Shown: positions 1 through 64,000 of the stretch, in pieces | Layout of the letters: every line of letters starts with the position of its first letter | How positions within the stretch are numbered: position 1 is the first letter of the stretch | Assembly: GCA_016205145.1 (NCBI GenBank) | Contig: JACQJH010000001.1 | Span: 195,501-259,500, forward strand | DNA: 64,000 bases | From: Candidatus Iainarchaeum sp. | Lineage (GTDB): Archaea; Iainarchaeota; Iainarchaeia; Iainarchaeales; JACQJH01 | Direction of reading: 5' to 3' | The notes under the pieces: model-generated | Seen by the model: only the letters and a program-made list of their open reading frames with translations | Told to the model about the DNA's origin: nothing | Databases searched by the model: none | Position numbers and translations under genes: made by a program

Positions 1-193
1 ACCTTTCAGGGCTCTTCGAATATTCGACTATCTCGATTTTTTTTCCAAGCCTTTCGGAGAGCCTTTTCACGTTCTGGGCGCCCTTGCCGATTGCCCTGCC
101 CACATCTTTTCCCCAGACAAGGAAAGAGACAGTGGAACCGTCAACAATGCAGTCCCTTGCCCCGACACCCGAAATTTTTTCAAGCGCGTTCAT
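1..193 (-). CDS. nusA: NusA-like KH-domain transcription elongation factor, N-terminal part only (gene runs off the window start)
   Basis: Reverse-complement translation from an ATG at 193 gives MNALEKISGVGARDCIVDGSTVSFLVWGKDVGRAIGKGAQNVKRLSERLGKKIEIVEYS, typical of the archaeal NusA KH domain. Its position downstream of L30e matches the conserved rpo operon order. Confidence 0.6.
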   Translation of the reverse strand, partial: MNALEKISGVGARDCIVDGSTVSFLVWGKDVGRAIGKGAQNVKRLSERLGKKIEIVEYSKSPER

Positions 194-229
194 CAGCATT
201 ATCTCCTCTAAGCCAAGCTTCATCCAATG

Positions 230-538
230 TCACTTTGCAATTATGTCCAAGACCCTGCTCTTGCCCGTTTCTTCCACGGTGAGAGTTGAAATCACAAAAG
301 GCTTTCCGCAGACCGAACCGAGCGAAAGCCCCGTTCCTTCGAACTCGAAAACCGGGACGTTGCAGGTTTTTCCGAGATTCCGGATTTTTTCCTTGACCGT
401 CACGGGCGAGTCGAGGCTCACTACGACAAGCGCGCCTTTTCCGCCTAGCACGCTTTTCTCGCTCTGCCTCACGCCGAAAACAACCTTTCCGGTGTCCACG
501 GCCCTGCGTATTTCCCTTTTCGCGTCAACTTCTGCCAT
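230..538 (-). CDS. rpl30e: 50S ribosomal protein L30e
   Basis: 102-aa ORF (AEVDAKREIRRAVDTGKVVFGVRQSEKSVLGGKGALVVVS...). Conserved placement between rpoA'' and nusA in archaea. Confidence 0.85.
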   Translation of the reverse strand: MAEVDAKREIRRAVDTGKVVFGVRQSEKSVLGGKGALVVVSLDSPVTVKEKIRNLGKTCNVPVFEFEGTGLSLGSVCGKPFVISTLTVEETGKSRVLDIIAK

Positions 539-663
539 GCAGTATCACTGAACAAAATTGCACAGCCGGAACGAAAAAAACAGAAGGATTCAAAAGAAGC
601 GCCTTCTCATTTTTTACTCCAGCGCAATAAGACCTGTCCGGGCAAGCATTTTAAAAAGCAATC

Positions 664-774
664 CCCGGCGATTTCGTCCGCCGGGTTCGACGACGGGTAT
701 TCTTCGCAAACCATTGGTTTGCGACGTGCCCAGAATCTTCGGATTCTGGAGCATCGCTTCGCTCAATACCCCTC
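664..774 (+). repeat. Intergenic composite element: D/E hairpins with module B inserted in the second hairpin loop (L30e-rpoA'' spacer)
   Basis: CGGCGATTTCGTCCGCCG GGTTCGACGAC GGGTATTCTTCGC [AAACCATTGGTTTGCGACGTGCCCAGAATCTTCGGATTCTGGAGCATCGC] TTCGCTCAATACCC. The bracketed 50 nt are module B. Confidence 0.75.
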
Positions 775-794
775 TGTCCGCCTTTAAATCTCTT

Positions 795-2060
795 TCACTT
801 GCCCCCCTTCATCACCAATTCGACTATTCCCGTGCCGACTTTTATCGGCTGGCCGACGATTATGTTTTCAACGACGCCTTCAAGGTTTTCGACTTCGCCC
901 TTGAATGCCGCGTCAAGCAGATGCTTTATTGTTTCCTCGAACGCGGCTCTCGCGAACGGCGAGCTTTTCTCGCGCGTTATTCCCGTCCTGACTATGCCCT
1001 TGATGTCGCCGCTGTAAGTCATCATGTCCGCAAGCAAAATGATGTGCCTGACGTCGACGGCGATTCCGTTGTCGTCAAGCGTCTTCTTGAGTTCCTTGAC
1101 AATCATGGCTCTCGCAGCCTCTATTCCGAAAACCTTGCTGATTTCCATGACATCGTTTGTCGTGGTCCTCGCGGGATCGATTTCCTTGAGCTTCAAAACG
1201 CTTTTCATGTTGCTGCCGGAAGTCTTGATGACGAACTCGCCTTTTTCCTCGACAAGAAGCGTCTTTGTTATGCCCTTCACGCCCTGCACCCTTGAATTCA
1301 GCAGCTTCAGCAAGTGCTTCCTTATTTTCAGCAGGGATTCCTTTTTTGAAAACGAGAATTCGACGACGTTCTTGCGCTGCCTCGCCTCGCCAAGCTTTAG
1401 GCCGGTCTTGATTTTGTCGACAAGGTCTTTTTCGTCGACGTTTCTCGCCTCGGCCTTGGCTTCGTCGATTTCTATCTGCAGCACGTTGTTGGCAAAGTTT
1501 TCCTTCACGCTGACAACGTCGGAAATCCTGACGTCCAAGAGAGATTTGGCAAACTTGTCGGCTTCCTTGCCGTTTTTTCCAAGCCCGCCGTCCAGATAAA
1601 TCGTCATTGTCGGATACTTGGCTTTGCTCCTGCCGTCGACTATCTCTTCAACCCTCTGGATTCCCGAGCCGACTGAAACTTCCGCTGCGCCCGCATAGTG
1701 CTTTGTCCTCAAAGTAAGCTGGGTTGCCGGCTCGCCAAGCGACTGCGCGGCGACAATGCCGACAGCTTCGCCCGGTTCAACGACAAGGTTTTCATAGCGC
1801 TCCTTTATTTTTTCCGCCAGAATGCCCGCTTTTTCCCTGCTCATGTTCTTTTTTTCCGCAAACAAGACGATTTCGTCAAGCACTTTTTTCGGCAGTTCGA
1901 CTTTTTCCCAGGAGCGGAGCTCTATTTTCGGGATTTCACGGTCCTTCCTGCTTTTTTCCTCGGCCTCTTCGGCAACTTCTTCAGCTTCTTCTTCGGCCTC
2001 TTCGCTGTCCTCAAGGGCTTCGTCTTTTTTTTCCGGGGTTTTCTTTTTCTTTGCCGCCAT
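795..2060 (-). CDS. rpoA2: DNA-directed RNA polymerase subunit A'' (C-terminal part of the split largest subunit)
   Basis: 421 aa with an acidic/basic N-terminal tail, then motifs conserved in RpoA'' (VVEPGEAVGIVAAQSLGEPATQLTLRTKHYAGAAEVSVGSGIQRVEEIVDG). Confidence 0.9.
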   Translation of the reverse strand: MAAKKKKTPEKKDEALEDSEEAEEEAEEVAEEAEEKSRKDREIPKIELRSWEKVELPKKVLDEIVLFAEKKNMSREKAGILAEKIKERYENLVVEPGEAVGIVAAQSLGEPATQLTLRTKHYAGAAEVSVGSGIQRVEEIVDGRSKAKYPTMTIYLDGGLGKNGKEADKFAKSLLDVRISDVVSVKENFANNVLQIEIDEAKAEARNVDEKDLVDKIKTGLKLGEARQRKNVVEFSFSKKESLLKIRKHLLKLLNSRVQGVKGITKTLLVEEKGEFVIKTSGSNMKSVLKLKEIDPARTTTNDVMEISKVFGIEAARAMIVKELKKTLDDNGIAVDVRHIILLADMMTYSGDIKGIVRTGITREKSSPFARAAFEETIKHLLDAAFKGEVENLEGVVENIIVGQPIKVGTGIVELVMKGGK

Positions 2061-2069
2061 TTTTTCACA

Positions 2070-4682
2070 TCAGTTTTCGATTTTCTTTATTTCCTCTTCA
2101 ACGTCAATCGTCTTGCCCCTGCGGGTTTTGCGCGGGAACACTCCGTCCTCGCCGTAAACGAACTGCACGACATTCCTGTTGGCCGTCCTTACGGTTGCGT
2201 CGTTCCACACGGTCAGGTCCTTGAGGCTGTTGGCAAGGCGCCTGTACAGGTAGCCTGAAACCTTTGTCGAAACGCCCGTGTCGACTTCACCCTGCCTTCC
2301 GCCCATTGCGTGGTAGAAATATTCCTTCGGGTGCATTCCCTCGAGGAAATTCTGCTGGATGAAGCCGCCCGCCAGCGCTCCAACGTCGCCTTTCTTGTTG
2401 TGGGTTATGAGCCTTTTGTCAAAGCCCTTTTTCGGCCTTCCTTCCCTTACAGAGGCCTGGCCCCAGAAGCCTGAAATGTTCATGAGGTTCGTGCTCGAAC
2501 CGCGGCTGCCCGAAATTATCATCACGGTCGTGTTGAGTTTCGGGTTTTCCGTGAGAACATCCTGCTGGAGCTTTTCCTTCAAAATTTCCTTTTCGACCTT
2601 CGCCTTGACTTCCGAGCCCAGCCTCATCATGCTGATTTCAAAGCTCTCGTCCAGGGTCCTGCCCGGAATGATGTGCAGGGTTCCCTTATTGTACTTGTCG
2701 ACCAGCTCCCTGCCCTTTTCAAGCTCTTCCTGGATTGCCCTGTCCTTGGCCCTCTTTATGGTGTCGCTTACCTCGTATTCGTCCAGGCCGACTGTCATGC
2801 CCTTCTTTGTCAGCAGATCGCCTATGATGCGGCTGATCCTGTAATAGAATTCCTCAAGCACTTCGCTCGGATAATTCCTTGCCAGCGCATCCGCAATCCT
2901 TCCCCTGCCCTCGCCCAGGCCGGCTTCGTCTATGACACCGGAAACGAGCTTTCCGTTTTTTATGCGCACGAAAGCGTCAAACCTGTCATATTCTTCGACG
3001 GTCTTCTCCTTCACAAGGCCCGCGTCCTCAAGCAGCTTGCACATGTTCGACTTGAATTCGAGGTTCAAATCCTGCGGCAGCATCAATGAAAAGATCAGCT
3101 TTCCGGAATACCTTTTGCCTAAGTCGGGCTTGGGCATTTCAGTGAGGCCGATTTCGTAAAAGTATTTCATCGCCTCTTCCCTTGAAAACGTCGTCGATTT
3201 CATTGTGAGCGCGAACGCGCCTGAAATGCCGTCCTCGTCCATGATTATGACCGGTGCGCCGTACCTCGGCGAAACTATCTGGTCCCTGACAAGCATCAAT
3301 TGCCTTGCCTCGGTCTTGCCTTCCTCTGTCTGCGGCACATGCATGTTCATTTCGTCGCCGTCGAAGTCCGCGTTGTAAGGCTTGCAGACAATCGGATTGA
3401 TCCTGAACGTTCGGCCCGGCATTACCCTGACAAAGTGCGCCATCATTGAAAGCCTGTGCAGTGAGGGCTGCCTGTTGAACAAGACAATGTCGCCGTCCTG
3501 CAGCTTCCTTTCAACCCTGAAGCCGATGTCCAGTTCCGCAAGGATCTCTTCCTTCATTTCCTCGGAAACCTTCTTGCGCGTTCCGTTCGGCCTGATGATG
3601 TAGCTGATTTCGTCGCCGTGCTTTATCATCTTCTCGATTTCCTTCTTGTTGTATTCGGTAACCGCTTCCGGCACTGTAAGTTCGTCGGCGATTTCCTTCG
3701 GCACGCCGAGCTCGCTTATCTTGATGTAAGGGTCCGGCGTTATCGTCGAGCGCGCGGCAAAGTTGACGCGCTTTCCCGTCAAATTGTGGCGGAACCTTCC
3801 CTTCTTTCCCTTGAGCCTCTGAACAAGAGTGCGCAAGGCCCTTCCGCTTCTGTGCTTTGCCGGCGGCACGCCCGCCGTTTCATTGTCAAAATAAGTGGTA
3901 ACGTGGTATTGCAGCAGGTCCCACAAATCCTCGATTATGAGCTGCGGCGCGCCCGCATCGATGTTGTCCTTCAATCTCAGATTTATCCTGATGATGTCGA
4001 CAAGCTTGTGCGTCAGGTCGTCCTCGGACTTTATGCCCGACTCGAGTGTTATGGACGGCCTGATTGTTATCGGCGGAACCGGAAGAACCGTTATTATGAA
4101 CCATTCCGGCTTGATTATTTCCGGATTGTAGCCGAAAAGCTTAAGGTCATCGACTGAAATCTTTTCAACCCATTCCCTTATCTGAGTGGGATAGATGCGG
4201 TCCTTGTCCAAATAGAAGTTTGTCGGCTTGTCCAGTGAAACCGCGCCCCTGTCAGCATTGCAGTGCGGGCATTTCCTTGACTTCTTCGCTTTCGCAACAA
4301 CTGTCTTGCTCAAATCCTTTCCGGGCACGTGGCCGTCGCGCACTTCCTTGAGCTTGTCGTCCTTGATTGAAATTTTGCCGCAGCTCTGGCAGGTCGCGTT
4401 CATCAGACTTTCAAGCTTCCTTCCGAATTCGGGATGGATTATCGGCCTGACAAGCTCCATGCTGCCGAAGTGGCCGGGGCACTGCTTCATTTTCTGGCCG
4501 CATGTCTTGCACCTAAGGCCCGGGTTTATGACTCCGAGATGCGGGTCCATGAGGCCGCCTTCCATCGGATAACCGTCCTTGTCGTACGTTTCCGGAGTCT
4601 TGATTTCAATCGCAGACATTTTCCTTATCTGCGAAGGGTTCAGCATAAGAAACTGCACGCTTTCAATCCTTTTTGCCAGCAT
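2070..4682 (-). CDS. rpoA1: DNA-directed RNA polymerase subunit A'
   Basis: 870 aa containing the zinc-binding N-terminus (CKTCGQKMKQCPGHFG), the NADFDGDEMN catalytic motif and other Rpb1-like blocks. Confidence 0.95.
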   Translation of the reverse strand: MLAKRIESVQFLMLNPSQIRKMSAIEIKTPETYDKDGYPMEGGLMDPHLGVINPGLRCKTCGQKMKQCPGHFGSMELVRPIIHPEFGRKLESLMNATCQSCGKISIKDDKLKEVRDGHVPGKDLSKTVVAKAKKSRKCPHCNADRGAVSLDKPTNFYLDKDRIYPTQIREWVEKISVDDLKLFGYNPEIIKPEWFIITVLPVPPITIRPSITLESGIKSEDDLTHKLVDIIRINLRLKDNIDAGAPQLIIEDLWDLLQYHVTTYFDNETAGVPPAKHRSGRALRTLVQRLKGKKGRFRHNLTGKRVNFAARSTITPDPYIKISELGVPKEIADELTVPEAVTEYNKKEIEKMIKHGDEISYIIRPNGTRKKVSEEMKEEILAELDIGFRVERKLQDGDIVLFNRQPSLHRLSMMAHFVRVMPGRTFRINPIVCKPYNADFDGDEMNMHVPQTEEGKTEARQLMLVRDQIVSPRYGAPVIIMDEDGISGAFALTMKSTTFSREEAMKYFYEIGLTEMPKPDLGKRYSGKLIFSLMLPQDLNLEFKSNMCKLLEDAGLVKEKTVEEYDRFDAFVRIKNGKLVSGVIDEAGLGEGRGRIADALARNYPSEVLEEFYYRISRIIGDLLTKKGMTVGLDEYEVSDTIKRAKDRAIQEELEKGRELVDKYNKGTLHIIPGRTLDESFEISMMRLGSEVKAKVEKEILKEKLQQDVLTENPKLNTTVMIISGSRGSSTNLMNISGFWGQASVREGRPKKGFDKRLITHNKKGDVGALAGGFIQQNFLEGMHPKEYFYHAMGGRQGEVDTGVSTKVSGYLYRRLANSLKDLTVWNDATVRTANRNVVQFVYGEDGVFPRKTRRGKTIDVEEEIKKIEN

Positions 4683-4749
4683 TCCATTCCACCTTTTCGT
4701 CCAGCCAGTCTTTCATTTCTACGGTTGTTCGGCCTTCAATCCCGAATCC

Positions 4750-6567
4750 TCAAACCTTGTCCTTTATGATGAGCTTGGGGAAAACTCCCAAAGCCTTCAG
4801 CTCGTCAAGCAATAATTTGAAACTGTAACTCATTTCAATCGGATAAATGCGCGCGCTGTCGCACAAAGGGCAGAAACGCTTGTTCCTGATGACGTCGTTG
4901 ACTGCCAGCACGCCGCACCTTTCGCAGACGTATTCGACGGTCTTGTCCGAGCTTTCAATGAGCTTTTCCTGCAGCAGCATGGCCGCGCCATGCCCAACCA
5001 GTGTTTCGGCTTCCATTTCGCCGAAGCGCAGGCCGCCTTCCTTCTCTTTCCCTTCTGTCGGCTGCCTTGTCAGAATCTGCACTGGCCCGCGCGACCTGGA
5101 CTGCATCTTGTGCGCGACCATGTGGAACAGCCTCCTGTAACCGCATACGCCCACAAAAATTTCGCCTTCAAGCCTTTCGCCTGAAACCCCGTCGTAAAAC
5201 ACTTCCTTGCCGTCGCTCCTGAAACCGTAATCCGACAGCATTCCTTCAAGCGCTTCCAAAGGGGTTTCATTGAACGCAGTGCCATCAATCGCTTTCGACT
5301 TCAATGAGCCGGCCTTGCCTGCAATCATTTCCAGCAAATGCCCGATCGTCATCCTTGAAGGAATCGAATGCGGGTTAATTATCAGATCCGGCTTTATGCC
5401 TTCGGCAGTGAACGGCATGTCTGCTTCAGGTATGACCCCGCCGATGACGCCTTTCTGGCCGTGCCTGCTTGAAAACTTGTCACCGCGCTCCGGAGACATT
5501 TCGGTCCTCACCTTGACCTTGATCAATTTGTTGCCGTCCTCGCTTTCAGTCACGATAACTTTGTCAACATATCCCGGCTTGCCCTTGCGCGTTATCACGG
5601 AGCTTTCCCTTCTCTTTTCCTTGACAACGCCGAACTCGGATATTTCCTCCAAAAACCTTGGAGGCGAGGTTCTTCCGACGATTATTTCCTTTTCCTTGAC
5701 TTCTGCCTCAACTCTCACAAGGCCGTCCTCTCCAAGATTCTTGTAGGCATCCTCTCCAAGATAGCCTTCGACGTCTTCCGCCGGAATCTCAAGCTTGTCC
5801 TTCTGCCCGCCCGGATACCTGTTCTCGGTTCCGTCGTACGTCCTGTAATATGCGGCCCTTCCGAGGCCCCTTTCAACCGAGCCCTCGTTCAGCACAAGAG
5901 CGTCCAAGACATTGAAACTGTAAAACGGCATGATCGCAACGACAAAGTTCTGGTTCTGCGGCCTCTTGTCCACGCCGATGAAATCCATGACTTTCGTTTT
6001 CACAAGATGCGACTGAGGATAGTAAAGCAAAAAGCCCTCGGTGTCCGTGCGCAAATTCATGTTGATTGCCGGAATGCCAAGCGCCTGCTTGAACATTTTT
6101 GCGCCGTGCAATGCCTTGCCCGCCATGTTATGCGTAAGGTACGGGATCATGGAAGTGATGAGCGAAAAAACCGCGGAAGCGTCAATCTCAAGATGCGTGT
6201 GCTCGTTCGAAAGCTCGTCCTCGGAAACCGCGACAAAAGCGTTTTCCTCCTCTTCGGAGTCAAGGTACTCTATTATGCCCTTGCTTATCAGGTCGTTCCA
6301 CGAAAACTTGCCTTCCTTCGCCATGCGCACGTGCTCGTCCGTCAGCAACGGCCTGCCGTTCTCAACAATAATGAGGGGCCTCTGCACCCTTCCGGAATCG
6401 GTGTTGATGTAAACCTCGTTCGTCTGCCTGTTCAAGGCAACATTCACGAGATGCGAGATTTTTCCGGAACGCCTCGACTTTATGAGCTCCTGCGTCAGTT
6501 TCTCAGGGCTCTCATGGAAACCAATGAGCCTTCCGTTGATGTAAACCTTTCCGATTTCCGCCATCAT
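4750..6567 (-). CDS. rpoB1: DNA-directed RNA polymerase subunit B' (C-terminal half of split subunit B)
   Basis: 605 aa with Rpb2 C-terminal motifs (GQKGVIG, SRMTIGHLLE, zinc ribbon CERCG...CPLC). Confidence 0.9.
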   Translation of the reverse strand: MMAEIGKVYINGRLIGFHESPEKLTQELIKSRRSGKISHLVNVALNRQTNEVYINTDSGRVQRPLIIVENGRPLLTDEHVRMAKEGKFSWNDLISKGIIEYLDSEEEENAFVAVSEDELSNEHTHLEIDASAVFSLITSMIPYLTHNMAGKALHGAKMFKQALGIPAINMNLRTDTEGFLLYYPQSHLVKTKVMDFIGVDKRPQNQNFVVAIMPFYSFNVLDALVLNEGSVERGLGRAAYYRTYDGTENRYPGGQKDKLEIPAEDVEGYLGEDAYKNLGEDGLVRVEAEVKEKEIIVGRTSPPRFLEEISEFGVVKEKRRESSVITRKGKPGYVDKVIVTESEDGNKLIKVKVRTEMSPERGDKFSSRHGQKGVIGGVIPEADMPFTAEGIKPDLIINPHSIPSRMTIGHLLEMIAGKAGSLKSKAIDGTAFNETPLEALEGMLSDYGFRSDGKEVFYDGVSGERLEGEIFVGVCGYRRLFHMVAHKMQSRSRGPVQILTRQPTEGKEKEGGLRFGEMEAETLVGHGAAMLLQEKLIESSDKTVEYVCERCGVLAVNDVIRNKRFCPLCDSARIYPIEMSYSFKLLLDELKALGVFPKLIIKDKV

Positions 6568-6604
6568 TCACACCTTTTTTGCCCCATTTCCCCTTTGCAA
6601 AAAT

Positions 6605-8071
6605 TCACAGCTTTTTCAGCTTGACGCCTCTGCCGTACAGGAACTCTTCAATCGGCTTTTCGTCAGTCTCGGTCGTGACTTCAACCATCAGCGAGAGGTT
6701 CTTCACCAAACCGCATTGAGGGCCGTCCGGCGTCTCAATGCCGTCAAGCCTGCCCCAGTGCGTGCCATGCACGTCGCGCGCTTCATACAGTTCGCGGTTC
6801 TTGTTCAGGGGACTCTTGACTTTCCTCAAATCCGTGAGAGGCGACAGGAAGTTGACCCTGTCCATGAACTTTGAAACGCCCGTCGACCTGCCGATCCAGT
6901 TGCCCGTCGACATGGCAAACCTGACGCGCTCTGTCACTGCGCCCGGCCTGACAATCGTTGAAATGTTGAGTTTCCTTCTCCTTGTAATAGTGCGGTCGAT
7001 CTGGAACCTCAAATCCTTTATGAAATACTTGAAAGAATACCTGAACAAATGTTCCATGAGCTTGCCCGACAATTCAAGGCGCTTGTTGGCATAATGGTCC
7101 TTGTCGTCCTCGCCGCGCAAATTGTAAGTCCTTTCAACTGCTTTTTCGGCCATCATGACAAGGTAATAAGCTTTCGCAAGCCTCGACTCCTTTGCCTGCC
7201 CGATGTGCGGCAAAAGGAAAGCGTCGATGACTTCCTGCGCCCTCTTCAGCCTGTAATCGATGACCTGTCCGGGCGCGACATACTTTCCGATCTTGTCCAA
7301 AGCCTCTTTCTCGTCGGTTATCTCGCAGTTCTCAAGGTTCAACAGCACGTCGTTCTGGATTTCAACGCCGTCGGAGAACGCGCTTGAAATTTCCTTGTCG
7401 GACTTGAGGCCAAGCGCCCTCAAAAGCACGAACAGCTTCAGCTTCCTCGGCGAAGCGGGGAATGTTACTGACAGCAACCCATCAGGTTTCCTTGAAATCC
7501 TGACCCTGCCCTTGAACGCCCCCTTCGTCGAAATGACTTCCGAAATGACGCCTTTCACGCTTTCGGATATCATGACCCTGTCTGACGCGAGCACTTCCTG
7601 CGTCATCAAAGCCTTCTCGGAACCGTTGATGATGAAATAGCCGCCGAAATCCATGGGGTCCTCGCCCATTTCAACCAATTCATCCTCGCTCTTGTCCTTG
7701 AGCCAGCAGAGGTTCGACTTCAACATTATCGGCATTTCGCCGATGTAAGTGCGCTTGACATCCTGTTCAACGTCCCTTCTGAGCAGCCTCATTGTAATGT
7801 ACAGCGGACCGGAATAGGTGCGGTTCCTGATCCTGGCCTCCATTGGATAAAATTGCAGTCTCGGGCTTCCGTCAGCTTCGACTATGCGCGGCTTCAAGAC
7901 TTCTATGTCCGACAATTCGATTTTGACTTCCTCTATCTTCGGGATGATTTCGCCGTTTTCCGACACGATTTCCGGAAGCTTCTTTTCAATGAACTGGTTG
8001 AAAGAGTCGACTTCCATCTTGGCGATGCTTCTGTTCAGAAAATAAGAGTCGATTAGGGGCCATTTATCCAT
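6605..8071 (-). CDS. rpoB2: DNA-directed RNA polymerase subunit B'' (N-terminal half of split subunit B)
   Basis: 488 aa with an Rpb2 N-terminal (protrusion/lobe) sequence. Lies immediately upstream of rpoB' in the operon. Confidence 0.9.
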   Translation of the reverse strand: MDKWPLIDSYFLNRSIAKMEVDSFNQFIEKKLPEIVSENGEIIPKIEEVKIELSDIEVLKPRIVEADGSPRLQFYPMEARIRNRTYSGPLYITMRLLRRDVEQDVKRTYIGEMPIMLKSNLCWLKDKSEDELVEMGEDPMDFGGYFIINGSEKALMTQEVLASDRVMISESVKGVISEVISTKGAFKGRVRISRKPDGLLSVTFPASPRKLKLFVLLRALGLKSDKEISSAFSDGVEIQNDVLLNLENCEITDEKEALDKIGKYVAPGQVIDYRLKRAQEVIDAFLLPHIGQAKESRLAKAYYLVMMAEKAVERTYNLRGEDDKDHYANKRLELSGKLMEHLFRYSFKYFIKDLRFQIDRTITRRRKLNISTIVRPGAVTERVRFAMSTGNWIGRSTGVSKFMDRVNFLSPLTDLRKVKSPLNKNRELYEARDVHGTHWGRLDGIETPDGPQCGLVKNLSLMVEVTTETDEKPIEEFLYGRGVKLKKL

Positions 8072-8194
8072 GATTCACACCATTCACAACTGAAACACTT
8101 TTTTTTCCGCAATCGCGGCTGCTTTTTTTATGGCTTGTTTTTTTTATGGTTTTATGGTAATGGCCGCCCAAACGTGCCGGCGGCTGAAATGCGG

Positions 8195-8425
8195 TCAAAC
8201 AACTTTCCTGTAATAAACCGCCTGTCCCGCGGTCGGGGAATTCCTTATTATCTTGATAATGTCGCCCTTTCTGGGCTTGAGGTTTTTCACTGCCGGATCG
8301 GTTTTGCTGATCTGCGGCAGGTTTTCGGCCTGGGTTCCGAGCCTGGCAAGCAGCCTGTCCACGTCTTCCGCAGGCAGGATGAAGTGTTCCGGAACCAGAA
8401 AATGTCTTACAGGCTCAAATGACAA
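8195..8425 (-). CDS. rpoH: DNA-directed RNA polymerase subunit H (Rpb5-like)
   Basis: The C-terminal 70 aa of the track ORF 8195..8539 (VRHFLVPEHFILPAEDVDRLLARLGTQAENLPQISKTDPAVKNLKPRKGDIIKIIRNSPTAGQAVYYRKVV) match RpoH. The upstream 40 codons are non-homologous read-through. The likely true start is the TTG at 8425. Confidence 0.75.
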   Translation of the reverse strand: MSFEPVRHFLVPEHFILPAEDVDRLLARLGTQAENLPQISKTDPAVKNLKPRKGDIIKIIRNSPTAGQAVYYRKVV

Positions 8426-8639
8426 TTGGTTTCCCCCCGGGAAAAGCGGCCTTTTTTCGCTGCAGGGAATTGGGCGCGCTTTTGGCTGGCAATCAATGCA
8501 CTGCACCAAAAACGGTTGTGTCCAAACCTGAAACCCCAAGCAAGCGGAAAAAAATCGCCACGTATAAGTATATGTGCGAGAATTTTACTTATTTACAGAC
8601 GGAAAGAAATAAAAAGGTTTGTAAATTGGTTTGTCTTAT

Positions 8640-9740
8640 ATGGCATTGGACGCTTTTGCGGTGCTTTTGCAGTTTTCCTCCGGTTTCTTCAGCCGGGAGT
8701 ATTTCGGCAATGCGATTTCCCAGTACGTTGTCTTCCTGGCAATAGTCGGAATCTCGGTCCTTGTGGCGAAGGCCGCCGATTACCTGATCAAAAACTGGTT
8801 CCGCAGGCTTGCCGACAAAAGCTCGAACAAGTTCGACGATCTTGTTCTCGACGTCATTGAAAAGCCGCTTGTGCTGGCGATAGTCATTGCGGGCATTTTC
8901 ATCGGCTACCATTTCCTTTCGTTTCCAGACGCGATTGACGGCATTTTCCGGAACATAATCCAGATTCTTTACATCCTCGTCGGCGCATGGCTTGCCATGC
9001 GGTTTGTCGACGCGCTCATAAAGGAATACCTCGAGCCGCTTTCCGCCAAAACAGAGTCAAAGCTTGACGACCAGCTCATCCCGATTCTGCGCAAGGTCGT
9101 CAAGGCGGCAATACTGACAATCGCGTTCATAATCATCCTGAGCAATTTCGGTTACGATGTCACCGCGCTCATAGCCGGCCTTGGAATAGGCGGCCTGGCA
9201 GTCGCGTTTGCCGCGCAGGCGACCATTGCCGATGCTTTCGGCGGCCTGTCCATTTTCACGTCAAAGCCGTTCCTTGTCGGAGACATAGTGAAAACTCCCG
9301 ATGCGTTCGGCACAGTGGAGGAAGTCGGCCTGAGGTACACGCGCATCAGGACATTCGACAAGAGGATTGTGGTGGTTCCGAACAGCAAGGTCGCAGGCGG
9401 GGTCATTGAAAACGTTTCCTCCGAGCCGGCCCGCAGGATACAGCTGCACCTCGGCCTGACTTACGCGACGCCGGCAAAAAAAATCAGGCAGGCAAAGGAA
9501 ATAATACTCAAAATAATCAAAAGCAACCCCGGCTGTTCAAAAGGCGCGGAACTTGCGCCGCAAGTCACATTCTCGGAATTCAAGGACTACAGTCTTGACC
9601 TCTGGGCAATCTATTTTGTTGACAAGGACAACTGGATTGAAGTGCAGGGCCAGGTCAACGAGGCGATAAGGGAAGAGTTCGAAGATGCGAAAATCGAGTT
9701 CGCGTTCCCGACTCAGACAATCCACTTGGCGAAAAAGTAG
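8640..9740 (+). CDS. mscS: Small-conductance mechanosensitive channel (MscS family)
   Basis: N-terminal TM helices followed by the MscS beta-domain signature (FLVGDIVKTPDAFGTVEEVGLRYTRIRTFDKRIVVVPNSKVAGGVIEN). Start is the ATG at 8640, or the TTG at 8631 used by the track. Confidence 0.85.
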   Translation: MALDAFAVLLQFSSGFFSREYFGNAISQYVVFLAIVGISVLVAKAADYLIKNWFRRLADKSSNKFDDLVLDVIEKPLVLAIVIAGIFIGYHFLSFPDAIDGIFRNIIQILYILVGAWLAMRFVDALIKEYLEPLSAKTESKLDDQLIPILRKVVKAAILTIAFIIILSNFGYDVTALIAGLGIGGLAVAFAAQATIADAFGGLSIFTSKPFLVGDIVKTPDAFGTVEEVGLRYTRIRTFDKRIVVVPNSKVAGGVIENVSSEPARRIQLHLGLTYATPAKKIRQAKEIILKIIKSNPGCSKGAELAPQVTFSEFKDYSLDLWAIYFVDKDNWIEVQGQVNEAIREEFEDAKIEFAFPTQTIHLAKK

Positions 9741-9742
9741 TG

Positions 9743-10045
9743 CTATTTTTTCGCGGCCCTTTTTCTTTTGAATGAGCGATAGTCAGCAGCTTCCTTAATG
9801 TGGGAAATCAAATAAGCATTTTTGCCTATTTTTTTATAGCTTTTTTCTTGTGCTTCCTTGAATTTTACTATAACAAAAAGCAGTAATGTTGCAGCGAGGA
9901 TAGTCAACCAGACATGTACTGAATTGGTACTATAATAGCGATTTGGGTCTGCTATAATTTGATTCAAATTTAATTCCCATAAATAATTAGCAACAATGTT
10001 CGTTAAGATGCCAACACTAACGCCAATAATAAAAATGTTCCTCAT
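9743..10045 (-). CDS. Small hypothetical membrane protein (AT-rich segment)
   Basis: 100-aa ORF with two predicted TM helices and a basic C-terminus. The local GC is clearly lower than its surroundings. Confidence 0.4.
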   Translation of the reverse strand: MRNIFIIGVSVGILTNIVANYLWELNLNQIIADPNRYYSTNSVHVWLTILAATLLLFVIVKFKEAQEKSYKKIGKNAYLISHIKEAADYRSFKRKRAAKK

Positions 10046-10151
10046 TTTTATTTGAGGCTCTTCGCTTTGGTTGTTTTTTCCAATTCTTTAATCAACTTTT
10101 TTTCTTCTCGTGTTAGATTCTGGTCACCAAAGTCAGAATTTTTGCCTATGC

Positions 10152-10469
10152 TCATTTTATCGCCTTTCCCGTCGCCACCGCCTCGCTGACGATGCCTATC
10201 CGCCTGGCTTTTTCCTCGAATTCTTCGGGCGTATAGCACAGGCTTTCAAGCTGCTGTTTTTCGTTCCAGTAATCGTACATTTTTTCCATTCTGCTGAAAA
10301 AATTGGTCCCCTCAAACTTCTTGCTGACGATTATGAAATCATAGTCGGATTCTTCCAAAGCCCCGCCTTTGGCCCTTGAACCGAAAAGGATTATTCTGGC
10401 GTCCGAGAAATCCTTTTTGACTTTGTGCGCGAATGCAGCGATTATTTGCTTATCTGTTTTTCCGCCCAT
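10152..10469 (-). CDS. Nucleotidyltransferase (MNT) domain protein, antitoxin-like partner of HEPN
   Basis: 105 aa with a minimal nucleotidyltransferase motif (IILFGSRAKGGALEESDYDFIIVS). Confidence 0.8.
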   Translation of the reverse strand: MGGKTDKQIIAAFAHKVKKDFSDARIILFGSRAKGGALEESDYDFIIVSKKFEGTNFFSRMEKMYDYWNEKQQLESLCYTPEEFEEKARRIGIVSEAVATGKAIK

Positions 10470-10825
10470 TCAAAAACCTCTTTTGCGTTTTCAAGCAGTT
10501 CTTCCGCCATTTCGTCGCTGTAAGCGTCTTTTGGAATCGCGTTTGCGGCATCCGGATAGCGTGTTTGCACGTAGTGCGGATTGATTTTCCTGCAAGCTGA
10601 AACGATTTTTTCCGGCGCTTCAAGCTCTTCGGCCAATGCAATAATATTGTGCAGTGTCGTGCCCTTGTTCTTTTGCAGGATAAAAATAGCTTTCAAGGCC
10701 TTTTCAGCCGCCTGCTGGCAGTAAAACGCGCATGCGTAATAGACATCCTGCGAAAAAAGGATTTTTGCTGTTTCGAGGTCGTCTTCCGCCGCGTTAAGCC
10801 AGTCTAGGACTTCCTTGCGCATCAT
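10442..10825 (-). CDS. HEPN domain protein (toxin-like partner of MNT)
   Basis: 127-aa all-alpha protein (YYACAFYCQQAAEKALKAIF...). It overlaps the MNT gene by about 28 nt, which is the typical HEPN/MNT two-gene arrangement. Confidence 0.8.
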   Translation of the reverse strand: MMRKEVLDWLNAAEDDLETAKILFSQDVYYACAFYCQQAAEKALKAIFILQKNKGTTLHNIIALAEELEAPEKIVSACRKINPHYVQTRYPDAANAIPKDAYSDEMAEELLENAKEVFEWAEKQISK

Positions 10826-10917
10826 AAGGATTTGCCGGCTAAACCCATTTATTTATATGCCGCTTTCAAGGCATTTCTGATGCAAAGGGAGTTTTTTTAT
10901 AACTACTAAGCACTTAG

Positions 10918-11577
10918 GTGGTTTATGGCATTTTTTTCCGCCCCGCAAAAGTTTTCTCTTCCCCGACCACGGTAACCCTTCTGGCTTCAAACATTTTCAC
11001 AATCTTTCTCGCATTGACCGAAGGCTGGTCGCTGGCATTGGTTTTGTGGGTTTACTGGCTGCAAAGCGTAATTATCGGCTTTTTCCAGTTCCTCAAAATC
11101 CTTTCATTGGAAGAGTTTTCCTCCGACGGCGTTTCATTCAACGGCGTGCCGGTGCAGCCCACCACAAGGACAAAAATTTCCGTGGCATTCTTTTTTGCCC
11201 TGCACTACGGTTTTTTCCACCTTGTTTACGCGGTTTTTCTGGCATCCTTTTTTCTTTTCCAGGATTTTTCCGGAAGTTCCGCGCAGGCGCAATCCCAGGA
11301 CCTGTTTTTCTTTTTTCTTGCCGCGGCTGCCTTTTTCATAAACCATTTATTTTCGTTCCTGCATTTCAGGAACGCAGCCTCCGCTGAAAAGCCTAACATC
11401 GGCGCGGTGATGTTCGCGCCGTATGCGAGAATCATTCCGATGCATTTGACAATAATTTTCGGCGGGGTTTTGATTGCAACCGGCCAGGCCAAAAGCGCCC
11501 TGCTCCTTTTCCTGCTGTTGAAAACCGGGGCGGATTTGGCAATGCACCTGTTTGAGCACAAATCGCAATCGGTTTAG
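10918..11577 (+). CDS. Hypothetical polytopic membrane protein
   Basis: 219-aa ORF with 5-6 hydrophobic helices. No recognisable motif. Confidence 0.5.
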   Translation: MVYGIFFRPAKVFSSPTTVTLLASNIFTIFLALTEGWSLALVLWVYWLQSVIIGFFQFLKILSLEEFSSDGVSFNGVPVQPTTRTKISVAFFFALHYGFFHLVYAVFLASFFLFQDFSGSSAQAQSQDLFFFFLAAAAFFINHLFSFLHFRNAASAEKPNIGAVMFAPYARIIPMHLTIIFGGVLIATGQAKSALLLFLLLKTGADLAMHLFEHKSQSV

Positions 11578-12557
11578 CCCGCGAGAAAGTTTTTTTCTCC
11601 GCTTTGCGCCTGCCTTGCATTGAACAGCACCAGGCCGAGCAGGCCGAGCGCGAGGTTTGTTGCCAGCACTCCGAGCGAGAACGAGATTGCCTGCTGTGCG
11701 GGAATGCCGGCAAATGACAGGAAAAATATGAGGATTGCCTCCCTTGTGCCCAGGCCGGAAAAGGAAATGGGCAAAGATTCAAGCAGGAAAGCCGCAGGCA
11801 GGACCATGAGCAGGAAAAAATAGGAAACGTTTATGTGCACGGCCAACGCTATTATGTAGTATTGCCCTATTGCCGCAAGCCATGTTATGATTGTCAGCAA
11901 TGCAACAAACAGCGTGACCTGCTTTTCCCTGCCGAAACTTTTCATTCCTTCGTAGAAGTCGTGAAAACTTTCCCTGAATGTCGCCTTGAATTTTTCGGGC
12001 ACCAAGAACCCGAAGAACGGCTTTGCAACCTTCGCCATGAACTTTTTCCTTGAAATGAAAAATATTGCGCACACAAATGCAATGAACCCCGCACCGAGCG
12101 CTGCGAAAGCCGCGTTTCCGGCATTGTAAGCCAGGGAAAAAGCCGCGAGCCCGGCAAAAGCCATCAAAAAAAGCGTTGCCATGTCAAGCAATCTTTCAAC
12201 GAACACCGCGGAAAGGCATTGGCCCCTGCTTGCGCGCGGTGTTTCCTTGTTCAAATAAACCGCGCGCAGGAAATCCCCGACCTTGCCAGGGCTCAGCAAT
12301 CCGAAAAAGAATCCGATTGCCCAGATTTCAGCCGACTTGGCGAGGGAAATTTTTCCTTTCACCGGCTTCAAAAGCAGTTGCGCCTTCAAGGCCTTCAAAA
12401 AAAGCAGTGGCAGCAAGGCCAGCACGCCCAAGGCGAACAGCAGAAGGTTTGTCCTGAGCAGGCTTGCAATGATTTTCTGCGGGTCGAAGTAAAGGACAAT
12501 TCCCGCAAACAGCGCCACGCCGACCAAGCCGAGGTATTTTGAAAGGCCTTTCATCAA
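11574..12557 (-). CDS. Flippase-like / lysylphosphatidylglycerol-synthase TM-domain family membrane protein (UPF0104)
   Basis: 327 aa with about 8 TM helices. The N-terminal pattern (KYLGLVGVALFAGIVLYFDPQKIIASL...LKPVKGKISLAKSAEIWAIGFFFGLLSPGKVGDF) is typical of the TIGR00374 family. Confidence 0.65.
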   Translation of the reverse strand: MMKGLSKYLGLVGVALFAGIVLYFDPQKIIASLLRTNLLLFALGVLALLPLLFLKALKAQLLLKPVKGKISLAKSAEIWAIGFFFGLLSPGKVGDFLRAVYLNKETPRASRGQCLSAVFVERLLDMATLFLMAFAGLAAFSLAYNAGNAAFAALGAGFIAFVCAIFFISRKKFMAKVAKPFFGFLVPEKFKATFRESFHDFYEGMKSFGREKQVTLFVALLTIITWLAAIGQYYIIALAVHINVSYFFLLMVLPAAFLLESLPISFSGLGTREAILIFFLSFAGIPAQQAISFSLGVLATNLALGLLGLVLFNARQAQSGEKNFLAG

Positions 12558-12602
12558 AAAAACCGTTCAAAAATTTAGGCCGGCAATTGTTTTAAAGCTT
12601 GC

Positions 12603-12722
12603 CTCGCCGTCATCGCCCGGCGGGTGCGAAACCAAGGCCTTCGTTGCAAAATCTTGGATTTTGCGACGTGCCCAGAATCTTTGGATTCTGGGGCATCACT
12701 GTTGTGAAAGACCGAGTGAGCT
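12603..12722 (+). repeat. Intergenic H1'-H2 element with module B in the H2 loop
   Basis: CGCCGTCATCGCCCGGCGGG TGCGAAACCAAGGCCTTCG [TTGCAAAATCTTGGATTTTGCGACGTGCCCAGAATCTTTGGATTCTGGGGCATCAC] TGTTGTGAAAGACCGAGTGAGC. Confidence 0.75.
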
Positions 12723-12762
12723 AATTTTCAATATTACTGTGCGAAAAGAATTTTTTTTTGTT

Positions 12763-15160
12763 TCAGCTTGCCAGCCTTCCGAAAATGCCGAACAGGTTGT
12801 TGAAATTATTGCTCTCTTCTCCGAGGCTTTTTATCTGCTCGTCAAGCAGTGCAATCGTTTCCTTGTCGGCTGAGCCGCTTGCCTCAAGCTTTGCCTTGAT
12901 TTCATTCAGCTTTTCCGATCTTTCCTTCAGTTTTGCCGCATAATCGCCGTTGCCAACAAGCTTGTCAACAAACCCAAGCTTCTCCTTGTCCTGCACGGTC
13001 ATGTCGGCAGTGGCGCCAAGCTGGTTTGCAAGCGCGGGATCGGATTCCGCCCATTTGGATGCAATCTTGTAAAGGTCTTCCTGAACTCCAATTTTGGCTT
13101 CCCCGCCGTATGCAACGCCGAACTTCCTGCACATGTTATCGACTACAAGCCTTGCTGTCTGATCGGGGTTCCTTTCGGCATTAAGGCATTGCTTTGCCGC
13201 CTGCTTTTTGGCTTCGCACCTCAAGGCAGCTTCCGCCTTGCATTTTGCCGCCTCAAGCCTCATCCTGTCCAAACCGGCTGAAACCTGGCTGCCGGCCTGC
13301 CTGCACATTGAAGTAGCCTGCGCTTCACTTGGGAAAAACCTTGTCATGTTCTGCGCGTCGCCCAAAAACTGTTCGACTATTTCATCATCGGTCATTTCGC
13401 ACAATTCTTCAGGCGACGGTCCCGGTCCCATGGGTCCGCCGAAACCGCCTTGCGGTCCTTGCGGCCCGAAACCCTGGCCGCCAAAGCCCTGTCCTTGTCC
13501 GCCCTGCATTCCGCCAGGTCCGACACCCGGCCTTATACAGTTGCCCTGCTTGCTTGGGTCAGGATATTCGCCTGGCGGGCATTGCCCTTGCCCCTGCTGG
13601 TTCGGTCCGCCGAATGGCCCGCCCTGTCCGAATCCTTGTCCCTGCTGCTGCATAGGCTGGCCTATTCCCTGATTGGGGAACGGTCCCTGGTTTGGAGAAT
13701 TCGGCAGCATGAGGCCGTTCGGCCCCTGTTGCATTCCGAATCCGAAATTGTTAAGCACGTCGTTTGTCTGCATGACCGGCTGGCCATTCTGCATTTGCTG
13801 CGGCTGGACGTTTTGCTCTGCAACCTGCTGCTGTTCAGCCTGTGGAGCCTGCACTATTTCTTCAGCGCTTTGGCTCAGGCTTTCATCCGCTTTCTGCTCG
13901 GCTTCCTGGAGCCTTGCAAGGATTGCAAGCATTGTCGGCGAAGAAATTGAAATTTCATCCGAAGCGGTTGCACCGCCATCGGTTGGCGCGGGTGCTGGTT
14001 CTGGTGCCGGGGCAGGTGCGGGTTCAGGCGCTGGAGCCGGTTCTGGCTGCGGAGCAGGCTGCTGCTGTTCCACCTGCGGTTGCTGCTCGCCTTGAGGCTG
14101 TTGTTGCTGCTGGTCTTGCGGCGGCACGTATCCAGGCGGAGGAGAATTGCACTGGTAGCTTCCGGTATTGCAGTTCCATCCGAACTCACATTGTGGCGGC
14201 TGTCCCTGGCATCCGTTTGGTCCGGGTCCCTGTTGCGGTGGACCGAATCCCTGCGGTTCGGACCTTTGCTGTTCCCAGCCGCGCTGTTCAAATCCCGGTC
14301 CTTGGTTGCGATATTGAGAGTTAATGCATCCGCCCCTTCCATCCGGTTCAGAGCCTTCGCCACATGGCATTTGCTGGTTTCCGCCCTGTCCCGGTCCGCG
14401 CGGCCCGAAATTTGTCGGCAACTGCGGTCCGAATCCTTCCTGGCCCTCGAATTCTTTCATTTTTGAGCATTCGTCTCTGAACTTTGAAATCTGCTGCCTT
14501 ATCTTTTCCTTCTGCTTTTCAAGCTGCCCGGCGATTTTTTCCTTTTCCTTGTTCAGCCTGGCAAGGCAAACATTTTGAATCAGTTCGGGTGTCATGTCCT
14601 TCAAAGTCAGGCTGTCAGGGTCATAGCCTGCGTCCCTCATGTCCTTTTTCTTGTCAGCAGGAATTGGCATTTTTCCTTCGCTGATCTGGCTACAGAACAA
14701 CTGCGAATCAGAATCGCACGAGCTTGACTCCGCGTCTATTGTGCCGCACGCGGTTGGAGCATCCTCTTTTATCGCGCCGACAATTTCGTTTGTCAAAGCG
14801 TCCCTGTCGGTTTTGCAGCCCTCAATGAACTTTGCGCTGTTTGATGCAACCCAAGTGTAGGCGGTCGTCATTGCCTTTGTGACGTCCTCTTCAGCCACGT
14901 ATTGCGAGTCGGCAAAGCTTGATGAAACATAGCTGTCTATTCCCATGCCGGAATCAAAGCCGAATCCGCCAAATCCCTGCTCGTCTTGCTGTCCGCCGAA
15001 GCCTTGCTGCTGGCCGAAACCCTGCTGGAAACCCTGGCCTTGGCCCTGCTGCGGAAACTGTCCCTGCTGCGGAAACTGCGCAAACGCCAAGCCGGCAAAA
15101 ACCGCGAACGCGAAAAGCAATGCGATTATTCCAATGCCTTTTTTCTGCAAATTGACCACT
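12763..15160 (-). CDS. Secreted low-complexity Q/G/P-rich, Cys-rich protein (cell-surface candidate)
   Basis: Signal peptide (KKGIGIIALLFAFAVFAGLAFAQ) followed by QGQGFQQGFGQQQGFGG tracts, PEPAPAPEPAPAPAPEPAPAP repeats, many Cys, and a coiled-coil-like C-terminus. The track ORF runs on to 15585, but its first ~140 codons cross the intergenic hairpin repeat, so the likely start is a GTG/TTG near 15160. Confidence 0.6.
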
Positions 15161-15213
15161 GTCAAAGCAAAGTTTAATCCCCTATTTAAGCTTTGCTTTT
15201 TAGCTTTTCGAAC

Positions 15214-15273
15214 CGGCGGTTTCGTCCGCCGGGTCCGAAACCAAGGCGTATTGCTGATGCAATACGCCGAGTA
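15214..15273 (+). repeat. Intergenic H1-H2 element without insertion
   Basis: CGGCGGTTTCGTCCGCCGGG TCCGAAACCAAGGCGTATTGCTGATGCAATACGCCGAGTA. The first 40 nt are identical to the tRNA-Lys trailer. Confidence 0.8.
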
Positions 15274-15341
15274 TGCCAGCATATGATGCAAAAGTGCACA
15301 CTTGGCTTGTATTTGTGCCTGCAACCGGAATCGTTTTTCTT

Positions 15342-16523
15342 TTACCAGCCGTAGCTTTTCGCGCGCGAATACTGCAGGGCTGAGAAAACGCGGATTGTTT
15401 TGAGCTTTGGCAGTTTTGGGTTTGCCAGCAGCCTCAATCCGACAAGCAGCTTGTCCGAAAACGTCAGGCTTGTCAGGTTTTCCGGCATTATGCCGCCCAT
15501 TTCGTTCAGCTTTTTCTCGTCGAAAGTGTAAAGGCTTTTCTTTCCGCCGATAATGGAACCGTAATTGGGGAACTCCTTTCTCCATTTTTCAGAGTATTCC
15601 GCGAAAGCCTTTTCCGAAAAATCGTTTTGCTTCGCCGCCTTCGCAATCGTTTCCGCGCAAAGCCTGCCTGACATGAGTGAAAGAGCCGTGCCGCCTTCAA
15701 ACATCGGGGACGTAAAACCTGCCGCATCTCCGACCAAGGCAAACCTTTCCCCGCACGTTTTCGAAACCGGCCCGGATTCCGGTATGAGCCCGCCGAAAGT
15801 TTTTGTCACCTTCTTGTCCTCGAGCCGCATTTCCCTGATGAAACCGTCAAGGAATGCCTTTGCTTTTCCCTTTTCATTCGTAACTATTCCGACATTCGCC
15901 CTGTTCCCGCTTTTCGGGATAATCCAGGCATAACCGTGCGGCGCGAATTTGGTGGAAAAAAAGAAGTCGATTAAATCCTGGTCGACCAGGCCGTGCATTT
16001 CAACCTGCACGCCAATCACTGTTTCAGGTTTCCTGTTGATTCCGGTTTTCTGCGAAAAAACCGACGTCGGGCCGGAAGCATCGACAACGGTTTTGGCAAT
16101 GAATGTTCCGCCGCTGGTCTGTATGCGCCATCCTTCCGTGTCTTTCACGAACTGTTCCGCCCGCGTGTTCAAAAAGATTTTTGCGCCGGCTGCCTGCGCC
16201 TCGCCCACAATGAACCTTTCAAACTTGTGCTTTTCGAGCACAAAGCCTTTTTCGCGCACAACGGAATTCTTTCCGTTCGGAAAAATCACGCGGATGCCTT
16301 CAACGCGCTTTGAAATCACGCTGTCGGGCAGCTTCAGGCCGATCCTGTCAACCGCCAGTTCGGAAAGGCATTCGCCGCAGTGCACGGGTTCGCCAACCGC
16401 GGGGTGCTCTTCAATCACGCAAACACTGAGGCCGAGCCTGGCGCAATGCAATGCAGTTGAGCCTCCGGCCGGGCCCGAGCCTATGACCGCGACATCAAAA
16501 ACGTTTTCAGCCAAGCAAAACAA
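15342..16523 (-). CDS. Geranylgeranyl reductase family FAD-dependent oxidoreductase (digeranylgeranylglycerophospholipid reductase-like)
   Basis: N-terminal FAD-binding fold (DVAVIGSGPAGGSTALHCARLGLSVCVIEEH). Length (393 aa) and motifs fit GGR. Confidence 0.85.
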   Translation of the reverse strand: MFCLAENVFDVAVIGSGPAGGSTALHCARLGLSVCVIEEHPAVGEPVHCGECLSELAVDRIGLKLPDSVISKRVEGIRVIFPNGKNSVVREKGFVLEKHKFERFIVGEAQAAGAKIFLNTRAEQFVKDTEGWRIQTSGGTFIAKTVVDASGPTSVFSQKTGINRKPETVIGVQVEMHGLVDQDLIDFFFSTKFAPHGYAWIIPKSGNRANVGIVTNEKGKAKAFLDGFIREMRLEDKKVTKTFGGLIPESGPVSKTCGERFALVGDAAGFTSPMFEGGTALSLMSGRLCAETIAKAAKQNDFSEKAFAEYSEKWRKEFPNYGSIIGGKKSLYTFDEKKLNEMGGIMPENLTSLTFSDKLLVGLRLLANPKLPKLKTIRVFSALQYSRAKSYGW

Positions 16524-16643
16524 CCTTTAAGATAGAAGCCAGAAGCCCTTTTTATTATTTGTTCCAAAACGTGTTTTCGGCGCATGGCCGAAAACAAGGC
16601 ATCCGCTTCATGAGGCGTCAGGTATGCCTGTTGGCTATTGGCT

Positions 16644-18176
16644 TTAAGACCAGCAGTTTTTCACAGTGTATTCAAGCGAAGCGCTTGAGTCCGCTTCAAC
16701 GGGCACGGAGAACTCGAACGTGTACGCGTCCTTTTTCACGTACTCGAAGTTCGCCTTTGTTATCTGCGCGTTGCCGCCCGCGTTCTCGATTGCCTTCACT
16801 GTAATCTTCTCTTTCTTGTGGTTCCTTATGTCGACCTTGTACGATTGCACCGAGCAGGCCGGAAGGTTCTGCTGTTCAACCGTGGTTTTTTGCGCGGCAA
16901 TGTCGAATGCATAGCCGACAAACAGCTTCCTTTCCTCGTCTTTCGGAGTATGAGTTATGCTGTCTTCGCCCAGGAACTGCGCATTGCTTCCGTCGGCCTT
17001 GTAAACCCTCACAGTGCCGGCAGGCAATGGCATTCCGAGACTGCTTTTTTCGTCGTTCTTGAAGTTGACCATGACTTTAACGCTGTTCGCGCCATCCGAA
17101 TCGCTGCCCGTATAATAGTAGCGGTTGCCCTCGAAGACGAATTCCTTCTGCACTGCAACGCTTTTCGCGCGCAGCAGGGAAATCTGCTTCGACTCCTTGT
17201 CCAAAACGTCGGTTTTCCGGTCAAGCGTGTAAGTATGGTATTCGAAAGCGTTGGCCTGCGAAAAGCCTGGCGCGCTTCCCCCTGCGGCATCCGCTGCCTT
17301 GGATTCTGCCAGCATGGGCACAGGGTAGGCGTTTCTGCCCTGCAGATTCAGTTGTCCGGCAAGCAATGTGAGCGAGGCATTCCTGAAATCAATGCCGGTG
17401 CTGTTTGAAACAGTCACGTTTCCAGAAAAGTCCATTGCGGTCTCGTCATCATTGAGCTTTGCAACGTAGTCCGCGCTCCAGCCGAGGCCGCCGGTCAGAT
17501 AGCTGACATTGACTTTCCTGTTGCCGGAGCTTTCCGCGAAAACTTTGAGCACAAGCGTGGGCTTTGTCAGCAAACCGGGTTTCTGCCCGAACGAAACCGT
17601 TGAAACGTTCTGCAATGAAACTATGCCGTCCTGAGTTTCAAGGACTATGCCGTCGGAATGGCTCAGCAGCTTTCCGGTGTATGATTTCGCTTCCGCGCCG
17701 CCCTGCACTTCAACTGTTATGGTTTCGCCGACAAATTTTTCCAGCAAAGCCTGCCTTGACGCGGTATCATAATCGTAATTCTGTTCCGCTACGAAAGTTT
17801 CAGGGAACATGAGATCATTGAACAAAACCGTGCCCGTGTCGATGAGCTGTGAAACGTCGCTGAAGTTCACTAGATTCAGGCCCTTTTCAAGGGAAATCTC
17901 CCTTGTCTCGTTCACCAGGCCGAGATTGCCCTGGTAGATTGTAAGCGCGAGGCCTGCATTGTCCGGCAGGCTCTGGACTTCCTGTGCAAACGCCTGCAGG
18001 TAGGCTTTCGGCCTTTCCGAGGAAACGACCTTCGAATACTCGCCTATCCTGTACTGCGGTGTTTCCTTCATTCCGGGGTTGAACAGCAATGCAACCACTC
18101 CGACAATGAAAATGACCGCGATGACCGCCAGCAGCTTTTTCGCAAAACCATTTTCCAGAAAATCCTTTCCAACCAT
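16644..18176 (-). CDS. Hypothetical membrane-anchored extracellular protein (possibly DUF4139-like)
   Basis: 510 aa with an N-terminal TM anchor and a long beta-rich ectodomain. The family assignment is tentative. Confidence 0.45.
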   Translation of the reverse strand: MVGKDFLENGFAKKLLAVIAVIFIVGVVALLFNPGMKETPQYRIGEYSKVVSSERPKAYLQAFAQEVQSLPDNAGLALTIYQGNLGLVNETREISLEKGLNLVNFSDVSQLIDTGTVLFNDLMFPETFVAEQNYDYDTASRQALLEKFVGETITVEVQGGAEAKSYTGKLLSHSDGIVLETQDGIVSLQNVSTVSFGQKPGLLTKPTLVLKVFAESSGNRKVNVSYLTGGLGWSADYVAKLNDDETAMDFSGNVTVSNSTGIDFRNASLTLLAGQLNLQGRNAYPVPMLAESKAADAAGGSAPGFSQANAFEYHTYTLDRKTDVLDKESKQISLLRAKSVAVQKEFVFEGNRYYYTGSDSDGANSVKVMVNFKNDEKSSLGMPLPAGTVRVYKADGSNAQFLGEDSITHTPKDEERKLFVGYAFDIAAQKTTVEQQNLPACSVQSYKVDIRNHKKEKITVKAIENAGGNAQITKANFEYVKKDAYTFEFSVPVEADSSASLEYTVKNCWS

Positions 18177-18260
18177 TCTTTCTCACCACAAAACTCTTTT
18201 CCGCTAACACAATAAACGCGCGACTTTTATAAATCATTTTGCTTTTGTTTAGGCGAAAGG

Positions 18261-19349
18261 CTAACCGCCCAACGCTTTGAAATCGATGTTCCTGCAGACC
18301 GCGGCTTTTTTGCCGAAAAAGAATGCGTGCAGCTTTTCCTTTCCCGACAGCTTTTCCTCTATCCTTTTTTTCATTGCAAGCTGTTCTTCCTGGCCAAACT
18401 TTCCGCGCAAAACAACCTTTCCAGTGCCCAGCCTTTGGAGCGCGGGCACAAGCGCGCTTTCATCCGCGTTTTCCAGCGTTTCAAGCACCCTGAACCTGTT
18501 TTTGAAAAACGCGCTTGCAAGCTCTTCGTCTGCGGACAAAAACTTTTCGTTGAAACCCCATGCTTTTCCGCCCAGAGCTTCCAGCAGTTTTTCCTTCAGG
18601 CCTGCCTTTCCGACAATTTCATCCAGTTCGAACAGGAAACCGCCGAGCTTTTCATCCGGGGCAGAGTTTTGCGCGCCATCGCCTTCAATCCTTTCGCCTT
18701 CAGGCAAAACGACCGCGGAAACCACCGCTTTTTTGAGCTTGCCAAAATAAAGGCTTACGCAGTTCGGCTCGTGCTCCAATGAAACGAATTCCTTTTCACA
18801 GTCAGCAGGCAAATCCTTCAATGCAAGCTCATGCGAAACCTCAACGCAAACGATTTCCACCCCGGCTTTCTTCGCAAACTCTATGAGTTCGCGGGTGTCC
18901 GGCTGTGTCTTGTGCAAATCCTTTTCCCTTCTCTCCGCGCTTCTCCTTGAAGGATCGGCGAAGACGACTTCCGCTTTCAGCGCCTTCAGGTCGGCTTTCC
19001 TGTAATCCGCGCGGATGAATTCAATGTTTCTGCACCCGTATGCTTTGGCATTCATTTTTGCGCACTCTATTGCCTCGGCATCGTTGTCGAAAGCGAAAAC
19101 CCTTTTGCAGTTTTTAGCCAAGGCAATCGCGTCCATGCCGATGCCGCAGCACAAATCAACGCCAATCCCTGCCTTCAGCCTGCCTGCGCGATAGAACGCG
19201 ACCTTTTCCGGCGTCGCCTGCTCCAATGCGGCTTTTGAAGGGAAAAACATTTCCCTGGCCCTTGAAAACTTTTTCTTTGCGAAAAAGCGCAACTCCTTGA
19301 GTTCCTGCTTTGAAATTTCCGGCATGCAAGAATGCTTGTGGAGAAACAA
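18261..19349 (-). CDS. Class I SAM-dependent methyltransferase (Tgs1/Methyltransf_15-like, probable RNA methyltransferase)
   Basis: SAM-binding motif I (GIGVDLCCGIGMDAIALAKNCKRVFAFDND) and post-I acidic residues. 362 aa. Confidence 0.7.
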   Translation of the reverse strand: MFLHKHSCMPEISKQELKELRFFAKKKFSRAREMFFPSKAALEQATPEKVAFYRAGRLKAGIGVDLCCGIGMDAIALAKNCKRVFAFDNDAEAIECAKMNAKAYGCRNIEFIRADYRKADLKALKAEVVFADPSRRSAERREKDLHKTQPDTRELIEFAKKAGVEIVCVEVSHELALKDLPADCEKEFVSLEHEPNCVSLYFGKLKKAVVSAVVLPEGERIEGDGAQNSAPDEKLGGFLFELDEIVGKAGLKEKLLEALGGKAWGFNEKFLSADEELASAFFKNRFRVLETLENADESALVPALQRLGTGKVVLRGKFGQEEQLAMKKRIEEKLSGKEKLHAFFFGKKAAVCRNIDFKALGG

Positions 19350-19408
19350 TTTAAAACGCGCCCAGCCGGCAACAGCCTTTTATTCACAAAAAGCAATTCT
19401 TTTTTTTC

Positions 19409-20002
19409 ATGCGCAAAATTTCACGGCCCGGAATGATTGCAATAATCCTGCTTGCCTTGGGCCTGCTGCTTTTGGGCTGTGTTTCCCCGCCTTCGACTGC
19501 GCCTCCCTCCGGCGTGCCACCGCCGGACCGCATTCCCACAAAAGAAGAGCGCGCCGCTTCGAAGTGCGTTCTCACAAATTATGGGCACATTGTTCCCGGA
19601 GAAACGGAATGCGAATTGCTTTGGGGCTATCCTTCGTACAAGCCGGTTGCCGCGGCCTGCGCCAACCTTGAAGCGCCGGATATTCCATCAGATATTGCCG
19701 GTCCGCCTGGAACAGGCAACCTTGTTGAATGCACTGATGAAGGGTTGGCGCACAAGGACTGCTGTGATTCCCTGAAAATAGTCTGGCCTGACTGGACCTG
19801 CTCGGCCGGCAGGCTGTACTGCCTTGGCTCACATGGCCTTGCGCAGCAAAAGCGCCTCTCCGGTCACAGCGCGCGCTGCGCAACGTGCGAGGACATGTGC
19901 CCGCCCAGCTTCGGCACGTGCAAGAATGGCGTGTGCTACGCGAAAAACCAGCCCGGCAACTGGACTCAGCGCGTGGACTGCAAAACCCTAAAACCGAAAT
20001 GA
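19409..20002 (+). CDS. Cys-rich secreted lipoprotein, hypothetical
   Basis: Signal peptide with a lipobox-like LLGC and a Pro-rich linker, then a 16-Cys domain. Confidence 0.5.
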   Translation: MRKISRPGMIAIILLALGLLLLGCVSPPSTAPPSGVPPPDRIPTKEERAASKCVLTNYGHIVPGETECELLWGYPSYKPVAAACANLEAPDIPSDIAGPPGTGNLVECTDEGLAHKDCCDSLKIVWPDWTCSAGRLYCLGSHGLAQQKRLSGHSARCATCEDMCPPSFGTCKNGVCYAKNQPGNWTQRVDCKTLKPK

Positions 20003-20081
20003 AATCCGGCTTCTTTGCTTCTTCGTTTACTGACGAAAACAGCAAACATATTTAAGAACGGCCGAGCCAAATTATTTACCG

Positions 20082-20312
20082 GTGATTTGTTTGGCGAGAA
20101 AGTTCACTGTTGTCGTTGAAAAGGACCAAGACGGCGTTTTTGTAGCATCGGTTCCGGAACTACCCGGATGCCATACGCAGGCAGACTCCCTGAAAGAGCT
20201 TAAGGCAAACATAAAGGAAGCGATTGAAGCCTATTTGGAATCCATGGAAAAGGATGAGCTTCCAACAACTAAATTCGTCGGAATCAGGGAAGTCGAGGTT
20301 GCGGCAAAGTGA
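20082..20312 (+). CDS. hicB: HicB-family antitoxin (UPF0150)
   Basis: 76 aa (VVEKDQDGVFVASVPELPGCHTQADSLKELKANIKEAIEAYLES), the classic HicB N-terminal domain. Its stop overlaps the start of hicA. Confidence 0.75.
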   Translation: MICLARKFTVVVEKDQDGVFVASVPELPGCHTQADSLKELKANIKEAIEAYLESMEKDELPTTKFVGIREVEVAAK

Positions 20313-20536
20313 CAGCGCTCAGGCCAGTGAAGCCTGAGCAAATACTGAAAGTCGCCAAGCTGCTCGGCTTTGAACTTGTGCATGTCAGAGGCTCCCACCA
20401 CGTTTTCAAAAACGCGGCTGGCAAGCGGATAACTATTCCGGTCCACAAAGGCAAGCTTATTGGCAAGGGCCTGCTGTTGAAAATAATCAGGGAAGACTTC
20501 GGTCTGACGAAAGAAGAATTCGAACGCTTGTTGTGA
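20309..20536 (+). CDS. hicA: HicA-family mRNA interferase toxin (YcfA-like)
   Basis: 75 aa (KVAKLLGFELVHVRGSHHVFKNAAGKRITIPVHKGKLIGKGLLLKIIREDFGL), the HicA dsRBD-like fold motif. Confidence 0.8.
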   Translation: MTALRPVKPEQILKVAKLLGFELVHVRGSHHVFKNAAGKRITIPVHKGKLIGKGLLLKIIREDFGLTKEEFERLL

Positions 20537-20608
20537 ATGTGCAAAATAATCATCTCATTACTGCTCACGCTTGAAATGAAGTGAAAATTTTTATTCTGCG
20601 CCGGCGTT

Positions 20609-21097
20609 GTGGTTTGCATGAACAGGCAAACGCTTTTCAGGCTCGCTGCTTCAATCGCAATCTGCGGGCTTGCCGGCGCAGTCGGCTCAATCTTCACGTT
20701 TCCCGCAATCGCTTCGTGGTATGCGTCAATCAACAAGCCTTACTTCACTCCGCCGAACTGGGTTTTCGGCCCGGTTTGGACAGCGCTTTTCCTGCTCATG
20801 GGCATAGCGCTTTTCCTTGTGTGGGAAAAAGGCTTTCAGGAAAAGGAAAACAAGTTCGCGGTAAAGGTTTTCGGCGCACAGCTCGCCTTGAACGTTTTGT
20901 GGTCACTGCTTTTCTTCGGCCTGCACAACCCTTTCCTAGCAATGATTGAAATCGTTGCGCTCTGGCTGGCGATTGCCGCGACAACCATTCTGTTCAGCCG
21001 CATCGACAGGCGCGCGGCTTTGCTGCTGCTGCCTTACCTTGCGTGGGTTTCATTTGCGGCGTTCCTCAACTATTCGGTCTGGCTTTTGAACGCCTGA
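20609..21097 (+). CDS. tspO: TspO/MBR family tryptophan-rich sensory protein
   Basis: 162 aa with five TM helices and conserved Trp-rich blocks (PNWVFGPVWTALFLLMG...LAWVSFAAFLNYSVW). Confidence 0.85.
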   Translation: MVCMNRQTLFRLAASIAICGLAGAVGSIFTFPAIASWYASINKPYFTPPNWVFGPVWTALFLLMGIALFLVWEKGFQEKENKFAVKVFGAQLALNVLWSLLFFGLHNPFLAMIEIVALWLAIAATTILFSRIDRRAALLLLPYLAWVSFAAFLNYSVWLLNA

Positions 21098-21126
21098 AAA
21101 AAGCAGGTTTACTCGGCGTGTCGCGC

Positions 21127-21463
21127 AGCGGCACGCCTTAATCCCGACGCAGGGGGCTCCGCCCCCTTGCAAACCCCTGAAACATTTACCGCTACTTACT
21201 CGGCGGTTCACAACGTGAACCGCCTTGGTTTCGGCACACGCGCCCGAAAGCGCGTTGTCCTTTGTTAATGCAAAAGCAGATGGGTACGGCGCAACAGCGA
21301 AATATCCGTCGTCGAGCCCGCTTGTGAAATCATCGCCATCAGGCGCAGCGCTATGCGAGCAAAGCGAGCGCAGGGGTTGCACCCCTTGCGAACCCTGCAA
21401 AGCATGCGTGGTGTTCCGCAGCAGCGCGAACACCACAAAGCGCACCAGCCGGGCGTGACGGCT
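21127..21463 (-). repeat. tRNA-Asp 3' trailer: two consecutive hairpin cassettes (about 340 nt)
   Basis: First unit: AAGCCGTCACGCCCGGCTGG ... GGGGTGCAACCCC TGCG ... GGGCTCGACGACGGATATTTCGCTG...GTACCC. Second unit: CCGAAACCAAGGCGGTTCACGTTGTGAACCGCCGAGTAAG ... GGGGGCGGAGCCCCC TGCG TCGGGATTAAGGCGTGCCGCTGCGCGACACGCCGAGTAAACC. Confidence 0.75.
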
Positions 21464-21625
21464 TCGCCCGCACCGGGAGTCGGACCCGGCCCACGGCCTC
21501 GCTGCATTGCAGTACTCCATAAAAGAAACTTTTCTTTCTTTTTGGGGTAAAGCACTTTTTCTTTCTTCGCAAGAAAGAAAAAGGGCTTCGACAGGGCCGT
21601 ATCCTAGCCGATAGACCATACGGGC
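21464..21625 (-). tRNA. tRNA-Asp(GTC) with a ~90-nt intron at the canonical 37/38 position (introns 21499..21588)
   Basis: The minus-strand 5' exon GCCCGTATGGTCTATCGGCTAGGATACGGCCCTGTCG runs through acceptor, D-arm and anticodon stem CGGCC with loop CTGTCG. The 3' exon A-GGCCG-TGGG-CCGGG-TCCGACT-CCCGG-TGCGGGC-G pairs perfectly in the anticodon and acceptor stems. The D-stem has two G-U pairs and the T-loop has C at position 55, so it may be diverged. Confidence 0.55.
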
Positions 21626-21696
21626 TTTTTGCCGAAGTTATTTTGTCCGGCGTTTTGTTTTTATTTGTTGCGCGGCCATTTTTGCCGGACCTTTGT

Positions 21697-22536
21697 TCAG
21701 AAGTTCAATGCAATCAGGCCCAGGACAAGCAGTGCGATTGCGGCATACTTTCTCGCTTCAAGCTTTTCGTTCAGGAAGACTGCGGCGAAGACTGCCGTCG
21801 TTATGGGCAGGCCCGCGCTGATGGACGCTGTTATTGCGAGGCCGGTTTTTTGCATTAGCAGGTTGAAGGCAAGGCTGAGGTCGACTATTGCAAGCCCCCC
21901 GCCCAGCAGGAAAAAAGAATTTTGCCGCGTTGGCAGTTCGATTTTTCTTTTTGAAAGCAGAACGTATGCGAGTATGATTAATCCGATGAGCGCCTGCGAG
22001 TAGAATGCGGTGTTGTAGGGGCCGAGGCTTTTCGTCAAAAACTTCAGCATTATGTAGTAGATCGTCCAGCCTGTTGCGGTTATTGCTATGAATTTTGCGC
22101 CGTCGACGATTTTGTATCGCAATAATGATTTTTTTGCCGCGATGACCGCCGAGGACAGCAGTATTGCCGTTGCCCCAACTGCCTGCATTGCGCCCAGGCT
22201 TTCATTCAGGAACAGGGCGGAGATTGCGATTATCATGAGAACGTAGATGTTTGCAAGCGGCTGGGCTATCGCGGTTTCCATCTTGTGGTATGATTTGAGC
22301 AGTGCGACGATTGCGATTGCGCCCGCAATGCCGGCAACAATAAGCGCAATTATGTCCGCCAAGCCCGGAATTTTCGGTTCGGAGAAAAGAAAAACGCCTG
22401 CCAGCAGGAACGGAGCTGACACGGCATAGAAATAAACGAGCGCCCATTCCTCGGCCATTGACTGCATTGCCTTCTTGCTTGCAATCGGCGCAAGGCCGCC
22501 GAAAAGCAGGAGCAATGCCAGGACAAAAGTTTCCAT
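21697..22536 (-). CDS. EamA/DMT-family transporter
   Basis: 279 aa with 10 TM helices arranged as a duplicated EamA-like domain. Confidence 0.8.
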   Translation of the reverse strand: METFVLALLLLFGGLAPIASKKAMQSMAEEWALVYFYAVSAPFLLAGVFLFSEPKIPGLADIIALIVAGIAGAIAIVALLKSYHKMETAIAQPLANIYVLMIIAISALFLNESLGAMQAVGATAILLSSAVIAAKKSLLRYKIVDGAKFIAITATGWTIYYIMLKFLTKSLGPYNTAFYSQALIGLIILAYVLLSKRKIELPTRQNSFFLLGGGLAIVDLSLAFNLLMQKTGLAITASISAGLPITTAVFAAVFLNEKLEARKYAAIALLVLGLIALNF

Positions 22537-22591
22537 GCTTGAGTATTGTCGTTTGACGCTTTTTTATTTTGTTTGCAGGCAATCATTAATT

Positions 22592-23323
22592 ATGCAAGTT
22601 GTGCACGGCAAACGGATTTTTCAGGCCCTTTGCGTTTTGCTCGTCGTCTTGTCTTTTGCAGTGGGCTTTTTTGCTCTGCCTTTCCTGCCTGCAAAGGCGC
22701 CGATCCACTGGAACATTGAAGGCAAGGCTGACGGCTTCGGCCCGGCCTGGATGGCGGCATTCCTTGTTCCAATAATGATTGCATTCCTCGCCGGACTGTT
22801 TTTCGTGATTCCGAAAATCGAGGTGCGCAAGGACAACATCAAAAAATTCGAGTCAAGCTACTGGCTGCTCGCGTCCGGCTTGTGCGTGGCGTTGTTCGCG
22901 ATTTTCCTTTTATCGCTTGCCTCGAATTTCGGCTACAATTTCGACATGACGTTTGCGGTTTTAGGCATAATCGCATTGCTGTTTGTCTTCATGGGCCTGC
23001 TAATGCCTTCGTTCAAGCAGAATTATTTTGTCGGTGTGAGGACGCCCTGGGCTTTGGCCGATGAAAGGGTGTGGGTTGCAACGCACAAATTTTCGTCAAA
23101 AGTTTTCATTGCTTCAGGCATTCTTTTCGGTTTATGTGCTTTGCTGCCGAAACATTTCTTTTGGCTCATTCTTGCGGCAATCCTGCTGATGGTTTTCGGC
23201 ACGTTCGGCTATTCGTATTGGATTTACCGAAAACTGCACAATGCGCAGGCAAAAGACAAACTGCCTGAAAAAAGCAAGCCTCCCGCAAAAGGCATAAACT
23301 CCGCCAAAAAAGGCAAAAAATAG
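22592..23323 (+). CDS. SdpI/YhfL-family (DUF1648) membrane protein
   Basis: Conserved GVRTPWALADERVW motif (GIRTPWTL in SdpI) and 6 TM helices. The track start at 22475 overlaps the EamA gene, so the internal ATG at 22592 is preferred. Confidence 0.65.
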   Translation: MQVVHGKRIFQALCVLLVVLSFAVGFFALPFLPAKAPIHWNIEGKADGFGPAWMAAFLVPIMIAFLAGLFFVIPKIEVRKDNIKKFESSYWLLASGLCVALFAIFLLSLASNFGYNFDMTFAVLGIIALLFVFMGLLMPSFKQNYFVGVRTPWALADERVWVATHKFSSKVFIASGILFGLCALLPKHFFWLILAAILLMVFGTFGYSYWIYRKLHNAQAKDKLPEKSKPPAKGINSAKKGKK

Positions 23324-23412
23324 CGTTCTGAAAAACTCTTTTATTTTAAGAAACAGAGTTTTTCCTTTTTGGTTTTGCGGTTTGCTTTGTTGAGCTATTT
23401 TTTTATGCTTGA

Positions 23413-23817
23413 ATGCAGTTTCTAATCATTATGCCCTTGTTCGAGGATTTTGTCGGCATCTACGAATTCTTTTTCATGGCCCTGATTTACATTTCAATCG
23501 GCCTGCATTTTTTGGCCGCCAAGGGATGGTTCAACAAGCTCAAGCTTGTCATTGCGGTCATCGGCTTTTTCTTTTTGGTTGGAACAATCCCTTTCTTTTA
23601 CGCTTTTGTCTTCATTCTCGCATGGCTTGTCCTAATGGGCATTCCACTGATGGTTGACAGGACAACCGCTCTAATCCTGCTTGTGGTTGCGGCAATAATC
23701 GGGCCAAGGAACCCGTTTTTCCTGTTCCTCTCCCTGGGCCTTTACGCGATCATAAACTTCTGGTTCATCTATTCGGCTTTTGAAACTCTTGAAAAGAAGC
23801 CCGCCGGAAGGCAGTGA
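23413..23817 (+). CDS. Hypothetical small membrane protein (4 TM)
   Basis: 134-aa hydrophobic ORF with no motif. Lies upstream of the ABC permease on the opposite strand. Confidence 0.4.
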   Translation: MQFLIIMPLFEDFVGIYEFFFMALIYISIGLHFLAAKGWFNKLKLVIAVIGFFFLVGTIPFFYAFVFILAWLVLMGIPLMVDRTTALILLVVAAIIGPRNPFFLFLSLGLYAIINFWFIYSAFETLEKKPAGRQ

Positions 23818-23855
23818 AACTTGCCGGGCGTTTTTGGCCTCGCCGGAATGGTTGC

Positions 23856-24680
23856 CTATTCTTCTATCCTGCTGAACAGGTATGCGGCGATTGCGACTGT
23901 TGCAAGCATGAACGCGGCCGTAACCGGCAGGCTCAACGCTATGCTTATGTATGACTCTCCGAACAGCGCGAATCTCATTGTTTCAACCGCGTACGTGAAG
24001 GGGTTGAATGCCGCAATTGTCCGCAGTATTGCCGGAGAACTCTCCAACGGAAAGAGCGCACCGCTCAGGAAAAACAGCGGCATTATGACCAGGTTTGAAA
24101 TTATCGGAAAGCCCTGCATGTCCTCCATCACAGAGCCGAACATCATGCCGATTGAAACGATCGAGATTGAGATTATTATGACCGCGACTGCGAGCGCAGG
24201 CAAAGCCAGCAAATTTATGTGCACGCCCAGCAGGATGGTCACTGCAAGCATCACGGCTGCCTTGAACAGCGCGTCGGTTGCCCCGCCCAGCGCCTTTCCA
24301 ATCACTATTGCCGGCCTGCTCACCGGGGCAATCAGCGTTTCTTTCAGGAAACCGAACTGCCTGTCGATGAGTATTCCCATTCCTGAAAAGAACGAGCCGA
24401 AAAGTATGGTCATCAGGATTATGCCGGGTGCCATGAATTCAAGATAGTTTGTGCCGGCGCCGCTCACGGCAAACGCCCCGTTGAGGCCGGTTCCGAGTAT
24501 CAGAAAAAACAGCAGCGGCATGCCGAACTGCGAAATCATCCTGCTTTTGGAACGCCGCATCCTCAGCATTTCCCTTTTCCACAGGAAAAAAACCGCCCTT
24601 AATTCGTTGCCCAAAACCATTCCCTTCGCCTCAGCCCCAATTGCCATTCCGCTTTTCATTTCCGCGTGCTCTTGTGCCAT
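23856..24680 (-). CDS. ABC-2 type transporter permease
   Basis: 274 aa with 6 TM helices and ABC-2 permease topology. Overlaps the upstream ATPase gene by 25 nt, so the two are translationally coupled. Confidence 0.8.
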   Translation of the reverse strand: MAQEHAEMKSGMAIGAEAKGMVLGNELRAVFFLWKREMLRMRRSKSRMISQFGMPLLFFLILGTGLNGAFAVSGAGTNYLEFMAPGIILMTILFGSFFSGMGILIDRQFGFLKETLIAPVSRPAIVIGKALGGATDALFKAAVMLAVTILLGVHINLLALPALAVAVIIISISIVSIGMMFGSVMEDMQGFPIISNLVIMPLFFLSGALFPLESSPAILRTIAAFNPFTYAVETMRFALFGESYISIALSLPVTAAFMLATVAIAAYLFSRIEE

Positions 24681-25666
24681 GCCTTCCGCAGTATCCTCAT
24701 GGAGTCCTTCGCGCTTCCTTCCTCTTCCCTTATCGTCCTGCCCGTGAAATGCAGGAACACGTCGTCAAGCGTGGGCTTCCGCACGCTGATGGAATTGACT
24801 TCAACGCCGGACTTTTCGCATTCCCGGAGAATCTGCGGAACCTTCTTGTCGGCTTCTTCCACGGAAATGTCAACGCGTCCGTCGTGGCAGGTCACGCTTT
24901 TTACCCAGGGATATGCTTCAAGCGCCGCCTTCACTTTCGCGCATTCGGGCGTTTCGATTGAAACAGAGTCGCCGCCAAGCGCGCTTTTCAGCCTTTCAGG
25001 CGAATCAAGCGCGATTATCCTCCCCTTGTCCATGATTGCAACCCTGTCGCACACCCCGTCCGCCTCGTCAAGGTAATGCGTCGTCAAAACGATTGTCACG
25101 TTGTTCTCTTTTTTCAGCCTTTTCACATATTCCCAGATTCGCTTTCTTGTCTGCGGGTCCAGGCCGACTGTCGGCTCATCCAAAAACAGGACTTTCGGAA
25201 AATGCATGAGGCCGCGCGCGATTTCAAGCCTTCTCCTCATTCCGCCGGAAAAAGTCTTGACCTCGTCTTTGAGCCGGTCCTCCAATTCAACCATGCCCGC
25301 GGTTTCCCTTATGCGGCGGCTCCTGTCATCCTTTCCGAGGCCGTACATTGCGGCGTGCAGTTCAAGGTTTTCGAATGCCGTCAGGTCTTCATCAAGGCTC
25401 GGGTCCTGGAAAACAATGCCGATGCTTTTCCTCACGGAATCCGCGTTTTGGACAACGTCAAAGCCGTTGACCTCGGCTTTTCCATCCGAAGGCCTTTTCA
25501 TTGTGACAAGCATTGAAATGAGCGTCGTCTTGCCCGCGCCGTTCGGCCCGAGCAGACCGAAAATCTCGCCTTCACTGACGGAGAACGAAACGCCGTCCAC
25601 GGCCGCAAGGCCGCCGAATTTTTTCGTCAACGCGCTGATTTCAATGGCATTCAAACGCTTCACCAA
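24656..25666 (-). CDS. ABC transporter ATP-binding protein
   Basis: Walker A (GPNGAGKTT), signature LSGGMRRRLEIARGL, Walker B (VLFLDEPTVGLD), H-loop, plus a C-terminal extension. Confidence 0.9.
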   Translation of the reverse strand: MVKRLNAIEISALTKKFGGLAAVDGVSFSVSEGEIFGLLGPNGAGKTTLISMLVTMKRPSDGKAEVNGFDVVQNADSVRKSIGIVFQDPSLDEDLTAFENLELHAAMYGLGKDDRSRRIRETAGMVELEDRLKDEVKTFSGGMRRRLEIARGLMHFPKVLFLDEPTVGLDPQTRKRIWEYVKRLKKENNVTIVLTTHYLDEADGVCDRVAIMDKGRIIALDSPERLKSALGGDSVSIETPECAKVKAALEAYPWVKSVTCHDGRVDISVEEADKKVPQILRECEKSGVEVNSISVRKPTLDDVFLHFTGRTIREEEGSAKDSMRILRKAWHKSTRK

Positions 25667-25741
25667 ATCTGCTGAAAAAAAGAACCAGTATAGAAAGAAG
25701 AAGTGGTGTTAATGGTTTAAATTAGTTTTCCCAGTTTGCAT

Positions 25742-26275
25742 TCAGTCAAGCCCGGCAAAGCTTTTTTCCGCGTTCACGGCCGAAGCCTCGACAAAGGCGT
25801 TCTGCCGCTCGATGATGCAGGCTTTCATTTTTGCGAGCGCCTTTTCGCCCGGGCCAAGCGCATCCAAGTCGCAGTTCGTGCAGTTTTCGACCTTCACGTT
25901 TTCGCTCTGGCGCAGGCTGACTTTCTCGGCCTTTTCCGCGCCGGCGTTTTCGATTTCCACGACAACCTGCGAGTACTGCGGGCACGGCAGGAGCCTTCCC
26001 TCAACGGGCCTTGCCTTCAGCGCGGTCCGCCCGAGGACCTCGAAAGAAATCTGCGCGGAAACAGCCGTTGTTTTCGCCGAAGTTCCTTCCTGCGCGGAGT
26101 CTGCGCCTTTTTCGCCTGCGCTGTCCGCGGTCTTTCCGTTTGCGCTTTTCGCCGCAAGCGAAAGGAAGCCGCTCGGATTGTTCAACGCAAAAAACGCGCC
26201 CACAAAAACCAATGCGATTGCGAGCAATGCGATGCCTGAAGTTTTTGCATTTGCAGGCGAAACTTTCAGATTCAT
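25742..26275 (-). CDS. Hypothetical membrane-anchored protein (operonic with ABC transporter)
   Basis: 177 aa with an N-terminal TM anchor, an Ala/Ser/Lys-rich linker and a small Cys-containing domain. Confidence 0.45.
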   Translation of the reverse strand: MNLKVSPANAKTSGIALLAIALVFVGAFFALNNPSGFLSLAAKSANGKTADSAGEKGADSAQEGTSAKTTAVSAQISFEVLGRTALKARPVEGRLLPCPQYSQVVVEIENAGAEKAEKVSLRQSENVKVENCTNCDLDALGPGEKALAKMKACIIERQNAFVEASAVNAEKSFAGLD

Positions 26276-27840
26276 TCAAACCCCACTGTGGCCTCAAGGC
26301 TTGCCTCTTCCGACAGCAGTTGCGCGGAGTCCGCGGTTTCAATGCTGTCCGTTATGGTGTCGCTGGAAATCACTGCCTTGACGGAATAGCTGCCAAGGCC
26401 CTGGATTTTCGCGAAGATTTCCGCATTCTTGGTTTCGCCTTTCTTTATCGAGTCGAAAAACGTTGTCGAAGTGCCGCTGATGATCCAGCTTGCCGGAATC
26501 CCGTCCAGCGAAACGCTCACGTTTTTCGCGTCAACCCTGCCGACGTTCTTTATTGACACGATGAATTTGACTGTCGAGTTCAGGCCGACGGTCCCTTCGT
26601 TCCTGCCGCCGCTTGGAGCCTGCACGCTCAAAGGAAAAGTTTTTTTGTCCAATGCGATTGCCGCCAAAGCCGTGTCAATGGCATTTGACGAATTGCTTTG
26701 CCTGCCGAAACTGCCGTCGGCGTTCGCCTTTGTTTTCAGGCAGTCCAGTGCCTTGTCGGCTTTTTCCGTTTCATTGAATGCCCTGAATGCAATGCTGCCG
26801 AGCGCGGTCCTGAAACCGTCGCTTATGCACCCGTCGGAGTCCTGCTTTGCCGCGAGCCAGTCGATGCTTTTCTGCGCAACGCTTTTTCCTTCGCCGGCGG
26901 CACCCAACGCTATTATCGCTTCTTCCGTGAAATCAACGCTTTCCGTTTCATCCCCTGAGTTGTAGCCGAAACTGCCGTTGGAATGCATTGCGGAAACAAG
27001 GTAATCGGCGGGAGTTTCACCGCCATTTTCAGGCATGCTTTCTCCGGCCTGCGCAAACGCAACAACCGCCCAGGCTGTGGTGTCGACGTCGCTTTCACCG
27101 CTTCCGCTCTTGAAACCGCCGTCGCCCTGCTGTGAATCCTTCAGCAAATCAATCGTCGTCCTGCCGTTTTTTTCGAATGAGTTCAGGTCCTCGCCGGCCG
27201 AAATGAGCGCCATCGCCGCAAGCGCGGTGTTCAAAGAATCCCCGAAGCTTGCGTCGCTTTGCTGCTGTGCTATGATGTAGCTTTTCGCATTTCCCGGAAC
27301 TGCTGAAGCGAGCGCAATGTTGTTGTCCCGGCCCATGCCGAGGCCCATCATTCCGAACGAGTGCTGGAACAAATTCGCGCCAATCCTGCCGCCTGTTTCC
27401 TGCGAATCCGCAAGCCATTCAACTGCGTCAGCGCCCGCACCATCCAAGTAATCGAGTGAAACTGTGCCGTTGTCGTTCGGAACTGCGGCGCTTATGCCTG
27501 TCATTGAAGGCAGGTTGTTTTCGCCGAACTGCCAGTATTTCGAAAAATCGCTTGAAGCGCCCAGGCCGTTGACTGAATTGACGAACGCCGATTCCTTCAC
27601 CCCATCGCCGTCGAAATCGTAGTATGCGATGTCGAGTGCAACGCTTTTTTCCTGTGCCGCCTGCACGAACGCCGTGAATGCATTCGCGTCATCCGCAACG
27701 TTCACGCTTGCGCTCGTGTCGGCCGAAGCGTTTGCGTACGGAAAGTTGAATTTCACGTTCACGGTTTTCGCCTGCGCCGCTTGCGCGAACACGAAAAGCA
27801 GAACAAAGAACAAAAAGCCGATTTTTCTCATTTCCCCCAC
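26272..27840 (-). CDS. Secreted surface protein with prenyltransferase/terpene-cyclase-like alpha-alpha repeats and a C-terminal CARDB-like domain
   Basis: Signal peptide (FLFFVLLFVFAQAAQA). Repeated motifs TALAAMALISAG, TTAWAVVAFAQAG and TALAAIALDK are typical of PF00432-like repeats. The C-terminal beta domain (VGLNSTVKFIVSIKNVGRVDAKNVSVSLDG) is CARDB-like. Confidence 0.55.
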   Translation of the reverse strand: MGEMRKIGFLFFVLLFVFAQAAQAKTVNVKFNFPYANASADTSASVNVADDANAFTAFVQAAQEKSVALDIAYYDFDGDGVKESAFVNSVNGLGASSDFSKYWQFGENNLPSMTGISAAVPNDNGTVSLDYLDGAGADAVEWLADSQETGGRIGANLFQHSFGMMGLGMGRDNNIALASAVPGNAKSYIIAQQQSDASFGDSLNTALAAMALISAGEDLNSFEKNGRTTIDLLKDSQQGDGGFKSGSGESDVDTTAWAVVAFAQAGESMPENGGETPADYLVSAMHSNGSFGYNSGDETESVDFTEEAIIALGAAGEGKSVAQKSIDWLAAKQDSDGCISDGFRTALGSIAFRAFNETEKADKALDCLKTKANADGSFGRQSNSSNAIDTALAAIALDKKTFPLSVQAPSGGRNEGTVGLNSTVKFIVSIKNVGRVDAKNVSVSLDGIPASWIISGTSTTFFDSIKKGETKNAEIFAKIQGLGSYSVKAVISSDTITDSIETADSAQLLSEEASLEATVGFE

Positions 27841-27954
27841 CGCCCGCAGATGTTTTTTTTCTTGCGTTCAGAATCAGTGCCGAAGCCTTTTAAGCAGTTC
27901 CATTTAGGATAATTATCATTAGCATTCATGGTAACGTTAGCACGCTATTAGCAC

Positions 27955-28506
27955 TTGGTTTATCATGGTGGTTTGTTGGACATACTGAAGGCTTTGGCCA
28001 ACTCCAACCGGCGCAACATGGTCCAGATTCTCCTCAAAAAGGAAACCCACATTGCCGCGCTCGCAAGGGAATTGAACATTTCCAATCCGGTTGCATTGAA
28101 GCACGCGCGCATTCTTGAGGATAACGGCCTGATTGAACGGGAAAAAGCGGGGAACACGCACATACTGCACATCCGCAAGGACGCGCTCAAGAAAATACGG
28201 CTGGCATCGGAGCTTTTTGAAAAGCCAATTTCTTTCAGCGTCGCGAAAGGCACTTTGCTTTTGGACGCGCTTTCAAAGGTCGATGGCCTCGAGATCGAGA
28301 ACACGAAACAGGGCGCGTTCATCAAGGCAATTGACGGCAAGGAAGGCTACTTTGTCTTTGAAATCAACGGCAAGTTTCCGACAAAGCCGATCGAGGAAAT
28401 CGAAATTTCCGGCAGGACGGAAATCGAGTTGAAGCGCCTTCTGCCCGTCATCGGAAAAAAAATCGTTTTCGAAACAGCCGGTTCCGTCCGGCTGGTCCGG
28501 GACTAA
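27955..28506 (+). CDS. ArsR-family winged-helix transcriptional regulator with C-terminal extension
   Basis: HTH region MVQILLKKETHIAALARELNISNPVALKHARILEDNGLIEREKAGNTHIL. Confidence 0.7.
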   Translation: MVYHGGLLDILKALANSNRRNMVQILLKKETHIAALARELNISNPVALKHARILEDNGLIEREKAGNTHILHIRKDALKKIRLASELFEKPISFSVAKGTLLLDALSKVDGLEIENTKQGAFIKAIDGKEGYFVFEINGKFPTKPIEEIEISGRTEIELKRLLPVIGKKIVFETAGSVRLVRD

Positions 28507-28638
28507 GGCGTATCGTTGCAAAATCTTGGATTTTGCGACGTGCCCAGAATCTGTGGATTCTGGTGCATGCTTACGCAATACGCCGAGTAATTCTATTCCG
28601 CATTTCGGGGTTTTACGCGGGGGTGTCCCATGTGTTCA
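28503..28638 (+). repeat. Intergenic H2 element with module B in the loop, plus a degenerate spacer-H3
   Basis: AAGGCGTATCG [TTGCAAAATCTTGGATTTTGCGACGTGCCCAGAATCTGTGGATTCTGGTGCATGC] TTACGCAATACGCCGAGTAATTCTATTCCGCATTTCGGGGTTTTACGCGGGGGTGTCCC. Lies between the convergent ArsR and PLP-enzyme genes. Confidence 0.75.
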
Positions 28639-29793
28639 CGCCTTTTCCAGCGCCTGCTTTAAGTCTTCAACCAAGTCGTCCGCGCTTTCCAAACCAACGG
28701 ACAAACGCACCATTGTCTCGGTTATGCCCGCTTTCCTGCGCTCGCTCTCCGGCAAAGCGCCGTGCGTCATCGCCCAAGGATATTCTATGAGGGATTCGAC
28801 CCCGCCAAGGCTCACTCCGAGAGTGAACAGATTGGTTGCAGCAAGAAACTTCTTCGCTGCAGCTGCGTTTCCTTTGAGTTCAATCGTTATTATGCCGCCA
28901 GTGCCTTTCATCTGCTTTTGCGCAAGGCCTTTCTGCGCAAAGCTTTTCAGGCCGGGATAAATGACGCGCTTCACTTTCGGATGCCTTTCAAGGAACTCCG
29001 CGATTGCCTGCGCGTTTTTTTCATGCTGCAGCATTCTCTGCTTCAAGGTCTTTATCCCGCGCAGGACAAGAAAGCAGTCCAAGGGCGAAGGCGTAGGGCC
29101 GAAGGCATTCTGCAAAAACTTCAGTTGCCTGTAAATCTTTTCGTCGTTGCATGCAATCGCGCCGCCGATGATGTCGGAATGGCCGTTGATGTACTTTGTC
29201 GTGCTGTGTATGACAATGTCGGCACCCAGGTCAAGCGGATTCTGGAAAACCGGTGACAGGAAAGTGTTGTCCACCGCCACAATCAGGCCTTTTTTGTGCG
29301 CGAGCCTTGAAATTTCCGCGATGTCAACAAGCTTCAGCAAAGGGTTTGTCGGGCTTTCAAGGTAAACCATTCCGGTGTTCGGCTTCAACGCCTTTTCAAG
29401 GCTTTCCGGTTCAGTCAGGTCCGCAAGCGAGTAATCAATGCCGAACTGCCTTTTGAATGTTTCCAGCAGCCTGAAAGTTCCGCCGTAAACATTGTCCACT
29501 GCAACAATGTGCCCGCCGCTTTTAAGCAGGCTCAGGCAGACCATTTCCGCGCCAAGGCCGGACGAGAACGCGAGGCCAAAGCGCGCGTTTTCAAGCGAGG
29601 CAACGCTTTTTTCCAGGGCATCCCTTGTCGGGTTTCCCGATCGCGAATAATCGTATCCCCGGTTTTTGTCAACCGAATCCTGTCTGAATGTTGACGACAG
29701 GTAAACTGGCGTCATGACCGCGCCGGTCAGGGGATCTGCGCCCGCTTCGTGGATCGCCCTGGTTTCGAAATCAAGCCGTTTGCCTTTAGCCAT
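28636..29793 (-). CDS. PLP-dependent cystathionine gamma-synthase / beta-lyase family enzyme (Cys/Met metabolism)
   Basis: 385 aa with the full-length Cys/Met-metabolism PLP enzyme pattern (RAIHEAGADPLTGAVMTPVYLSSTF...GNPTRDALE...SFAFSSGLGA; PLP-Lys context STTKYINGHSD). Confidence 0.9.
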   Translation of the reverse strand: MAKGKRLDFETRAIHEAGADPLTGAVMTPVYLSSTFRQDSVDKNRGYDYSRSGNPTRDALEKSVASLENARFGLAFSSGLGAEMVCLSLLKSGGHIVAVDNVYGGTFRLLETFKRQFGIDYSLADLTEPESLEKALKPNTGMVYLESPTNPLLKLVDIAEISRLAHKKGLIVAVDNTFLSPVFQNPLDLGADIVIHSTTKYINGHSDIIGGAIACNDEKIYRQLKFLQNAFGPTPSPLDCFLVLRGIKTLKQRMLQHEKNAQAIAEFLERHPKVKRVIYPGLKSFAQKGLAQKQMKGTGGIITIELKGNAAAAKKFLAATNLFTLGVSLGGVESLIEYPWAMTHGALPESERRKAGITETMVRLSVGLESADDLVEDLKQALEKA

Positions 29794-29840
29794 GGTACCA
29801 AAACCTTGTCGCTTGTTATTTAAAAAATACGCCCGACAGT

Positions 29841-30437
29841 TTAAACGTCGATTTTCTGCCTGCTTTCCATGCTTAGCAGCAGGGCTGCGCCCCTCAGCAG
29901 CAGAACAAGCAGTATGAACGCCATCGCGATCTGCCCGGTCAGCCTTGACAGGAAAACCCCGTTTTCGAGCAGGAGGATGTGCAGCAAAAGCATTGCCATT
30001 GCGACATAGCCGGTTCTCTGCAGGTTTTTCCAGTTTTCATAGCCGAGCTTTTGCACCCACTCCGCAGTCGACGTGAACGCCATGAGCGTGAAAATCATGA
30101 ACGCTATCGCCGCGACCGCCAGTGACATCACGTCCGCAAAAGAAATTTCCCGCCTTTCGGAAAGCAGGACAATGGCCGCCAATGCGACGTGCAATGCCGC
30201 AAGCGAAAAACCCCACAACCCGAACGCCTTCCTGTGCACGAGAAAGCGGTCAAAGAATTTGACGAAGCGCGCGAGCGGGCCCAAAAAGAATGCCAAGCCG
30301 AGGATGATCACTGCGGAGAACGCAACAATGGCATTCGCAAAGCCGATGCTTAAAGGCATCGCCCTGAAAACAAGATAGTACCACGCGAACGTCCCGATCA
30401 CAAGCAGGGAAACGATGTGCGGCAATTTCCTGTCCAT
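29841..30437 (-). CDS. Hypothetical polytopic membrane protein
   Basis: 198 aa with about 6 TM helices. No catalytic motif recognised. Confidence 0.5.
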   Translation of the reverse strand: MDRKLPHIVSLLVIGTFAWYYLVFRAMPLSIGFANAIVAFSAVIILGLAFFLGPLARFVKFFDRFLVHRKAFGLWGFSLAALHVALAAIVLLSERREISFADVMSLAVAAIAFMIFTLMAFTSTAEWVQKLGYENWKNLQRTGYVAMAMLLLHILLLENGVFLSRLTGQIAMAFILLVLLLRGAALLLSMESRQKIDV

Positions 30438-30509
30438 GCACTACAACAACGACTTTCCGCTTTAAAAATTTTTCCGGCCTCCATCTTAGCGCTTGGCTTT
30501 GGTGGCTTG

Positions 30510-31130
30510 ATGCGCGCTTTCGGCTTTGACAAAAAAGAACTGGCGGTTTTCAGGCGCCTTGACTCCGCGCAAAAAATCCAGGACTTTCTGGACAAAAAAC
30601 TTTCGTACAACCTTGAGGAAAAAGGCGAAACCTGCTATTCGCCGAGGCTTGTCCTCCGGCACAGAAAGGCGCACTGTTTCGAAGGCGCTGCCTTCGCTGC
30701 CGCGGCCCTGGCCGTGCACGGCCACCCGCCCCTGCTAATGGACTTCCGGGCAGTGAGGGACGAGGACCATGTCGTTGCCGTCTACAAAATCAACGGCTTG
30801 TGGGGTGCGATCGGCCAGTCCAAGTTTTCCGGCCTCAAATACCGCGACCCCGTTTTTGCAAGCGTGCGCGAACTCGCAATGTCCTATTTCGACCATTACT
30901 TCAATTTGCGCGGCGAAAAGACCTTGCGCGAGTTCTCCGCGCCCGTCAACCTTTTCCGGTTCGGAAAGGCCTGGCTTGTTTCCGAACGGCCAATTGGCTT
31001 CCTTCCAGACGGAGTTGAAAAGGCAAGGCACTTCAAAATCCTGCCTTCCGCGGAACAGGAAAAGCTGCTGAAAAGCGCTTCAAGGCAGCGCATCAAGGCG
31101 GAACAGGCAGTGGTCAAACAAAAGAAATGA
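30510..31130 (+). CDS. Transglutaminase-like superfamily protein (putative Cys-His-Asp peptidase/amidase)
   Basis: Candidate catalytic triad context (RKAHCFEGAAFAAAAL ... HGHPPLLMDF ... DHVVAV). Start is the internal ATG, because the track start at 30417 overlaps the divergent membrane gene. Confidence 0.5.
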   Translation: MRAFGFDKKELAVFRRLDSAQKIQDFLDKKLSYNLEEKGETCYSPRLVLRHRKAHCFEGAAFAAAALAVHGHPPLLMDFRAVRDEDHVVAVYKINGLWGAIGQSKFSGLKYRDPVFASVRELAMSYFDHYFNLRGEKTLREFSAPVNLFRFGKAWLVSERPIGFLPDGVEKARHFKILPSAEQEKLLKSASRQRIKAEQAVVKQKK

Positions 31131-31256
31131 CCAAACAGCTTTTTCTCCGGCCTTGCGGCTGGGATTTGAAAAATAAAACAAAAAATAGAACAAAAAAAAC
31201 TTTTTGGGAAAAAATGCTTTTCCCAAACTGAAACCTTTAAACAGCCAATTTTTCAA

Positions 31257-31415
31257 TCAGTTGTTGTCGGATTTTCTTTTCTGATAGCAGTCCCTGCAGT
31301 AAACGGGCCTTTTGCCATCAGGCTTGAATGGAACCTTTGTTTCAGCTCCGCAGTCAGCGCATACCGCATCGTATAGCTGCCTTGGGCCGCCAAAGTCCCT
31401 GTTGCCGTAAGCCAT
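31257..31415 (-). CDS. Small zinc-ribbon protein (CxxC...CxxC), 52 aa
   Basis: My own translation gives MAYGNRDFGGPRQLYDAVCADCGAETKVPFKPDGKRPVYCRDCYQKRKSDNN. It is below the track length cutoff. The overlapping 72-aa track ORF 31253..31471 is in another frame and lacks any motif. Confidence 0.5.
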   Translation of the reverse strand: MAYGNRDFGGPRQLYDAVCADCGAETKVPFKPDGKRPVYCRDCYQKRKSDNN

Positions 31416-31490
31416 TTGTTTTTTTCACCTTTTTTTCTTTTAGTTTTGCGCGCAAACTCTCGCCTGCGCACACATTCTTTTTCACACGCT

Positions 31491-31504
31491 AAACCTTAAA
31501 AGCC
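31491..31504 (+). promoter_or_regulatory. BRE/TATA-like motif AAACCTTAAAAGCC (first copy)
   Basis: A- and T-rich octamer preceded by a purine-rich BRE-like AAACC. The same motif repeats 60 nt downstream. Confidence 0.4.
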
Positions 31505-31553
31505 CGCAGGTTTGCCTTTTTTTTGCCTTTTTTTCCCGGTTTTTTGCCCGCCT

Positions 31554-31569
31554 GAAACCTTTAAAAGCC
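31554..31569 (+). promoter_or_regulatory. BRE/TATA-like motif GAAACCTTTAAAAGCC (second copy) upstream of the DEAD-box helicase gene
   Basis: Lies about 150 nt upstream of the TTG start at 31717. If the first copy is also active, there are tandem promoters, or a short ncRNA or long leader. Confidence 0.4.
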
Positions 31570-31716
31570 TTTGTTGGCAGAACCTTCTACAGAGATTAAA
31601 GGAATAAGAACCCTATTTTTTTCTTAACTGAAAAACTTCGCTGCCCGGGCGGTTTCCGCTTTTGCAGGATAGTGTTTTTTTTGCCTTTTTCTTCTAAAAC
31701 CAAGGAGAGGTACACA

Positions 31717-32823
31717 TTGAAATTTGAAGAATTAAACATCAGCGACAGCCTGAAAAAGGCCATCAAAAGCAAGGGCTTTGAAAAGCCATCCGAAGTGCAG
31801 GAACAGGTAATTCCGGCAGCGCTTTCGGGAAAAGATTTGGTCGGAAAATCGAAAACCGGCACCGGCAAGACAGCCGCCTTCGCAATCCCATTGATTGAAA
31901 TGGTTCAGCAGGGCAAGCCGTTTTCCGCGCTCGTGGTTGTTCCGACAAGGGAGCTTTGCGTGCAGGTGAAAGACGAAATCGCTTCCATTGCCCAGGGCAG
32001 CCGCATCAACACTTTTGCGGTTTTCGGCGGGCAAAGCATTTCAGGCCAGGCAACTGGTTTGAGGAGAAAGCCGGAAATAATCGTCGGCACCCCCGGCAGA
32101 TTGCTTGACTTGCTGTCAAGGCGCATGCTCTCGTTTTCGCAGGCACAATTCCTGGTGCTGGACGAAGCCGACAAAATGTTCGACATGGGTTTCAGGTTCG
32201 ACATCGAGCGCATAGTCTCGTATTTCCCGAAATACAGGCAGACAATGCTGTTCTCGGCAACAATGCCGAAGGAAATCCTTGCGCTAGTGGAAAAGCACAT
32301 GAAGCATGACAAAATTGTTTTCGATTTGAGCGAGGACAACGCGCCCGTCGAATCGATTGAGCAGTTTTACGTCAAGGTCAGCCAGAAACAGAAGGTTGAC
32401 ACGCTGTGCAGCATTCTTGCAAAGGAAAAGGACTCGAAAAACCTTGTTTTCTGCAGGACAAAGCGCACGGTCGACTGGCTTGAAAAACTGCTTGCAAGGC
32501 ACGGAATCAGGGTTTTCGCGATTCACGGCGACAGGCAGCAGAATTCGAGAAAGCGCACGATCGACGAGTTCACGCGCTCCGAAAAAGGAATACTGCTTGC
32601 AACTGACATTGTCGCGCGCGGCATACACGTTGACGACATCGACAACGTCATAAACTTTGACTTGCCGACCGAAGCCGAAACCTACATCCACAGGATTGGC
32701 AGGACTGCAAGGCAGGGCAAGAAAGGCAGGGCAATAAGCTTTTGCACGAACCCGATGGACGTGCATGACCTGTCACAGGTTGCTGCTTACAACAACAGCC
32801 ACATCGCGGAATGGCGCTTCTGA
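31717..32823 (+). CDS. DEAD-box ATP-dependent RNA helicase
   Basis: Q-motif, Walker A (GKSKTGTGKT), PTRELC, DEAD (VLDEAD), SAT, HRIGRTAR. The probable start is the TTG at 31717, preceded by AGGAGAGGT. The track begins at the ATG at 31672. Confidence 0.9.
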   Translation: MKFEELNISDSLKKAIKSKGFEKPSEVQEQVIPAALSGKDLVGKSKTGTGKTAAFAIPLIEMVQQGKPFSALVVVPTRELCVQVKDEIASIAQGSRINTFAVFGGQSISGQATGLRRKPEIIVGTPGRLLDLLSRRMLSFSQAQFLVLDEADKMFDMGFRFDIERIVSYFPKYRQTMLFSATMPKEILALVEKHMKHDKIVFDLSEDNAPVESIEQFYVKVSQKQKVDTLCSILAKEKDSKNLVFCRTKRTVDWLEKLLARHGIRVFAIHGDRQQNSRKRTIDEFTRSEKGILLATDIVARGIHVDDIDNVINFDLPTEAETYIHRIGRTARQGKKGRAISFCTNPMDVHDLSQVAAYNNSHIAEWRF

Positions 32824-32865
32824 AAAAAGCGCCTCATTTCCTTCTTTTCTTTTTCTTTGCTTTTT

Positions 32866-33816
32866 TTAATTTGCGCTTGGCTTAAGGCTTTTTTTTGCGG
32901 CTTTTTTGCCTGGAAGCAGGCATTCTTTGTACTGGTTTATGTATGCTTTGTAGAGGTATTTGACGAACGGGCTTTCCTTTTTTTTCGCGTCGACTTCCCT
33001 CAGCATCAGGTAATACAGCATTTTTTCGGAGTTGAAAATGTTCAGCAAAGGATAATTGTTTTTGAACAGCAGATGGTTCATCGCCAGCCTTGAAATCCTG
33101 CCGTTCCCGTCCATGAACGGGTGGATTCTCACGATTTTCAAATGGGCCAATGCAGCGGTTTCAAAGGGGTGCAGGGTTTGTCCGGCCTGCTTAATCCATG
33201 AGAAAAATTTGTCCAGTTCCGGCTGGACCTGTTCCGGTTTCGGCGGCAGATAGTTTCCGACAATGTTCTGCCTCGTCCTGATTCTGCCTGCTTCGGGATG
33301 GATGCCATTCATTTCGATTGCATGGAGTTTAAGCAACAGGCTTTGGTCGAATTTGCCGTTGTAACCAAACAGGAAATCAATGCATTCTTTCATGTTTTCG
33401 ACTTCCCGGACGTCGCGCTTCGCATGCCTTGCCACAGGCTTCCCTTCAAGGATATTTTTCGTTTCCTCATAGCTCAGGGAATTGCCCTCGATTGCGTTGG
33501 TGTTGTAAATGAAGCTTATTATCTGCTCTTTTTCGGTTTTCCACAGGCCTTTGCCTATTTTGCGGGTTTTCAGGTAATTTTCCCTGAGCAGGTCGATTAT
33601 TTTCATCTGCTTCAGCGTCAAAATCCTCCCGATCGGCTGGGCAAGTTCAAGCTCCTTTTCGGCCTGGGCAAGGTTCGACAGGTCGGTTCCGACATATTTG
33701 CTTATTTTTTTCCACTTGTTTTTGGAGACACGGATGTTTTTCATCAGGTAAAAATACCCGCGGCCGCCGATTTTCTTTTTCTCGATATATGGCATGGTAA
33801 AAATTAGGGGGCACAA
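32866..33816 (-). CDS. Fic/DOC family protein (putative AMPylator)
   Basis: Canonical Fic motif HPFMDGNGRISRLAMNHLL in a 316-aa protein. Confidence 0.85.
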   Translation of the reverse strand: MCPLIFTMPYIEKKKIGGRGYFYLMKNIRVSKNKWKKISKYVGTDLSNLAQAEKELELAQPIGRILTLKQMKIIDLLRENYLKTRKIGKGLWKTEKEQIISFIYNTNAIEGNSLSYEETKNILEGKPVARHAKRDVREVENMKECIDFLFGYNGKFDQSLLLKLHAIEMNGIHPEAGRIRTRQNIVGNYLPPKPEQVQPELDKFFSWIKQAGQTLHPFETAALAHLKIVRIHPFMDGNGRISRLAMNHLLFKNNYPLLNIFNSEKMLYYLMLREVDAKKKESPFVKYLYKAYINQYKECLLPGKKAAKKSLKPSAN

Positions 33817-34140
33817 AATTTAAAAGCATATATTAGGGGGCACAATTTAAAAATTGTGTAATAATTCCCTCCTCCCTGATTTGCACAGGGGATCTCACCG
33901 TTGCCGCTTTTTTCGCGGCGCAACAGCGTTCTTTCGAACCTGCTGCCCAGCCATTCAAGGCAGTGCACAAGAGCGTGCACGAAAATCTACAGCGGTGCGT
34001 GTTAGCTACTACACCAAGGAGGGCTCGGCATGCTGCCGAGCGTGCAGCCTTGTGGTATCGCTGACGCGATACCACGCGTGCCCGCCCAAAACAGTTCCTG
34101 CCGGCTAATTATTTGTTTCACTCAATCGTTTTAAATGTTT

Positions 34141-35016
34141 TCAGGCGAGTTTTTCCGCCAAAACCGGCTGAATCAGGGAAATCCACAGGCCCGCAATGAA
34201 GAATGCTGCGGCTTTCAGGTAATAGTCTGTTATCACAAACTGGCCCGCGCCGAGCAGTGCGCCTAAAACAATGAGGCCAATAACGCTTTTGGGCACAAAA
34301 GCTTTGGCGGATTGCGTTTTTCCAAGCTCTTTCCATGCAAAGAAGCCCGCGTAAAAGCCGAGAAACGTTGTTCCCAAGGAAACGGTTTCCGAATCGCCGA
34401 GGACAATGATTGCTATTACCGCCAGAACGACCGCCGCAACAAGGCCCAATTCTTCTTCTGGCTTCGTCAGCCTGAAACCGTGTTTGAGCCACTGTTTCCT
34501 GCTCCAGGCATTGATTGTGCCAATGCAGAGGCCGAGGATAATGCCGCCCAGGACATCTGTCAGGAAATGCACGCCAAGATACATTCTTGAAACTGCCACG
34601 GCTATAACCGCGAATGCCAGGAGAAGTTTTTTCTGCCTGTCAAGGAAGCCGCGCGTGTAAGCGAAAACCGATGCAATGGTTGTGGCGTGCCCGCTTGGAA
34701 AAGACGCGGTATTGTAAGTGTCCTGCGCCACCACGCGGAAAACGCCCTGGTCCGGCCTCGGCCTTGCAACAAAAATTTTTATTATGCCTGCTGCAAGCGC
34801 GGCAAACATGACCGCATTCATCAGGAAGAACGCGTGGTTTTCCTTTCCCTTCCAGTAAACCAATGCGGCAACCATTATCCAGACAACCGGGTGGCCGAGA
34901 AGAGTGATGCCTTTCATTGCAATGTCAAGCAATCCCGAGGAAAAAGTTGCCTGCAGTGCGTGCAGGAACCACTCGTCAAAAGCCTGGATTGCAGCGGGAA
35001 AAAGCACGTTCATCAA
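34141..35016 (-). CDS. PAP2-family (phosphatidic acid phosphatase type 2) membrane phosphatase
   Basis: PAP2 signature blocks (KIFVARPRP ... PSGH ... SRMYLGVHFLTDVLGG) on a 6-TM core, plus a C-terminal TM extension. Confidence 0.75.
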   Translation of the reverse strand: MMNVLFPAAIQAFDEWFLHALQATFSSGLLDIAMKGITLLGHPVVWIMVAALVYWKGKENHAFFLMNAVMFAALAAGIIKIFVARPRPDQGVFRVVAQDTYNTASFPSGHATTIASVFAYTRGFLDRQKKLLLAFAVIAVAVSRMYLGVHFLTDVLGGIILGLCIGTINAWSRKQWLKHGFRLTKPEEELGLVAAVVLAVIAIIVLGDSETVSLGTTFLGFYAGFFAWKELGKTQSAKAFVPKSVIGLIVLGALLGAGQFVITDYYLKAAAFFIAGLWISLIQPVLAEKLA

Positions 35017-35042
35017 ACCAAAAACATTTCAGCTTTCCGCCT

Positions 35043-35483
35043 TTAAACCTTTGTTTTCATTACGCGTTTCATGCCGGGAATTTCCACGCTTGAATAGTCG
35101 ACGCTCAGTCCTGCTTTTCCAAGCGCTTTTTTGAGCGCGTAAACCTTGCAAAACCCCGCCAACTCTTTCTGCTCGTTTTTCTGCAGGCTTTCGACTGCGG
35201 TTATCTCGTTTATCACGCCGTTGACTTTTCCGGAGGACGCTGCCTTCAGGATTTCCGCGATTTCGGCTTCCGATTTTCCGGCCGGCAGTTCGGCCAGCAT
35301 TGCGTCAAGCTTTTTCAAATCCACAAGCTTTCCGAGGTTCTGCTCCACTTTCTTGTCCACGCTTATCGTCAGGCTTGCCAGGAATTCCATTACCGTGCGC
35401 GGGTCGGTTTTCTCCTCTATCTTGAGTTTCTTGATTGCGACCCAGTCATCGTAGTTTGCGATTAATTGAATGCTCTTGTCCAC
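35043..35483 (-). CDS. Hypothetical soluble protein
   Basis: 146-aa ORF with a coiled-coil-like pattern and no motif. Confidence 0.4.
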   Translation of the reverse strand: MDKSIQLIANYDDWVAIKKLKIEEKTDPRTVMEFLASLTISVDKKVEQNLGKLVDLKKLDAMLAELPAGKSEAEIAEILKAASSGKVNGVINEITAVESLQKNEQKELAGFCKVYALKKALGKAGLSVDYSSVEIPGMKRVMKTKV

Positions 35484-35529
35484 GCTCTCACCTTGTAAAA
35501 ATAAGTTTCTGGTGGTTAAAAATCCACAT

Positions 35530-35660
35530 GCTTACTCGGCGTTTCACAACGCAGGGGCCTTTGCCCCTTGCAAACCCCCGAAATATTTGTTGTGTCCTAC
35601 TCGGCGTGTCGCATCAGCGGCACGCCTTGGTTTCGGACCCGGCGGACGAAACCGCCGAGA
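35530..35660 (-). repeat. tRNA-Lys 3' trailer: modular GC-rich hairpin cassette (H1-H2-spacer-H3-TGCG-H4)
   Basis: Reads on the minus strand directly after the discriminator: H1 CGGCGGTTTCGTCCGCCG; H2 TCCGAAACCAAGGCGTG...CACGCCGAGTAGG; spacer ACAACAAATATTTCGGGGG; H3 GGGGCAAAGGCCCC; then TGCG and a half-H4 ending GCCGAGTAAGC. Confidence 0.8.
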
Positions 35661-35734
35661 CGAGCCCGGAGGGATTTGAACCCTCGACACGCGGATTAAG
35701 AGTCCGCTGCTCTACCAGGCTGAGCTACGGGCCC
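35661..35734 (-). tRNA. tRNA-Lys(CTT)
   Basis: Minus strand GGGCCCGTAGCTCAGCCTGGTAGAGCAGCGGACTCTTAATCCGCGTGTCGAGGGTTCAAATCCCTCCGGGCTCG folds into a perfect cloverleaf with anticodon loop CTCTTAA. Confidence 0.9.
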
Positions 35735-35912
35735 AATTAGGGCGGTTAAATTTCGCTGGTCATTAAACTTGTTATTAATTCACTTATGCCCACTGATTTT
35801 AAACTTTTGTCAATGGGCTATTGGTCTTTTGGGGTTCGTGTTGGGCATGTGCGGTATCGGCGGTAGCGAAGATACCACAAACAGCACTGGCTTTTGCGTG
35901 ATGGCTTGCCCG

Positions 35913-36084
35913 GCGTATTGCGATACGCAATACGCCTTGGTTCCGCACGCAGGGGGCTCTGCCCCCTCGCACGCCCCCGAAACATTTACTACGATCACTC
36001 GGCGTATTGCGATTAGCAATACGCCTTTGTTCGCACCAGCCGGGCGTTCGGCTATGCCCACTGATTTTAAACTTTGCAGTGCCA
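35913..36084 (-). repeat. tRNA-Thr(TGT) 3' trailer: full hairpin cassette, same architecture
   Basis: H1 AGCCGAACGCCCGGCT; H2 TGCGAACAAAGGCGTATTGCTAATCGCAATACGCCGAGTG; spacer GTAGTAAATGTTTCGGGGGC; H3 GGGGGCAGAGCCCCC; TGCG; H4 TGCGGAACCAAGGCGTATTGCGTATCGCAATACGCCGGGCAAGCC. A 25-nt block (CCCACTGATTTTAAACTTT) is shared with the region upstream of tRNA-Lys, so the two tRNA-plus-trailer units look like a tandem duplication. Confidence 0.8.
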
Positions 36085-36158
36085 AGCCTTGGGAGGGATT
36101 TGAACCCTCGACCAGCAGTTTACAAAACTGCGGCTCTACCAGGCTGAGCTACCAAGGC
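36085..36158 (-). tRNA. tRNA-Thr(TGT)
   Basis: Minus strand GCCTTGGTAGCTCAGCCTGGTAGAGCCGCAGTTTTGTAAACTGCTGGTCGAGGGTTCAAATCCCTCCCAAGGCT forms a cloverleaf with anticodon loop TTTGTAA. Confidence 0.9.
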
Positions 36159-36183
36159 GGCTGTAGAATTGTTGTTTGGGCAA

Positions 36184-36194
36184 TTTATTAAAAG
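36184..36194 (-). promoter_or_regulatory. TATA-box-like element upstream of tRNA-Thr(TGT)
   Basis: CTTTTAATAAATTG on the minus strand, centred about 30 nt upstream of the tRNA 5' end. Confidence 0.5.
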
Positions 36195-36241
36195 ATTGTC
36201 GGGGTTGCCCTAGCGCATTTTGTTTGCTTGTTTTGGCCGTT

Positions 36242-36790
36242 TCAGAATGACAGTTTTTCGCGCTTTCTTTTTTCGCCTATCAGGCCGAAAATGAGTTCCT
36301 GCGTTCCTTCCGGGTCGGGAACCGCAAGCAATGAGCCTTCGGCGCCGAACCTGTTGTTGTATGTTATCTGGCCGGCAAGGCTTTGGATGTGCACGCTTCC
36401 GAAGCCGAAAATGCTTTCTGCAAAGGAGCGCGAGATTATGGCGTCTGAAATCCTTTCAAGCGGAATGGAGTTTACCTTGTAGCCTATGAAGCCGCTTTTC
36501 TGGATTATTCTCTTATTGGTTATCCAATAGTGCTGCTTGTTGTAGCGCCAGAATGCTCCAAGCAACGGTATGAGGATAATGCCAACAAAGCCCAGGGAGA
36601 AAACCGTCCACAGCAGTCCGCCGGGCGAGCCCGAAAAAATGCCTCCGAATATAAGCGGAGTGAAGAAAATTCCTATTAAGAGGAACAGGATTATTCCTGG
36701 CACGAGCCAATACCAGAGCAGGCCGCCCACAGGCTTGATTTCCTTGATTATTTTTTCGCCTTCCTGCAAATTGAACGGCCGGTTTTCCAT
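36242..36790 (-). CDS. Bacterial-type PH-domain (bPH_2/YdbS-like) membrane protein
   Basis: N-terminal PH-like segment (EGEKIIKEIKPVGGLLWYWLV), two TM helices, then the YdbS-like C-terminal region. Confidence 0.65.
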   Translation of the reverse strand: MENRPFNLQEGEKIIKEIKPVGGLLWYWLVPGIILFLLIGIFFTPLIFGGIFSGSPGGLLWTVFSLGFVGIILIPLLGAFWRYNKQHYWITNKRIIQKSGFIGYKVNSIPLERISDAIISRSFAESIFGFGSVHIQSLAGQITYNNRFGAEGSLLAVPDPEGTQELIFGLIGEKRKREKLSF

Positions 36791-36882
36791 AATTTAATTT
36801 ACTGCTTGTTTTGGTTTAAAAGGTGTCGTTTTTCGGCTTTGGCGTTGTTTTTTCTTTTTTTCCACACACGTAAAATATCATT

Positions 36883-38304
36883 ATGTATTATCGCCCGCGT
36901 GAGTCTTTGCTGCAGAAGCTGGTTTCACGGCTGAACGGCTTTTCTTTCGAGCGCAAGTTCCTGCTCGTTTCGGCAATCGTTTTCATTGCATTGTATTTGT
37001 TTTTTTACCCGCCTTTTTTCACTTCGATTGACGAGAGCCAGTTTGTCAAGCAGGCGTGGCTGTTCCTGCACGGAAAAATAGGCGAGCAGGATCCATTGCA
37101 GGCATTCGACCTTTTCTGGAACGGCTCGTTTTTCGTTCCGCGCTATCCGCCGCTTGCGGCGTTTTTGCTTGTGCCATTCCTTTTTTTCGGCTGGCAGTTT
37201 TCCTTTCTGCTGAACCTGCTCATGCATCTCGCCGGATTTTCCGTTTTCTATCTGCTGCTGAAACGTTTGCGCATCAATCCGGCGTTTGCGGTCTTGTATC
37301 TTTTCTTTCCGGCTTCGGCTTTGTTTTCGCGTTTTGCCGTCAGCGAACCGTTGTCCTCGCTTTTGGTGCTTTTGGCAGCGTATTTTTACCTCTCGGATGA
37401 GGGTCAGGGCATTGGCTCGAAAGGCCATTTTTTGGCGGGCGCGTTTTTCGGCCTCTCCTTGCTGGCGCGCTACACTAACGTTCTCGCTTTCGCGCCCTTC
37501 CTCTTGTTCGCATTTTTTGACAGCAGGGAAAAGCTTGCAAGGCTTGTAGTCGGCGCATTGCCGTTCATTGCGCTTCTGCTTTTGTTCAACAATGCGGCTT
37601 TCGGCGGGTTTCTGGAAACCGGCTACTCCATTACCGGGGAACGCCTGAAGTTCGAATTCGGAACAGTCTTCGCGGCCAAGCTTTTCTCTTATGTTCTGGT
37701 TTTGCTTGCAGTGTTTCCGGCAATGCTTGCAGTCGTTTTCGTTGAGCGCACAAGGCTGTTCCACGAAACGGTTCTGGCTTCGGCATTGTTCCTGCTGTTT
37801 TTTTCCGCGTACTTCTGGAGCGCGAACATTCTCGGCCTTTCCGATGTGCTGACCAAGGCGAGGTTTTTTTTGCCGATAACCGGGTTGCTGCTCGTCCCGT
37901 ACGCTTCATTCCTTTCACGCATGGCCTCGAAATTTTCCGTGCCGGAAAAACCTTTTCTTTTCGGGATTCTTGCAGTGCTTGCCATCGCAACGCTTTTTGT
38001 TTTCTCCGCGCATTCCAACGCCGGCCGGGAAAAGCTTGCGTTGTTTGAAAAACTGCAGTCCTCGGTTCCGGACGGCTCGCTTGCCATTACGCAGGCAAAC
38101 TGCCTCACTTTGAAAGACCAGGCCGAGCATTCGGATTTGGGAATGTTTTTCGGCGGAATGTTCAACCAAACAAAGTCAATCAACGCTTCGCGTGGTTTTG
38201 AAAAATACGTGCCGGAATTCAGGACTGTTTTTTTGGTGAACCGCAACTGCGTTCCGGGCAACGAACCCCTGGCTATTGAACGGTTTGTTCCGAAACAGTC
38301 ATGA
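36883..38304 (+). CDS. GT-C fold membrane glycosyltransferase (ArnT/PMT-like family 39)
   Basis: 473 aa with about 11 TM helices. The first periplasmic-loop pattern (FFTSIDESQFVKQAW) resembles ArnT/PMT-family transferases. Confidence 0.55.
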   Translation: MYYRPRESLLQKLVSRLNGFSFERKFLLVSAIVFIALYLFFYPPFFTSIDESQFVKQAWLFLHGKIGEQDPLQAFDLFWNGSFFVPRYPPLAAFLLVPFLFFGWQFSFLLNLLMHLAGFSVFYLLLKRLRINPAFAVLYLFFPASALFSRFAVSEPLSSLLVLLAAYFYLSDEGQGIGSKGHFLAGAFFGLSLLARYTNVLAFAPFLLFAFFDSREKLARLVVGALPFIALLLLFNNAAFGGFLETGYSITGERLKFEFGTVFAAKLFSYVLVLLAVFPAMLAVVFVERTRLFHETVLASALFLLFFSAYFWSANILGLSDVLTKARFFLPITGLLLVPYASFLSRMASKFSVPEKPFLFGILAVLAIATLFVFSAHSNAGREKLALFEKLQSSVPDGSLAITQANCLTLKDQAEHSDLGMFFGGMFNQTKSINASRGFEKYVPEFRTVFLVNRNCVPGNEPLAIERFVPKQS

Positions 38305-39154
38305 GGAATGCGAGTTCAACCAGCTTTTGCGCTTCGACCGCCATCTCGAATTCCGTTGCAGCCTGCCTGAATTTTTGTTTGCGCAATCCGATGAATTCAA
38401 GCATCTGGCTGTCGAGCCTTTCCCTTATTTTTTCCGCGTCCACGTTCAGGTTTTTCGCCGCATCCTCTCTTAATTCCCTGCCCGCAAAGTCGGTCACAGT
38501 TATTGTTTCCGCGGCCAGGCCTGCGCCGTCAATGGTTGCGGCCATTGCATTGGCGTCGGACAGGTTCACTGACATGCCGTCCAGTGCCACAATGTTGAGT
38601 TCCAAGACGTAGGCTGCGGTTATTGTGAGCGCGGCCTCTTCCTCAACAAGGCTTTTCGTTTCCGGGACTGTTTTTGCGGAAACGATTTTGCCATAGTTCG
38701 CCTGTTCTTTTTCCGCAAGCCATTGCATGTCTTCAACCATTGATTTCTGGAATTCTGTGAGCGTGGCCTGCGCTATTTTGTCGTCTGAAACCGGCAGTTG
38801 CACCTGGTTTGCCTTCTGCACAAGGCCCTGGACCCTTGAATGCGAATCGTTTGCGAACGCAAGATAGAATTCTTTTTCCTGGCCCGCGGGAATGCCGTTT
38901 GCCGCCGGAGCGGACCGTGACACTTTTATCGCGACGAATGCCGCGAAAAGAAGAATGCTGATCGTTGCAAGTATCACGGCCGTCTTGTTTTCCTTCAGGG
39001 TTTGGCGAAGGCTTTTCTGCGCATGGGCGGGGCTTTTCTTCGCACCGCCGGCCTTTTCTTCGCGGCCTGGCTTTTCGGTTTTTTGGCGGGGCCAGCTTTT
39101 TTTTGCCGCCGGCTTGTGCCCATCCGCCTTTTCCCCGCGTTTTTTTCCATCCAT
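38273..39154 (-). CDS. Hypothetical single-pass membrane protein with basic N-terminal tail
   Basis: K/R/G-rich cytoplasmic tail, a TM anchor (AVILATISILLFAAFVAIKV), then an alpha-helical ectodomain. The track start at 39343 is probably too far upstream; the ATG at 39154 is preferred. Confidence 0.45.
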   Translation of the reverse strand: MDGKKRGEKADGHKPAAKKSWPRQKTEKPGREEKAGGAKKSPAHAQKSLRQTLKENKTAVILATISILLFAAFVAIKVSRSAPAANGIPAGQEKEFYLAFANDSHSRVQGLVQKANQVQLPVSDDKIAQATLTEFQKSMVEDMQWLAEKEQANYGKIVSAKTVPETKSLVEEEAALTITAAYVLELNIVALDGMSVNLSDANAMAATIDGAGLAAETITVTDFAGRELREDAAKNLNVDAEKIRERLDSQMLEFIGLRKQKFRQAATEFEMAVEAQKLVELAFLMTVSEQTVQ

Positions 39155-39210
39155 CCGAAAACCTGTTTTCGCGTTAGTTTTTAAAGGATAACCTACAAAA
39201 ACGGGTCTTA

Positions 39211-41271
39211 ATGGCATTCGAATTTTCGTTGTTTCACGTATTTTTGATGAGTTTATTGTCGCTTGTCTTCGTAGCCGTGCTTGTCCGCTACGTGCTAAGG
39301 AAGGACACCGGCACTGCGCAGATGCGCCAGGTTTCCGATGCAATCAAGGAAGGCGCCAACGCTTTCATGAAGCGCCAGTACACCACGATTGCAATACTGT
39401 CAATTGTGCTTGCAATACTGCTTTACGGCCTCTACCTGTTTTTGGGCAAGAGCCAGACCATTGCAATGATGACCGCCGGCTCTTTCATTCTCGGCGCGTT
39501 CTTTTCCGCTTTGGCGGGCTTCATCGGCATGTGGGTTGCGGTCAGGGCGAATATCCGCACTGCGTCTGCGGCAAAGAGAAGCCTTGGCGAGGCCCTTCTG
39601 GTTTCGTTCCGCGGCGGCGCGGTTTCAGGCATAACAATTGTTGCGTTGTCGCTTTTGGGCGTCAGCCTGATTTACTTTTTGTTCGGCGGCATTGAGCATC
39701 CGACTGAAGTGCCGTTCCTGATTGTAGGATTCGGTTTCGGGGCAAGCTTTGTGGCATTGTTTGCGCAGCTCGGCGGAGGCATTTACACCAAGGCGGCGGA
39801 TGTGGGCGCCGACCTTGTGGGGAAAATCGAGGCCGGCATTCCGGAGGACGATCCGAGAAACCCGGCGGTTATCGCAGACTTGGTCGGCGACAATGTCGGC
39901 GACTGCGCCGGGCGCGGCGCGGACCTGTTTGAAAGCACTGCGGCTGAAAACATCGGTGCAATGATTCTTGGAGTCGCCTTGTATCCTGTTTTCGGAGTCA
40001 ACGGCATACTCTTTCCCCTTGTGGCAAGGTCCTTCGGCCTGCTTGCAAGCATTGTCGGCATTCTTTCGGTGAAAAGCCTCGGCAACGAGGATCCCATGAA
40101 GAGCCTGAACAGGGGCTATTACGTTGCCACGATTCTCGCGGCAATCGCGTTTTATTTTGTCACAATGGCAATGCTCAAGAACATCTGGTTCTTTTATGCA
40201 GGGCTGGTCGGCATAGCCGCAAGCATTCTTTTCGTGTGGATTACAATCTATTACACTGAGCAGGCTTTCGATCCCGTGCGCAGCATTGCCAAGGCATCCG
40301 AAACCGGCCATGCAACGAACATCATCCAGGGCTTTGCGGTTGCGTTGGAGACAACGGTTGTCCCGGTCCTGGTGCTTTCGGCTTCGCTTATCCTGACATA
40401 CAATTTCGGCGTGTGGAGCGGAGTTCCGAACGGCGGATTGTATGGCACGGCGATTGCGACAATGGGAATGCTGAGCACTGCGGCTTTCATTCTTGCAATG
40501 GACACTTTCGGCCCCATAACAGACAATGCCGGCGGCATAATCCAGATGTCGAATGCGCCTGAATCGGTCAGGCGCATCACTGACAGGCTTGATGCTGTGG
40601 GCAACACGACAAAGGCTTTGACCAAAGGCTATGCAATCGGTTCGGCCGCTTTGGCGGCATTCCTGCTTTTCGCGGCTTACATGGATGAAGTGGCGCTTAT
40701 CACGGGCAAGGTTCTGGTCATTGACCTGGCGCAGGTGACGATTTTTGTCGGCGCATTCCTGGGCGCAATGCTCGTGTTTGCGTTTTCTTCCCTTGCAATC
40801 AGGGCTGTGGGCCAGACCGCTTCAACCGTTGTTGAAGAAGTCAGGAGGCAGTTCAAGGAAATCAAGGGCATAATGTCGGGAAAGGCAAAGCCGGATTATG
40901 CGACGTGCGTTGACATCTGCGCAAGAAATTCCCTTGCAGCAATGGTTGCGCCCGGACTCCTGGTCGTTTTCATGACTATCGCTGTCGGCATTCTTTTGAA
41001 GGCCGCGGCTGTTGCCGCTTTTCTGATGGTCGGCACAATCACCGGGATCCTCATGGCCCTGGTTTTGAACACTGGCGGAGGGGCCTGGGACAACGCCAAA
41101 AAATACATTGAGGATGGCGCGCACGGCGGAAAAGGCAGCGAAGCCCACAAGGCAGCCATTACCGGCGACACTTTGGGCGACCCGTTCAAGGATACTGCAG
41201 GGCCGAGCCTGCATGTCCTGGTGAAGCTTTTAGGCACGATAACGCTTGTGCTGGCTCCATTGTTCATCTAA
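39211..41271 (+). CDS. hppA: Membrane-bound H+/Na+-translocating pyrophosphatase
   Basis: 686 aa with the diagnostic motifs GGIYTKAADVGADLVGK, DNVGDCAGRGADLFES and GDTLGDPFKDTAGPS. Confidence 0.95.
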   Translation: MAFEFSLFHVFLMSLLSLVFVAVLVRYVLRKDTGTAQMRQVSDAIKEGANAFMKRQYTTIAILSIVLAILLYGLYLFLGKSQTIAMMTAGSFILGAFFSALAGFIGMWVAVRANIRTASAAKRSLGEALLVSFRGGAVSGITIVALSLLGVSLIYFLFGGIEHPTEVPFLIVGFGFGASFVALFAQLGGGIYTKAADVGADLVGKIEAGIPEDDPRNPAVIADLVGDNVGDCAGRGADLFESTAAENIGAMILGVALYPVFGVNGILFPLVARSFGLLASIVGILSVKSLGNEDPMKSLNRGYYVATILAAIAFYFVTMAMLKNIWFFYAGLVGIAASILFVWITIYYTEQAFDPVRSIAKASETGHATNIIQGFAVALETTVVPVLVLSASLILTYNFGVWSGVPNGGLYGTAIATMGMLSTAAFILAMDTFGPITDNAGGIIQMSNAPESVRRITDRLDAVGNTTKALTKGYAIGSAALAAFLLFAAYMDEVALITGKVLVIDLAQVTIFVGAFLGAMLVFAFSSLAIRAVGQTASTVVEEVRRQFKEIKGIMSGKAKPDYATCVDICARNSLAAMVAPGLLVVFMTIAVGILLKAAAVAAFLMVGTITGILMALVLNTGGGAWDNAKKYIEDGAHGGKGSEAHKAAITGDTLGDPFKDTAGPSLHVLVKLLGTITLVLAPLFI

Positions 41272-41276
41272 ATCGC

Positions 41277-41420
41277 CGTCATCGCCCGGAGCCGTCACGT
41301 CCGGCTGATACGTGCGGCACGTAAAGTGCCGCTGCCTCGCTGTTGCTCGGAACCGGCGGGTGCGACGTTGAGGATTCTCACTGCATTCGAATCCTCTGCC
41401 TGCTTAATTAGTTTTTTTGC
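41277..41420 (+). repeat. Variant nested hairpin element downstream of hppA
   Basis: TCGCCGTCATCGCCCGG [AGCCGTCACGTCCGGCTG ATACGTGCGGCACGTAAAGTGCCGC ...] CGGCGGGTGCGAC GTTGAGGATTCTCACTGCATTCGAATCCTC: an H1' hairpin split by an inserted H1-like hairpin, followed by a B-like hairpin. Confidence 0.6.
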
Positions 41421-41590
41421 TCGTAGAATTTGTGGAACTTTGTGTGCAGAATGCCTTCGCCTTGTTCAGTCTTTCAGTCATTCCGGTTCAATTCCTGATG
41501 GCAATGGGCCTTTTGCAGTTCGCCACAGCCATGCCTGGCGCAACAATCGCGTTCCCGGTTTACTTTCCCAGAAACGCAAAAAATTAGGAA

Positions 41591-41736
41591 TGCCCCGGCC
41601 GGGATTCGAACCCGGGTCGCGGCCTCACCCCGCTCTTGAATTTTTTGGAAAATCCTTGAGAGGGCCGAGTGCTTTCGGCAACAGCTGCTTTTTTTTATAA
41701 AAACAAACCGTTTTAGCCGGACTACACCACCGGGGC
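41591..41736 (-). tRNA. tRNA-Glu(CTC) carrying two introns (about 40 nt in the D-loop plus about 31 nt at 37/38)
   Basis: Exon 1 GCCCCGGTGGTGTAGTCCGGCTAAA, exon 2 CACTCGGCCCTCTCA, exon 3 AGGCCGCGACCCGGGTTCGAATCCCGGCCGGGGCA. Once spliced it matches the archaeal tRNA-Glu/Gln scaffold (D-arm GTGTAGTCCGGC, T-arm CCGGGTTCGAATCCCGG). The anticodon stem CGGCC/GGCCG is perfect. Confidence 0.65.
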
Positions 41737-42498
41737 ACTGCAGAATTTTTTGAACCTGTTTATGTGCTTTTTGTTGCTGAACCCGATTTCAGTGAAATAA
41801 CGCAGGACTTCTTTAGAATCTCCCATTGAGCACTGCATTGTATTCCTGTCCTTCTTTTGGGTCCATTTAGATACTCTGTAGCCCAATATTTTAAATGCCT
41901 TTGTTATGCTGCTTTGGATTGTAGGCGATGCCGTGGCGAACCAGATTGTGGGCGTTTTGTGCCTGCGCGTTTTCGGGTAAACGCTTCCGTCAGTGTCAAT
42001 CAATCCCCTGACACAGGCTTTAAGGTAACCGCTTTTTCCAAGAACCCAGCAGGGAATTGCCGCGCCATTCGTGGTTTTATTGCCGTTTTTTATGCCAAAA
42101 TGCATCAGCGTGTGCACCAAATTTTTGCTTTGCTTGAATATGACGACAGCGTTTCCGGTTTTTGGAAATTTTATGCTGAATTCGGTTCCAAACACTTTTT
42201 TGAACAGGCCCGAAGTATAATTTGTCAGATAATCAAAATCGTTCCCGCGATGGCCTATAATTCTTATTTGGTAAATGCTTTTTTCTTTTATAACCTGGCA
42301 GTTTCCGTCGCCAAGCATTATGCCGATAATTTCCGCAAGCTCCGCGCTTTTCTTTTTTGCAAGCAATTTCGGTTTCATCGGCAAGAATTTGCCGTTCTTC
42401 CGCGGCTGCAGCCGGCAATTACCCATAATGTACTGTTGTTTTTGTGGACAAAAGGGGTTTGCCAAGTGGCTTTCCCCTGATTCTTGATTTGGCCTCAC
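41722..42498 (-). CDS. Free-standing LAGLIDADG-family homing endonuclease (two LAGLIDADG motifs)
   Basis: Motif 1 AEIIGIMLGDGN and motif 2 RGLIDTDGSV are separated by about 100 aa, the arrangement of single-chain LAGLIDADG enzymes. The 3' end overlaps the 5' end of tRNA-Glu by about 15 nt. Confidence 0.75.
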   Translation of the reverse strand: MRPNQESGESHLANPFCPQKQQYIMGNCRLQPRKNGKFLPMKPKLLAKKKSAELAEIIGIMLGDGNCQVIKEKSIYQIRIIGHRGNDFDYLTNYTSGLFKKVFGTEFSIKFPKTGNAVVIFKQSKNLVHTLMHFGIKNGNKTTNGAAIPCWVLGKSGYLKACVRGLIDTDGSVYPKTRRHKTPTIWFATASPTIQSSITKAFKILGYRVSKWTQKKDRNTMQCSMGDSKEVLRYFTEIGFSNKKHINRFKKFCSAPVV

Positions 42499-44882
42499 AC
42501 CGCCTTTTCATAGCTTGCGCGCGTGAACGGCATGTCCGCAAAGCCTTTTCCACCGCCAAGCTTTTCCTTGACGGATGCGATGATTTTTTCCGCGTCTTCG
42601 CCTGAAACGCTGCCAACATCGACCCTGACAACATCGGCAATCGCTTCGAGCTTTTCAAGCTCCGGAACCATGTTCATCGCCATAGGATTGTAGAGGTGCG
42701 TGCGCTCGCTTTCATCCAGTTCAACAGCATATTTCCACTTGTTCCTGTCGATGAGAGTATACCTGCCTTTTTTTGGCAATATTTTGGTTTCGATTATCAT
42801 TATTTCCGGAAGTTCGAATGCGACAAGCTCAATCTTTGCGTCCGTGCGTTTCCGTGTAGCGGAAAGCTGTTTGAGCGTCAGTTCCCCTGACGGCAAAATC
42901 CTTTCGACCTGCGGGTTTTTGGCGAAAAAGTTTGCGGCAATGGAATTGAACACGTTCAAGTTTTTGCCGATGATGATTTTTTCAAAGCCCTGCCCCGCAA
43001 GCCAGTGATAGAGGCCGAGGTTGTTGCATTCGATTGCCGCGCCCGCAAGCTCCGCGCTTTTGCCTTTCACTGTTTCCGACAGCTTTTTGGCGAGCGCTGC
43101 AAGCTCATGGTCCTTCATTATCACGGGCGTTGAAAGCACAAGCTGCATTGCGTGCTCGGAGCAGATTTTTTGCGCTTCAAGCAATGTTTTTTTGTCCGCG
43201 TTTTCCGGGAACGAAACCGCGCAGGGCTTTGCCTGCAGGAAAGCATTCAACTGCTTGAGCGAGGAAACCTTGACTGAGATGGCGGCCTTTCTGCCTTTTT
43301 CATGCCCCGCGTCCTTCAGCAGTTCTTTTTTCCGTTCCTCGAATTTTTTAGCATCAACGTTTTTCCTGAAACCTTCAAGCTTTTTTTTGGTGAACGCGTC
43401 GATGGCTTTCCTGCGCAGGTCGTTGAGCTTGCTGAACGGAACCATGAGGCCCTCGTCGACCTTGACGCTGATGCTTTTCAATTCAAACAATGTTTCGCCG
43501 GTCTTTGAAAGCTTTTCCTCGGCAACCTTTTCTCCGAGCGGGATTTTTTCGGCTTTTTTCGGCGTGAAATCCGAGACGACTTCCGCGGAGGTTTGCCCGT
43601 CAAAAGCCCTTATCCTGAATTCTTTGTGTGAAATTTTCGCTTCAAGGTTCACTTCCGGCTTTTTCATGGTCTTGATTGACGAGTAAGCAAGGTCGGTGAG
43701 CTGTTTGGACTGCACCTTGAAGATTGTCCACCCTTTTTTGATTTCGTGCGGAACCTCGATTTCGACTATTTCGTTTGCAAACGCGTGTTCCATTTCCTTT
43801 CCGTTTTTCAGGATTTTTTTGGCAAAAAAGTCCACTCTCTCGTCGCCCAGCTTGTGCGACAATTTGTCCCATTTCCTGACGCGCTCGAACAATTGGACCT
43901 TTATCTTGCCGTCGGCGTATTCAAGCACTTTCGCGACGCGTATTCCGACCTTTCCCGGATAATCCTTTTTTATGATGTCGTCGTTCTTGCCGTTGAAGTG
44001 CCCTGCCGAAAAGTCGCGGTTGTAGGCTATGCGCAGCTGCTTTATCTCGTCTTCCGAAACCGCTTCTTTTCCGCCGAACGCGTTATCGATTGCTTTCCTG
44101 TAAACCCTTGTCGCAATTGCAACATATTCAGTGCCCTTTTTCCTTCCCTCGATTTTGAATGCCGAAACGCCTGCTTCGGCAAGCTGTTTTATCATGGGCA
44201 CCGCGAAAAGGTCCTTCTGCGACAGCAGATAGCCTTCGTCAATCCTTTTCCCGCCTTCTTCCAAATCGTAAAACAGGCGGCAGTTCTGCGCGCACCTTCC
44301 GCGGTTGCCGGAGCGCTTGAACGAAACGCTGCTCGCAAAGCACTGCCCCGAATATGCTACACACATCGCGCCATGCACAAAGCACTCAACCTCTATTCCG
44401 GTCCCAACCCGTGATTTCATTTCATGGATTTCTTCAACCGAGTTTTCCCTTGCCAGCACCGCGCGCTTGATGCCAAGATCTTTTGCAAACAGCAGTCCTT
44501 CGGTGTTGTGGATTGTCATCTGCGTGCTTGCATGCAATCTCAGCCCGGGCAAAAGCTCGTGCAGGCTGTGCGCCAGGCCGACGTCCTGCACGATTACAGC
44601 GTCAATGCCATGCTCGTACGCACTCTTCGCCATGTCGATTGCCGCGCCGATCTCGAACTCGTTGAGCAGAATGTTCAATGTAAGGTAGGCTTTCCTGCCG
44701 TGCAAATGCAAATAGTCGATTGCTTCTTTCACCTGCTCAGGCGAAAAGTTTTGCGCGCCGATCCTTGCATTGAACGCCTGGTAGCCGAAGTAAACAGCGT
44801 CCGCGCCGTTTGCGACCGCAGCTTTCATGTGCTCAAAGCTGCCCGCCGGGGCGACAAGCTCCGGTTTGATTTGTTTCACCAT
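42495..44882 (-). CDS. Peptidase U32 family protein (collagenase-like; RlhA/TrhP-type), long form
   Basis: N-terminal U32 catalytic region (ELVAPAGSFEHMKAAVANGADAVYFGYQAFNARIG...YLTLNIL...E). 795 aa with a long C-terminal extension. Confidence 0.85.
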   Translation of the reverse strand: MVKQIKPELVAPAGSFEHMKAAVANGADAVYFGYQAFNARIGAQNFSPEQVKEAIDYLHLHGRKAYLTLNILLNEFEIGAAIDMAKSAYEHGIDAVIVQDVGLAHSLHELLPGLRLHASTQMTIHNTEGLLFAKDLGIKRAVLARENSVEEIHEMKSRVGTGIEVECFVHGAMCVAYSGQCFASSVSFKRSGNRGRCAQNCRLFYDLEEGGKRIDEGYLLSQKDLFAVPMIKQLAEAGVSAFKIEGRKKGTEYVAIATRVYRKAIDNAFGGKEAVSEDEIKQLRIAYNRDFSAGHFNGKNDDIIKKDYPGKVGIRVAKVLEYADGKIKVQLFERVRKWDKLSHKLGDERVDFFAKKILKNGKEMEHAFANEIVEIEVPHEIKKGWTIFKVQSKQLTDLAYSSIKTMKKPEVNLEAKISHKEFRIRAFDGQTSAEVVSDFTPKKAEKIPLGEKVAEEKLSKTGETLFELKSISVKVDEGLMVPFSKLNDLRRKAIDAFTKKKLEGFRKNVDAKKFEERKKELLKDAGHEKGRKAAISVKVSSLKQLNAFLQAKPCAVSFPENADKKTLLEAQKICSEHAMQLVLSTPVIMKDHELAALAKKLSETVKGKSAELAGAAIECNNLGLYHWLAGQGFEKIIIGKNLNVFNSIAANFFAKNPQVERILPSGELTLKQLSATRKRTDAKIELVAFELPEIMIIETKILPKKGRYTLIDRNKWKYAVELDESERTHLYNPMAMNMVPELEKLEAIADVVRVDVGSVSGEDAEKIIASVKEKLGGGKGFADMPFTRASYEKAV

Positions 44883-44909
44883 AAGAATCTCTTTTTCAAA
44901 ATCAGGGTT

Positions 44910-45134
44910 TTATTCTGTTTTTCCGCTTGCCGGCAGGGATATGCGCGTGGATTTTTTTGAGTCAAACCGTTTCTCAAAGTTCAGAATGGTATACCCGACT
45001 GTTTTGCCGCTTTTGGCGTCTTTTCTTTCCAGTATGTCCTCTCCAATTTCCCCGCAGACCGCTTTTTTCGGCTTTCCGATGACTATCTCAAGTATGTCGC
45101 CTTCCTTGTCGTAGTGCAGGCTTATTTTTTCCAA
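44910..45134 (-). CDS. DUF2283-like small protein (antitoxin-like)
   Basis: 74 aa beginning MEKISLHYDKEGDILEIVIGKP, matching the DUF2283 N-terminal pattern. Overlaps the upstream gene by 13 nt. Confidence 0.5.
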   Translation of the reverse strand: MEKISLHYDKEGDILEIVIGKPKKAVCGEIGEDILERKDAKSGKTVGYTILNFEKRFDSKKSTRISLPASGKTE

Positions 45135-45427
45135 CTCGTTTCACCTGGTTTTTCAGTCTTTGAATAATATCCGGCCAGTACAAACCCGCTGTTTTCATGC
45201 GTCTTTATAACAATTATTAGTAGCCTGCCGTTTTTAACCTTTTTATGGTACAGCTCAACTTTGCCGTCAAGCCTGCTTTTTTTGATGAAGTCCGGGTTGC
45301 AGACAGTTTCCTCGATTTCCTTGAATTTGCCTTCAAGTTCCGGCCTGAACATCGTCATGTGCGAATACCTTTCAGCCGTCAGGGAAATTTTCCTTCCCAG
45401 CGGATCAGTGGCGCGGAACAGTTCCAT
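45122..45427 (-). CDS. Hypothetical 101-aa protein, possible DUF4258-type toxin partner of DUF2283
   Basis: Placement is operonic with the DUF2283-like ORF. There is no strong motif, so the assignment rests on the known DUF4258/DUF2283 pairing. Confidence 0.35.
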   Translation of the reverse strand: MELFRATDPLGRKISLTAERYSHMTMFRPELEGKFKEIEETVCNPDFIKKSRLDGKVELYHKKVKNGRLLIIVIKTHENSGFVLAGYYSKTEKPGETSWKK

Positions 45428-45504
45428 GCTTTTCCAAAAAGCCCCGGCTGGGAAAATTTAATAACTGTTCGAGGTTTTAGTCAATAAACGAAGGCCGATG
45501 ATGA

Positions 45505-45625
45505 CCAGGCTGAGATTTGAGAGCCGCTTTCGTCCGGCTGGTTCGACGCCCCATGCCAATTTCATTCGCATGGGGCTGCGCGCTGTTGCGCGGGAACTGC
45601 CTGAAAGCGCTTGATGAAGAATCGT
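45505..45625. repeat. Variant D/E-like hairpin element between DUF4258-like gene and asd
   Basis: AGCCGCTTTCGTCCGGCTGG TTCGACG CCCCATGCCAATTTCATTCGCATGGGG CTGCGCGCTGTTGCGCGGG. Confidence 0.55.
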
Positions 45626-45703
45626 TATGAGTGCCGAGGCTTTCGCTTTATTGGCGGTTTGAATGGTTCATTGGCCTGCAAGACATGATATTTTTCTTCT
45701 GAC

Positions 45704-46786
45704 TCAGCCAAGAAAGCCCTTTGCCTTAAGCAATTCCGCGTTCAGGATTCCGCCGCCGGCAGCGCCCCTGCCCGTGTTATGCGACAATCCGACGAACCTG
45801 AAGTCGAAGACCTTGCATTCGCGCAGCCTGCCGACCGAAACAGCCATGCCTTTTTCGGCATCCCTGTCCTTGCGCGGCTGCGGCCTGTTTTCCTCGAACC
45901 TGTAAATGATGGGCTGTTTGGGCGCGAAAGGCAATTTCAATTCCTGCGGCTCCGCCTTGAAATCCTGCCAGATCTTGATTATCTGTTCCTTCGAGGGCTT
46001 CTTGTCCTTGAATTCGATGCTCACGCAAGCAGTGTGCCCGTCGATTACGGGAACGCGGTTGCAGTGCGCGGAAATTTTGATGCTCTTGTCGTAAACGAAT
46101 TTGCCGTTTTCAATCTTTCCCAGAATCTTTTCAGGCTCGCACTCCGATTTTTCCTCTTCCCCGCCGATATAGGGAACGACATTGTCAATCAGGTCAAGCG
46201 ACGGCACGCCGGGATAGCCCGCGCCTGACGCTGCCTGCATTGTAGTGATAATCATTTTGCTTGCCTTGAACCCCGCTTGCTGCAACGCATGCACCGGCGT
46301 GAGATAGCTTTGCAGGGAACAATTTGGTTTGACCGCAATGAACCCCTTCACGAATCCGCGGTTTTTCTTCTGCACCGGAATTATTTTTATGTGCTCCGCA
46401 TTGATTTCCGGAATGAGCATTGGAATGTCGTCGGTATGTCTGTGCGCGCTCGCATTCGAAACAACGGGGATGTCGTGCCTCGCATACTCTATTTCAAGCG
46501 CCTTTGTCATGTCCTTGTCCATTTCAAGCGCGGAAAAAACGAAGTCGGCGTCGCATTCCTCGACTTTGTTCGCGTCCCTTACAACAAGGCCTTTCACGTG
46601 TTTCGGAATGTCTTCCTGCATCTGCCATCTTCCCGCAACAGCTTCGGCATAGCTTTTGCCAGCCGAAGAGGGCGAGGCCGCCACGCATGACACTTCAAAC
46701 CATGGATGATTCTCCAAAAGCCTTATGTAATTCTGGCCAACCATTCCGGTTGCGCCCAAAACCCCGACCTTCAGTTTCTGCATCAA
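45704..46786 (-). CDS. asd: Aspartate-semialdehyde dehydrogenase
   Basis: NAD(P)-binding N-terminus VGVLGATGMVGQ, catalytic Cys context (SNASAHRHTD...) and length of 360 aa. Confidence 0.9.
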   Translation of the reverse strand: MMQKLKVGVLGATGMVGQNYIRLLENHPWFEVSCVAASPSSAGKSYAEAVAGRWQMQEDIPKHVKGLVVRDANKVEECDADFVFSALEMDKDMTKALEIEYARHDIPVVSNASAHRHTDDIPMLIPEINAEHIKIIPVQKKNRGFVKGFIAVKPNCSLQSYLTPVHALQQAGFKASKMIITTMQAASGAGYPGVPSLDLIDNVVPYIGGEEEKSECEPEKILGKIENGKFVYDKSIKISAHCNRVPVIDGHTACVSIEFKDKKPSKEQIIKIWQDFKAEPQELKLPFAPKQPIIYRFEENRPQPRKDRDAEKGMAVSVGRLRECKVFDFRFVGLSHNTGRGAAGGGILNAELLKAKGFLG

Positions 46787-46932
46787 AAAACACTCTCCAT
46801 GAAAACGAATTTATGCCGATTCGGCATTTTTGCCTGTCTAAAAGCAGTAAAAACTCCTCTACGAAACCCATTAAAAAACTAACTAAAAATTACGAAAAAC
46901 GTATGGACCGTTTTGCCTTAAAAAAGAAAATT

Positions 46933-47041
46933 TGCCGGTGGCGAGATATGAACTCGCGGCCTCTTGATTATGAGTTTCGCCCCGCAACACAAAAAAGCTG
47001 AATTGCAGTCAAGCGCTCTAACCAGGCTGAGCTACACCGGC
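46933..47041 (-). tRNA. tRNA-Cys(GCA) with ~34-nt intron at 37/38 (intron 46969..47002)
   Basis: The 5' exon GCCGGTGTAGCTCAGCCTGGTTAGAGCGCTTGACTGCAA and the 3' exon ATCAAGAGGCCGCGAGTTCATATCTCGCCACCGGCA give perfect acceptor and anticodon stems. The T-loop TTCATAT is slightly atypical. A TATA-like CTTTTAAAAGCC sits about 35 nt upstream. Confidence 0.6.
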
Positions 47042-47070
47042 AAACTCAATTCGGTTAGGCTATGATTTTT

Positions 47071-47081
47071 GCCTGTTAAAG
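47071..47081 (-). promoter_or_regulatory. BRE/TATA-like element upstream of tRNA-Cys
   Basis: CTTTTAAAAGCC on the minus strand, about 35 nt upstream of the tRNA-Cys 5' end. It matches the AAACCTTTAAAAG motif seen elsewhere in the window. Confidence 0.5.
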
Positions 47082-47113
47082 GCTTTTAAAAGTTGTTTTC
47101 GGCGGTTTCGGTC

Positions 47114-47848
47114 TCAGATGGTGAAAAACCCTTTTTCGCCCAGGACTTCGGCTTCCTTCGACTGTTTGGTGTAGTCGAGCCTGCTTTTCACTTCGATGTG
47201 GCCGTTGTGCAATAGCATCCTGTCCGCATAGCCTATGAACAGGCCGGTTTCAAGCACGCCCGGAATCTCCTTTGCCTGGAATTCCAAGTCTTCAAGCGAA
47301 TAAATCCTGTCGACCAGCACTTCCGTGAGATAGTTGTTCGACTCGGTTTTCGCCGGCTTTCCGTCGCGCAAAACGATGTTTGCCCTGCCGAGCTTTTCAA
47401 GCTGTGCGACCGTGCGCTTCCAGCCGAAAATGGCGATTTCAAACGGGATTTTTCCATGCAATCTTGCGACAAGGTTTTTCCTTTCAGTGATGATTATGAG
47501 CTCTGCCGCGCTCTGCGCTATCATCTTGTCCCTCACAAGCGAATGCGAGTCGCGCTTGATGAAATTGAAAAAATTGTCAGCTTGGTCGACAAACTCGACT
47601 GCAACGTCTATTTCGATGTCGTTCAGCGAAACCACTTCAAGGCCCAGTTCGGTGAGCATTCCCGCCATTTTTGCGGAAGTGGGAACGACCGAAAACGACA
47701 GCTTTTCCTCCTCCGCCTTCAATGCGACCTTTTTGAGGAAGATTTCGGCCATCTCGCTTGTGCCGAACGACAGCACTTCGCCTTTTTTTATGTACTTGTC
47801 GACAAGCAGTTCAACCAGATTTTCGCTCAAAGCCATTGTAATGCCCAT
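47114..47848 (-). CDS. rpiA: Ribose-5-phosphate isomerase A
   Basis: 244 aa with RpiA blocks (VLSFGTSEMAE ... GIEVVSLNDIEIDVAVEFVDQAD ... LETGLF). Confidence 0.85.
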   Translation of the reverse strand: MGITMALSENLVELLVDKYIKKGEVLSFGTSEMAEIFLKKVALKAEEEKLSFSVVPTSAKMAGMLTELGLEVVSLNDIEIDVAVEFVDQADNFFNFIKRDSHSLVRDKMIAQSAAELIIITERKNLVARLHGKIPFEIAIFGWKRTVAQLEKLGRANIVLRDGKPAKTESNNYLTEVLVDRIYSLEDLEFQAKEIPGVLETGLFIGYADRMLLHNGHIEVKSRLDYTKQSKEAEVLGEKGFFTI

Positions 47849-47940
47849 AATAGATTGATTCTGCTGTTTTTATTTTTTTGTCCTGCTGGCAGGGATTCCT
47901 GCGGCTTTTTTATTTTTTTTGCTGGAAAACCATTTTTCCC

Positions 47941-49056
47941 ATGATGTACCACATCATCACGACCCCGGACTGCAACCTTTGCTGCAGCTACTGTGCGGGC
48001 AAGGCCTTCGACGAGCCGGAGGACGCGAGCAACAACATGCAGTTTGAATCCCTGCCCATGAAAATCTCGTATTCGATGCAGGACCTCAATTCTTTCCTTG
48101 CCAAGGACAGGGAAAAGAAGGGCCTGATTTTTTACGGCGGCGAGCCTCTTGTAGCCCTGCAGTCAGTCAAGCAGGTAATGGATTCAGTGCAAGCCGACTA
48201 TTTCATGATGCAGACAAACGGCATTTTGCTCAACCTTTTGCCGAAAGAGTATGCAAACCGCTTTCACACAATCCTGGTTTCCATTGACGGCGGAAAGGAA
48301 AGGACTAACGCAAACAGGGGCGAGGGAACATTTGAACGCGTTGTCTCCAACCTCAAATTGCTCGGGCAAAACGGCTTCAAGGGCGAAATAATCGCGAGAA
48401 TGACTGTCGAGGAGCCCACAAACTTTTTTGACGACATCATGGCACTGCTCCACAACACTGATTTTGCGTTCTCTTCCGTTCACTGGCAGCTTGACGCAAA
48501 CATGTGGCACGATTACGAAAAAAGAAACTTCTCAAAATGGAGCAAAGCCTATAATCAAGACATTTCAAGGCTCGCGGATTACTGGCTTGCCGAGCTTGAA
48601 AAAGGAAACGTTTTGCGCCTTTATCCTTTCCTCGGCCTGCTTGACGCAATCCTCAATGGAACACAATACAATCTGCCATGCGGTTCCGGCACAGGCAACT
48701 TTTCAATCCTGACAAACGGCGAAATCAGCGCGTGCCCGATCATGGCGGGAGTGAAAGACAAATACGTTGGCAACATCCGCGATTCAAATCCGGAAGACCT
48801 GCCGTTCAAGATAACCGTCGGCGGGCCATGCGTTTCCTGCGAGGTTTTCAGCTATTGCGGAGGCAGGTGCCTTTATTCAAACATCGCAAAGCCCTGGCCG
48901 GAAAAAGGCTTCAAGGAAGTCTGCGGAACCGTAAAGCATTTGGTCAAGGAAATGCAGAGAATTCGCCCAAAAGTTAAGGCCTTGCTTGACAATGGAACAA
49001 TCGAATGGGAACAGCTTGCCTTCGTCAAATACAACAGCGCGGAAATTATCCCCTGA
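47941..49056 (+). CDS. Radical SAM protein with C-terminal SPASM/twitch domain (peptide- or protein-modifying maturase-like)
   Basis: Radical SAM core CNLCCSYC (Cx3Cx2C) near the N-terminus and a C-terminal Cys cluster CPIMAG...GGPCVSCEVFSYCGGRC, typical of SPASM domains. Confidence 0.8.
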   Translation: MMYHIITTPDCNLCCSYCAGKAFDEPEDASNNMQFESLPMKISYSMQDLNSFLAKDREKKGLIFYGGEPLVALQSVKQVMDSVQADYFMMQTNGILLNLLPKEYANRFHTILVSIDGGKERTNANRGEGTFERVVSNLKLLGQNGFKGEIIARMTVEEPTNFFDDIMALLHNTDFAFSSVHWQLDANMWHDYEKRNFSKWSKAYNQDISRLADYWLAELEKGNVLRLYPFLGLLDAILNGTQYNLPCGSGTGNFSILTNGEISACPIMAGVKDKYVGNIRDSNPEDLPFKITVGGPCVSCEVFSYCGGRCLYSNIAKPWPEKGFKEVCGTVKHLVKEMQRIRPKVKALLDNGTIEWEQLAFVKYNSAEIIP

Positions 49057-49096
49057 AAACACTGTTTTTAACTTTTTTCAAGGCAAACTTTCATTC

Positions 49097-50518
49097 ATGC
49101 AGGAAAAACAAAACGCCTTCCGCACCGAAAAGGACTCGCTCGGCGAAAAAAACGTGCCTCTTGAAGCCAATTTCGGCATTTTTACCCAGCGCGCTTTCGA
49201 AAACTTCCGGATCAGCGGCCTGAAAGCGCCGAAAGAACTGCTGAAAGCCTACATTTCAATCAAGCTGTGCGCCAGCCAAACCAACGCGCAATTGGGCGTG
49301 CTTGAAAAAGACAAGGCTGATGCCATTGTGCGGGCGTGCAGGGAACTGCTTGCAAAGCCTTTGCATGAGGATTTTCCGCTTGACGTTTTCCAGGCCGGAG
49401 CCGGAACACCCTACAACATGAACGCAAACGAAGTCATTGCGAACAAGGCAACGGAACTGCTTGGCGGAAGGAAAGGCGAATACCTAGTGCACCCGAACGA
49501 CCATGTAAACCTCTCGCAGTCAAGCAACGACGTTTCGCCGACGGCAATACGCATCGCAGCATTATGGCAACTGCAAAACCTCGACAAGAACCTGGCGCAA
49601 TTGCAGGCCGCATTTGAAGGAAAAAGCCATGACTTTGCGGATTTGCTTAAAGCGGGGAGAACGCACCTGCAGGACGCATTGCCCATAACTCTCGGCCAGG
49701 AATTCTCGGCTTTCGCAAAAGCCGTTGAAAAAAGCAGGAAACGCATCAGGCAAAGCGAGGAAAATTTGCGAATTCTTGGCATCGGAGCAACCGCGCTTGG
49801 CACCGGCTCGAACGCGCCGAAAGAATACCAGAAACTCATGGTTGAAAACCTCGCAAAAGAAACCGGCCTCGAACTCAAACCGGCCGACAACCTGTTCGAA
49901 AAAACCGCTTTTGCCTCCGATTACCTTGAAACCGCGCACGCACTATCCGAATTTGCTGTCGATTTGAACAAGATTTGCAATGATTTGCGCCTGCTATCCT
50001 CAGGCCCGAACACTGGTTTTGCGGAAATCGTTTTGCCTGGCGTGCAACCCGGCAGCAGCATAATGCCCGGCAAGGTCAATCCAAGCATATCCGAAATGGC
50101 GAACATGGTCTGCTATCAGGTGCAAGGCAACACAAAAACAATCGAACTGGCGGCAATGAACGGCGAACTGCAGTTGAACGTGTTCACGCCGGTCATCGCG
50201 CACAACCTGTTGCAGTCAATCGACATTTTGGCAAACGCCTGCTCCGCCTTGAACGAAAAATGCGTTTCCGGCATCCAGGCGAACGAAAAAAAGCTGAAAG
50301 AAAACTTCGACAAAAACCTGGCAACGGCAACGCTTCTCTCTCCGTTAATCGGCTACGCAAAGACAGCAGAGCTCGTCAAAGAAGCGCTACGCGAAAACAA
50401 AAGCCTGATTGAGATAGTGAAAGAGAAAAAACTGCTATCCGAAGAAAAGCTGTCCAAACTGCTTTCGAAAGAAGTTCTGACGATGGCTAATTTGGAAGAA
50501 TTAAATAAATTGAAGTAG
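49097..50518 (+). CDS. Class II fumarate hydratase / aspartate ammonia-lyase family enzyme
   Basis: Signature GSSIMPGKVNPS and N-terminal block EKDSLGEKNVP. I cannot separate FumC from AspA by eye. Start is the internal ATG at 49097; the track begins at 48986. Confidence 0.85.
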   Translation: MQEKQNAFRTEKDSLGEKNVPLEANFGIFTQRAFENFRISGLKAPKELLKAYISIKLCASQTNAQLGVLEKDKADAIVRACRELLAKPLHEDFPLDVFQAGAGTPYNMNANEVIANKATELLGGRKGEYLVHPNDHVNLSQSSNDVSPTAIRIAALWQLQNLDKNLAQLQAAFEGKSHDFADLLKAGRTHLQDALPITLGQEFSAFAKAVEKSRKRIRQSEENLRILGIGATALGTGSNAPKEYQKLMVENLAKETGLELKPADNLFEKTAFASDYLETAHALSEFAVDLNKICNDLRLLSSGPNTGFAEIVLPGVQPGSSIMPGKVNPSISEMANMVCYQVQGNTKTIELAAMNGELQLNVFTPVIAHNLLQSIDILANACSALNEKCVSGIQANEKKLKENFDKNLATATLLSPLIGYAKTAELVKEALRENKSLIEIVKEKKLLSEEKLSKLLSKEVLTMANLEELNKLK

Positions 50519-50538
50519 GTAACATAATTAGTGATTTA

Positions 50539-51747
50539 ATGTTCCGCTGGCTCAAAAACCTGTTCAGGCCGTCAAGAGGCCCGCACTATTTGATTGAATT
50601 CAGGTTTCATGGTTACACAAAAAAGTATCTGAAGGAAACCATTTTTGACGTCTCGAAAAAGTTCCGCGTTTCAGGCGTTACCAAAAAGCACGTTGTTCCG
50701 CATATAAGCTTGGTTGGGCCGTTTCAAACAAGAAACCAAAGAGAAGTCGTGTCCAAGTTTGTGAACGTGTCCAAAAAATATGGGCGCATAAACTTCAAGT
50801 TGTCAGGATTCCGCCACTTTGACGATCGGGTGGTTTTCGTTGATGTCGAGTCTTCCTCTGAACTGGCCAAATACCGGCAAGACCTGTTCAAAAGCTTGGA
50901 GCCAGTCATTTACACGACCGACACCGACTACCTTGAACCATTCGCGTTCCATTCTACAGTCGCCTTCAAAGACATCCAACACAAATTTGACAGGATTTTC
51001 TCCTATTTGGATAAACAAAAGCCTAAACAAATAAACCAAACCCTGCTCAGGGCCACGTTGTTAAAAGGCGGAAAAATTCTATGCGAATACGATTTCATTC
51101 AAAAAAGGCTGCTCAAACGGAAAGAGGCACTAGACAAAAAACTAATGAAAAAGACGATTGGCATATTGAAGGAAACCAAAAACGCGGACATCACAAAAAT
51201 ACCTGAATTTACGGCCAAAGAAAGCGAAGGAAAACGCACTTTTCTTATAAGCGACCTCCACTTGGACCATGCCAATATTATAAAATTCTGCAAAAGGCCA
51301 TTCAAGAATGTCGAAGAAATGAACCGCGCACTAGTTGATAATTGGAACAAAACTGTCTCTAAAAACGACACGGTTTATTTTTTGGGTGATATGGCATATG
51401 GCAAAAACAGCAGGTCGGCAAAATACTGGCTTTCCAAACTAAACGGCAAAATAGTGTTCATTGAAGGCAATCATGAGGATATTGGCAACATGAAATCATA
51501 CACGCAAATAATACTAAATTTTGGGCAAGAACGATTTCTCTTAATTCATGATCCAGCGCTCAAACCAGCCGACTGGCAAGGATGGGTTATCCACGGGCAC
51601 AAACACAACAACGATTTGTCTGGTTACCCATACATTAACAAAAAAAACAAAACAATCAACGTAAGCGCAGAATTGGTAAATTACACCCCAAAACGGTTAG
51701 ATGAGGTTTGCAAAGAAATTGGGGTGTTTGAATTCAAGATTCTTTAG
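50539..51747 (+). CDS. Fusion protein: N-terminal 2H phosphoesterase (LigT/2'-5' RNA ligase-like) + C-terminal calcineurin-like metallophosphoesterase
   Basis: Two H-x-S/T-x motifs (HISLV, HSTVA) about 85 aa apart in the N-terminal half. Metallophosphatase motifs (LISDLHLD ... GDMAYG ... GNHED ... GHKH) in the C-terminal half. Confidence 0.7.
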   Translation: MFRWLKNLFRPSRGPHYLIEFRFHGYTKKYLKETIFDVSKKFRVSGVTKKHVVPHISLVGPFQTRNQREVVSKFVNVSKKYGRINFKLSGFRHFDDRVVFVDVESSSELAKYRQDLFKSLEPVIYTTDTDYLEPFAFHSTVAFKDIQHKFDRIFSYLDKQKPKQINQTLLRATLLKGGKILCEYDFIQKRLLKRKEALDKKLMKKTIGILKETKNADITKIPEFTAKESEGKRTFLISDLHLDHANIIKFCKRPFKNVEEMNRALVDNWNKTVSKNDTVYFLGDMAYGKNSRSAKYWLSKLNGKIVFIEGNHEDIGNMKSYTQIILNFGQERFLLIHDPALKPADWQGWVIHGHKHNNDLSGYPYINKKNKTINVSAELVNYTPKRLDEVCKEIGVFEFKIL

Positions 51748-51761
51748 AAAATATCGGAGAA

Positions 51762-51992
51762 TTGGTTGAAAAGGTTTCATTTTATAAACCGCGACTTGAT
51801 TTCAATGATCGTGCACTTCTTGCAGTTGTTTCTTTTTTTGGTTGTATAATTTCTTCATTAATTTTTTTGTCTGGTATCACTTTCGGTAAACTTAATTTCT
51901 TATCTTTTGCTATGGGATTTGCATTGTTGGGGATAGGCTCATCCTTAATTCTTCTTGTTAGTTGGTTTCTTTTCAACAAAGAAAATGAATGA
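51762..51992 (+). CDS. Small hypothetical membrane protein in AT-rich segment
   Basis: 76-aa ORF with two TM helices. Local GC is markedly low over 51750..52140. Confidence 0.3.
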   Translation: MVEKVSFYKPRLDFNDRALLAVVSFFGCIISSLIFLSGITFGKLNFLSFAMGFALLGIGSSLILLVSWFLFNKENE

Positions 51993-52172
51993 TAGTTATA
52001 TGGGAATTTCTGTCTAACATTGTCAGACTTTTCCCACTAATATCATCGCCTCCATTTCGTCGAATTTTTTCTTGCGACTTGTGCGCCGCTCGGCTTAAAC
52101 CTTCGTCTGCTCGGCAAAAATTAAGCTAAAAATAGTCTTCTGGATTTGCTTTTTTTGCAGGCTTTTTTTAAA

Positions 52173-52244
52173 AGCCTCTGGCGGGAATTGAACCCGCGAC
52201 CCCGTCCTTACCAAGGACGTGCTCTACCACTGAGCCACAGAGGC
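52173..52244 (-). tRNA. tRNA-Thr(GGT)
   Basis: Minus strand GCCTCTGTGGCTCAGTGGTAGAGCACGTCCTTGGTAAGGACGGGGTCGCGGGTTCAATTCCCGCCAGAGGCT forms a canonical cloverleaf. Confidence 0.9.
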
Positions 52245-52280
52245 GATGAAAAGCCTAAATTTTCCTTCCCGCAAGCTTTT

Positions 52281-53555
52281 TTATTCCAAATCCCAAAGCT
52301 CTTTGAGCGCGTCAAGCCTGACTGTTTTCTGTTCGCCGGTTTCAAGGTTTTTGACTGCAAGCTCTTTTTTCTGCAGTTCGTCTTCGCCGGCAATAATCGC
52401 GAATTTGATACCCTGCTTGCTTGCGAATTCAAGGTTTTTTGAAATGCCCCTTCCAACCAAATCAATGTCAGTGTTCAGGCCCAGCCTTCTCATTTCCTGC
52501 ACGATTTTAAGGCATTCTTTTTGCGTTTTTCCGATCGGAATGACAAAGAATTTCACCGGGTTTTCTACGCCGAGCTTTTCTTCGACGACATCAAGGAGCC
52601 TGTCGATTCCAAAAGAAATGCCGATTGCCGGTGTAGGCGAACCGCCATAGCTTTCAATGAGATTGTCATATCGGCCGCCCCCGCCGCAGGAAATTCCCGC
52701 ACTTGAAACCTCGAAAACGTTTCCAGTGTAATATTCCAATCCGCGTGCCAGGCTAAGGTCGACTTTTACTTTTTTTGACAGGCCGTTTTCTTCAAGCAAA
52801 TCCAATAGTTCTTTGAGTTCCTTGAACCCGTCTTTTTCTTTCACGTCCTTGGGCAGGCCTTCGAAATCGTTTTTCTTGAGCGTTTCAATGATCTTGTCGG
52901 AAATGCCTTTTTGTTCCAATTCCTTCCTGACTTCTTCTTCGCCGATTTTTTCCAGTTTGTCCAGGCTCCTGAAACAGTCCTTGATTTGGCGTTCTTCCAC
53001 GCCATTCGCCTGCGCGACGGCTTCGAGCAGTTTTCTGTTATTCAGCCTTATGTAGAAATCAACGTTTATTTCTGAAAAAAATTCGGCTGCAAGCGCAATC
53101 AGTTCAAAGTCAGCGAAAACGCTTTTCACTCCGATGATGTCGGCATCCGCCTGTGTAAACTCGCGATACCTTTTTGCGCCCGGCCTGTCATACCGGTAAA
53201 CCCTTTCGATCTGGTAGCGCTTGAACGGTTTCGGCAGCTGCGGGTTTGTTGCTATGACACGTGCCAATGGAACCGTCAGGTCGAAGCGCAGGCCAAGCTC
53301 TCTCTCGGACTTGTCCTTGAAGTAGTAGATTTCTTCCTTGATTGCCTCGCCGCCAGAGCCTTTCTTTGCAAGCAAGGCGAAGTCTTCCACGACGGGCGTC
53401 TGCATTGGCTGGAAACCGTATTTTTCAAAGATGCGCCTGGCTAAACCTTCGAGGAAAAGTTTTTTGCGCGCCTGTTCGGGCAGGATGTCGCGCATTCCCC
53501 TTATCGCCTGGAATTTTTCTTCAGCCATGCAATTCACTTTCAGATTTCCTGTCAA
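52281..53555 (-). CDS. hisS: Histidyl-tRNA synthetase
   Basis: Class II aaRS motifs and HisRS-specific blocks (FQAIRGMRDILP, FKRYQIERVYRYDRP, GGGRYDNL). Confidence 0.9.
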   Translation of the reverse strand: MTGNLKVNCMAEEKFQAIRGMRDILPEQARKKLFLEGLARRIFEKYGFQPMQTPVVEDFALLAKKGSGGEAIKEEIYYFKDKSERELGLRFDLTVPLARVIATNPQLPKPFKRYQIERVYRYDRPGAKRYREFTQADADIIGVKSVFADFELIALAAEFFSEINVDFYIRLNNRKLLEAVAQANGVEERQIKDCFRSLDKLEKIGEEEVRKELEQKGISDKIIETLKKNDFEGLPKDVKEKDGFKELKELLDLLEENGLSKKVKVDLSLARGLEYYTGNVFEVSSAGISCGGGGRYDNLIESYGGSPTPAIGISFGIDRLLDVVEEKLGVENPVKFFVIPIGKTQKECLKIVQEMRRLGLNTDIDLVGRGISKNLEFASKQGIKFAIIAGEDELQKKELAVKNLETGEQKTVRLDALKELWDLE

Positions 53556-53617
53556 AATCCCATAAAAGGGCTATGGTTTATAGCCGCCCGCTTCATTCCG
53601 TGGCATTGTCCAAACTT

Positions 53618-54265
53618 TTATTCCGAACGCGCTGGCTTTCTGACGTGGAATACTCTTGTCGGATAAGTTCCCGGAATAGGTTTTGTGTTTTCCGTGATTA
53701 TTTCAAATCCTGCGGCTTTGAGTTCGCTATGCCAGGTGTTTATCTCTTTTTGTCCGCCTATTTGGATGAGCATGTTGAATTTGGCTTCCCCGCCCGGCCT
53801 GAGTATTCGGTATAATTCGGCAAAGGCTGTGCTTTTGGGCGTTGCGTGTGCTATGCCGAAATGCGAGTAAACAAAGTCGAAGTAATTGTCTGGGCGGCGC
53901 GTGTTGTGCGCGTGCGCAACATGCCATAAAACGTTTTCTTGTCCGCGCCATTCCGGGGCGCGCTTTAAGCTGAGGCCATGTGCTTCCATTTCGGGGTATT
54001 CTCTGGCAAGTTGCATGATGCTTGTTCCTTCTTTACAGCCTAAATCAAGGACCCTGATTTTTCTGTCAGGCGTTGCTTGGTGAATCCTTCTTATGTCCTC
54101 GATATTAAACCCCAGATTTTGGTAAATTGTTGGCAGGCCGGTTTTGCTCACCGACCACCTGCACAGGGGCCTGTTTCCTTCGTAAAGTTTGATTATGTCT
54201 CTGAGTCTTCGGCCCACTTTTGCCCTATCTTCAGGGGATTCGGGTTTTCTATGGCCCGGTTCCAA
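53618..54265 (-). CDS. Class I SAM-dependent methyltransferase (Methyltransf_11-like)
   Basis: Motif I VLDLGCKEGTS and motif II/III spacing in a 215-aa protein. Confidence 0.75.
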   Translation of the reverse strand: MEPGHRKPESPEDRAKVGRRLRDIIKLYEGNRPLCRWSVSKTGLPTIYQNLGFNIEDIRRIHQATPDRKIRVLDLGCKEGTSIMQLAREYPEMEAHGLSLKRAPEWRGQENVLWHVAHAHNTRRPDNYFDFVYSHFGIAHATPKSTAFAELYRILRPGGEAKFNMLIQIGGQKEINTWHSELKAAGFEIITENTKPIPGTYPTRVFHVRKPARSE

Positions 54266-54333
54266 AAAGACACCTCATTCCAAATCCCACCGCTCTTTTA
54301 GTTCGTCGAGTTTGACTGTTTTTTGTTCGCCAT

Positions 54334-54716
54334 TTACTTTTTTGCTTTTTTTGCCTCATTCATTTTCGCTTTTGCTTTAAGGATTTGCCCTATCTCCGCG
54401 GCCGGCGCTTTTTGGTCGAACCTGATTTGAATGGTTTTTTTTCCGGTCACATAACCTTTTTCTTCGAGCGCTTTGCGGTCTTTACTTTGAAGCGCGAACG
54501 CCAGGCCGAAGCCGGCGTGGCTCTTGAATGCGGCAAACCCGGCAAGAAGGCCCTGGTATTTGTAGAATGGCACGCCCCAGCTGATGCTTTCCTCCGCCTT
54601 TGGCACGGCTGATTTGATTATTTTCCTGATTTCCTTGAGCGTCGGCTGCGCTTCTATGCCTGCGCCGGCAATGTACTCGTCGACGTTTTTTGCGCTGTAA
54701 TTTTTCACTATTCCAC
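54334..54716 (-). CDS. DUF1801 (YdhG/YjbR-like) domain protein
   Basis: C-terminal 125 aa of track ORF 54334..54993 ([16 protein letters not shown]...[28 protein letters not shown]). The upstream part of that ORF overlaps hisG in another frame. The likely start is a GTG near 54716. Confidence 0.5.
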
Positions 54717-55604
54717 GACCTTGTTCAAGGGAAACTCGACTATGCCTTCCGCGCCGGCACCCTTCAGTTTCGGAATGAGCGTCCTGACGTCGTCTATTTT
54801 GACGATTGTGAGAACGTCGAACCAGCCTTCCTTGGAAAGCTTTGAAACCGTTGGATTGTTCAATGATGGCAGGACTTTGAGGACTTTTTGCAGGTTTTTT
54901 TCCTGCACGTTCATCATCAACCCCGCAAGGGTTTGCGCCGCGATTGCGCCTTTGAGCAGGGTTGCGATTTCGTCGATTTTCTTTCTCTTCCACAAATCCT
55001 TTGCCGCGCCTTTGTTTGCAATCAGTTTCGTGTTGCTTTCCATGAGCGTTTCGACAATGCGCAGGCCGTTCGCGCGCAAACTGCTTCCGGTTTCAGTCAC
55101 TTCAACGATTGCGTCGGCAAGCGTCGGCGGCTTGACTTCGGTTGCGCCCCATGAAAATTCCACTTCGGCTTTGACGTTGTTTTTTGCAAGCCATTCCTTT
55201 GTGAATCCCACAAGTTCGGTTGCGATCCTCTTTCCCTGCAGGTCCTTCACGCCTTTGATTTTCGAGTCGTTCGGCACAGCCAGAACCCATTTGACCCTTC
55301 CAAGGCCGGATTTTGCGTAAACAAGGTCCGCGATTTCGTCAACGCTTGACTTGTTTTCAAGAATCCAGTCCTTTCCCGTCAAGCCAAGGTCGATTGCGCC
55401 CTGTTCGACGTAACGCGACATTTCCTGCGCCCTGATGAGCACGCACTCTATTTCATCGTCGTTTATTTTCGGGTAATACGAGCGCTCTTCCGCGCGGATG
55501 TCATAACCGGCTTTCTTGAACAATTCTATTGTCGAATTCTGCAGGCTTCCCTTGGGGATGCCAAGCTTGAGTTTTTTGCCGCTTCCATCTTCTTTGCCTT
55601 TCAT
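54708..55604 (-). CDS. hisG: ATP phosphoribosyltransferase (long form with regulatory domain)
   Basis: 298 aa ([23 protein letters not shown] ... [13 protein letters not shown]) plus a C-terminal ACT-like region. Confidence 0.9.
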
Positions 55605-56650
55605 TTCAATTCCTCCGCTTTCCTGAAAAAACAGCTCCTCTTGCCCGTGTGACAGGCAACATTGCCTTCCTGCTTCACTTTAAGAAGAATCGCGTCGTTG
55701 TCGCAGTCAAATCTCACTTCCCTGACAATCTGGAAGTTTCCGGAAGTTTCGCCTTTCACCCATAATTTTTGCCTGCTTCTGCTCCAATAGCAGGCCTTTC
55801 CTTCTTTCAGGGTGCGGCGAAGGCTTTCCCTGTTCATGTATGCAAGCATAAGCACTTCTCCCGTATTCCAGTCCTGTGCGATTGCAGGCAGCAGGCCGTT
55901 TCCCTTTTCAAAGTCAAGTTCATCGGGCAGGATGTCGGATAATTTTATCTTGCTAGTGTACAATGACATGCCCAATGCGCAGTCCACGCCGATGCCTTCA
56001 AGCCTGCGCGCCTCTTCAAGCGAGGCAATCCCGCCGGCGGCAATGATGCGGTTTTTCGTTGCCTTGCGAAGCCTTTGCACCGCTTCAAAGTCGATGCCTT
56101 TCATGAGGCCCTCTTTTTCCACGCACGTGAACAGGAATGCAGAGCACAGGCCTTCAAATTCTTTCGCCTTTTGCAAATAATCCGCCCCGGTTTTTTCCTG
56201 CCAGCCTTTCACAACAACCTCGCCTTTCCATGAATCCAATGCAACAATGATTTTTTCCTTTCCAATTTGCGCGCCAAGCTTTTGCAGGAATTCCTTGTTT
56301 GCGGCACTGCCGATGATGACGCGCTTTGCGCCAGCGCCGATGAGCGCTTTGGCTTTTTCCACGCTGTCGATTCCGCCGCCGGTGTTTGCATTCACGACAG
56401 AGCAGATTTTTTTGACGGTTGCGAGATTTGAGCCTATGCGTTTTGCCGCGTCCAAATCAATGACCTGCACTTCCCTGAAAGCGGAGAATTTTTCCGCGAA
56501 TTTTTCGGGAGCAGACGCTATGCGAATCTTCTCGGTTTTGCCCTGCTGCAGCTGGACAACTTTTCTGCCTTTCAAGTCAATGCTTGGCAACAACATTTTC
56601 ATTCCCTCACTACAATTCCCTTTTCTTTCAGGTATGCCTTGACTTTCCAC
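55601..56650 (-). CDS. hisA-hisI: Bifunctional fusion: ProFAR isomerase (HisA) + phosphoribosyl-AMP cyclohydrolase (HisI)
   Basis: The N-terminal ~240 aa are a HisA TIM barrel ([15 protein letters not shown] ... GGGIDS ... IAAGGIAS). The C-terminal ~105 aa are HisI ([50 protein letters not shown] ... [11 protein letters not shown] ... ACHTG). Confidence 0.8.
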
Positions 56651-57378
56651 ACCGGAAACTCGTTGAAATGGAAAATGCTTGCGGCAAGCGCGGCATCGGC
56701 CTTTCCTGTTTCAAATACATCCACAAAGCTTTCAAGGTTTCCCCCGCCCCCGCTTGCAATGACTGGAACGTTAACGCTTTCCGAAACCGCTTTTGTCAGT
56801 TCGAGGTCGAAGCCCTCTTTTGTTCCGTCGCGGTCCATGCTTGTCAGGAGGATTTCGCCTGCGCCAAGTTCAACCGCTTCTTTCGCCCATTCGAGGGCGT
56901 TTTTTCCCGTGAATTTGCGGCCGCCGTATTTCGAGCACTCCCACCAGACTTTTCCTTTCTCTTCCCTTTTTTTCGCGTCAATCGCCAGCACGACTGCCTG
57001 GTTGCCATACGCTTTTGCAATCTCCGAAATGAGGCGAGGCCTTTCCAGCGCGGCAGTGTTTATGCTTACCTTGTCCGCGCCTGCTTCGAACACACTTTTT
57101 GCGTCCGCCAGTGAGCGTATTCCGCCCCCGACAGTTAACGGCACGAAAACTTCCTGCGCGGTTTTTTCGATTACGTCAACCATTGTTTCTCTTCTCTCGG
57201 AACTTGCGGTGATGTCCAGAAAGACGATTTCGTCAGCGCCCTGCGCGTAATACGCTTCGGCCTGCTCCCACGGCACGCCGGCGTATTTTATTTCCTTGAA
57301 CTGGACTCCTTTGACGACTCTTCCTTGCGCGACCGAAAGGTCGCAGTCCAGACAGGGAATGATTCGTTTTGCGAGCAT
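56599..57378 (-). CDS. hisF: Imidazole glycerol phosphate synthase cyclase subunit
   Basis: 259 aa beginning [16 protein letters not shown], with HisF barrel motifs ([11 protein letters not shown] ... GGGIRS). Confidence 0.9.
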
Positions 57379-57390
57379 TTGAAACCAGTT

Positions 57391-57795
57391 TTATTCTCTA
57401 TTCATTAATTCAGTTTGAACGCGGGTGTACATTGTAATTAATCCATTTGCAATAATGTCCGTTGTGTGTTCGGGCTGTTCTGTCGTGCGTTCGTGTTCTA
57501 TTTCAATGAACCGGTTTATCCTTTCCATTGTGCTTTCAAGGACTTCCGTGGGAATGCTTGTGAGCGGCCTATTGCGTTCAACCAATCTTAGTGTCAGCCT
57601 TTCGAGTTGCTGGTCTGGGCCCAATCCGGTTTCCAGCAATTTTTGCAGTTCCGGAATCACATGTTGCTGGGCCGGCATATCCGTTCCGGGGACGGTATGT
57701 GTCGATTCTCTCACATCTTGCCCAAAATAACCCTGCGCTATATTCCGGAAACGTTCTTTAAGCCCTTCCGGGTGCGCCTCATGTCGTCTCTCCAT
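57391..57795 (-). CDS. Hypothetical 134-aa protein embedded in the his operon
   Basis: ORF between hisF and hisH on the same strand with short spacers. No similarity to HisE that I can recognise. Confidence 0.4.
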   Translation of the reverse strand: MERRHEAHPEGLKERFRNIAQGYFGQDVRESTHTVPGTDMPAQQHVIPELQKLLETGLGPDQQLERLTLRLVERNRPLTSIPTEVLESTMERINRFIEIEHERTTEQPEHTTDIIANGLITMYTRVQTELMNRE

Positions 57796-57804
57796 AGTAT
57801 CACC

Positions 57805-58407
57805 TCAAATTTCAACAAAATTCTCCAGCACCTTAAGTCCAGCGGCTCCGCTTTTTTCCGGGTGGAATTGCACGGCAAAAACGTTGTCTTTTTCAACAGC
57901 GGAACAGTATTTTCCGCCGTAATCGGTTTCGCCAGAGACGATGTCCTTGTCGAACGGCTTGGCATAATAGCCGTGCACGAAATAAAAGAACGAATTGTCG
58001 GGAACATCCTCGAGCAGCGCGCTTTCCTTTGCCTTTTCGACCTGGTTCCAGCCGATCTGGGGAACTTTCAGGTTTTTTCCTTCAAATTTTTCAACCGTGC
58101 CCTGCAAAACTTTCAGGCCTTCGCTTTCAGGGCTTTCCGCGCTTTCCTCGAACAGCGCCTGGAGGCCGATGCAGATGCCGAGGAAAGGCTTTCCTTCCTC
58201 GATTGCCCATTCGATTGCGTAGTCCAGTTTTTTTTCGCGCAGTTCGCGCATTGCCTCGCCGAAATTGCCCACGCCGGGAAAAACGACCTTGCTCGCTTTT
58301 CCCACCTGTTCAGGAGTTTTCGCAATGACTGCCTTTTCGCCGATTTTTCGGAAGGCGTTGCGGACGCTCTGCAAATTGCCCCTGCCATAATCAATGATTG
58401 CAATCAT
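57805..58407 (-). CDS. hisH: Imidazole glycerol phosphate synthase glutaminase subunit
   Basis: Class I GATase triad context (GICIGLQ ... HPE) in a 200-aa protein. Confidence 0.9.
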   Translation of the reverse strand: MIAIIDYGRGNLQSVRNAFRKIGEKAVIAKTPEQVGKASKVVFPGVGNFGEAMRELREKKLDYAIEWAIEEGKPFLGICIGLQALFEESAESPESEGLKVLQGTVEKFEGKNLKVPQIGWNQVEKAKESALLEDVPDNSFFYFVHGYYAKPFDKDIVSGETDYGGKYCSAVEKDNVFAVQFHPEKSGAAGLKVLENFVEI

Positions 58408-59036
58408 AGCATTCCCTTGGTGCTCGGCAAAAACTTCTGCCGCCTGTCAAATTCAACCGCGCAACGCAACGCGCGCGCGAAAGCCTTGAACAGCGCTTCA
58501 ACCAGGTGGTGTGCATTCTTTCCGTAAACAACTTTGACGTGGATGTTTGCCTTCAGCTCGTTTGCCACTGCCTGGAAGAATTCTTCCACAAGCTCGGTCG
58601 GAAACCCGCCGATGCGGTCGAGCGGAAACTTTGCGTCGAACACAAGCTTTGGCCTGCCGCTCAAATCAATCGCGCAGAACGCAAGGCTTTCATCCATTGG
58701 CACGTATTCCCAGCCGTACCTTGCAATGCCCTTTTTGTCGCCAAGCGCTTTAGCTATTGCCTGTCCGAGGACAATGCCGGTATCCTCGACAGTGTGGTGC
58801 AAATCCACTTCCAAGTCGCCTTTTGCCTCAAGCGAAACGTCGATGAGGCTGTGCTTGGAGAAAAGTTCGAGCATGTGGTTGAAGAACCCGATTCCGGTTT
58901 CAATTTCATACCTGCCTTCGCCGTCAAGGTTTACCGAGGCTTTGATTTTGGTTTCAGTGGTGTTCCGTTCAATCTCCGCTTTCCTCACGAATGATTTCGC
59001 CTTTTTTTCGTTTGCCTTTCCTTTGCCTTCGCTCAT
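58404..59036 (-). CDS. hisB: Imidazoleglycerol-phosphate dehydratase (monofunctional)
   Basis: IGPD motifs (GIGFFNHMLE ... DLHHTVEDTGI). Confidence 0.9.
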   Translation of the reverse strand: MSEGKGKANEKKAKSFVRKAEIERNTTETKIKASVNLDGEGRYEIETGIGFFNHMLELFSKHSLIDVSLEAKGDLEVDLHHTVEDTGIVLGQAIAKALGDKKGIARYGWEYVPMDESLAFCAIDLSGRPKLVFDAKFPLDRIGGFPTELVEEFFQAVANELKANIHVKVVYGKNAHHLVEALFKAFARALRCAVEFDRRQKFLPSTKGML

Positions 59037-60124
59037 TTCGTTTCACCCAAAACCTTTTCCAGCGCGGAGCAGAATTTTTTCATCTGTTCTGGCGTGCCGA
59101 TGCTGATGCGGATGCAGCCTTCCAGTCTCTCATAACCGCTCCTGTCCCTTACAAGGAAGCCTTTTTCCTTAAGCTTTTCGGCGATTGCTTTGGCGTTTTT
59201 GCCAAAGCGTGCGACGAGAAAATTCGACTTGCTCGGAAAGCGCTTCACGCCTTTTTCGTCAAGGAACTTTTCAAGAATTGCGCGCCCCGCTTCAACCTGT
59301 TTCACATAATCCTGCATGTAAGCCGGGTCCTTCAGCGCTTCCGTTGCCGCGAGCGCGCTCAAAGCGGTGATGCTGTAAGGCGACTTCGCCTTTTTCAGCG
59401 TTGAAATGATTTTTTCGTTTCCCAGAGCGTATCCGATGCGCATTCCGCCGAGGCCCATTGCCTTTGAAAAGGTTTTGAGCACGACAAGGTTGTCGAACTC
59501 TCCAATCCTGCCGGCAACGGTTTCTTTCGTGAATTCCGAGTATGCTTCGTCGACGATTGCCAGGCAGCCTTCCGCCCGCGCGGCCCTGATGATTTCGATG
59601 AGGTCTTTTTCCGGAATTTCGGTGGCAGTCGGATTGTTGGGGTTGCAGAGAATGACTGCCCGGCTGCCCTTGATTTCCGCGAGCACTTTTTGCGTCGGAA
59701 ATGAGAGGTCTTCATTGTACAGCGGCTTTGCAATTTTCGCCCCTTGCAGTTCAGCGTAAAAGTAAAACATGGCAAAGCTCGGAGTCGGAATCACGATCTT
59801 TCCGTTGCCCACAAAGCATTCAATGCATCCGCGGATGGCCTCATCCGAGCCGTTGAAGGGCACGGCGTTTTCCGGCTTCGCGTTGTTGTAATCCGCAATC
59901 GCTTTTGTCAGCTCCGAGTATTCCGGATACGCGGACAGCCTTTCCGCTGAAACGTTTTTGATTGCCGTGAGAACGCGCGGGCTTGGGCCGAGAGTGTTTT
60001 CGTTGAAGTCAAGCCTCATTTTGCCCAGCCTGCTGGCTGTCGGAGGATTGTACGGCTTGAGCTTTTTCACATTGCCGGTTTCGGAAATCATTTCATTCAC
60101 TTCCCGCATGCTCCGGCTTTCCAA
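59033..60124 (-). CDS. hisC: Histidinol-phosphate aminotransferase
   Basis: Class II aminotransferase, 363 aa, with the PLP-Lys context FSKAMGLGGMRIGY. Confidence 0.9.
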   Translation of the reverse strand: MESRSMREVNEMISETGNVKKLKPYNPPTASRLGKMRLDFNENTLGPSPRVLTAIKNVSAERLSAYPEYSELTKAIADYNNAKPENAVPFNGSDEAIRGCIECFVGNGKIVIPTPSFAMFYFYAELQGAKIAKPLYNEDLSFPTQKVLAEIKGSRAVILCNPNNPTATEIPEKDLIEIIRAARAEGCLAIVDEAYSEFTKETVAGRIGEFDNLVVLKTFSKAMGLGGMRIGYALGNEKIISTLKKAKSPYSITALSALAATEALKDPAYMQDYVKQVEAGRAILEKFLDEKGVKRFPSKSNFLVARFGKNAKAIAEKLKEKGFLVRDRSGYERLEGCIRISIGTPEQMKKFCSALEKVLGETK

Positions 60125-62303
60125 AAAGCTTTGGCAGTTCGTTTATGTCTTTCAACACGGCGTCCGCGCCTTTTTCCAAATAAAATTTTTTGCCCGGCGA
60201 GAACGCGCCCGTCAAAACCATTGCGCAAAAATTGCCTTTCAGCGGGCCGCCCGCGTTTTTCACCATTTCAAGGTCGTCAATCATGTCACCCACATACAAA
60301 ACCTTTTCGGCATTGAGCCTTTTTTTCATCCATTCCAGCGGCGCGGCGTTTGGTTTCAACTTTCCGCCGGTTTCGCTTGCGGTTTCATCCGAAAAAATGT
60401 TTTCTTTTGCAATCGCCGCTGCAAGGCCGCATCTTTCAAGGCAAAGCATTGCTTCGTTGAACGTGCGCCCGGTTATCACGCCGAGCTTTTTGCCGTTGTT
60501 TTTCAGCCACTCGACGGTTTTCCTTGAAACAATCATTTTTTCGTTTTCGCAAAGCCCTTTTTTCACGCCCAATCTTGCCGGTTTGCCGAAAAACTCCGTG
60601 AAACGCCTTTCGCCGAGGTATAGTTCCTCGAACGCGTCCATGATTTTTTCGCGGTCGTATTCGCGTGCAATGCTTTCCCACTTTTGGCCGGCAATCTGCC
60701 TTGCAGCCCTTTCTGCGCCTTCAAAGCCTTTGTCCAAGCCGATTTTCGGGGCGAATTCTTCCCCGCTTACGCGAAAGCCGTTTTTTTGCAGCAACGCAAC
60801 CAGGCTTAAAGCATAGGCAACGTGCCAGTCGTTGTTGAATCCCCCCAAGCGCTTGAACAAAGCGGTTTTCTGCACCGGAAACCTTTTTCCGTACAAAACT
60901 TCGACCGCTTTCACTGTTGCAATCCTGTAAGTGTTGCTTACATCTGCCAGCACGCCGTCAATGTCCAAAACAATCGCGTCAACGCCAGAAAACCCGCTTC
61001 CGGGCGCGCTTTTTCCGCGGTCCAAGCGTATTTCAACGCTTTTTTTGTGCGCTTCAAGGCCCTCGGAATCAGCCATTGCACCAATCGTTTTTTGCAGGCC
61101 TTTCAGGCCTTTTTCAGAGATTTTCTGGAACGCGATGACCTTGACAAAGTCCCTTGCCGACAGGCCAGCGCGTTGTTTTGCCGTTCCGCCGGTTGGCAGG
61201 ACGTGATTTGTGCCGGAACAGTAGTCTCCCGCGGCTACCGGGCTGAAGTCTCCGAGAAAAACGCTTCCAGCCGCGCTTATTTGCGGCAGAAGCCTTTCCG
61301 CCCTGCCGAAAAGCACCAAGTGTTCCGGGCCGATTTGGTTCACGATGCCCGCGCAGTCCTGCAGATCCCTTGCAATGACAACAGCCGAATTGGTTTCAAG
61401 CGCCCTGCGTGCTGTTTCGGCATTCTTTGCTGTTTCAAGCTGAACCGAAAGCGCGGCTTTGGCTTTTTCTGCGAGCGCCCTGTCCGGCGTGACAAGAATG
61501 CAGACGCTGTTTGAGTCGTGCTCGGCCTGCGTCAAAAGCTCGGCCGCAACGATTTTCGCGTCGGCTTTCGAGTCCGCTACAACGCACACCTCGCTCGGCC
61601 CGGCAACAAAATCAATGGAAACCTGGCCGAAAACAAGCCTTTTCGCGGTTGCGACAAAAACGTTTCCCGGCCCGGCAATCTTTTGCACGCGCGGCACGGT
61701 TTTGGTGCCGAATGCCATTGCGGCAATTGCCTGGCTTCCGCCCAGAGTGAAAATCCTGTCCACGCCGGCGATGTCGGCTGCGACAAGCACGAGCGGGTTA
61801 GTGCCATCCTTTTTCGGCGGAGTGCACATCACAATCTCTTTCACGCCCGCGGCTTTCGCAGGCAAGGCATTCATCAAAACGCTTGAAGGCAAAGGATACC
61901 TGCCCGCTGGAACATAAATGCCGACAACGTCCAATGGCCTGACAATTTCCCCAACAACCACGCCTTGCGCATTTTCAGTTTTCCATTCTTTCGGCAGCTG
62001 CCTTTTTGCAAAAGCAAGAATGTTTTTTTTCGCGAGCTTCAAGGCTTCAACCTGTGCCTTCGAAACTTTGGAATAAGCCGCCTTAATCTCCGCACTGCTC
62101 ACTTCCATGCTTTCAGGGGAAAGCCGCACGCCATCGAATTTTTCCGAAAACGCAATCAGCGCGGAATCGCCTTTTTCCCTGACTTCCGCGATAATGCTTC
62201 GGACGGTTTCTTCGACATTCTTGTCCGGCGCCTCCAGCCCGGCAAGGAACGCTTCAAGCTCTCCGGGTTTTTCGGCGGTTATTTCTTTCAGCATGTAGAC
62301 CAC
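60093..62303 (-). CDS. hisD: Fusion: histidinol dehydrogenase (HisD) + C-terminal HAD-superfamily phosphatase domain (candidate histidinol-phosphatase)
   Basis: The N-terminal ~430 aa are HisD (zinc/NAD motifs QAEHDS ... DYCSGTNHVLPT). The C-terminal ~300 aa carry HAD motifs I (VLDIDGVLAD), II (VITGR) and III/IV (YVGDMIDDLEMV). Confidence 0.85.
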   Translation of the reverse strand: MVYMLKEITAEKPGELEAFLAGLEAPDKNVEETVRSIIAEVREKGDSALIAFSEKFDGVRLSPESMEVSSAEIKAAYSKVSKAQVEALKLAKKNILAFAKRQLPKEWKTENAQGVVVGEIVRPLDVVGIYVPAGRYPLPSSVLMNALPAKAAGVKEIVMCTPPKKDGTNPLVLVAADIAGVDRIFTLGGSQAIAAMAFGTKTVPRVQKIAGPGNVFVATAKRLVFGQVSIDFVAGPSEVCVVADSKADAKIVAAELLTQAEHDSNSVCILVTPDRALAEKAKAALSVQLETAKNAETARRALETNSAVVIARDLQDCAGIVNQIGPEHLVLFGRAERLLPQISAAGSVFLGDFSPVAAGDYCSGTNHVLPTGGTAKQRAGLSARDFVKVIAFQKISEKGLKGLQKTIGAMADSEGLEAHKKSVEIRLDRGKSAPGSGFSGVDAIVLDIDGVLADVSNTYRIATVKAVEVLYGKRFPVQKTALFKRLGGFNNDWHVAYALSLVALLQKNGFRVSGEEFAPKIGLDKGFEGAERAARQIAGQKWESIAREYDREKIMDAFEELYLGERRFTEFFGKPARLGVKKGLCENEKMIVSRKTVEWLKNNGKKLGVITGRTFNEAMLCLERCGLAAAIAKENIFSDETASETGGKLKPNAAPLEWMKKRLNAEKVLYVGDMIDDLEMVKNAGGPLKGNFCAMVLTGAFSPGKKFYLEKGADAVLKDINELPKLFGKPEHAGSE

Positions 62304-62305
62304 GT

Positions 62306-62368
62306 GCCAAGTAAAGGCTTACTTGGCATATTGCGCAGCAATATGCCTTGGTTTCGCACCCGCCGGGC
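62306..62368 (-). repeat. tRNA-His 3' trailer: H1'-H2 hairpins between tRNA-His and the hisD start
   Basis: CGCCGTCATCGCCCGGCGGG TGCGAAACCAAGGCATATTGCTGCGCAATATGCCAAGTAAG. The same 35-nt start CTCGCCGTCATCGCCCGGCGGGTGCGAAACCAAGGC recurs at 12601..12636 on the plus strand. Confidence 0.75.
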
Positions 62369-62604
62369 GATGACGGCGAGGCCTGTGCCGGGAATCGAGC
62401 CCGGGCCGGGGGATAACTGCAACCATGCGGTTTTTCGCAAACCTTTTTGGAAAAGGTTTCTTGCGGTTTTTCGCAAACCTTTTTGGAAAAGGTTTCTTGC
62501 GGTTTTTCGCAAACCTTTTTGGAAAAGGTTTCTTGCGGTTTTTCGCAAACCTTTTTCCAAAAGGTTTCCACAGTCCCCAATGCTGCCACTACACCACACA
62601 AGCC
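62369..62604 (-). tRNA. tRNA-His(GTG) with encoded G-1 and a 164-nt intron at 37/38 (intron 62404..62567)
   Basis: The 5' exon is G-1 plus GCTTGTGTGGTGTAGTGGCAGCATTGGGGACTGTGG. The 3' exon ATCCCCCGGCCCGGGCTCGATTCCCGGCACAGGCC gives a perfect anticodon stem GGGGA/TCCCC, and the acceptor stem has one G-U. The discriminator is C73, as expected for tRNA-His. Intron flanks AAACC...GGTT can pair as in BHB motifs. Confidence 0.75.
62416..62559 (-). repeat. Four tandem 36-nt palindromic repeats making up most of the tRNA-His intron
   Basis: Three copies of GCGGTTTTTCGCAAACCTTTTTGGAAAAGGTTTCTT plus one variant; each unit contains an AAACC...GGTTT inverted repeat. The track ORFs 62254..62601(-) and 62425..62778(+) are periodic-translation artefacts of this array. 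Confidence 0.9.
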
Positions 62605-62670
62605 ATTCGGCGGTTTCGTCCGCCGGGTTCGACGACGGGTACTTCGCTGCGCTCAGTACCCATCTGTTCT
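62605..62670 (-). repeat. tRNA-His 5' leader hairpins (module D/E)
   Basis: Plus strand CGGCGGTTTCGTCCGCCG GGTTCGACGAC GGGTACTTCGCTGCGCTCAGTACCC. Near-identical copies lie at 664..706 (plus) and 21307..21350. Confidence 0.7.
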
Positions 62671-62880
62671 TTTTCGTATTATCCTCTGCCGCTAAAAGGT
62701 TTTCCGCCGCGAATCCAGCCTGAGGGCTGGGTTGCGTTGAAAACAGGCTTTCAGAGTTACTTCTATTCAAGAATTTAAGAGAATTTTCATACGATGTGAA
62801 GTAACTCACTTTTCATTCTGAAAACCTGAAATAATCTGCCTATGCAAGGTTTAAATACCTATGCGGCGGCGGGAATTCGT

Positions 62881-63029
62881 GCTTACTCGGCCATTGCAAC
62901 GCAATGGCCTTGGTTCCGAACGCAGGGGGCTTCGCCCCCTCACCCGTCCCCAATCATTTACTACTGCTTACTCGGCGTATTGCGCTGGCAATACGCCTTG
63001 GTTCCGAACCAGCCGGACGGAACCGGCTT
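62881..63029 (-). repeat. tRNA-Leu 3' trailer: full hairpin cassette
   Basis: H1 AAGCCGGTTCCGTCCGGCTGG; H2 TTCGGAACCAAGGCGTATTGCCAGCGCAATACGCCGAGTAAG; spacer CAGTAGTAAATGATTGGGGACGGGTGA; H3 GGGGGCGAAGCCCCC; TGCG; H4 TTCGGAACCAAGGCCATTGCGTTGCAATGGCCGAGTAAGCAC. Confidence 0.8.
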
Positions 63030-63113
63030 TGCAGGAGGGCGGATTCGAACCGCCGAACGCACTAAGCGACAAGGCCCTGAACCTTGCGGGTTTGGCCGCT
63101 TCCCTACCCCTGC
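63030..63113 (-). tRNA. tRNA-Leu(CAG), class II with long variable arm
   Basis: Minus strand GCAGGGGTAGGGAAGCGGCCAAACCCGCAAGGTTCAGGGCCTTGTCGCTTAGTGCGTTCGGCGGTTCGAATCCGCCCTCCTGCA. Anticodon loop TTCAGGG, T-arm GGCGG-TTCGAAT-CCGCC. Confidence 0.85.
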
Positions 63114-63178
63114 ATTATGCTAGTATTTGTTTTGGGTTTGTTTTAAGAATATTTTTTTTTGCGCGCCGGAACGCGCTT

Positions 63179-63252
63179 CGACCCCAAGGGGATTTGAACC
63201 CCTGCCAGAGGCTCCGCAAGCCCCCGTGCTGTCCAGGCTACACCATGGGGCC
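63179..63252 (-). tRNA. tRNA-Arg(GCG)
   Basis: Minus strand GGCCCCATGGTGTAGCCTGGACAGCACGGGGGCTTGCGGAGCCTCTGGCAGGGGTTCAAATCCCCTTGGGGTCG. The cloverleaf has two G-U pairs and anticodon loop TTGCGGA. Confidence 0.85.
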
Positions 63253-63337
63253 AGAACTGTCCGGGCAATTTTGCCAGAAGCAATTGTGCTGAAAAAGTCT
63301 TTTTATGGCTTGTGTTGGATTGCCATAATAAAAGCGC

Positions 63338-64000
63338 TTATTCGCGGAACAGTATGAATGCGATTACCGCGAAGAGCGCGGGCAATAGCAGCAGGTTTGT
63401 TTCGGGAATGTTGGTTGCGCTTGTCCGCTTTGACACGCTGAAATAGGCTTCCCTTGAATCGTTGTTCGGATTGGAGTTTGCCGGTGGCGCAAGAGGGTCA
63501 ACTGGCACTATGCTTTTGAGTGTTATTTGCACTTTATAACTGTCTTTGTTTGCAGCAAGTCCCCCCGGCGGATTGTATGAATAGCTGCCGATTGTCAGTT
63601 CAGATTGGTTGGCCGGAACGTTTGAGAATGCGAGCAGGCCCGTGGCACTAATGCTGCCAACCGGCGTTGCCGATGGGCCGGGCGTGAAGGTTCCGCCGGT
63701 TAACGGGGTTCCACTGGTGTCAAAAAATTTGTATTCGGTTTGGAGGTTCACCGGCCCGGAATTGTTATTGTACACGCTGAGTTTTACTGTTATTGGATTG
63801 CCTTCAAAAATGCTTGGCGCCTTCACGTCAATCAGTGCGACGTCGTTGGCGCTGACTGGAACGCAGTGGCCGAGATTGACGCACACGTACAATTCGCTTA
63901 GGGTCAGCTTGCACGTTCCGTTGTCGCAGTGGAAGTTTATTTCGCAGTCCGCGGAGCTTGTGCAGCTTGCCGCGTTTCCTGTGCCGGGCGCCTTTCCGCC
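63338..64000 (-). CDS. Secreted beta-rich surface protein with C-terminal TM anchor, 5'-truncated by window end
   Basis: The ORF stays open through 63892 to the window edge. It is G/T/S/P/N-rich, predicted beta-rich, and ends in the hydrophobic anchor LLLLPALFAVIAFILFRE, which resembles archaeal C-terminal sorting signals. Confidence 0.5.
   Translation of the reverse strand, partial: GGKAPGTGNAASCTSSADCEINFHCDNGTCKLTLSELYVCVNLGHCVPVSANDVALIDVKAPSIFEGNPITVKLSVYNNNSGPVNLQTEYKFFDTSGTPLTGGTFTPGPSATPVGSISATGLLAFSNVPANQSELTIGSYSYNPPGGLAANKDSYKVQITLKSIVPVDPLAPPANSNPNNDSREAYFSVSKRTSATNIPETNLLLLPALFAVIAFILFRE

Follow-up and report, generated by a model that had tools for sequence, protein, structure and literature searches.

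A 54-nucleotide, two-hairpin element inserted into the intergenic hairpin repeats of a DPANN archaeon

Module B is a real, gene-less DNA element of 52–54 nt that consists of two back-to-back hairpins, and it has been inserted repeatedly into the variable hairpin (H2) of the mosaic repeats of a Diapherotrites (DPANN) archaeon. We studied it in a 64-kb stretch of genomic DNA (the window) and on metagenome contigs of related organisms. We favor, with a probability of roughly 55%, a reading of B as a miniature, non-autonomous mobile element whose movement depends on a HUH/Y1-type enzyme encoded elsewhere and acting in trans on single-stranded DNA; the enzyme step is one that we infer.

The window encodes, on its minus strand, RNA polymerase in split subunits (A'/A'', 795–4682; B'/B'', 4750–8071). 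Ribosomal protein L30e, a full his operon and further housekeeping genes are encoded in it as well. By RpoA'', the closest GTDB representatives are Iainarchaeota/DPANN MAGs at no more than 66% identity, which makes the source an uncultured member of the DPANN archaea with barely sampled close relatives. The window also carries an adjacent pair of HEPN (127 aa) and nucleotidyltransferase (105 aa) genes (10152–10825, minus strand), as is typical of toxin-antitoxin modules.

Module B and its host repeats

The window holds three near-identical copies of B, and the core of the element, GCGACGTGCCCAGAATC, occurs in it exactly three times, always on the plus strand, versus 0.15 occurrences expected by chance. 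The copies are as follows, with covariance-model scores where given:

702..753, plus strand: Module B copy 1, 52 nt; CTTCGCAAACC-ATT-GGTTTGCGACG + TGCCCAGAATC-TTCG-GATTCTGG-A-GCA; 70 bits, E 3e-16
12642..12695, plus strand: Module B copy 2, the copy described in the initial annotation, 54 nt; two abutting 27-nt imperfect hairpins; 86.6 bits, E 1e-20
28514..28567, plus strand: Module B copy 3, 54 nt; differs from copy 2 at two positions (loop 2 and the bulged N)

Two further distinct copies lie on metagenome contigs of related organisms, L007 and L008 (the same as L009), likewise within host units of the H1–linker–H2 kind described below. A covariance model built from all five copies (three from the window plus L007 and L008) retrieved the three window copies with 70–87 bits (E = 1e-16 to 1e-20), and beyond these it returned from the window only the reverse strands of the same palindromes and nothing else convincing. 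The exact core and the covariance model thus bear out the three copies originally listed, but not a fourth, 'diverged' copy at 41380–41415, which had no match to the model at E ≤ 10. The sequence that it shares, GTGCGACGTT, is a linker of the host repeats, the hairpin behind it is an ordinary one without interruption, and the same unit type also occurs in the orthologous rpoA''–rpl30e spacer of a 96% relative (L093/L094), against its identity as B. Elsewhere, the exact core had no match in the GTDB representative genomes, a set from which the source lineage is absent; a plasmid search gave no match, and scans of viral contigs for B and for the host linker gave chance matches only. Five of the eight matches to B in the metagenome scan were likewise dismissed as chance, lying inside coding sequence without a second hairpin arm.

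B has sharp boundaries in each of the five copies, with the ends 5'-CKTYGCAAA...GGNGCA-3', and is composed of two abutting 27-nt imperfect hairpins that extend exactly to both termini. The first hairpin (hp1) is CGTTGCAAAATC-TTG-GATTTTGCGACG and the second (hp2) is TGCCCAGAATC-TNNG-GATTCTGG-N-GCA. Both hp2, its loop written as TNNG, and the spacer between the hairpins are invariant, and hp2 always has one bulged nucleotide, which is A, G, T, G and C in the five copies. A T.G pair is present in hp1 of four of the five copies, and the hp1 stem of copy 1 is shortened. The termini (CGTTGC... and ...GGNGCA) are not inverted repeats, and on direct reading they match as such at only 7 of 12 positions. 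Direct reading also upheld the original description of B as a two-hairpin unit, although the coordinates first assigned to it did not hold, and the 3' 'RGCATSRC' included in them extends into host sequence. The compensatory variation reported for hp1 is real but thin: it is confined to copy 1, in which one U-A pair is replaced by C-G and one base pair is deleted from both arms, and a formal count on a MAFFT alignment showed no double-sided change.

The hosts of B form a lineage-specific, REP/BIME-like mosaic of hairpin modules: H1 (for example, CCGGCGG-TTTCGT-CCGCCGG), a linker, the variable hairpin H2 and a tail. About 17 host units occur in the window, all of them intergenic and modular. A typical unit has the conserved linker GYKCGRAACCAAG and the tail CGAGTAAG, and the conserved host flanks (...AACCAAGG and CGAGTAAG) contain no GTAG. 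H2 is a 9–10 bp hairpin whose stem sequence varies between copies while its complementarity is kept. Type-a units, the second kind, combine the linker GTTCGACGAC and the tail CTCTGTYC with a hairpin of 7 bp and a loop of 11 nt. Two host units are frequently joined by H3, a G-rich module; modules within one cluster are co-oriented, and host units occur in both orientations in the window. The units that bear on B in the window are:

664..779, plus strand: host unit of copy 1 (type a), between the rpoA'' stop and the rpl30e promoter; H1 666–685, linker TTCGACGAC, split hairpin GGGTATT^[B]^TCGCTTCGCTC-AATACCC (695–701 + 754–771), tail CTCTGTCC
12604..12721, plus strand: host unit of copy 2 (type b); H1, linker GCGAAACCAA, split hairpin GGCCTT^[B]^TCAC-TGTT-GTGAAAGACC (12636–12641 + 12696–12713), tail GAGTGAGC
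28476..28591, plus strand: host unit of copy 3 (type c); H1, linker, split hairpin GGCGTAT^[B]^TGC-TTAC-GCAATACGCC (28507–28513 + 28568–28584), tail GAGTAAT
15245..15268, plus strand: empty type-c H2, the comparator for copy 3; GGCGTATTGC-TGAT-GCAATACGCC
62637..62661, plus strand: empty type-a hairpin, the comparator for copy 1; GGGTACT-TCGCTGCGCTC-AGTACCC, within the unit 62608–62672
41362..41400, plus strand: uninterrupted host unit, not a B copy; linker GCGACGTT + hairpin GAGGATTC-(11 nt)-GAATCCTC + TGCC

The empty type-c and type-a hairpins confirm that B lies inside hairpins that are uninterrupted elsewhere, as had been proposed; no empty type-b hairpin was seen. The L007 copy sits in the same type-b unit as copy 2, with a perfect stem (GGTCTT). 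Across 80 loci from reference DPANN genomes, the host family was all but missing. No Rfam family matched either the host repeats or B, permissive scans of both giving chance-level matches only, and the gathering-score scan of the window returned only tRNAs.

Two side observations concern the host units themselves. The loop of H1 (GGTTTCG) is complementary to the downstream linker (CGAAACC), and the two covary (TTCCG/CGGAA and TTTCGG/CCGAAA, plus U.G variants) in units at 15213–15246, 28476–28509, 35624–35657 (minus strand), 63001–63034 (minus strand) and 21229–21262 (minus strand) and on L008. Over these six distinct units, H1 and the pseudoknot helix are 100% paired, five pairs are changed on both sides, and none of 500 shuffles reached the covariation score; judged from these sequences, the pairing would form either an H-type pseudoknot or an alternative hairpin. 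We dropped an attempt to choose the structurally active strand from wobble pairs, as hp1 and the host pseudoknot have T.G on the plus strand but the H2 mismatches are C.A there, a mixed signal.

The other observation is that all five minus-oriented clusters of host modules (21100–21465, 35530–35658, 35900–36084, 62300–62377 and 62880–63028) lie directly 3' of tRNA genes (Asp, Lys, Thr, His and Leu), on the tRNA strand. H1 starts 0–3 nt past the tRNA 3' end in four of the clusters and about 31 nt past it for tRNA-Thr, an arrangement suggesting that the modules either target tRNA 3' ends for insertion or have a function in tRNA trailers. Long mechanical ORFs run across repeat clusters and tRNA genes (12763–15585, 21050–21619 and 62288–62809, minus strand; 35435–35740, plus strand), and naive gene callers would over-call such repeat-spanning ORFs or give them wrong starts. 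The repeats thus mislead ORF callers, and they also break short-read assemblies of this lineage.

The insertion junction

From each of the five copies we removed the segment running from C[G/T]T[T/C]GCAAA to GATTCTGG-N-GCA and joined the flanks, which produced a canonical host hairpin in every case. Four of the restored hairpins are H2 hairpins with a 10-bp stem and a 4-nt loop, two of them with one stem mismatch; the fifth, from copy 1, is of type a:

Copy 3 (28514), type c: GGCGTAT^TGC-TTAC-GCAATACGCC
Copy 2 (12642), type b, one stem mismatch: GGCCTT^TCAC-TGTT-GTGAAAGACC
L007, type b, perfect stem: GGTCTT^TCAC-TGTT-GTGAAAGACC
L008, type c, one stem mismatch: GGCGTAT^TGC-CGTT-GCAACACGCC
Copy 1 (702), type a, 7-bp stem and 11-nt loop, matching the empty hairpin at 62637–62661: GGGTATT^TCGCTTCGCTC-AATACCC

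When both deletion endpoints were slid by up to 8 nt (289 combinations), the boundaries that we had chosen were the single optimum for copy 3 and L007, and for copy 3 and L008 no other boundaries came as close, in edit distance, to real empty units. In copy 1, edit distance to the empty unit leaves an ambiguity of 1–2 nt in the boundary, and the minimum-energy criterion is uninformative because the empty host has an 11-nt loop.

Because excision rebuilds the host hairpin, B interrupts the 5' arm of the host stem. The insertion point lies 6–7 nt from the base of the stem, which in copy 1 is the boundary between stem and loop, and the junction is T^T in all five copies. The nesting is thus not loop-specific, as B had been thought to sit in the host loop but actually splits the stem arm. 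The initial annotation had also recommended looking for target-site duplications at the junctions; none was found in any of the five copies, and the real empty sites retain both T's. The 5' flanks of the insertion are GTAT, CCTT or TCTT, and TATT, so that only T(-1) and T(+1) are constant over the five copies. The orientation of B relative to its host unit is the same in all five, even though the hairpin shows the same arm sequence on both strands. Filled sites are predicted to fold as three- or four-way junctions, both as RNA and as single-stranded DNA (z = -6.7 to -9.3). The filled unit of copy 3 makes a perfect four-way junction with no unpaired junction nucleotides (z = -9.3 as single-stranded DNA), and the predicted fold brings the two ends of B together at the branch point.

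The junctions do not have the geometry of an archaeal intron. In the bulge-helix-bulge (BHB) motif, two 3-nt bulges are separated by a 4-bp helix, and the splice sites lie in the bulges. We scored the canonical helix-bulge-helix-bulge-helix register, which has 12 pairs, using four tRNA introns of the window as controls. The tRNA-His intron scored 12/12, as did that of the tRNA called 'Asp 33866' by ARAGORN, which is a tRNA-Tyr(GTA), after a 2-nt boundary correction; the intron of tRNA-Asp at 21465 scored 9/12, and that of tRNA-Cys at 46932 scored 3/12 at the ARAGORN boundaries and 7/12 within ±4 nt. At the boundaries that restore the host, the copies of B scored 4–5/12. Sliding the boundaries by 4 nt raised this to 9–10/12, with a different offset for each copy, and in a shuffled-sequence null with sliding boundaries 54% of trials reached at least 9 and 0.1% reached 12/12. 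We therefore rejected B as a BHB intron, and the suggestion that B is a processed RNA module spliced into its hosts, for which BHB geometry at the junctions had been the proposed check, is not supported.

With introns allowed, ARAGORN called five extra tRNAs, with introns of 34–153 nt. Besides tRNA-His, four intron-bearing tRNAs had been missed by default ARAGORN, two of which (Trp and Cys) the Rfam gathering scan found:

62378–62604, minus strand: tRNA-His(GTG), 153-nt intron at 37/38, BHB 12/12
21465–21625, minus strand: tRNA-Asp(GTC), 89-nt intron
33866–34023, minus strand: tRNA-Tyr(GTA), called Asp by ARAGORN, 85-nt intron, boundaries shifted by 2 nt
41590–41737, minus strand: tRNA-Trp(CCA), intron-containing
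46932–47042, minus strand: tRNA-Cys(GCA), 34-nt intron

The tRNA-His intron consists largely of 4–5 tandem copies of a 36-nt hairpin-forming repeat (62390–62568), an unusual expansion; a 10-mer, TTCGCAAACC, common to this repeat and copy 1 of B is no more than chance would give in 64 kb. Right at the 5' end of the intron-bearing tRNA-Trp ends an ORF of 258 aa (41722–42498, minus strand) that has a LAGLIDADG_3 domain (E 1.7e-5) and may be a homing-endonuclease-like gene beside an intron-bearing tRNA.

Movement, mechanism and alternatives

The case for movement comes from five copies of B in three host-stem types, at five unrelated loci: rpoA''/rpl30e; an LPG-synthase gene and a gene for a 795-aa protein; HTH and Cys/Met-PLP genes; HerA/transglutaminase; and beta-CASP/AspRS, the latter two being the loci of the metagenome copies L007 and L008. 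Copies 2 and 3 differ at 2 of 54 positions in B and at 12 of 24 in their host hairpins, whereas copy 3 and L008, which share a host stem type, differ at 6 of 54 in B and 5 of 24 in the host. The likeness of B therefore does not follow the likeness of the host, and the near-identity of B in the unlike hosts of copies 2 and 3 argues for independent insertion; gene conversion could also explain the near-identity of these two copies. In three sequencing runs, short-read contigs that match the window at 100% identity terminate inside B, as expected for a multi-copy repeat, which suggests that the genome contains more copies. Logan assemblies, which are independent but come from the same strain, have the same filled state or break in B and are hence uninformative on polymorphism.

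The spacer between rpoA'' and rpl30e (539–794) could be compared with those of relatives (L093/L094, L095, L165 and L166), whose relatedness we give as RpoA'' identity. The window, the 96% relative and the 90% relative have three different mosaics at this orthologous locus, with B only in the window, which indicates that the repeat spacers turn over quickly; a promoter-like box, TTTAAAAAG, is kept. Host modules are absent from this spacer in the 69–73% relatives, where it comprises 48 nt or unrelated AT-rich hairpins, and the host family is confined to a narrow clade. The other two window loci offered no orthologous empty site for comparison, the Cys/Met-PLP gene beside copy 3 having no close archaeal ortholog, the 795-aa gene no ortholog above 44% identity and the LPG-synthase product no record. 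The best non-self matches of the Cys/Met-PLP enzyme (28636–29793, minus strand; about 58% identity) are cystathionine gamma-synthases of Brocadiales/Planctomycetes, and its gene was probably acquired horizontally.

How might such an element move? The absence of target-site duplication and of terminal inverted repeats (TIRs), the end hairpins with a conserved bulge or mismatch, the fixed orientation and the hairpin targets lead us to propose a hairpin-binding HUH/Y1-type enzyme, like the TnpA of IS200/IS605 or the REP-associated TnpA, that would act on B in trans. Such an enzyme would cut at both B junctions while the region is transiently single-stranded, releasing a 54-nt 'dumbbell' that would then be rejoined at the T^T of another extruded H2 hairpin. 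The window and contigs L007 and L008 encode no Y1/HUH transposase, TnpB, integrase or other recombinase, so the check for an encoding enzyme put forward in the initial annotation came back negative over the 64 kb. The hairpins of B are terminal and thus leave no room for subterminal guide sequences of the IS608 type, and in the five copies no conserved 4–5 nt target is apparent 5' of the insertion, which speaks against full membership in IS200/IS605. In a more radical and rather speculative version, B would represent a new class, a structure-directed single-strand 'dumbbell' mini-transposon: strand exchange into the stem of an extruded hairpin would yield a Holliday-junction-like four-way junction with the ends juxtaposed at the branch point, and B would be part of a DPANN counterpart of REP/RAYT in which one hairpin-binding enzyme serves both the host repeats and B.

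It is possible, although we think it unlikely, that B is not independently mobile. It would then have arisen long ago as an expansion of a single host hairpin and be copied only within the whole unit, the stems diverging by compensatory change while gene conversion keeps B alike. Copy 2 and L007 have in common a type-b stem with B, and copy 3 and L008 a type-c stem with B, so composites of H2 and B do move in one piece among units with different H1 and tail modules. Such co-spread fits the hypervariable yet complementary host stems and the lack of any empty type-b hairpin, and the uniform orientation of B would follow from it trivially. However, B occurs in three unrelated stems, for two of which the same genome has near-identical empty hairpins, and its similarity does not track that of the host in the comparisons given above; moreover, slow divergence would not predict that excision restores an exact hairpin of 10 bp and 4 nt. 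The initial annotation's reading of B as a structure-targeting mobile element is supported: the ends are sharp, five hairpins are rebuilt, near-identical B sits in unrelated stems, copies occur in relatives and contigs break in B.

If B is mobile DNA, it could conceivably depend on an enzyme of another class (an IS110/bridge-RNA-like DEDD enzyme, a tyrosine or serine recombinase, an integron-like system or a DDE transposase), which we judge to be quite improbable. Recombination by integron integrases takes place at a G^TT step of hairpins folded from single strands, to which the invariant T^T of B can be compared, but B lacks attC-like R and L boxes. The complete lack of target-site duplication speaks against DDE enzymes. 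The IS110 family, which is site-specific and without inverted repeats, is the commonest among the REP-targeting insertion sequences of bacteria (PMC1525189), but 54 nt is too short to encode a bridge RNA or a recombinase, and the window encodes no enzyme of any of these classes. Very unlikely, in our view, is that B acts at the RNA level, be it as a BHB intron, as some other excised or processed insert or as an expansion that makes a four-way-junction RNA. In its favor, tRNA introns abound in this organism, the structure of the host units is conserved down to their covarying loop–linker pseudoknot, many of these units directly follow tRNA genes and may therefore be transcribed, filled units fold very stably as RNA, and the T.G wobble in hp1 is tolerated on the plus strand only. 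Yet the B boundaries lack a BHB (4–5/12 pairs, shifted registers being at chance level), neither B nor its hosts match Rfam, host units occur in both orientations, and the three B-bearing units of the window are antisense to the transcription of flanking genes (copy 3 to one of its two convergent neighbors). Nor can an insert at the RNA level alone explain how one 54-nt sequence came to be copied into different hairpins of the genome.

Relation to known systems

Among known systems, the REP-targeting insertion sequences (IS) of bacteria are the closest behavioral precedent for B. These insert into REP hairpins, and joining their flanks perfectly reconstructs the palindrome (PMC1525189). Like IS1397, ISKpn1 and ISPsy8 of the IS3 family and IS621, ISPpu9, ISPpu10 and ISPa11 of the IS110 family, B has all its copies inside extragenic palindromic repeats, its flanks rebuild the palindrome, and its hosts are mosaic intergenic hairpin repeats. 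Those insertion sequences, however, are autonomous bacterial elements of 1–1.5 kb with a DDE or DEDD transposase, the IS3 members of which make short duplications, whereas B is archaeal, 54 nt long and non-coding, makes no duplication and enters a stem arm at T^T.

The IS200/IS605 family, the most widespread IS family in archaea (PMC13343696), offers a likeness in mechanism. Its substrates and those of TnpA-REP have neither target-site duplications nor terminal inverted repeats, end in hairpins with a conserved bulge or mismatch and show strand or orientation specificity (PMC3333891). B resembles IS200/IS605, PATEs and REP/REPIN-RAYT systems in lacking both features, in its imperfect, bulged end hairpins, in its fixed orientation and in the action on single-stranded DNA to be expected of it (PMC3333891, PMC3119063). 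It differs from IS200/IS605 in that no conserved tetra- or pentanucleotide target is apparent in the five copies, its hairpins are terminal rather than subterminal and there is no space for a guide, and from PATEs in being far smaller than those described. Unlike REP-RAYT systems, B and its hosts have no GTAG, and no Y1 transposase was found in the sequence examined; RAYTs have been described in bacteria. The host family itself is like REP/BIME in comprising short, extragenic, imperfect palindromes at high copy in mosaic clusters (the hairpins of B only loosely so), but its modules are co-oriented within a cluster, unlike REP/iREP pairs, which alternate in orientation.

Two other kinds of small insert share features with B. 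Archaeal BHB introns of tRNA and rRNA genes, including transposed tRNA introns, are also short, structured inserts nested in a helix, and this archaeon is rich in introns, but B has no BHB at its junctions, its host is not a known RNA gene and the identical insert occurs at unrelated loci. Classical MITEs (Correia, RUP and Sulfolobus SM) are, like B, small, non-coding, intergenic, multi-copy and strongly folding. They have terminal inverted repeats and target-site duplications and usually measure 100–400 bp, whereas B has neither and measures 52–54 nt.

DPANN archaea, with their small genomes, are usually regarded as poor in mobile DNA, and to our knowledge REP/BIME-like systems with elements that target them have been described only in bacteria; a literature search combining DPANN and REP terms gave no matches. 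B adds an exceptionally small element (two hairpins only, sharply bounded and joined to its host at T^T without duplication) within a fast-evolving archaeal family of intergenic hairpins. Should the single-strand mechanism be true, 54 nt of element and a 24-nt target hairpin would be a minimal natural substrate for hairpin-directed transposition in archaea and would point to a new enzyme in the same genome. With none of either kind described in this archaeal lineage, B is best filed as an unusually small form of two known things, the hairpin-ended non-autonomous element and the repeat-targeting insertion.

Follow-up and report, generated by a model that had tools for sequence, protein, structure and literature searches.

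Described systems nearest to the cassettes

The repeats closest to those treated here are the REP/BIME sequences of E. coli and Pseudomonas, together with the REPINs. Like them, the cassettes found in a 64,000-nucleotide stretch of Candidatus Iainarchaeum sp. DNA (hereafter the window) are short (20–40 bp), GC-rich extragenic palindromes present in many copies, with conserved unpaired flanks. They form mosaic clusters with other short motifs in intergenic and 3' regions that would be transcribed, carry compensatory stem variants, vary between strains in the number of units per locus and are lineage-specific. They differ from REP/BIME in being archaeal (DPANN, Candidatus Diapherotrites), in combining several unrelated hairpin types with nested insertion into loops, and in their exact juxtaposition to tRNA ends. 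REP palindromes are marked at the foot by a conserved tetranucleotide, GTAG or CGTC (PMC3733652), whereas in the cassettes CGTC occurs only in the loop of hairpin H1 and GTAG lies in the spacer, off any stem foot. The alternating (inverted) doublets or clusters of REP are likewise absent, as hairpins H2 and H4 of one cassette are direct repeats, and no RAYT (Y1 transposase), transposase or integrase was found among the 40 window ORFs scanned with Pfam.

MITEs and the PATEs (palindrome-associated elements) of haloarchaea are likewise small, non-coding, intergenic, hairpin-rich and strain-polymorphic, and PATEs also have no terminal inverted repeats. A tRNA-derived SINE- or MITE-like origin, one of the candidates in an earlier note on this DNA, was not borne out: neither cassette end (H1 or GCCGAGTAAGC) is an inverted copy of the other, target-site duplication is not consistent, and the cassettes match no Rfam tRNA model at E ≤ 5 and receive no ARAGORN call. 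Comparison of filled and empty sites with the related loci L020, L030 and L033 revealed no target duplication, with the one exception of a 22-nt repeat around the block that follows tRNA-Thr. The sole resemblance to tRNA is an 11-nt T-loop-like motif, GCCGGGTCCGA, which is not significant alone. In contrast to IS200/IS605-derived PATEs, the cassettes have neither a fixed tetra- or pentanucleotide 5' of H1 nor a single replication orientation, both orientations being mixed within one replichore, and TnpA and TnpB were not found near them.

The cassettes also resemble structured RNAs that are encoded directly next to the 3' end of a tRNA, share its transcription unit and could be set free by RNase Z or RNase E, such as 3'ETS-leuZ of E. 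coli and the tRNA-C/D box sRNA dicistrons of Nanoarchaeum equitans and plants. Unlike these, the cassettes, known here from DNA sequence alone, have no C/D or H/ACA boxes (no Rfam snoRNA model matched them), occur as inverted modules and away from tRNAs as well, and are not conserved in content between close relatives. The arrangement also recalls mitochondrial tRNA punctuation, since tRNAs are embedded between genes (tRNA-His with the his operon; tRNA-Thr and tRNA-Lys with DUF2666) such that cleavage by RNase P and RNase Z would part one transcript from the next; co-transcription is inferred because there is no promoter space, and the extra hairpin modules that flank the tRNAs set this locus apart. 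Integron attC sites share imperfect palindromes, conservation of structure rather than sequence, and conserved flanking motifs, but here there is no integrase, there are no gene cassettes and the flanks are not complementary R'/R'' boxes. A cmscan of the whole window at E ≤ 5 returned, for known ribozymes, riboswitches and other families, tRNA-related matches and a weak sR53 match (771–849) only, and no cassette matched Rfam either at the gathering threshold or at E up to 5. The remark in the earlier note that no archaeal family of this architecture was known agrees with our literature search, which turned up no specific account of tRNA-flanking cassettes of this kind in archaea or the DPANN group, and we read the family as new and lineage-specific.

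Hairpin cassettes in the window

The ordered cassettes reported earlier are real and exceed what chance would give. A covariance model of H1 and H2 (R1) gave 12 window matches at E < 1e-9, all outside coding sequence; exact matches to the flank pattern numbered three, against none in 100 shuffles; and perfect hairpins of at least 8 bp numbered 32, against 6–19 in dinucleotide shuffles. The cassette hairpins H1, H2/H4 and H3 are GC-rich, 16–25 nt long and connected through short linkers that are strongly conserved across copies, while the stems vary. The module set comprises H1, the H2/H4 type, H3, a TTGTGG type, a GGGTNCGAC-hairpin type and a 62-nt two-hairpin insert. That stems differ by paired changes was also confirmed: across 16 units, 95.2% of stem cells are paired (78% when shuffled) and 11 of 16 stem pairs have changed on both sides, values reached by none of 500 shuffles. 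The stems are uninterrupted, without an internal pocket, and form perfect Watson-Crick palindromes, with G-U in just one of 249 stem cells; of the few mismatches, most read as A-C on the tRNA-sense strand (eight A-C or C-A cells).

The tight association of this modular family with tRNA 3' ends, proposed earlier, is supported. tRNA-Lys(CTT) (35659–35735, minus strand) is followed, 3 nt past its discriminator, by a cassette at 35530–35657 (minus; R1 match of 85.9 bits) that consists of H1 (35640–35657; CGGCGG/CCGCCG, then the linker GGTCCGAAACCAA), H2 (35603–35626, then GAGTAGG and the spacer), H3 (35553–35568) and a truncated H4 flank (35530–35545), with a T5 run beyond it at 35518–35522. The cassette of tRNA-Thr(TGT) (36085–36158, minus) occupies 35912–36053 on the same strand, with H1 at 36038–36053, H2 at 36001–36025, H3 at 35951–35967 and H4 at 35912–35936. 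The earlier note had all tRNA-linked cassettes starting 0–3 nt from the discriminator, which holds for tRNA-Lys and tRNA-Leu (1 nt) but not for tRNA-Thr, where the start lies 31 nt past the tRNA and the gap holds a 22-nt BRE/TATA-like motif, AAAGTTTAAAATCAGTGGGCAT (36054–36075, minus). A second copy of this motif at 35786–35807 means that the pair brackets a 246-nt Thr cassette block. Within the Thr-to-Lys spacer, a TTGTGG-type hairpin module (GTGGTATC...GATACCGC) lies at 35851–35878 (minus), a type that recurs at 21408–21436, at 34052–34075 and in a related locus (L027:651–700).

The other tRNA-3' cassettes are likewise on the minus strand and share the sense of their tRNAs. The complete order H1-H2-spacer-H3-TGCG-H4 recurs after tRNA-Leu(CAG) (62889–63028; H1 63011–63028, H2 62974–62997, H3 62924–62940, H4 62889–62909) and in the second unit after tRNA-Asp (21115–21255; H1 21238–21255, H2 21202–21224, H3 21151–21167, H4 21115–21137). 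Two tRNA-Asp copies had been listed; the window holds one tRNA-Asp gene (21465–21625), and what is duplicated is the cassette, two of which succeed each other in a trailer array of ~370 nt (21093–21463, minus) that is followed by a T6 run and also includes a proximal H1 (21447–21463), the TTGTGG hairpin at 21408–21436, an H3-like hairpin (21372–21386) and a GGGCTCGAC unit (21277–21319). A second 'tRNA-Asp' called by ARAGORN (33866–34023) is in fact tRNA-Tyr(GTA), interrupted by a canonical intron of 85 nt. The tRNA-His trailer (62306–62378, minus; H1 62361–62378, H2 62325–62347, last hairpin 62306–62327) ends 12 nt short of the hisD ATG. At the 5' end of the same tRNA stands a reverse-oriented element, 62608–62663 (plus; 23.8 bits), composed of H1 (62608–62625), GGGTTCGAC and a hairpin (62635–62663) with loop TTCGCTGCGCTCA, so that tRNA-His is flanked by mirror-image copies. 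Another reverse-oriented element (34023–34075, plus) adjoins position 1 of tRNA-Tyr and pairs an H1-like hairpin (34023–34041) with the TTGTGG hairpin at 34052–34075, and a GC hairpin of H1 only (63161–63176, minus) lies 2 nt past tRNA-Arg; these last three elements had been missed in the earlier list. In all tRNA-adjacent copies H1 is tRNA-proximal, whether on the 5' or the 3' side. No 3' cassette was found at tRNA-Trp, tRNA-Cys, tRNA-Thr(GGT) or tRNA-Tyr, which have T-rich runs only.

The free-standing copies listed earlier are all present, although the one given as 28503 begins at 28476; all lie on the plus strand. The copy at 666–776, downstream of rpoA'' and antisense to it, has H1 (666–683), GGGTTCGAC and a host hairpin GGGTA/TACCC that holds the 62-nt two-hairpin insert. 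Two copies lie between pairs of minus-strand genes: 12605–12721, with a His-type H1 (12605–12622) and an H2 carrying the two-hairpin insert, and 15214–15275, an H1+H2 unit of 90.1 bits. The former shares 38 identical nt with the tRNA-His trailer (62345–62382), including 6 nt of the tRNA end. Between convergent genes, 28476–28629 comprises a Leu-type H1, an H2 into which the two-hairpin insert is set, and a degenerate spacer and H3. The copy at 41274–41400 begins 3 nt past the stop codon of the H+-PPase gene and precedes a T7 run; its His-type H1 is interrupted by a nested unit and followed by GGGTGCGAC and a hairpin (41370–41400). Finally, 45522–45592 (19.2 bits) consists of H1 (45522–45539), GGTTCGAC and hairpins at 45548–45576 and 45579–45592. 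The 62-nt two-hairpin module occupies the loops of four different host hairpins of two types, at an equivalent position in each, just 3' of the 5' arm.

Orientation relative to transcription is mixed: copies that follow tRNAs or the PPase gene are sense, and those between minus-strand genes are antisense, as are the two in the leaders upstream of tRNA-His and tRNA-Tyr. Because the window has a monotonic GC skew, both orientations are present within a single replichore, and a replication-strand bias was rejected on this ground. The two orientations also mean that the conserved 'single-stranded' flanks cannot serve all copies as one RNA recognition motif. An oligo-T run lies beyond the cassette at tRNA-Lys (in three lineages), tRNA-Gln (L012), tRNA-Asp, the related locus L014 and the 41274 copy, with the distal hairpins 7–14 nt ahead of the run, and T5–T9 runs lie beyond the sense strand of the 12605, 41274 and 62608 copies and L014. 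TATA-like boxes lie 12–29 nt upstream of H1 in the 666, 12605 and 15214 copies and L014, so near that the predicted start sites fall within H1. The sequence 5' of H1 was different at all 19 copies inspected in the window and related loci.

Several structural identities were tried and rejected. The H2 flanks do not fit a k-turn, loop-E/bulged-G or bulge-helix-bulge geometry, there being no 3-nt bulge with tandem G-A pairs and no bulges 4 bp apart. The two-hairpin insert, considered as a hammerhead-like three-way junction, has no conserved core and no Rfam match. A long-range helix proposed by RNAalifold (CCGAAAC/GUUUCGG) keeps its sequence but shows no covariation, and it is disrupted in the Leu and L027 copies. 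A processing stem joining the leader and trailer of tRNA-His fails at its unpaired proximal bases, and the stem arms, considered as guides, have no matches outside the family.

Module turnover among related lineages

At orthologous loci in three related lineages, the cassette is kept at the same tRNA boundary while its modules differ, and cassette presence is kept at all five tRNA boundaries compared between two species. The differences consist of gain, loss or replacement of whole modules, with short direct repeats at the borders. After tRNA-Lys, H1+H2 are 98% identical across species, against ~80–84% in neighbouring genes; the L033/L034 ortholog has H1+H2 only, and L033 is without a 65-nt H3/H4 block that is flanked by GCCGAGTAAG repeats. 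In a related strain with ~89% nucleotide identity (L030) the Lys trailer is a Leu-type cassette, by its sequence evidently a trailer converted to the type of another tRNA, and the Thr trailer is without the 89 nt between two identical GGCGTATTGC arms, a segment that runs from the H2 loop to the H4 arm. The 22-nt motif that brackets the Thr block is present as a single copy, upstream of tRNA-Lys, in species B. In L027, the Leu ortholog carries different cassette modules between identical flanks, the His boundaries have cassettes made of other modules, and the tRNA-His 5' element keeps its position and loop with the stem swapped. The tRNA-Tyr 5' site exists as three variants in three lineages (L030 and L033 differ), with the two-hairpin insert in L030 only, and an ortholog of 91% nucleotide identity (L020) is without ~200 nt of the 41274 copy region.

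Diversification proceeds by ectopic recombination, namely unequal exchange at repeated arms and flanks, locus-to-locus conversion and nested insertion. Assembly contigs from the same population break at cassettes, and the hairpin repeats fragment metagenome assemblies of this lineage.

The family is narrowly distributed. The covariance-model search of related DNA that the earlier note had suggested recovered the 12 strong window copies and none in ~110 kb from other Diapherotrites, more distant relatives whose tRNAs end in plain T-runs. Scans with a sequence pattern of the family gave three chance bacterial matches only among GTDB species representatives, and two true and 14 chance matches in JGI metagenomes. 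Scans of IMG/VR yielded chance matches only, in coding sequence of GC-rich phages, and no viral or plasmid copies.

Origin and possible function

The hairpin repeats behave as recombining, REP/BIME-type intergenic repeats and not as a conserved RNA gene. We give a probability of about 0.5 to the view that they are mosaic, GC-rich palindromic repeats forming a family restricted to one genus, an archaeal counterpart of REP/BIME that has settled in the non-mature parts of transcription units. It occupies the gap between a tRNA and its oligo-T terminator, the interval between a tRNA and the next gene, the interval between promoter and tRNA, and positions just past the stop codons of protein genes. 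The earlier note took the paired stem changes as fitting selection on RNA structure, unlike ordinary decaying repeats. This inference is not supported, because there is almost no G-U in the stems, whole modules are replaced, copies occur in both orientations and the family is absent from other Diapherotrites. Perfect Watson-Crick stems with almost no G-U have the look of DNA palindromes, as in REP, rather than of a typical RNA helix, and where orthologous loci differ in their stems, a large part of the difference is due to an entire cassette or module having been replaced rather than to stepwise compensation. As a generic test for structured RNA, the 11 of 16 double-sided pairs must be read beside one G-U against eight A-C or C-A cells, with many of the changes inherited or moved by recombination.

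Some observations run against a REP/BIME-like family. The linkers GGTYCGRAACCAA, GAGTAAG and GTAGTAAATGTTTCGGGG show more conservation than structure alone would demand, and the near-identity of Lys H1+H2 between species hints at constraint at the sequence level. The 0–3 nt juxtaposition to tRNAs is more exact than passive accumulation predicts. The seven window copies outside tRNA 3' ends are all on the plus strand, which would be unlikely (~1.6%, two-sided sign test) if orientation were irrelevant. The missing foot tag, alternating doublets and RAYT (in the 40 ORFs scanned) count on the same side.

An unlikely alternative is that the cassettes are structured small RNAs cut from tRNA precursors, each co-transcribed with its tRNA, released by RNase Z with H1 at the 5' end and stabilised by their hairpins. 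The free-standing copies would then be independent genes, the stems neutral spacers, and the linkers binding sites for protein or RNA, including the T-loop-like GGUYCGAAACC and a purine-rich CAA/GAGUAAG internal loop. This would suit the tRNA-3' copies, which are all sense, begin 0–3 nt past the discriminator (31 nt for Thr) and end before the T-run. Strongly conserved linkers beside variable stems, the 98% Lys identity and the T5–T9 runs after the sense strand of the copies named above also favour it. Of its remaining props, the TATA-like boxes lie too near H1, placing predicted starts inside it, and the enclosing helix from RNAalifold lacks covariation and is disrupted in the Leu copy. Stems essentially free of G-U, the swapping or halving of whole cassettes between close relatives, absence from sister lineages and the lack of target-like matches to the stem arms all speak against small RNAs, as do the reversed copies: at those in tRNA 5' leaders and those in the 3' regions of minus-strand genes, transcription would yield the complement of the linkers.

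Comparably unlikely is an active, non-autonomous mobile family, mobilised in trans and homing to structured DNA (exact tRNA gene boundaries, H1 end first and on either side, and its own hairpin loops) without leaving terminal inverted repeats. Presence/absence polymorphisms between relatives would accord with mobility, as would the 62-nt module at its equivalent position in four hairpins of two host types, the nested unit inside H1 of the 41274 copy, the mirror images around tRNA-His and the reversed tRNA-Tyr element with H1 tRNA-proximal, the 22-nt direct repeat around the Thr block, and the 38 nt (6 of them from the tRNA end) shared by the 12605 copy and the tRNA-His trailer. Yet the 40 scanned window ORFs include no transposase, integrase or HUH/Y1 gene; terminal inverted repeats, consistent target-site duplication and a conserved motif 5' of H1 are all absent; the indels are bordered by direct repeats internal to the family, as homologous recombination or slippage would give; and the IMG/VR scans turned up no viral or plasmid copies. 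A combined version is doubtful: a miniature element that homes to structure, inserts H1-first at tRNA boundaries and hairpin loops through a putative enzyme in trans, leaves neither terminal inverted repeats nor duplicated target sites, and has been co-opted as punctuation hairpins at RNase P and RNase Z sites, tRNA-His and the his operon being the example. Archaeal intrinsic termination requires just oligo-T tracts, and composite terminators or attenuators of tRNA and operon transcripts, built as a hairpin with downstream oligo-T, are very improbable: GAGTAAGC followed after 6–8 nt by a T5–T9 run does recur after tRNA-Lys, tRNA-Gln and tRNA-Asp, and copies cluster at gene 3' ends, but the spacing of 13–15 nt from hairpin to T-run is not that of a bacterial-type terminator, no T-run accompanies the Leu, His and Thr cassettes, directly after which the next gene comes, and copies stand in 5' leaders too.

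If the cassettes are REP/BIME-like repeats, palindromy would be maintained through hairpin selection or hairpin-templated repair, and any effect would rest solely on stable hairpins in whichever strand is transcribed. Any function is probably the generic one of hairpins, to insulate the sites cut by RNase P and RNase Z and to protect the ends left there; the cassettes may also act as trailer or termination structures, as first proposed. The H1 clamp next to the tRNA would stop flanking RNA from pairing with the acceptor stem, and after the RNase Z or RNase P cut the neighbouring RNA, for example hisD mRNA, would be left hairpin-capped and exonuclease-resistant. Transcription, processing and protection of this kind are predicted from the sequence.

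The case carries a warning: compensatory stem changes alone, in hairpins that are short and perfect, are no proof of an RNA gene. If the REP/BIME-like reading is true, the cassettes would be a well-resolved mosaic family of this type in a DPANN archaeon, with turnover that can be traced module by module between lineages. They would offer a natural system for asking how palindromic repeats stay perfectly paired, how repeats spread without an obvious transposase, and whether compact archaeal genomes punctuate and protect co-transcribed RNAs with tRNA-adjacent hairpins.

Hairpin cassettes at tRNA boundaries

The tRNA-Lys gene (minus strand) is followed after 3 nt by a GC hairpin, H1 (CGGCGG-TTTCGT-CCGCCG), the linker GGTCCGAAACCAA and H2, a hairpin of 10 perfect base pairs closed by GAGTAGG. 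Beyond H2, a spacer ending in TTTCGGGGG leads to the hairpin H3 (GGGGC-AAAG-GCCCC) and TGCG, after which a second, truncated unit of H2 type precedes a T5 run. This module order recurs after tRNA-Thr, after tRNA-Leu and in the distal part of an array of ~370 nt after tRNA-Asp, and the full cassettes (n=4) align with 71% mean column identity; the tRNA-His trailer comprises H1 and H2. Five tRNAs are without a full 3' cassette, with T-rich runs following Trp, Cys, Thr-GGT and Tyr, and an H1-like hairpin alone following Arg. The flank pattern has three exact matches in the window compared with none in 100 shuffles, and a covariance model of the H1+H2 unit (R1) yields 12 matches at E <1e-9 and weaker ones at 62600, 658, 45514 and 21396. 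Perfect hairpins of at least 8 bp, mostly within cassettes or tRNA introns, number 32 compared with 6-19 in dinucleotide shuffles. A chance origin is thus excluded, and the ordered modular cassettes that the earlier note described at tRNA 3' ends are confirmed. Several of its particulars require correction. H1 does lie 0-3 nt from tRNA ends, on either side, as claimed for the discriminator and as seen for Lys, but for Thr the distance from tRNA to cassette is 31 nt. The supposed two copies of tRNA-Asp are one gene with two successive cassettes, the copy placed at 28503 begins at 28476, and the copies listed are present but three were missed (62608-62663, 34023-34075 and 63161-63176).

Copies also occur in other orientations and contexts. 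A reversed element (plus strand) stands 3 nt from the 5' end of tRNA-His, with H1 at 62608-62625, then GGGTTCGAC and a hairpin whose loop reads TTCGCTGCGCTCA, and another (34023-34075) adjoins position 1 of tRNA-Tyr; in both, the H1 end faces the tRNA as a mirror image of the 3' trailers. A TATA-like box (CATTTAAAAC), conserved in three lineages, lies upstream of the tRNA-Tyr element, which therefore most likely belongs to the 5' leader. Sense copies follow the H+-PPase gene (starting 3 nt past the stop codon) and an HTH gene, and antisense copies lie between minus-strand genes at 664, 12605, 15214 and 45522. GC skew is monotonic across the window, and replication direction therefore does not set copy orientation. 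Distal hairpins precede T5-T9 runs by 7-14 nt at Lys (three lineages), Gln, Asp, a further related locus (L014) and the PPase copy. The copies occupy non-mature parts of transcription units, and the conserved linkers cannot act as a common RNA motif in all these contexts.

Individual copies have further local features. The HTH/DUF4430 ORF (27955-28506, plus strand) reads through H1 of the 28476 cassette and stops at a TAA made by the linker variant GGGACTAAGGC, such that the repeat appears to supply its last ~10 codons and stop. A C/D-box-like string, CCGATGATGACCAGGCTGAGA (45493-45515, plus strand), immediately precedes H1 of the 45522 copy, and next to the 664 copy there is a weak match to the Rfam C/D sRNA sR53 (E=2.1; 771-849, minus strand). 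A 22-nt direct repeat, AAAGTTTAAAATCAGTGGGCAT (36054-36075 and 35786-35807, minus strand), flanks both sides of the 246-nt Thr cassette block. The same motif begins a stretch of ~70 nt 5' of tRNA-Lys that differs little between the window and a related lineage, species B (loci L027, L033 and L034), which has a single copy of the motif and no tRNA-Thr; the repeat could represent a promoter duplication or an att-like duplication.

tRNA genes and their setting

All 11 tRNA genes of the window lie on the minus strand and cover Lys, Thr(TGT), Thr(GGT), Leu, Arg, Cys, Trp, Asp, His and Tyr, several with introns. The window is of archaeal origin: RpoA and RpoB are split, and the closest relatives of the H+-PPase are from other DPANN archaea. 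Two of the encoded proteins match those of a MAG recorded as Candidatus Diapherotrites archaeon at 100% identity. A second tRNA-Asp called by ARAGORN (33866-34023, minus strand), with an intron inside the anticodon, was rejected; it is tRNA-Tyr(GTA), in which C1 pairs with G72 and a canonical intron of 85 nt sits at 37/38. This intron is kept in the related loci L030 and L033 and holds GGTTCGAAAG and a CGCTGTTGCG hairpin similar to cassette modules. The 153-nt intron of tRNA-His(GTG; 62378-62604, minus strand), at 37/38 (about 62414-62566), is built from a 36-nt unit, AAACCTTTTCCAAAAAGGTTTGCGAAAAACCGCAAG, that has two small hairpins and is repeated ~4.3 times in tandem (62390-62568). It is a recent gain or expansion, since the L027 ortholog is intronless. 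tRNA-Asp(GTC; 21465-21625, minus strand) has an AT-rich 89-nt intron with a 13-bp perfect hairpin (CTTTTTCTTTCTT/AAGAAAGAAAAAG). tRNA-Trp(CCA; 41590-41737, minus strand), with at least one long insertion, directly follows an ORF (41722-42498, minus strand) that encodes 258 aa and includes a LAGLIDADG_3 domain.

tRNA-His lies directly upstream of a histidine operon on the same strand (52281-62604 including the tRNA, minus strand), ordered hisD-hisC-hisB-hisH-?-hisA-hisF/I-hisG, then a methyltransferase and histidyl-tRNA synthetase. The 84 nt between tRNA-His and the hisD start are entirely cassette, with no obvious TATA box, in the window and species B; the arrangement is identical in L027, and co-transcription or coupling with the operon is possible. 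Between the Leu cassette and tRNA-His, a highly conserved noncoding stretch (about 62690-62860, minus strand; L027 equivalent 745-930) contains a strong TATA box (GGTATTTAAACC), a 10-bp stem (GAGTTACTTC/GAAGTAACTC) and AUGAAAA and CUGA motifs, and ends in the hairpin CCAGCC-CTCA-GGCTGG. It has no Rfam match and is a candidate ncRNA of unassigned type.

Turnover among relatives and stem pairing

Orthologous loci in three lineages, reached via neighbouring proteins, share about 91% (L020), about 89-94% (L030-L032) and, in genes, about 80-84% (species B) nucleotide identity with the window. Of the copy that follows the PPase gene, L020 retains just an H1-like hairpin and GGGTGCGA; the ~200 nt it lacks relative to the window include a unit nested inside H1. 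After tRNA-Thr, L030 has H1 and H2 only; the missing 89 nt, from the H2 loop to the H4 5' arm, match the exact product predicted for exchange between two identical AAGGCGTATTGC arms. After tRNA-Lys, species B has the window's H1+H2 (1 difference in 63 nt) and no H3/H4, a 65-nt indel bounded by GCCGAGTA(A/G)G repeats. At the same position L030, though closer than species B, has a Leu-type cassette (AGCCGG H1, GGTTCGGAAC linker, stem GGCGCATTGC), indicating replacement by ectopic conversion. In species B, tRNA-Leu and tRNA-His have near-identical flanks and cassettes composed of different modules, and the reversed element 5' of tRNA-His is kept with its stem wholly swapped (GGGTAC vs GAGGGTTT) and its loop conserved. 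The tRNA-Tyr 5' end has three variants in three lineages, that of L030 carrying a 62-nt two-hairpin module within a host hairpin loop; this module also occupies loops of three window host hairpins (699, 12640 and 28513) of two different types. Source-population contigs terminate inside cassettes, as expected of dispersed repeats. These comparisons are direct support for the view that the family spreads and diversifies through ectopic recombination. Insertions in hairpin loops, mirrored placement with H1 nearest the tRNA, and presence/absence polymorphism among relatives would be accounted for by an active mobile element that homes to structure. However, no enzyme turned up among the 40 window ORFs scanned, nor was a target duplication or target motif found, and the indel boundaries are family-internal repeats.

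The stems vary in a paired fashion. Among 16 units drawn from the window and from related loci, standard pairs fill 95.2% of cells compared with 78.0% after shuffling, two-sided changes affect 11 of 16 stem pairs (38 cells), and slid controls drop to 29-46% paired, so pairing is maintained. The earlier reading of an RNA-structure-selected family has only partial support; near-absent G-U pairs, reversed copies and cassette swapping count against it. One cell only is G-U; of the few cells that fail to pair, most (8) are A-C or C-A as read on the tRNA-sense strand, several being a single inherited mismatch common to the Lys, L033 and Asp copies. Such wobble-free perfect Watson-Crick palindromes are typical of DNA-level palindromes such as REPs; in quasi-palindromes, hairpin-templated correction, an established mutational process, can yield them without RNA-level selection. 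A dedicated trailer-derived sRNA family, which would account for the conserved linkers and the sense orientation 3' of tRNAs, is weakened by the wobble-free stems, the reversed copies, the swapping between relatives and promoter-like boxes that would put start sites inside H1. A composite terminator role fits only copies with a T-run downstream.

The family is narrowly distributed. The exact flank pattern did not recover it from one genome per GTDB species (three chance bacterial matches), and JGI metagenomes gave two true copies, both in Ga0066639: in one, H1+H2 follows tRNA-Gln and precedes a T9 run, its stem (GGCGTACTGC/GCAGTACGCC) being a further compensated variant; the other is free-standing (stem GGCTTATTGC/GCAATAAGCC). 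R1 has zero matches in about 110 kb of more distant Diapherotrites, among them the locus from the complete AR10 genome and contigs whose PPase is 74% identical, where plain T-rich sequence lies downstream of tRNAs. Given this absence in sister lineages, tRNA expression in general does not depend on the cassettes. Some constraint on them is suggested by their retention at all five tRNA boundaries compared and by Lys H1+H2 being 98% identical between species.

Nature and possible role of the family

The cassettes most likely represent a novel, genus-restricted family of REP/BIME-like mosaic hairpin repeats lodged at tRNA boundaries. Like REPs and BIMEs, they are short GC-rich palindromes with conserved flanks, combinatorially assembled, extragenic yet presumably transcribed, restricted to a narrow lineage and variable among relatives in number and type of units. 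REP-like palindromes are widely reported in archaea under a permissive definition (PMC12306157), and a GTAG or CGTC tag marks classical REPs, which RAYTs may mobilise (PMC3733652). The cassette family lacks such a tag at the foot, its units are direct rather than alternating, and no RAYT was seen among the 40 window ORFs scanned. MITEs and PATEs are ruled out, as terminal inverted repeats, target duplications and a fixed target motif are absent, and a tRNA-derived SINE is unsupported, as the tRNA model does not recognise the cassettes; the SINE/MITE-like origin offered in the earlier note is accordingly not supported. The results on foot tag, alternation, inverted repeats and targets, and tRNA model place the family outside the named ones, as a variant of the REP/BIME kind.

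Any function of the hairpins is probably protective. If tRNAs are co-transcribed with their neighbours and parted from them by RNase P and RNase Z, abutting GC hairpins would stop flanking RNA invading the acceptor stem and, after the cuts, would leave hairpin-capped, exonuclease-resistant RNA ends. Such a guard or cap would be independent of orientation, which fits the mixed orientations of the copies. The family is undescribed and unusual in its relation to tRNA ends, yet the kind of genomic element it represents is a known one.

Follow-up and report, generated by a model that had tools for sequence, protein, structure and literature searches.

The tRNA-Glu(CUC) locus and its neighbourhood

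On the minus strand of the window, meaning the whole 64-kb stretch of DNA analysed here, a gene for tRNA-Glu(CUC) carries one insertion in its D-loop and another in its anticodon loop, and it is adjoined at its 5′ edge by a gene for a LAGLIDADG homing endonuclease. The features of the locus are as follows.

41591..41736, minus strand: pre-tRNA-Glu(CUC) gene, 146 nt (full-length match to Rfam RF00005; unique cloverleaf and BHB solution)
41714..41736, minus strand: exon 1, tRNA nt 1 to 20b, with the 5′ strand of the acceptor stem, the 5′ strand of the D-stem and the D-loop AGUCCGGCUA (solver, p=23)
41674..41713, minus strand: intron 1, 40 nt, at D-loop site 20b/21, with a relaxed HBh′ BHB (BHB scan, solver)
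41657..41673, minus strand: exon 2, tRNA nt 21 to 37, with A21, the 3′ strand of the D-stem (GCAC), U26, the 5′ strand of the anticodon stem (CGGCC) and the loop part CUCUCA (solver; orthologs without intron 2 have the loop CUCUCAA)
41658..41660, minus strand: anticodon CUC, within exon 2
41626..41656, minus strand: intron 2, 31 nt, at the canonical site 37/38 (BHB scan, solver)
41591..41625, minus strand: exon 3, tRNA nt 38 to 73, with A38, the 3′ strand of the anticodon stem, the variable loop CGAC, the T-arm, the 3′ strand of the acceptor stem and the discriminator A73 (Rfam alignment, direct reading)
41578..41583, minus strand: T6 run, 8 nt past the 3′ end of the tRNA (direct reading)
41722..42498, minus strand: free-standing LAGLIDADG homing-endonuclease gene, 258 codons from GTG (234 aa in the NCBI annotation) (Pfam, motifs, NCBI name)

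The tRNA gene is matched end to end by the Rfam model RF00005 with 38.5 bits, against a gathering threshold of 29 and with an E-value of 1.5e-4 for the whole window, the alignment placing a 48-nt insert in place of four D-loop positions of the model and a 33-nt insert in place of two anticodon-loop positions. This score is the lowest among the seven tRNAs of the window, and ARAGORN, run on the window, called neither this gene nor the other intron-containing tRNA at 46933..47041. The gene and its flanks recur unchanged in a Logan assembly made independently from a second sequencing run (L002, SRR12113383), which excludes a local assembly error. As read directly, the 3′ end of the gene encodes no CCA, and the T6 run downstream is likely to act as an oligo-T terminator of the archaeal type. 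A plus-strand ORF that overlaps the gene (41326..41700) has no family match and was taken as spurious.

Splicing solution and the predicted mature tRNA

The exon boundaries were obtained with a solver that removes one or two introns, requires a complete cloverleaf and ranks the solutions by BHB geometry. The cloverleaf demanded consists of a 7-bp acceptor stem, a D-stem, a 5-bp anticodon stem with a 7-nt loop containing U33, and a 5-bp T-stem. In the BHB test, each strand, read from 5′ to 3′, must supply one 4-nt side of the central helix and then a 3-nt bulge, with the cut placed after the second nucleotide of the bulge.

A single solution was returned for the gene, with the splice pairs p=23/q=64 (site 20b/21) and p=80/q=112 (site 37/38). 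The spliced product, GCCCCGGUGGUGUAGUCCGGCUAAGCACUCGGCCCUCUCAAGGCCGCGACCCGGGUUCGAAUCCCGGCCGGGGCA, is 75 nt long, and all four of its stems are completely paired, with zero mismatches. It carries, on direct reading, U8, A14, G18G19, A21, U33, G53-U54-U55-C56, A58 and A73, together with a D-loop of 11 nt and a 7-nt anticodon loop, CUCUCAA, that holds U33 and the anticodon CUC for Glu. The identity of the tRNA as tRNA-Glu is indicated by CUC within a 7-nt loop, U33, the archaeal tRNA-Glu D-loop AGUCCGG..AA and A73; the D-loop of the window gene reads AGUCCGGCUAA, compared with AGUCCGGCCAA in L003 and in many metagenomic tRNA-Glu genes. When each bulge is cut behind its second nucleotide and the exons are joined, a canonical tRNA is restored. 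The product matches the intron-free orthologs, and it is also 91-92% identical to the mature sequences of L110 and L132, which carry introns themselves.

The sequence-only reading of this stretch had proposed a tRNA-Glu(CTC) gene with two introns, one of them in the D-loop, and the unique two-intron solution with its perfect cloverleaf bears this out. The insertion of about 31 nt that it had placed at 37/38 corresponds to the 31-nt intron 2 with a canonical 37/38 BHB, and that of about 40 nt near 21/22 corresponds to the 40-nt intron 1, for which the BHB rule gives the sequence-equivalent site 20b/21. Its expectation that an archaeal tRNA-Glu scaffold would remain after removal agrees with the identity to L110 and L132 and with an anticodon loop identical to that of the intron-lacking orthologs. 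It had named two observations that would speak against it: a D-loop insertion incompatible with BHB folding and a second, intact tRNA-Glu(CTC) as a sign of a pseudogene. A BHB-compatible structure is present at the D-loop insertion, albeit of the relaxed HBh′ type, and no second tRNA-Glu was found within the 64-kb window.

BHB motifs of the two introns

In both introns, a 4-bp helix lies between two 3-nt bulges, one on either strand. Neither attains the strict hBHBh′ form, in which flanking helices occur on both sides, and both fall into accepted relaxed classes (HBh′/hBH). In intron 1, the central helix pairs CGGC (41716..41719; C17a-G18-G19-C20) with GCCG (41676..41679) at the 3′ end of the intron, the bulges are UAA on the 5′ side (41713..41715) and AAA on the 3′ side (41673..41675), and the inner helix of 7 bp is formed by AACGGUU (41706..41712) and AGCUGUU (41680..41686). 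As no more than one pair can form beyond the 3′ bulge on its exon side, the motif is assigned to the relaxed HBh′ form. Owing to the flanking run of A residues, cuts at 20a/20b or 21/22 would yield the same product as a cut at 20b/21. The unconstrained MFE fold of the D-arm precursor includes the UAA bulge, the 7-bp inner helix and all but one of the four central pairs.

In intron 2, the central helix is formed by CUCU (41659..41662; nt 32-35) and GGGG (41628..41631), with two G-U pairs, and the bulges are CAA (41656..41658) and UGA (41625..41627). The 5-bp anticodon stem itself acts as outer helix; the inner helix is weak, with 1 bp plus a hairpin. The MFE fold of the anticodon arm is a competing CUC/GAG pairing at -56.6, the BHB conformer lying 1.5 kcal/mol higher at -55.1.

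The quality of the two motifs was compared with chance by shuffling the inserts singly with the exons fixed and allowing every splice pair that restores the arm. Under these conditions, the D-loop BHB was equalled in 0.085% of the insert shuffles (P=0.00085) and the 37/38 BHB in 1.1% (P=0.011).

Conservation at orthologous loci and in metagenomes

Orthologous loci, defined by a conserved LAGLIDADG gene upstream of the tRNA, differ in their intron content. Both introns are present in the window gene, L018, L041 and L122; the D-loop intron alone is found in L124, L126, L132, L133, L134 and L136; and the tRNA-Glu genes at L127/128, L129/130 and L135 are intron-free. In orthologs without the 37/38 intron, the anticodon loop reads CUCUCAA, and the D-loop in intron-free form ends in ...UAA before G22 (...GGYUAA-G), as in the predicted spliced product of the window gene. 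Since the intron-lacking orthologs are identical to this product at these loops, both junctions are fixed.

Eight orthologs, namely the window gene and seven others, share the exact site of the D-loop intron, 20b/21 (p=23). Their alignment comprises 43 columns with the variable hairpin tops trimmed; the sequences fall into approximately three clusters, and the solver had required a fully paired central helix. Pairing in the D-loop BHB amounts to 92.5% of the cells, compared with 77.8% in shuffles, and the covariation score, drawn from eight sequences in about three clusters, is 0.536 compared with 0.244 in shuffles, none of the 500 shuffles reaching it; controls with the register slid score between 0.02 and 0.14. 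Among these eight orthologs, five of the seven inner-helix pairs have changed on both sides. Compensatory change is thereby evident for the D-loop intron, the 37/38 intron being present in too few orthologs for the same analysis.

Outside the ortholog set, the closest tRNA by sequence is that of L110, with 91% identity in the mature sequence, which is interrupted by a 65-nt intron at 37/38 but not in the D-loop and is preceded by an M48 peptidase gene rather than a LAGLIDADG gene. When the exact 34-nt exon 3 query was searched against species-representative genomes, the sole match was a Methanosarcinales MAG, no close relative of the source organism, in whose tRNA-Glu(CUC) the D-loop is uninterrupted and a single intron lies in the anticodon loop.

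A wider sample was drawn from metagenomes with the pattern GTGTAGTCCGG, followed by 80-110 nt and GGGTTCRAATCCC, which limits the total inserts to about 48-78 nt. At least 120 loci were found, and as these are selected by length, the counts are not prevalences. Among the matches listed there are 83 distinct precursors, 57 solved and 26 unsolved, and a D-loop intron is present in 33 of the 57 solved precursors (distinct tRNA-Glu/Asp genes), 18 of which also have a 37/38 intron. In the D-loop introns among these listed matches, the cut site varies with the lineage, falling after position 19, 20 or 21, and all of the solved D-loop motifs have at most two exon-side pairs, which indicates that, among the matches listed, the relaxed form is the rule for D-loop motifs.

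Source organism and its tRNA introns

In the window, RpoB is split into B″ and B′, and the RpoB′ protein is 100% identical to that of a Candidatus Diapherotrites archaeon MAG, its next relatives, at no more than 75% identity, belonging to Diapherotrites and Micrarchaeota. The sequence-only reading had pointed to either Thermoproteales or some DPANN lineages as the source; the split RpoB and the full RpoB′ match to Diapherotrites identify the organism as DPANN and not Thermoproteales. Its further view that multiple and non-canonical introns are characteristic of a few archaeal lineages holds for their occurrence in DPANN but is too narrow, given that the same pair of introns occurs in Methanopyrus kandleri and that D-loop introns were found in at least 33 tRNA-Glu/Asp genes. 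The intron-rich tRNA biology that it had ascribed to the organism is borne out by the presence of a non-canonical intron in two of the seven tRNAs of the window.

The other intron-containing tRNA of the window (46933..47041, minus strand) has a 34-nt intron at 30/31 and the anticodon CAU. Its BHB at 30/31 has a central helix with all four pairs formed, an outer helix of 3 bp and an inner helix of 7 bp, and its spliced product is confirmed by intron-free orthologs downstream of RpiA in L126, L127, L129 and L132. The Rfam alignment would instead give a tRNA-Cys with an intron at 37/38 and the anticodon GCA, a reading that was rejected, with only one of four central-helix pairs forming.

The adjoining LAGLIDADG gene

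The LAGLIDADG ORF matches the Pfam family LAGLIDADG_3 (PF14528) with 25.4 bits, against a cut-off of 22.5, and contains two motifs, IIGIMLGDGN and RGLIDTDGSV, with both catalytic-motif aspartates present, and its name at NCBI agrees; a sequence search of the PDB with this ORF gave no match. Its last codons, GCC CCG GUG GUG UAG, coincide with nt 1-15 of the tRNA-Glu, but the gene is treated as context of the tRNA rather than as a component.

Such an arrangement is recurrent. A LAGLIDADG gene adjoins the 5′ end of a tRNA-Glu or tRNA-Gln gene in 13 of the 13 DPANN contexts examined, from Diapherotrites, Woesearchaeota and Nanoarchaeota, with protein identities of 39-65%; the stop codon usually lies within the tRNA, and the tRNA is tRNA-Gln in one case, L137. 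In the window, L124, L126, L127/128, L129/130 and L132-L134, the ORF terminates in a common frame with UAG at tRNA nt 13-15, and UAA takes the same position in L135. In L018 and L136 the ORF stops short of the tRNA, by 1 nt and 47 nt, respectively, and in L137 its stop codon occupies nt 8-10 of the tRNA-Gln; in L122, no more than a LAGLIDADG remnant of about 64 codons is located between two tRNAs. No description of a linkage between LAGLIDADG genes and tRNA-Glu was found in the literature searched, whose incomplete coverage makes this weak evidence of novelty.

Proposed maturation of the precursor

Taken together, the locus very probably represents a working gene for tRNA-Glu(CUC) in an ultrasmall archaeon of the Diapherotrites (DPANN), whose two BHB introns would be spliced by proteins. 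The transcription signals, the enzymes and the actual splicing of the precursor we infer along the lines of the standard archaeal pathway, which has the best support. The 146-nt precursor would be transcribed either from a promoter in an A/T-rich stretch within the 3′ end of the LAGLIDADG ORF or by read-through from that ORF, the 70 nt upstream of the tRNA being LAGLIDADG coding sequence, and transcription would most likely end at the T6 run. A search for TATA-like motifs upstream of the tRNAs of the window and of the orthologous tRNA-Glu genes showed no consistently placed element. Some transcripts might end prematurely at the T5 run within intron 1, a possible partial termination site for the archaeal RNA polymerase; T runs of at least five are uncommon in introns of this class and occur in 4 of the 35 D-loop introns examined.

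In the folded precursor, C17a-G18-G19-C20 would pair with GCCG, flanked by the UAA and AAA bulges and with the 7-bp intron hairpin stacked on the helix, while nt 32-35 (CUCU) would pair with GGGG near the 3′ end of intron 2, beside the anticodon stem, to give the canonical 37/38 motif. The archaeal splicing endonuclease EndA would cut each 3-nt bulge after its second nucleotide, and an RtcB-type ligase would join the three exons into the 75-nt tRNA, to which CCA would be added later. Neither EndA nor RtcB was found within the window by Pfam/NCBIfam searches of 58 non-overlapping ORFs of at least 110 aa, all but a few short ones.

Since the D-loop motif lacks an exon-side helix, the EndA of this organism is predicted to have broad specificity, as in intron-rich DPANN lineages, whose EndAs have an extra "L3" loop or are of the epsilon2 form (PMC5829648, PMC3239211). 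Relaxed motifs in the D-loop require enzymes of broad specificity, and EndAs of strict specificity cut them poorly (PMC5829648); the D-loop intron of M. kandleri tRNA-Glu is removed by the (alpha-beta)2 EndA of A. pernix and only poorly by the A. fulgidus EndA and a fused M. kandleri EndA (PMC5829648).

Alternative explanations

Two other accounts of the locus concern the RNA itself. It could be a pseudogene, a tRNA-Glu inactivated by two insertions while a working tRNA-Glu(CUC) lies elsewhere in the genome, and the miss by ARAGORN, the lowest Rfam score of the seven window tRNAs, the relaxed D-loop motif and the weak 37/38 motif would all suit such an account. It is nevertheless highly unlikely: the 75 exon nucleotides show no stem mismatch and have lost no universal residue, both inserts sit exactly at BHB cut sites that restore the tRNA, which is rare by chance, seven further orthologs have the D-loop intron in this very position, with compensatory changes, the syntenic locus of relatives holds a tRNA-Glu(CUC) gene, and the 64-kb window contains no other tRNA-Glu. 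Still more remote is the idea of a cis-split gene, in which the T5 run and the TATA-like TTTTTATAAAAAAAA in intron 1 would end one transcript and start another, the two being joined in trans like the split tRNAs of Nanoarchaeum. Intron 1 does contain a T5 run and an A/T palindrome, but a start about 25 nt past the A/T box would coincide with the border between intron 1 and exon 2, so that the transcript would be missing the 3′ strands needed for the inner and central helices of the BHB. In addition, the MFE fold pairs the A/T runs with one another at the top of the intron hairpin, and orthologous introns (L126, L132-L134) keep the hairpin without these runs. On these grounds, a split tRNA was rejected as an account of intron 1.

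A third account addresses why the intron exists and is compatible with a normal BHB intron at the RNA level. It holds that the LAGLIDADG endonuclease homes to tRNA-Glu and that the D-loop intron travels with it, or is kept by it, the two being co-inherited; conceivable routes are that the intron interrupts the DNA target of the endonuclease in the D-arm (collaborative homing) or that it is carried in repair tracts. The adjacency in 13 of 13 contexts, the decayed remnant at the same place in L122, the D-loop intron at 10 endonuclease-linked tRNA-Glu loci and its lack in the endonuclease-free L110, together with the preserved catalytic-motif aspartates, are in line with such a unit. Against it, the endonuclease-linked tRNA-Glu genes of L127/128, L129/130 and L135 and the tRNA-Gln of L137 are intron-free and would be self-targets; of the 25 metagenomic D-loop-intron loci with enough upstream sequence among the matches listed, only two carry a LAGLIDADG gene; no such link has been reported for the same intron in M. 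kandleri; and the conserved adjacency could be plain inherited gene order. Co-inheritance of intron and endonuclease is accordingly considered improbable, though less so than the two accounts above. That LAGLIDADG genes adjoin tRNA-Glu/Gln genes on the 5′ side in DPANN archaea may reflect a homing element landing in a tRNA gene. There is about an even chance that the gene is a selfish element targeted to tRNA-Glu, which is more likely than a link between endonuclease and intron. The preferred reading of the tRNA itself remains that of a functional gene with two BHB introns.

Significance

The combination of 20b/21 and 37/38 introns in tRNA-Glu has already been published for M. kandleri (PMC5829648) and is not new, and the accepted picture of archaeal tRNA splicing is left unchanged by this locus. 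What is new is the lineage, Diapherotrites, which joins those with this tRNA-Glu design, along with a series of orthologs in differing intron states and the support from covariation. The presence or absence of introns among orthologous loci provides useful material on the gain and loss of BHB introns, and a broad-specificity EndA is predicted for this lineage. The adjacent homing-endonuclease gene is the sole element that might open something new: the transposition mechanism of archaeal tRNA introns has been described as "still unknown" in a review (PMC4090602), and joint mobility of endonuclease and intron, if true, would offer a DNA-level route for their gain and spread.

The locus also has implications for tRNA finding. 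ARAGORN misses the window gene, which is marginal in Rfam (38.5 bits), and the orthologs L018, L124, L126 and L136 are missed too, while standard tools would mis-assign the neighbouring tRNA with the 30/31 intron as Cys instead of CAU. Genomes of DPANN archaea are often reported as being without some tRNAs. Missed intron-containing tRNAs explain part of this reported gap.

Comparison with known systems

Free-standing endonuclease genes beside an intron-containing gene or a tRNA gene are reportedly found in phages: in cyanophage psbA, collaborative homing is said to involve a free-standing homing endonuclease and a neighbouring intron that has none, and SegB of phage T4 is said to lie in a tRNA gene cluster. 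The likeness to the present locus resides in this gene arrangement; those systems are phage-borne and involve group I introns or GIY-YIG enzymes, whereas the window has an archaeal LAGLIDADG gene and a tRNA with BHB introns.

Among archaea, the tRNAs of Crenarchaeota/Thermoproteales, known from SPLITS-type searches, have BHB/HBh′ introns at transplantable sites, including 20/21 and 30/31, both of which are among the listed non-canonical sites, and several introns are possible within one tRNA gene (PMC4090602). They differ from the window gene in lineage and in an (alpha-beta)2 EndA with a Crenarchaea-specific loop. Disrupted tRNA genes have also been described in ARMAN-2 (Micrarchaeota) and other DPANN, with EndAs of the epsilon2 form or of the alpha4 form with an L3 loop (PMC3239211, PMC5829648); in ARMAN-2, the reported introns lie in the T-loop at 53/54 and 59/60, and neither of these two papers includes a Diapherotrites tRNA set.

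The closest counterpart is tRNA-Glu(UUC) of Methanopyrus kandleri, with an HBh′ intron at 20b/21 and a canonical intron at 37/38 (PMC5829648). The window gene likewise combines a 20b/21 HBh′ intron and a canonical intron in a single tRNA-Glu, so that the amino-acid family, the pair of sites and the relaxed D-loop motif are shared, as is, by prediction for the window organism, the reliance of the D-loop cut on a broad-specificity EndA. The two differ in the anticodon, UUC there and CUC here, and in the host, a hyperthermophilic euryarchaeon with an (alpha-beta)2 EndA as opposed to a DPANN MAG; the comparison covers the sites and the type of motif.

Association of a LAGLIDADG gene with the 5' edge of tRNA-Glu

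Directly upstream of the two-intron tRNA-Glu(CUC) of the window (41591..41736, minus strand) lies a free-standing endonuclease gene, counterparts of which are present in the relatives L018, L124 and L126-L137.

41722..42498, minus strand: free-standing, double-motif LAGLIDADG homing-endonuclease gene

In all 13 DPANN contexts examined, the LAGLIDADG gene adjoins the 5' end of tRNA-Glu or, in one of the 13 (L137), of tRNA-Gln, with a protein identity among the homologs of 39-65%. In the majority of the 13 contexts, the open reading frame (ORF) enters the tRNA in frame and ends at a UAG formed by tRNA nucleotides 13-15, so that, in a transcript reading through both, the stop codon of the ORF would be lost when the tRNA is excised. 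No account of this adjacency was found in the literature searched.

A reduced form of the same arrangement is found in the contig L122, where the C-terminal ~64 codons of the ORF are all that is left, immediately 5' of a two-intron tRNA-Glu, which looks like the decay of a selfish element.

L122 426..617, minus strand: LAGLIDADG ORF remnant, between tRNAs at 606..710 and 293..437

The closest tRNA-Glu(CUC) beyond the ortholog set (L110) has neither the LAGLIDADG gene nor the D-loop intron.

Within the D-loop intron of the window tRNA-Glu (intron 1, 40 nt), one A/T-rich stretch is distinctive.

41698..41712, minus strand: GUUUUUAUAAAAAAAA, a T5 run plus a TATA-like A/T palindrome

Its two halves pair with each other in the minimum free energy (MFE) fold, forming the top of the intron 1 hairpin, and its T5 and A/T runs are absent from the orthologous introns. 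The T5 run could cause some premature termination.

Intron-containing tRNA genes missed by tRNA finders

The intron-containing tRNA-Glu downstream of the LAGLIDADG ORF was left uncalled by Rfam at the gathering threshold in L018, L124, L126 and L136, as it was by ARAGORN in both contigs on which that program was run (L126 and L136); all four genes were detected solely through junction reading. Seemingly absent tRNA-Glu genes in DPANN genomes may often be uncalled genes of this type.

[quoted passage not shown]

46933..47041, minus strand: tRNA(CAU) with an intron at 46976..47009

The 34-nt intron at 30/31 has a full BHB (4/4 central-helix pairs, inner helix of 7 bp, outer helix of 3 bp), and the spliced product agrees with intron-free orthologs in L126, L127, L129 and L132. 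Its anticodon is CAU, that is, Met or Ile2. The reading suggested by the Rfam alignment, Cys(GCA) with a 37/38 intron, yields only 1/4 central-helix pairs.

Shifted introns in metagenomic tRNA-Glu(UUC)

Among the metagenomic matches listed, a tRNA-Glu(UUC) group (L007, L010, L013, L016, L035, L038, L052, L073, L077, L113 and L116) has its D-loop intron shifted 3' by one position, the cut following mature nucleotide 24, and carries a non-canonical second intron of ~30 nt near the variable-loop/T-stem border instead of at 37/38, with a GGUG/CAUU central helix. A further 26 sequences among these matches gave no intron solution.

Other genes of the window and possible RNA-processing functions

The window also encodes two possible toxin or defence components, which have no relation to the tRNA-Glu finding.

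10442..10825, minus strand: small HEPN-domain protein
32866..33816, minus strand: Fic/DOC-family protein

In L137, a Nanoarchaeota MAG, the LAGLIDADG homolog is arranged head to head with a tRNA-intron endonuclease gene (157..678, minus, beside 782..1693, plus), whose alpha4-sized product of 173 aa contains PF01974 and PF02778; as one case, this pairing may be a coincidence. The window itself encodes a protein of a superfamily that acts on RNA ends, for which a connection to tRNA splicing would be hypothetical.

50539..51747, plus strand: 402-aa protein, residues 50-163 of which form a domain of the 2'-5' RNA ligase / 2H phosphoesterase superfamily

The substrates of enzymes of this superfamily are RNA ends bearing 2',3'-cyclic phosphates, such as those left by EndA.
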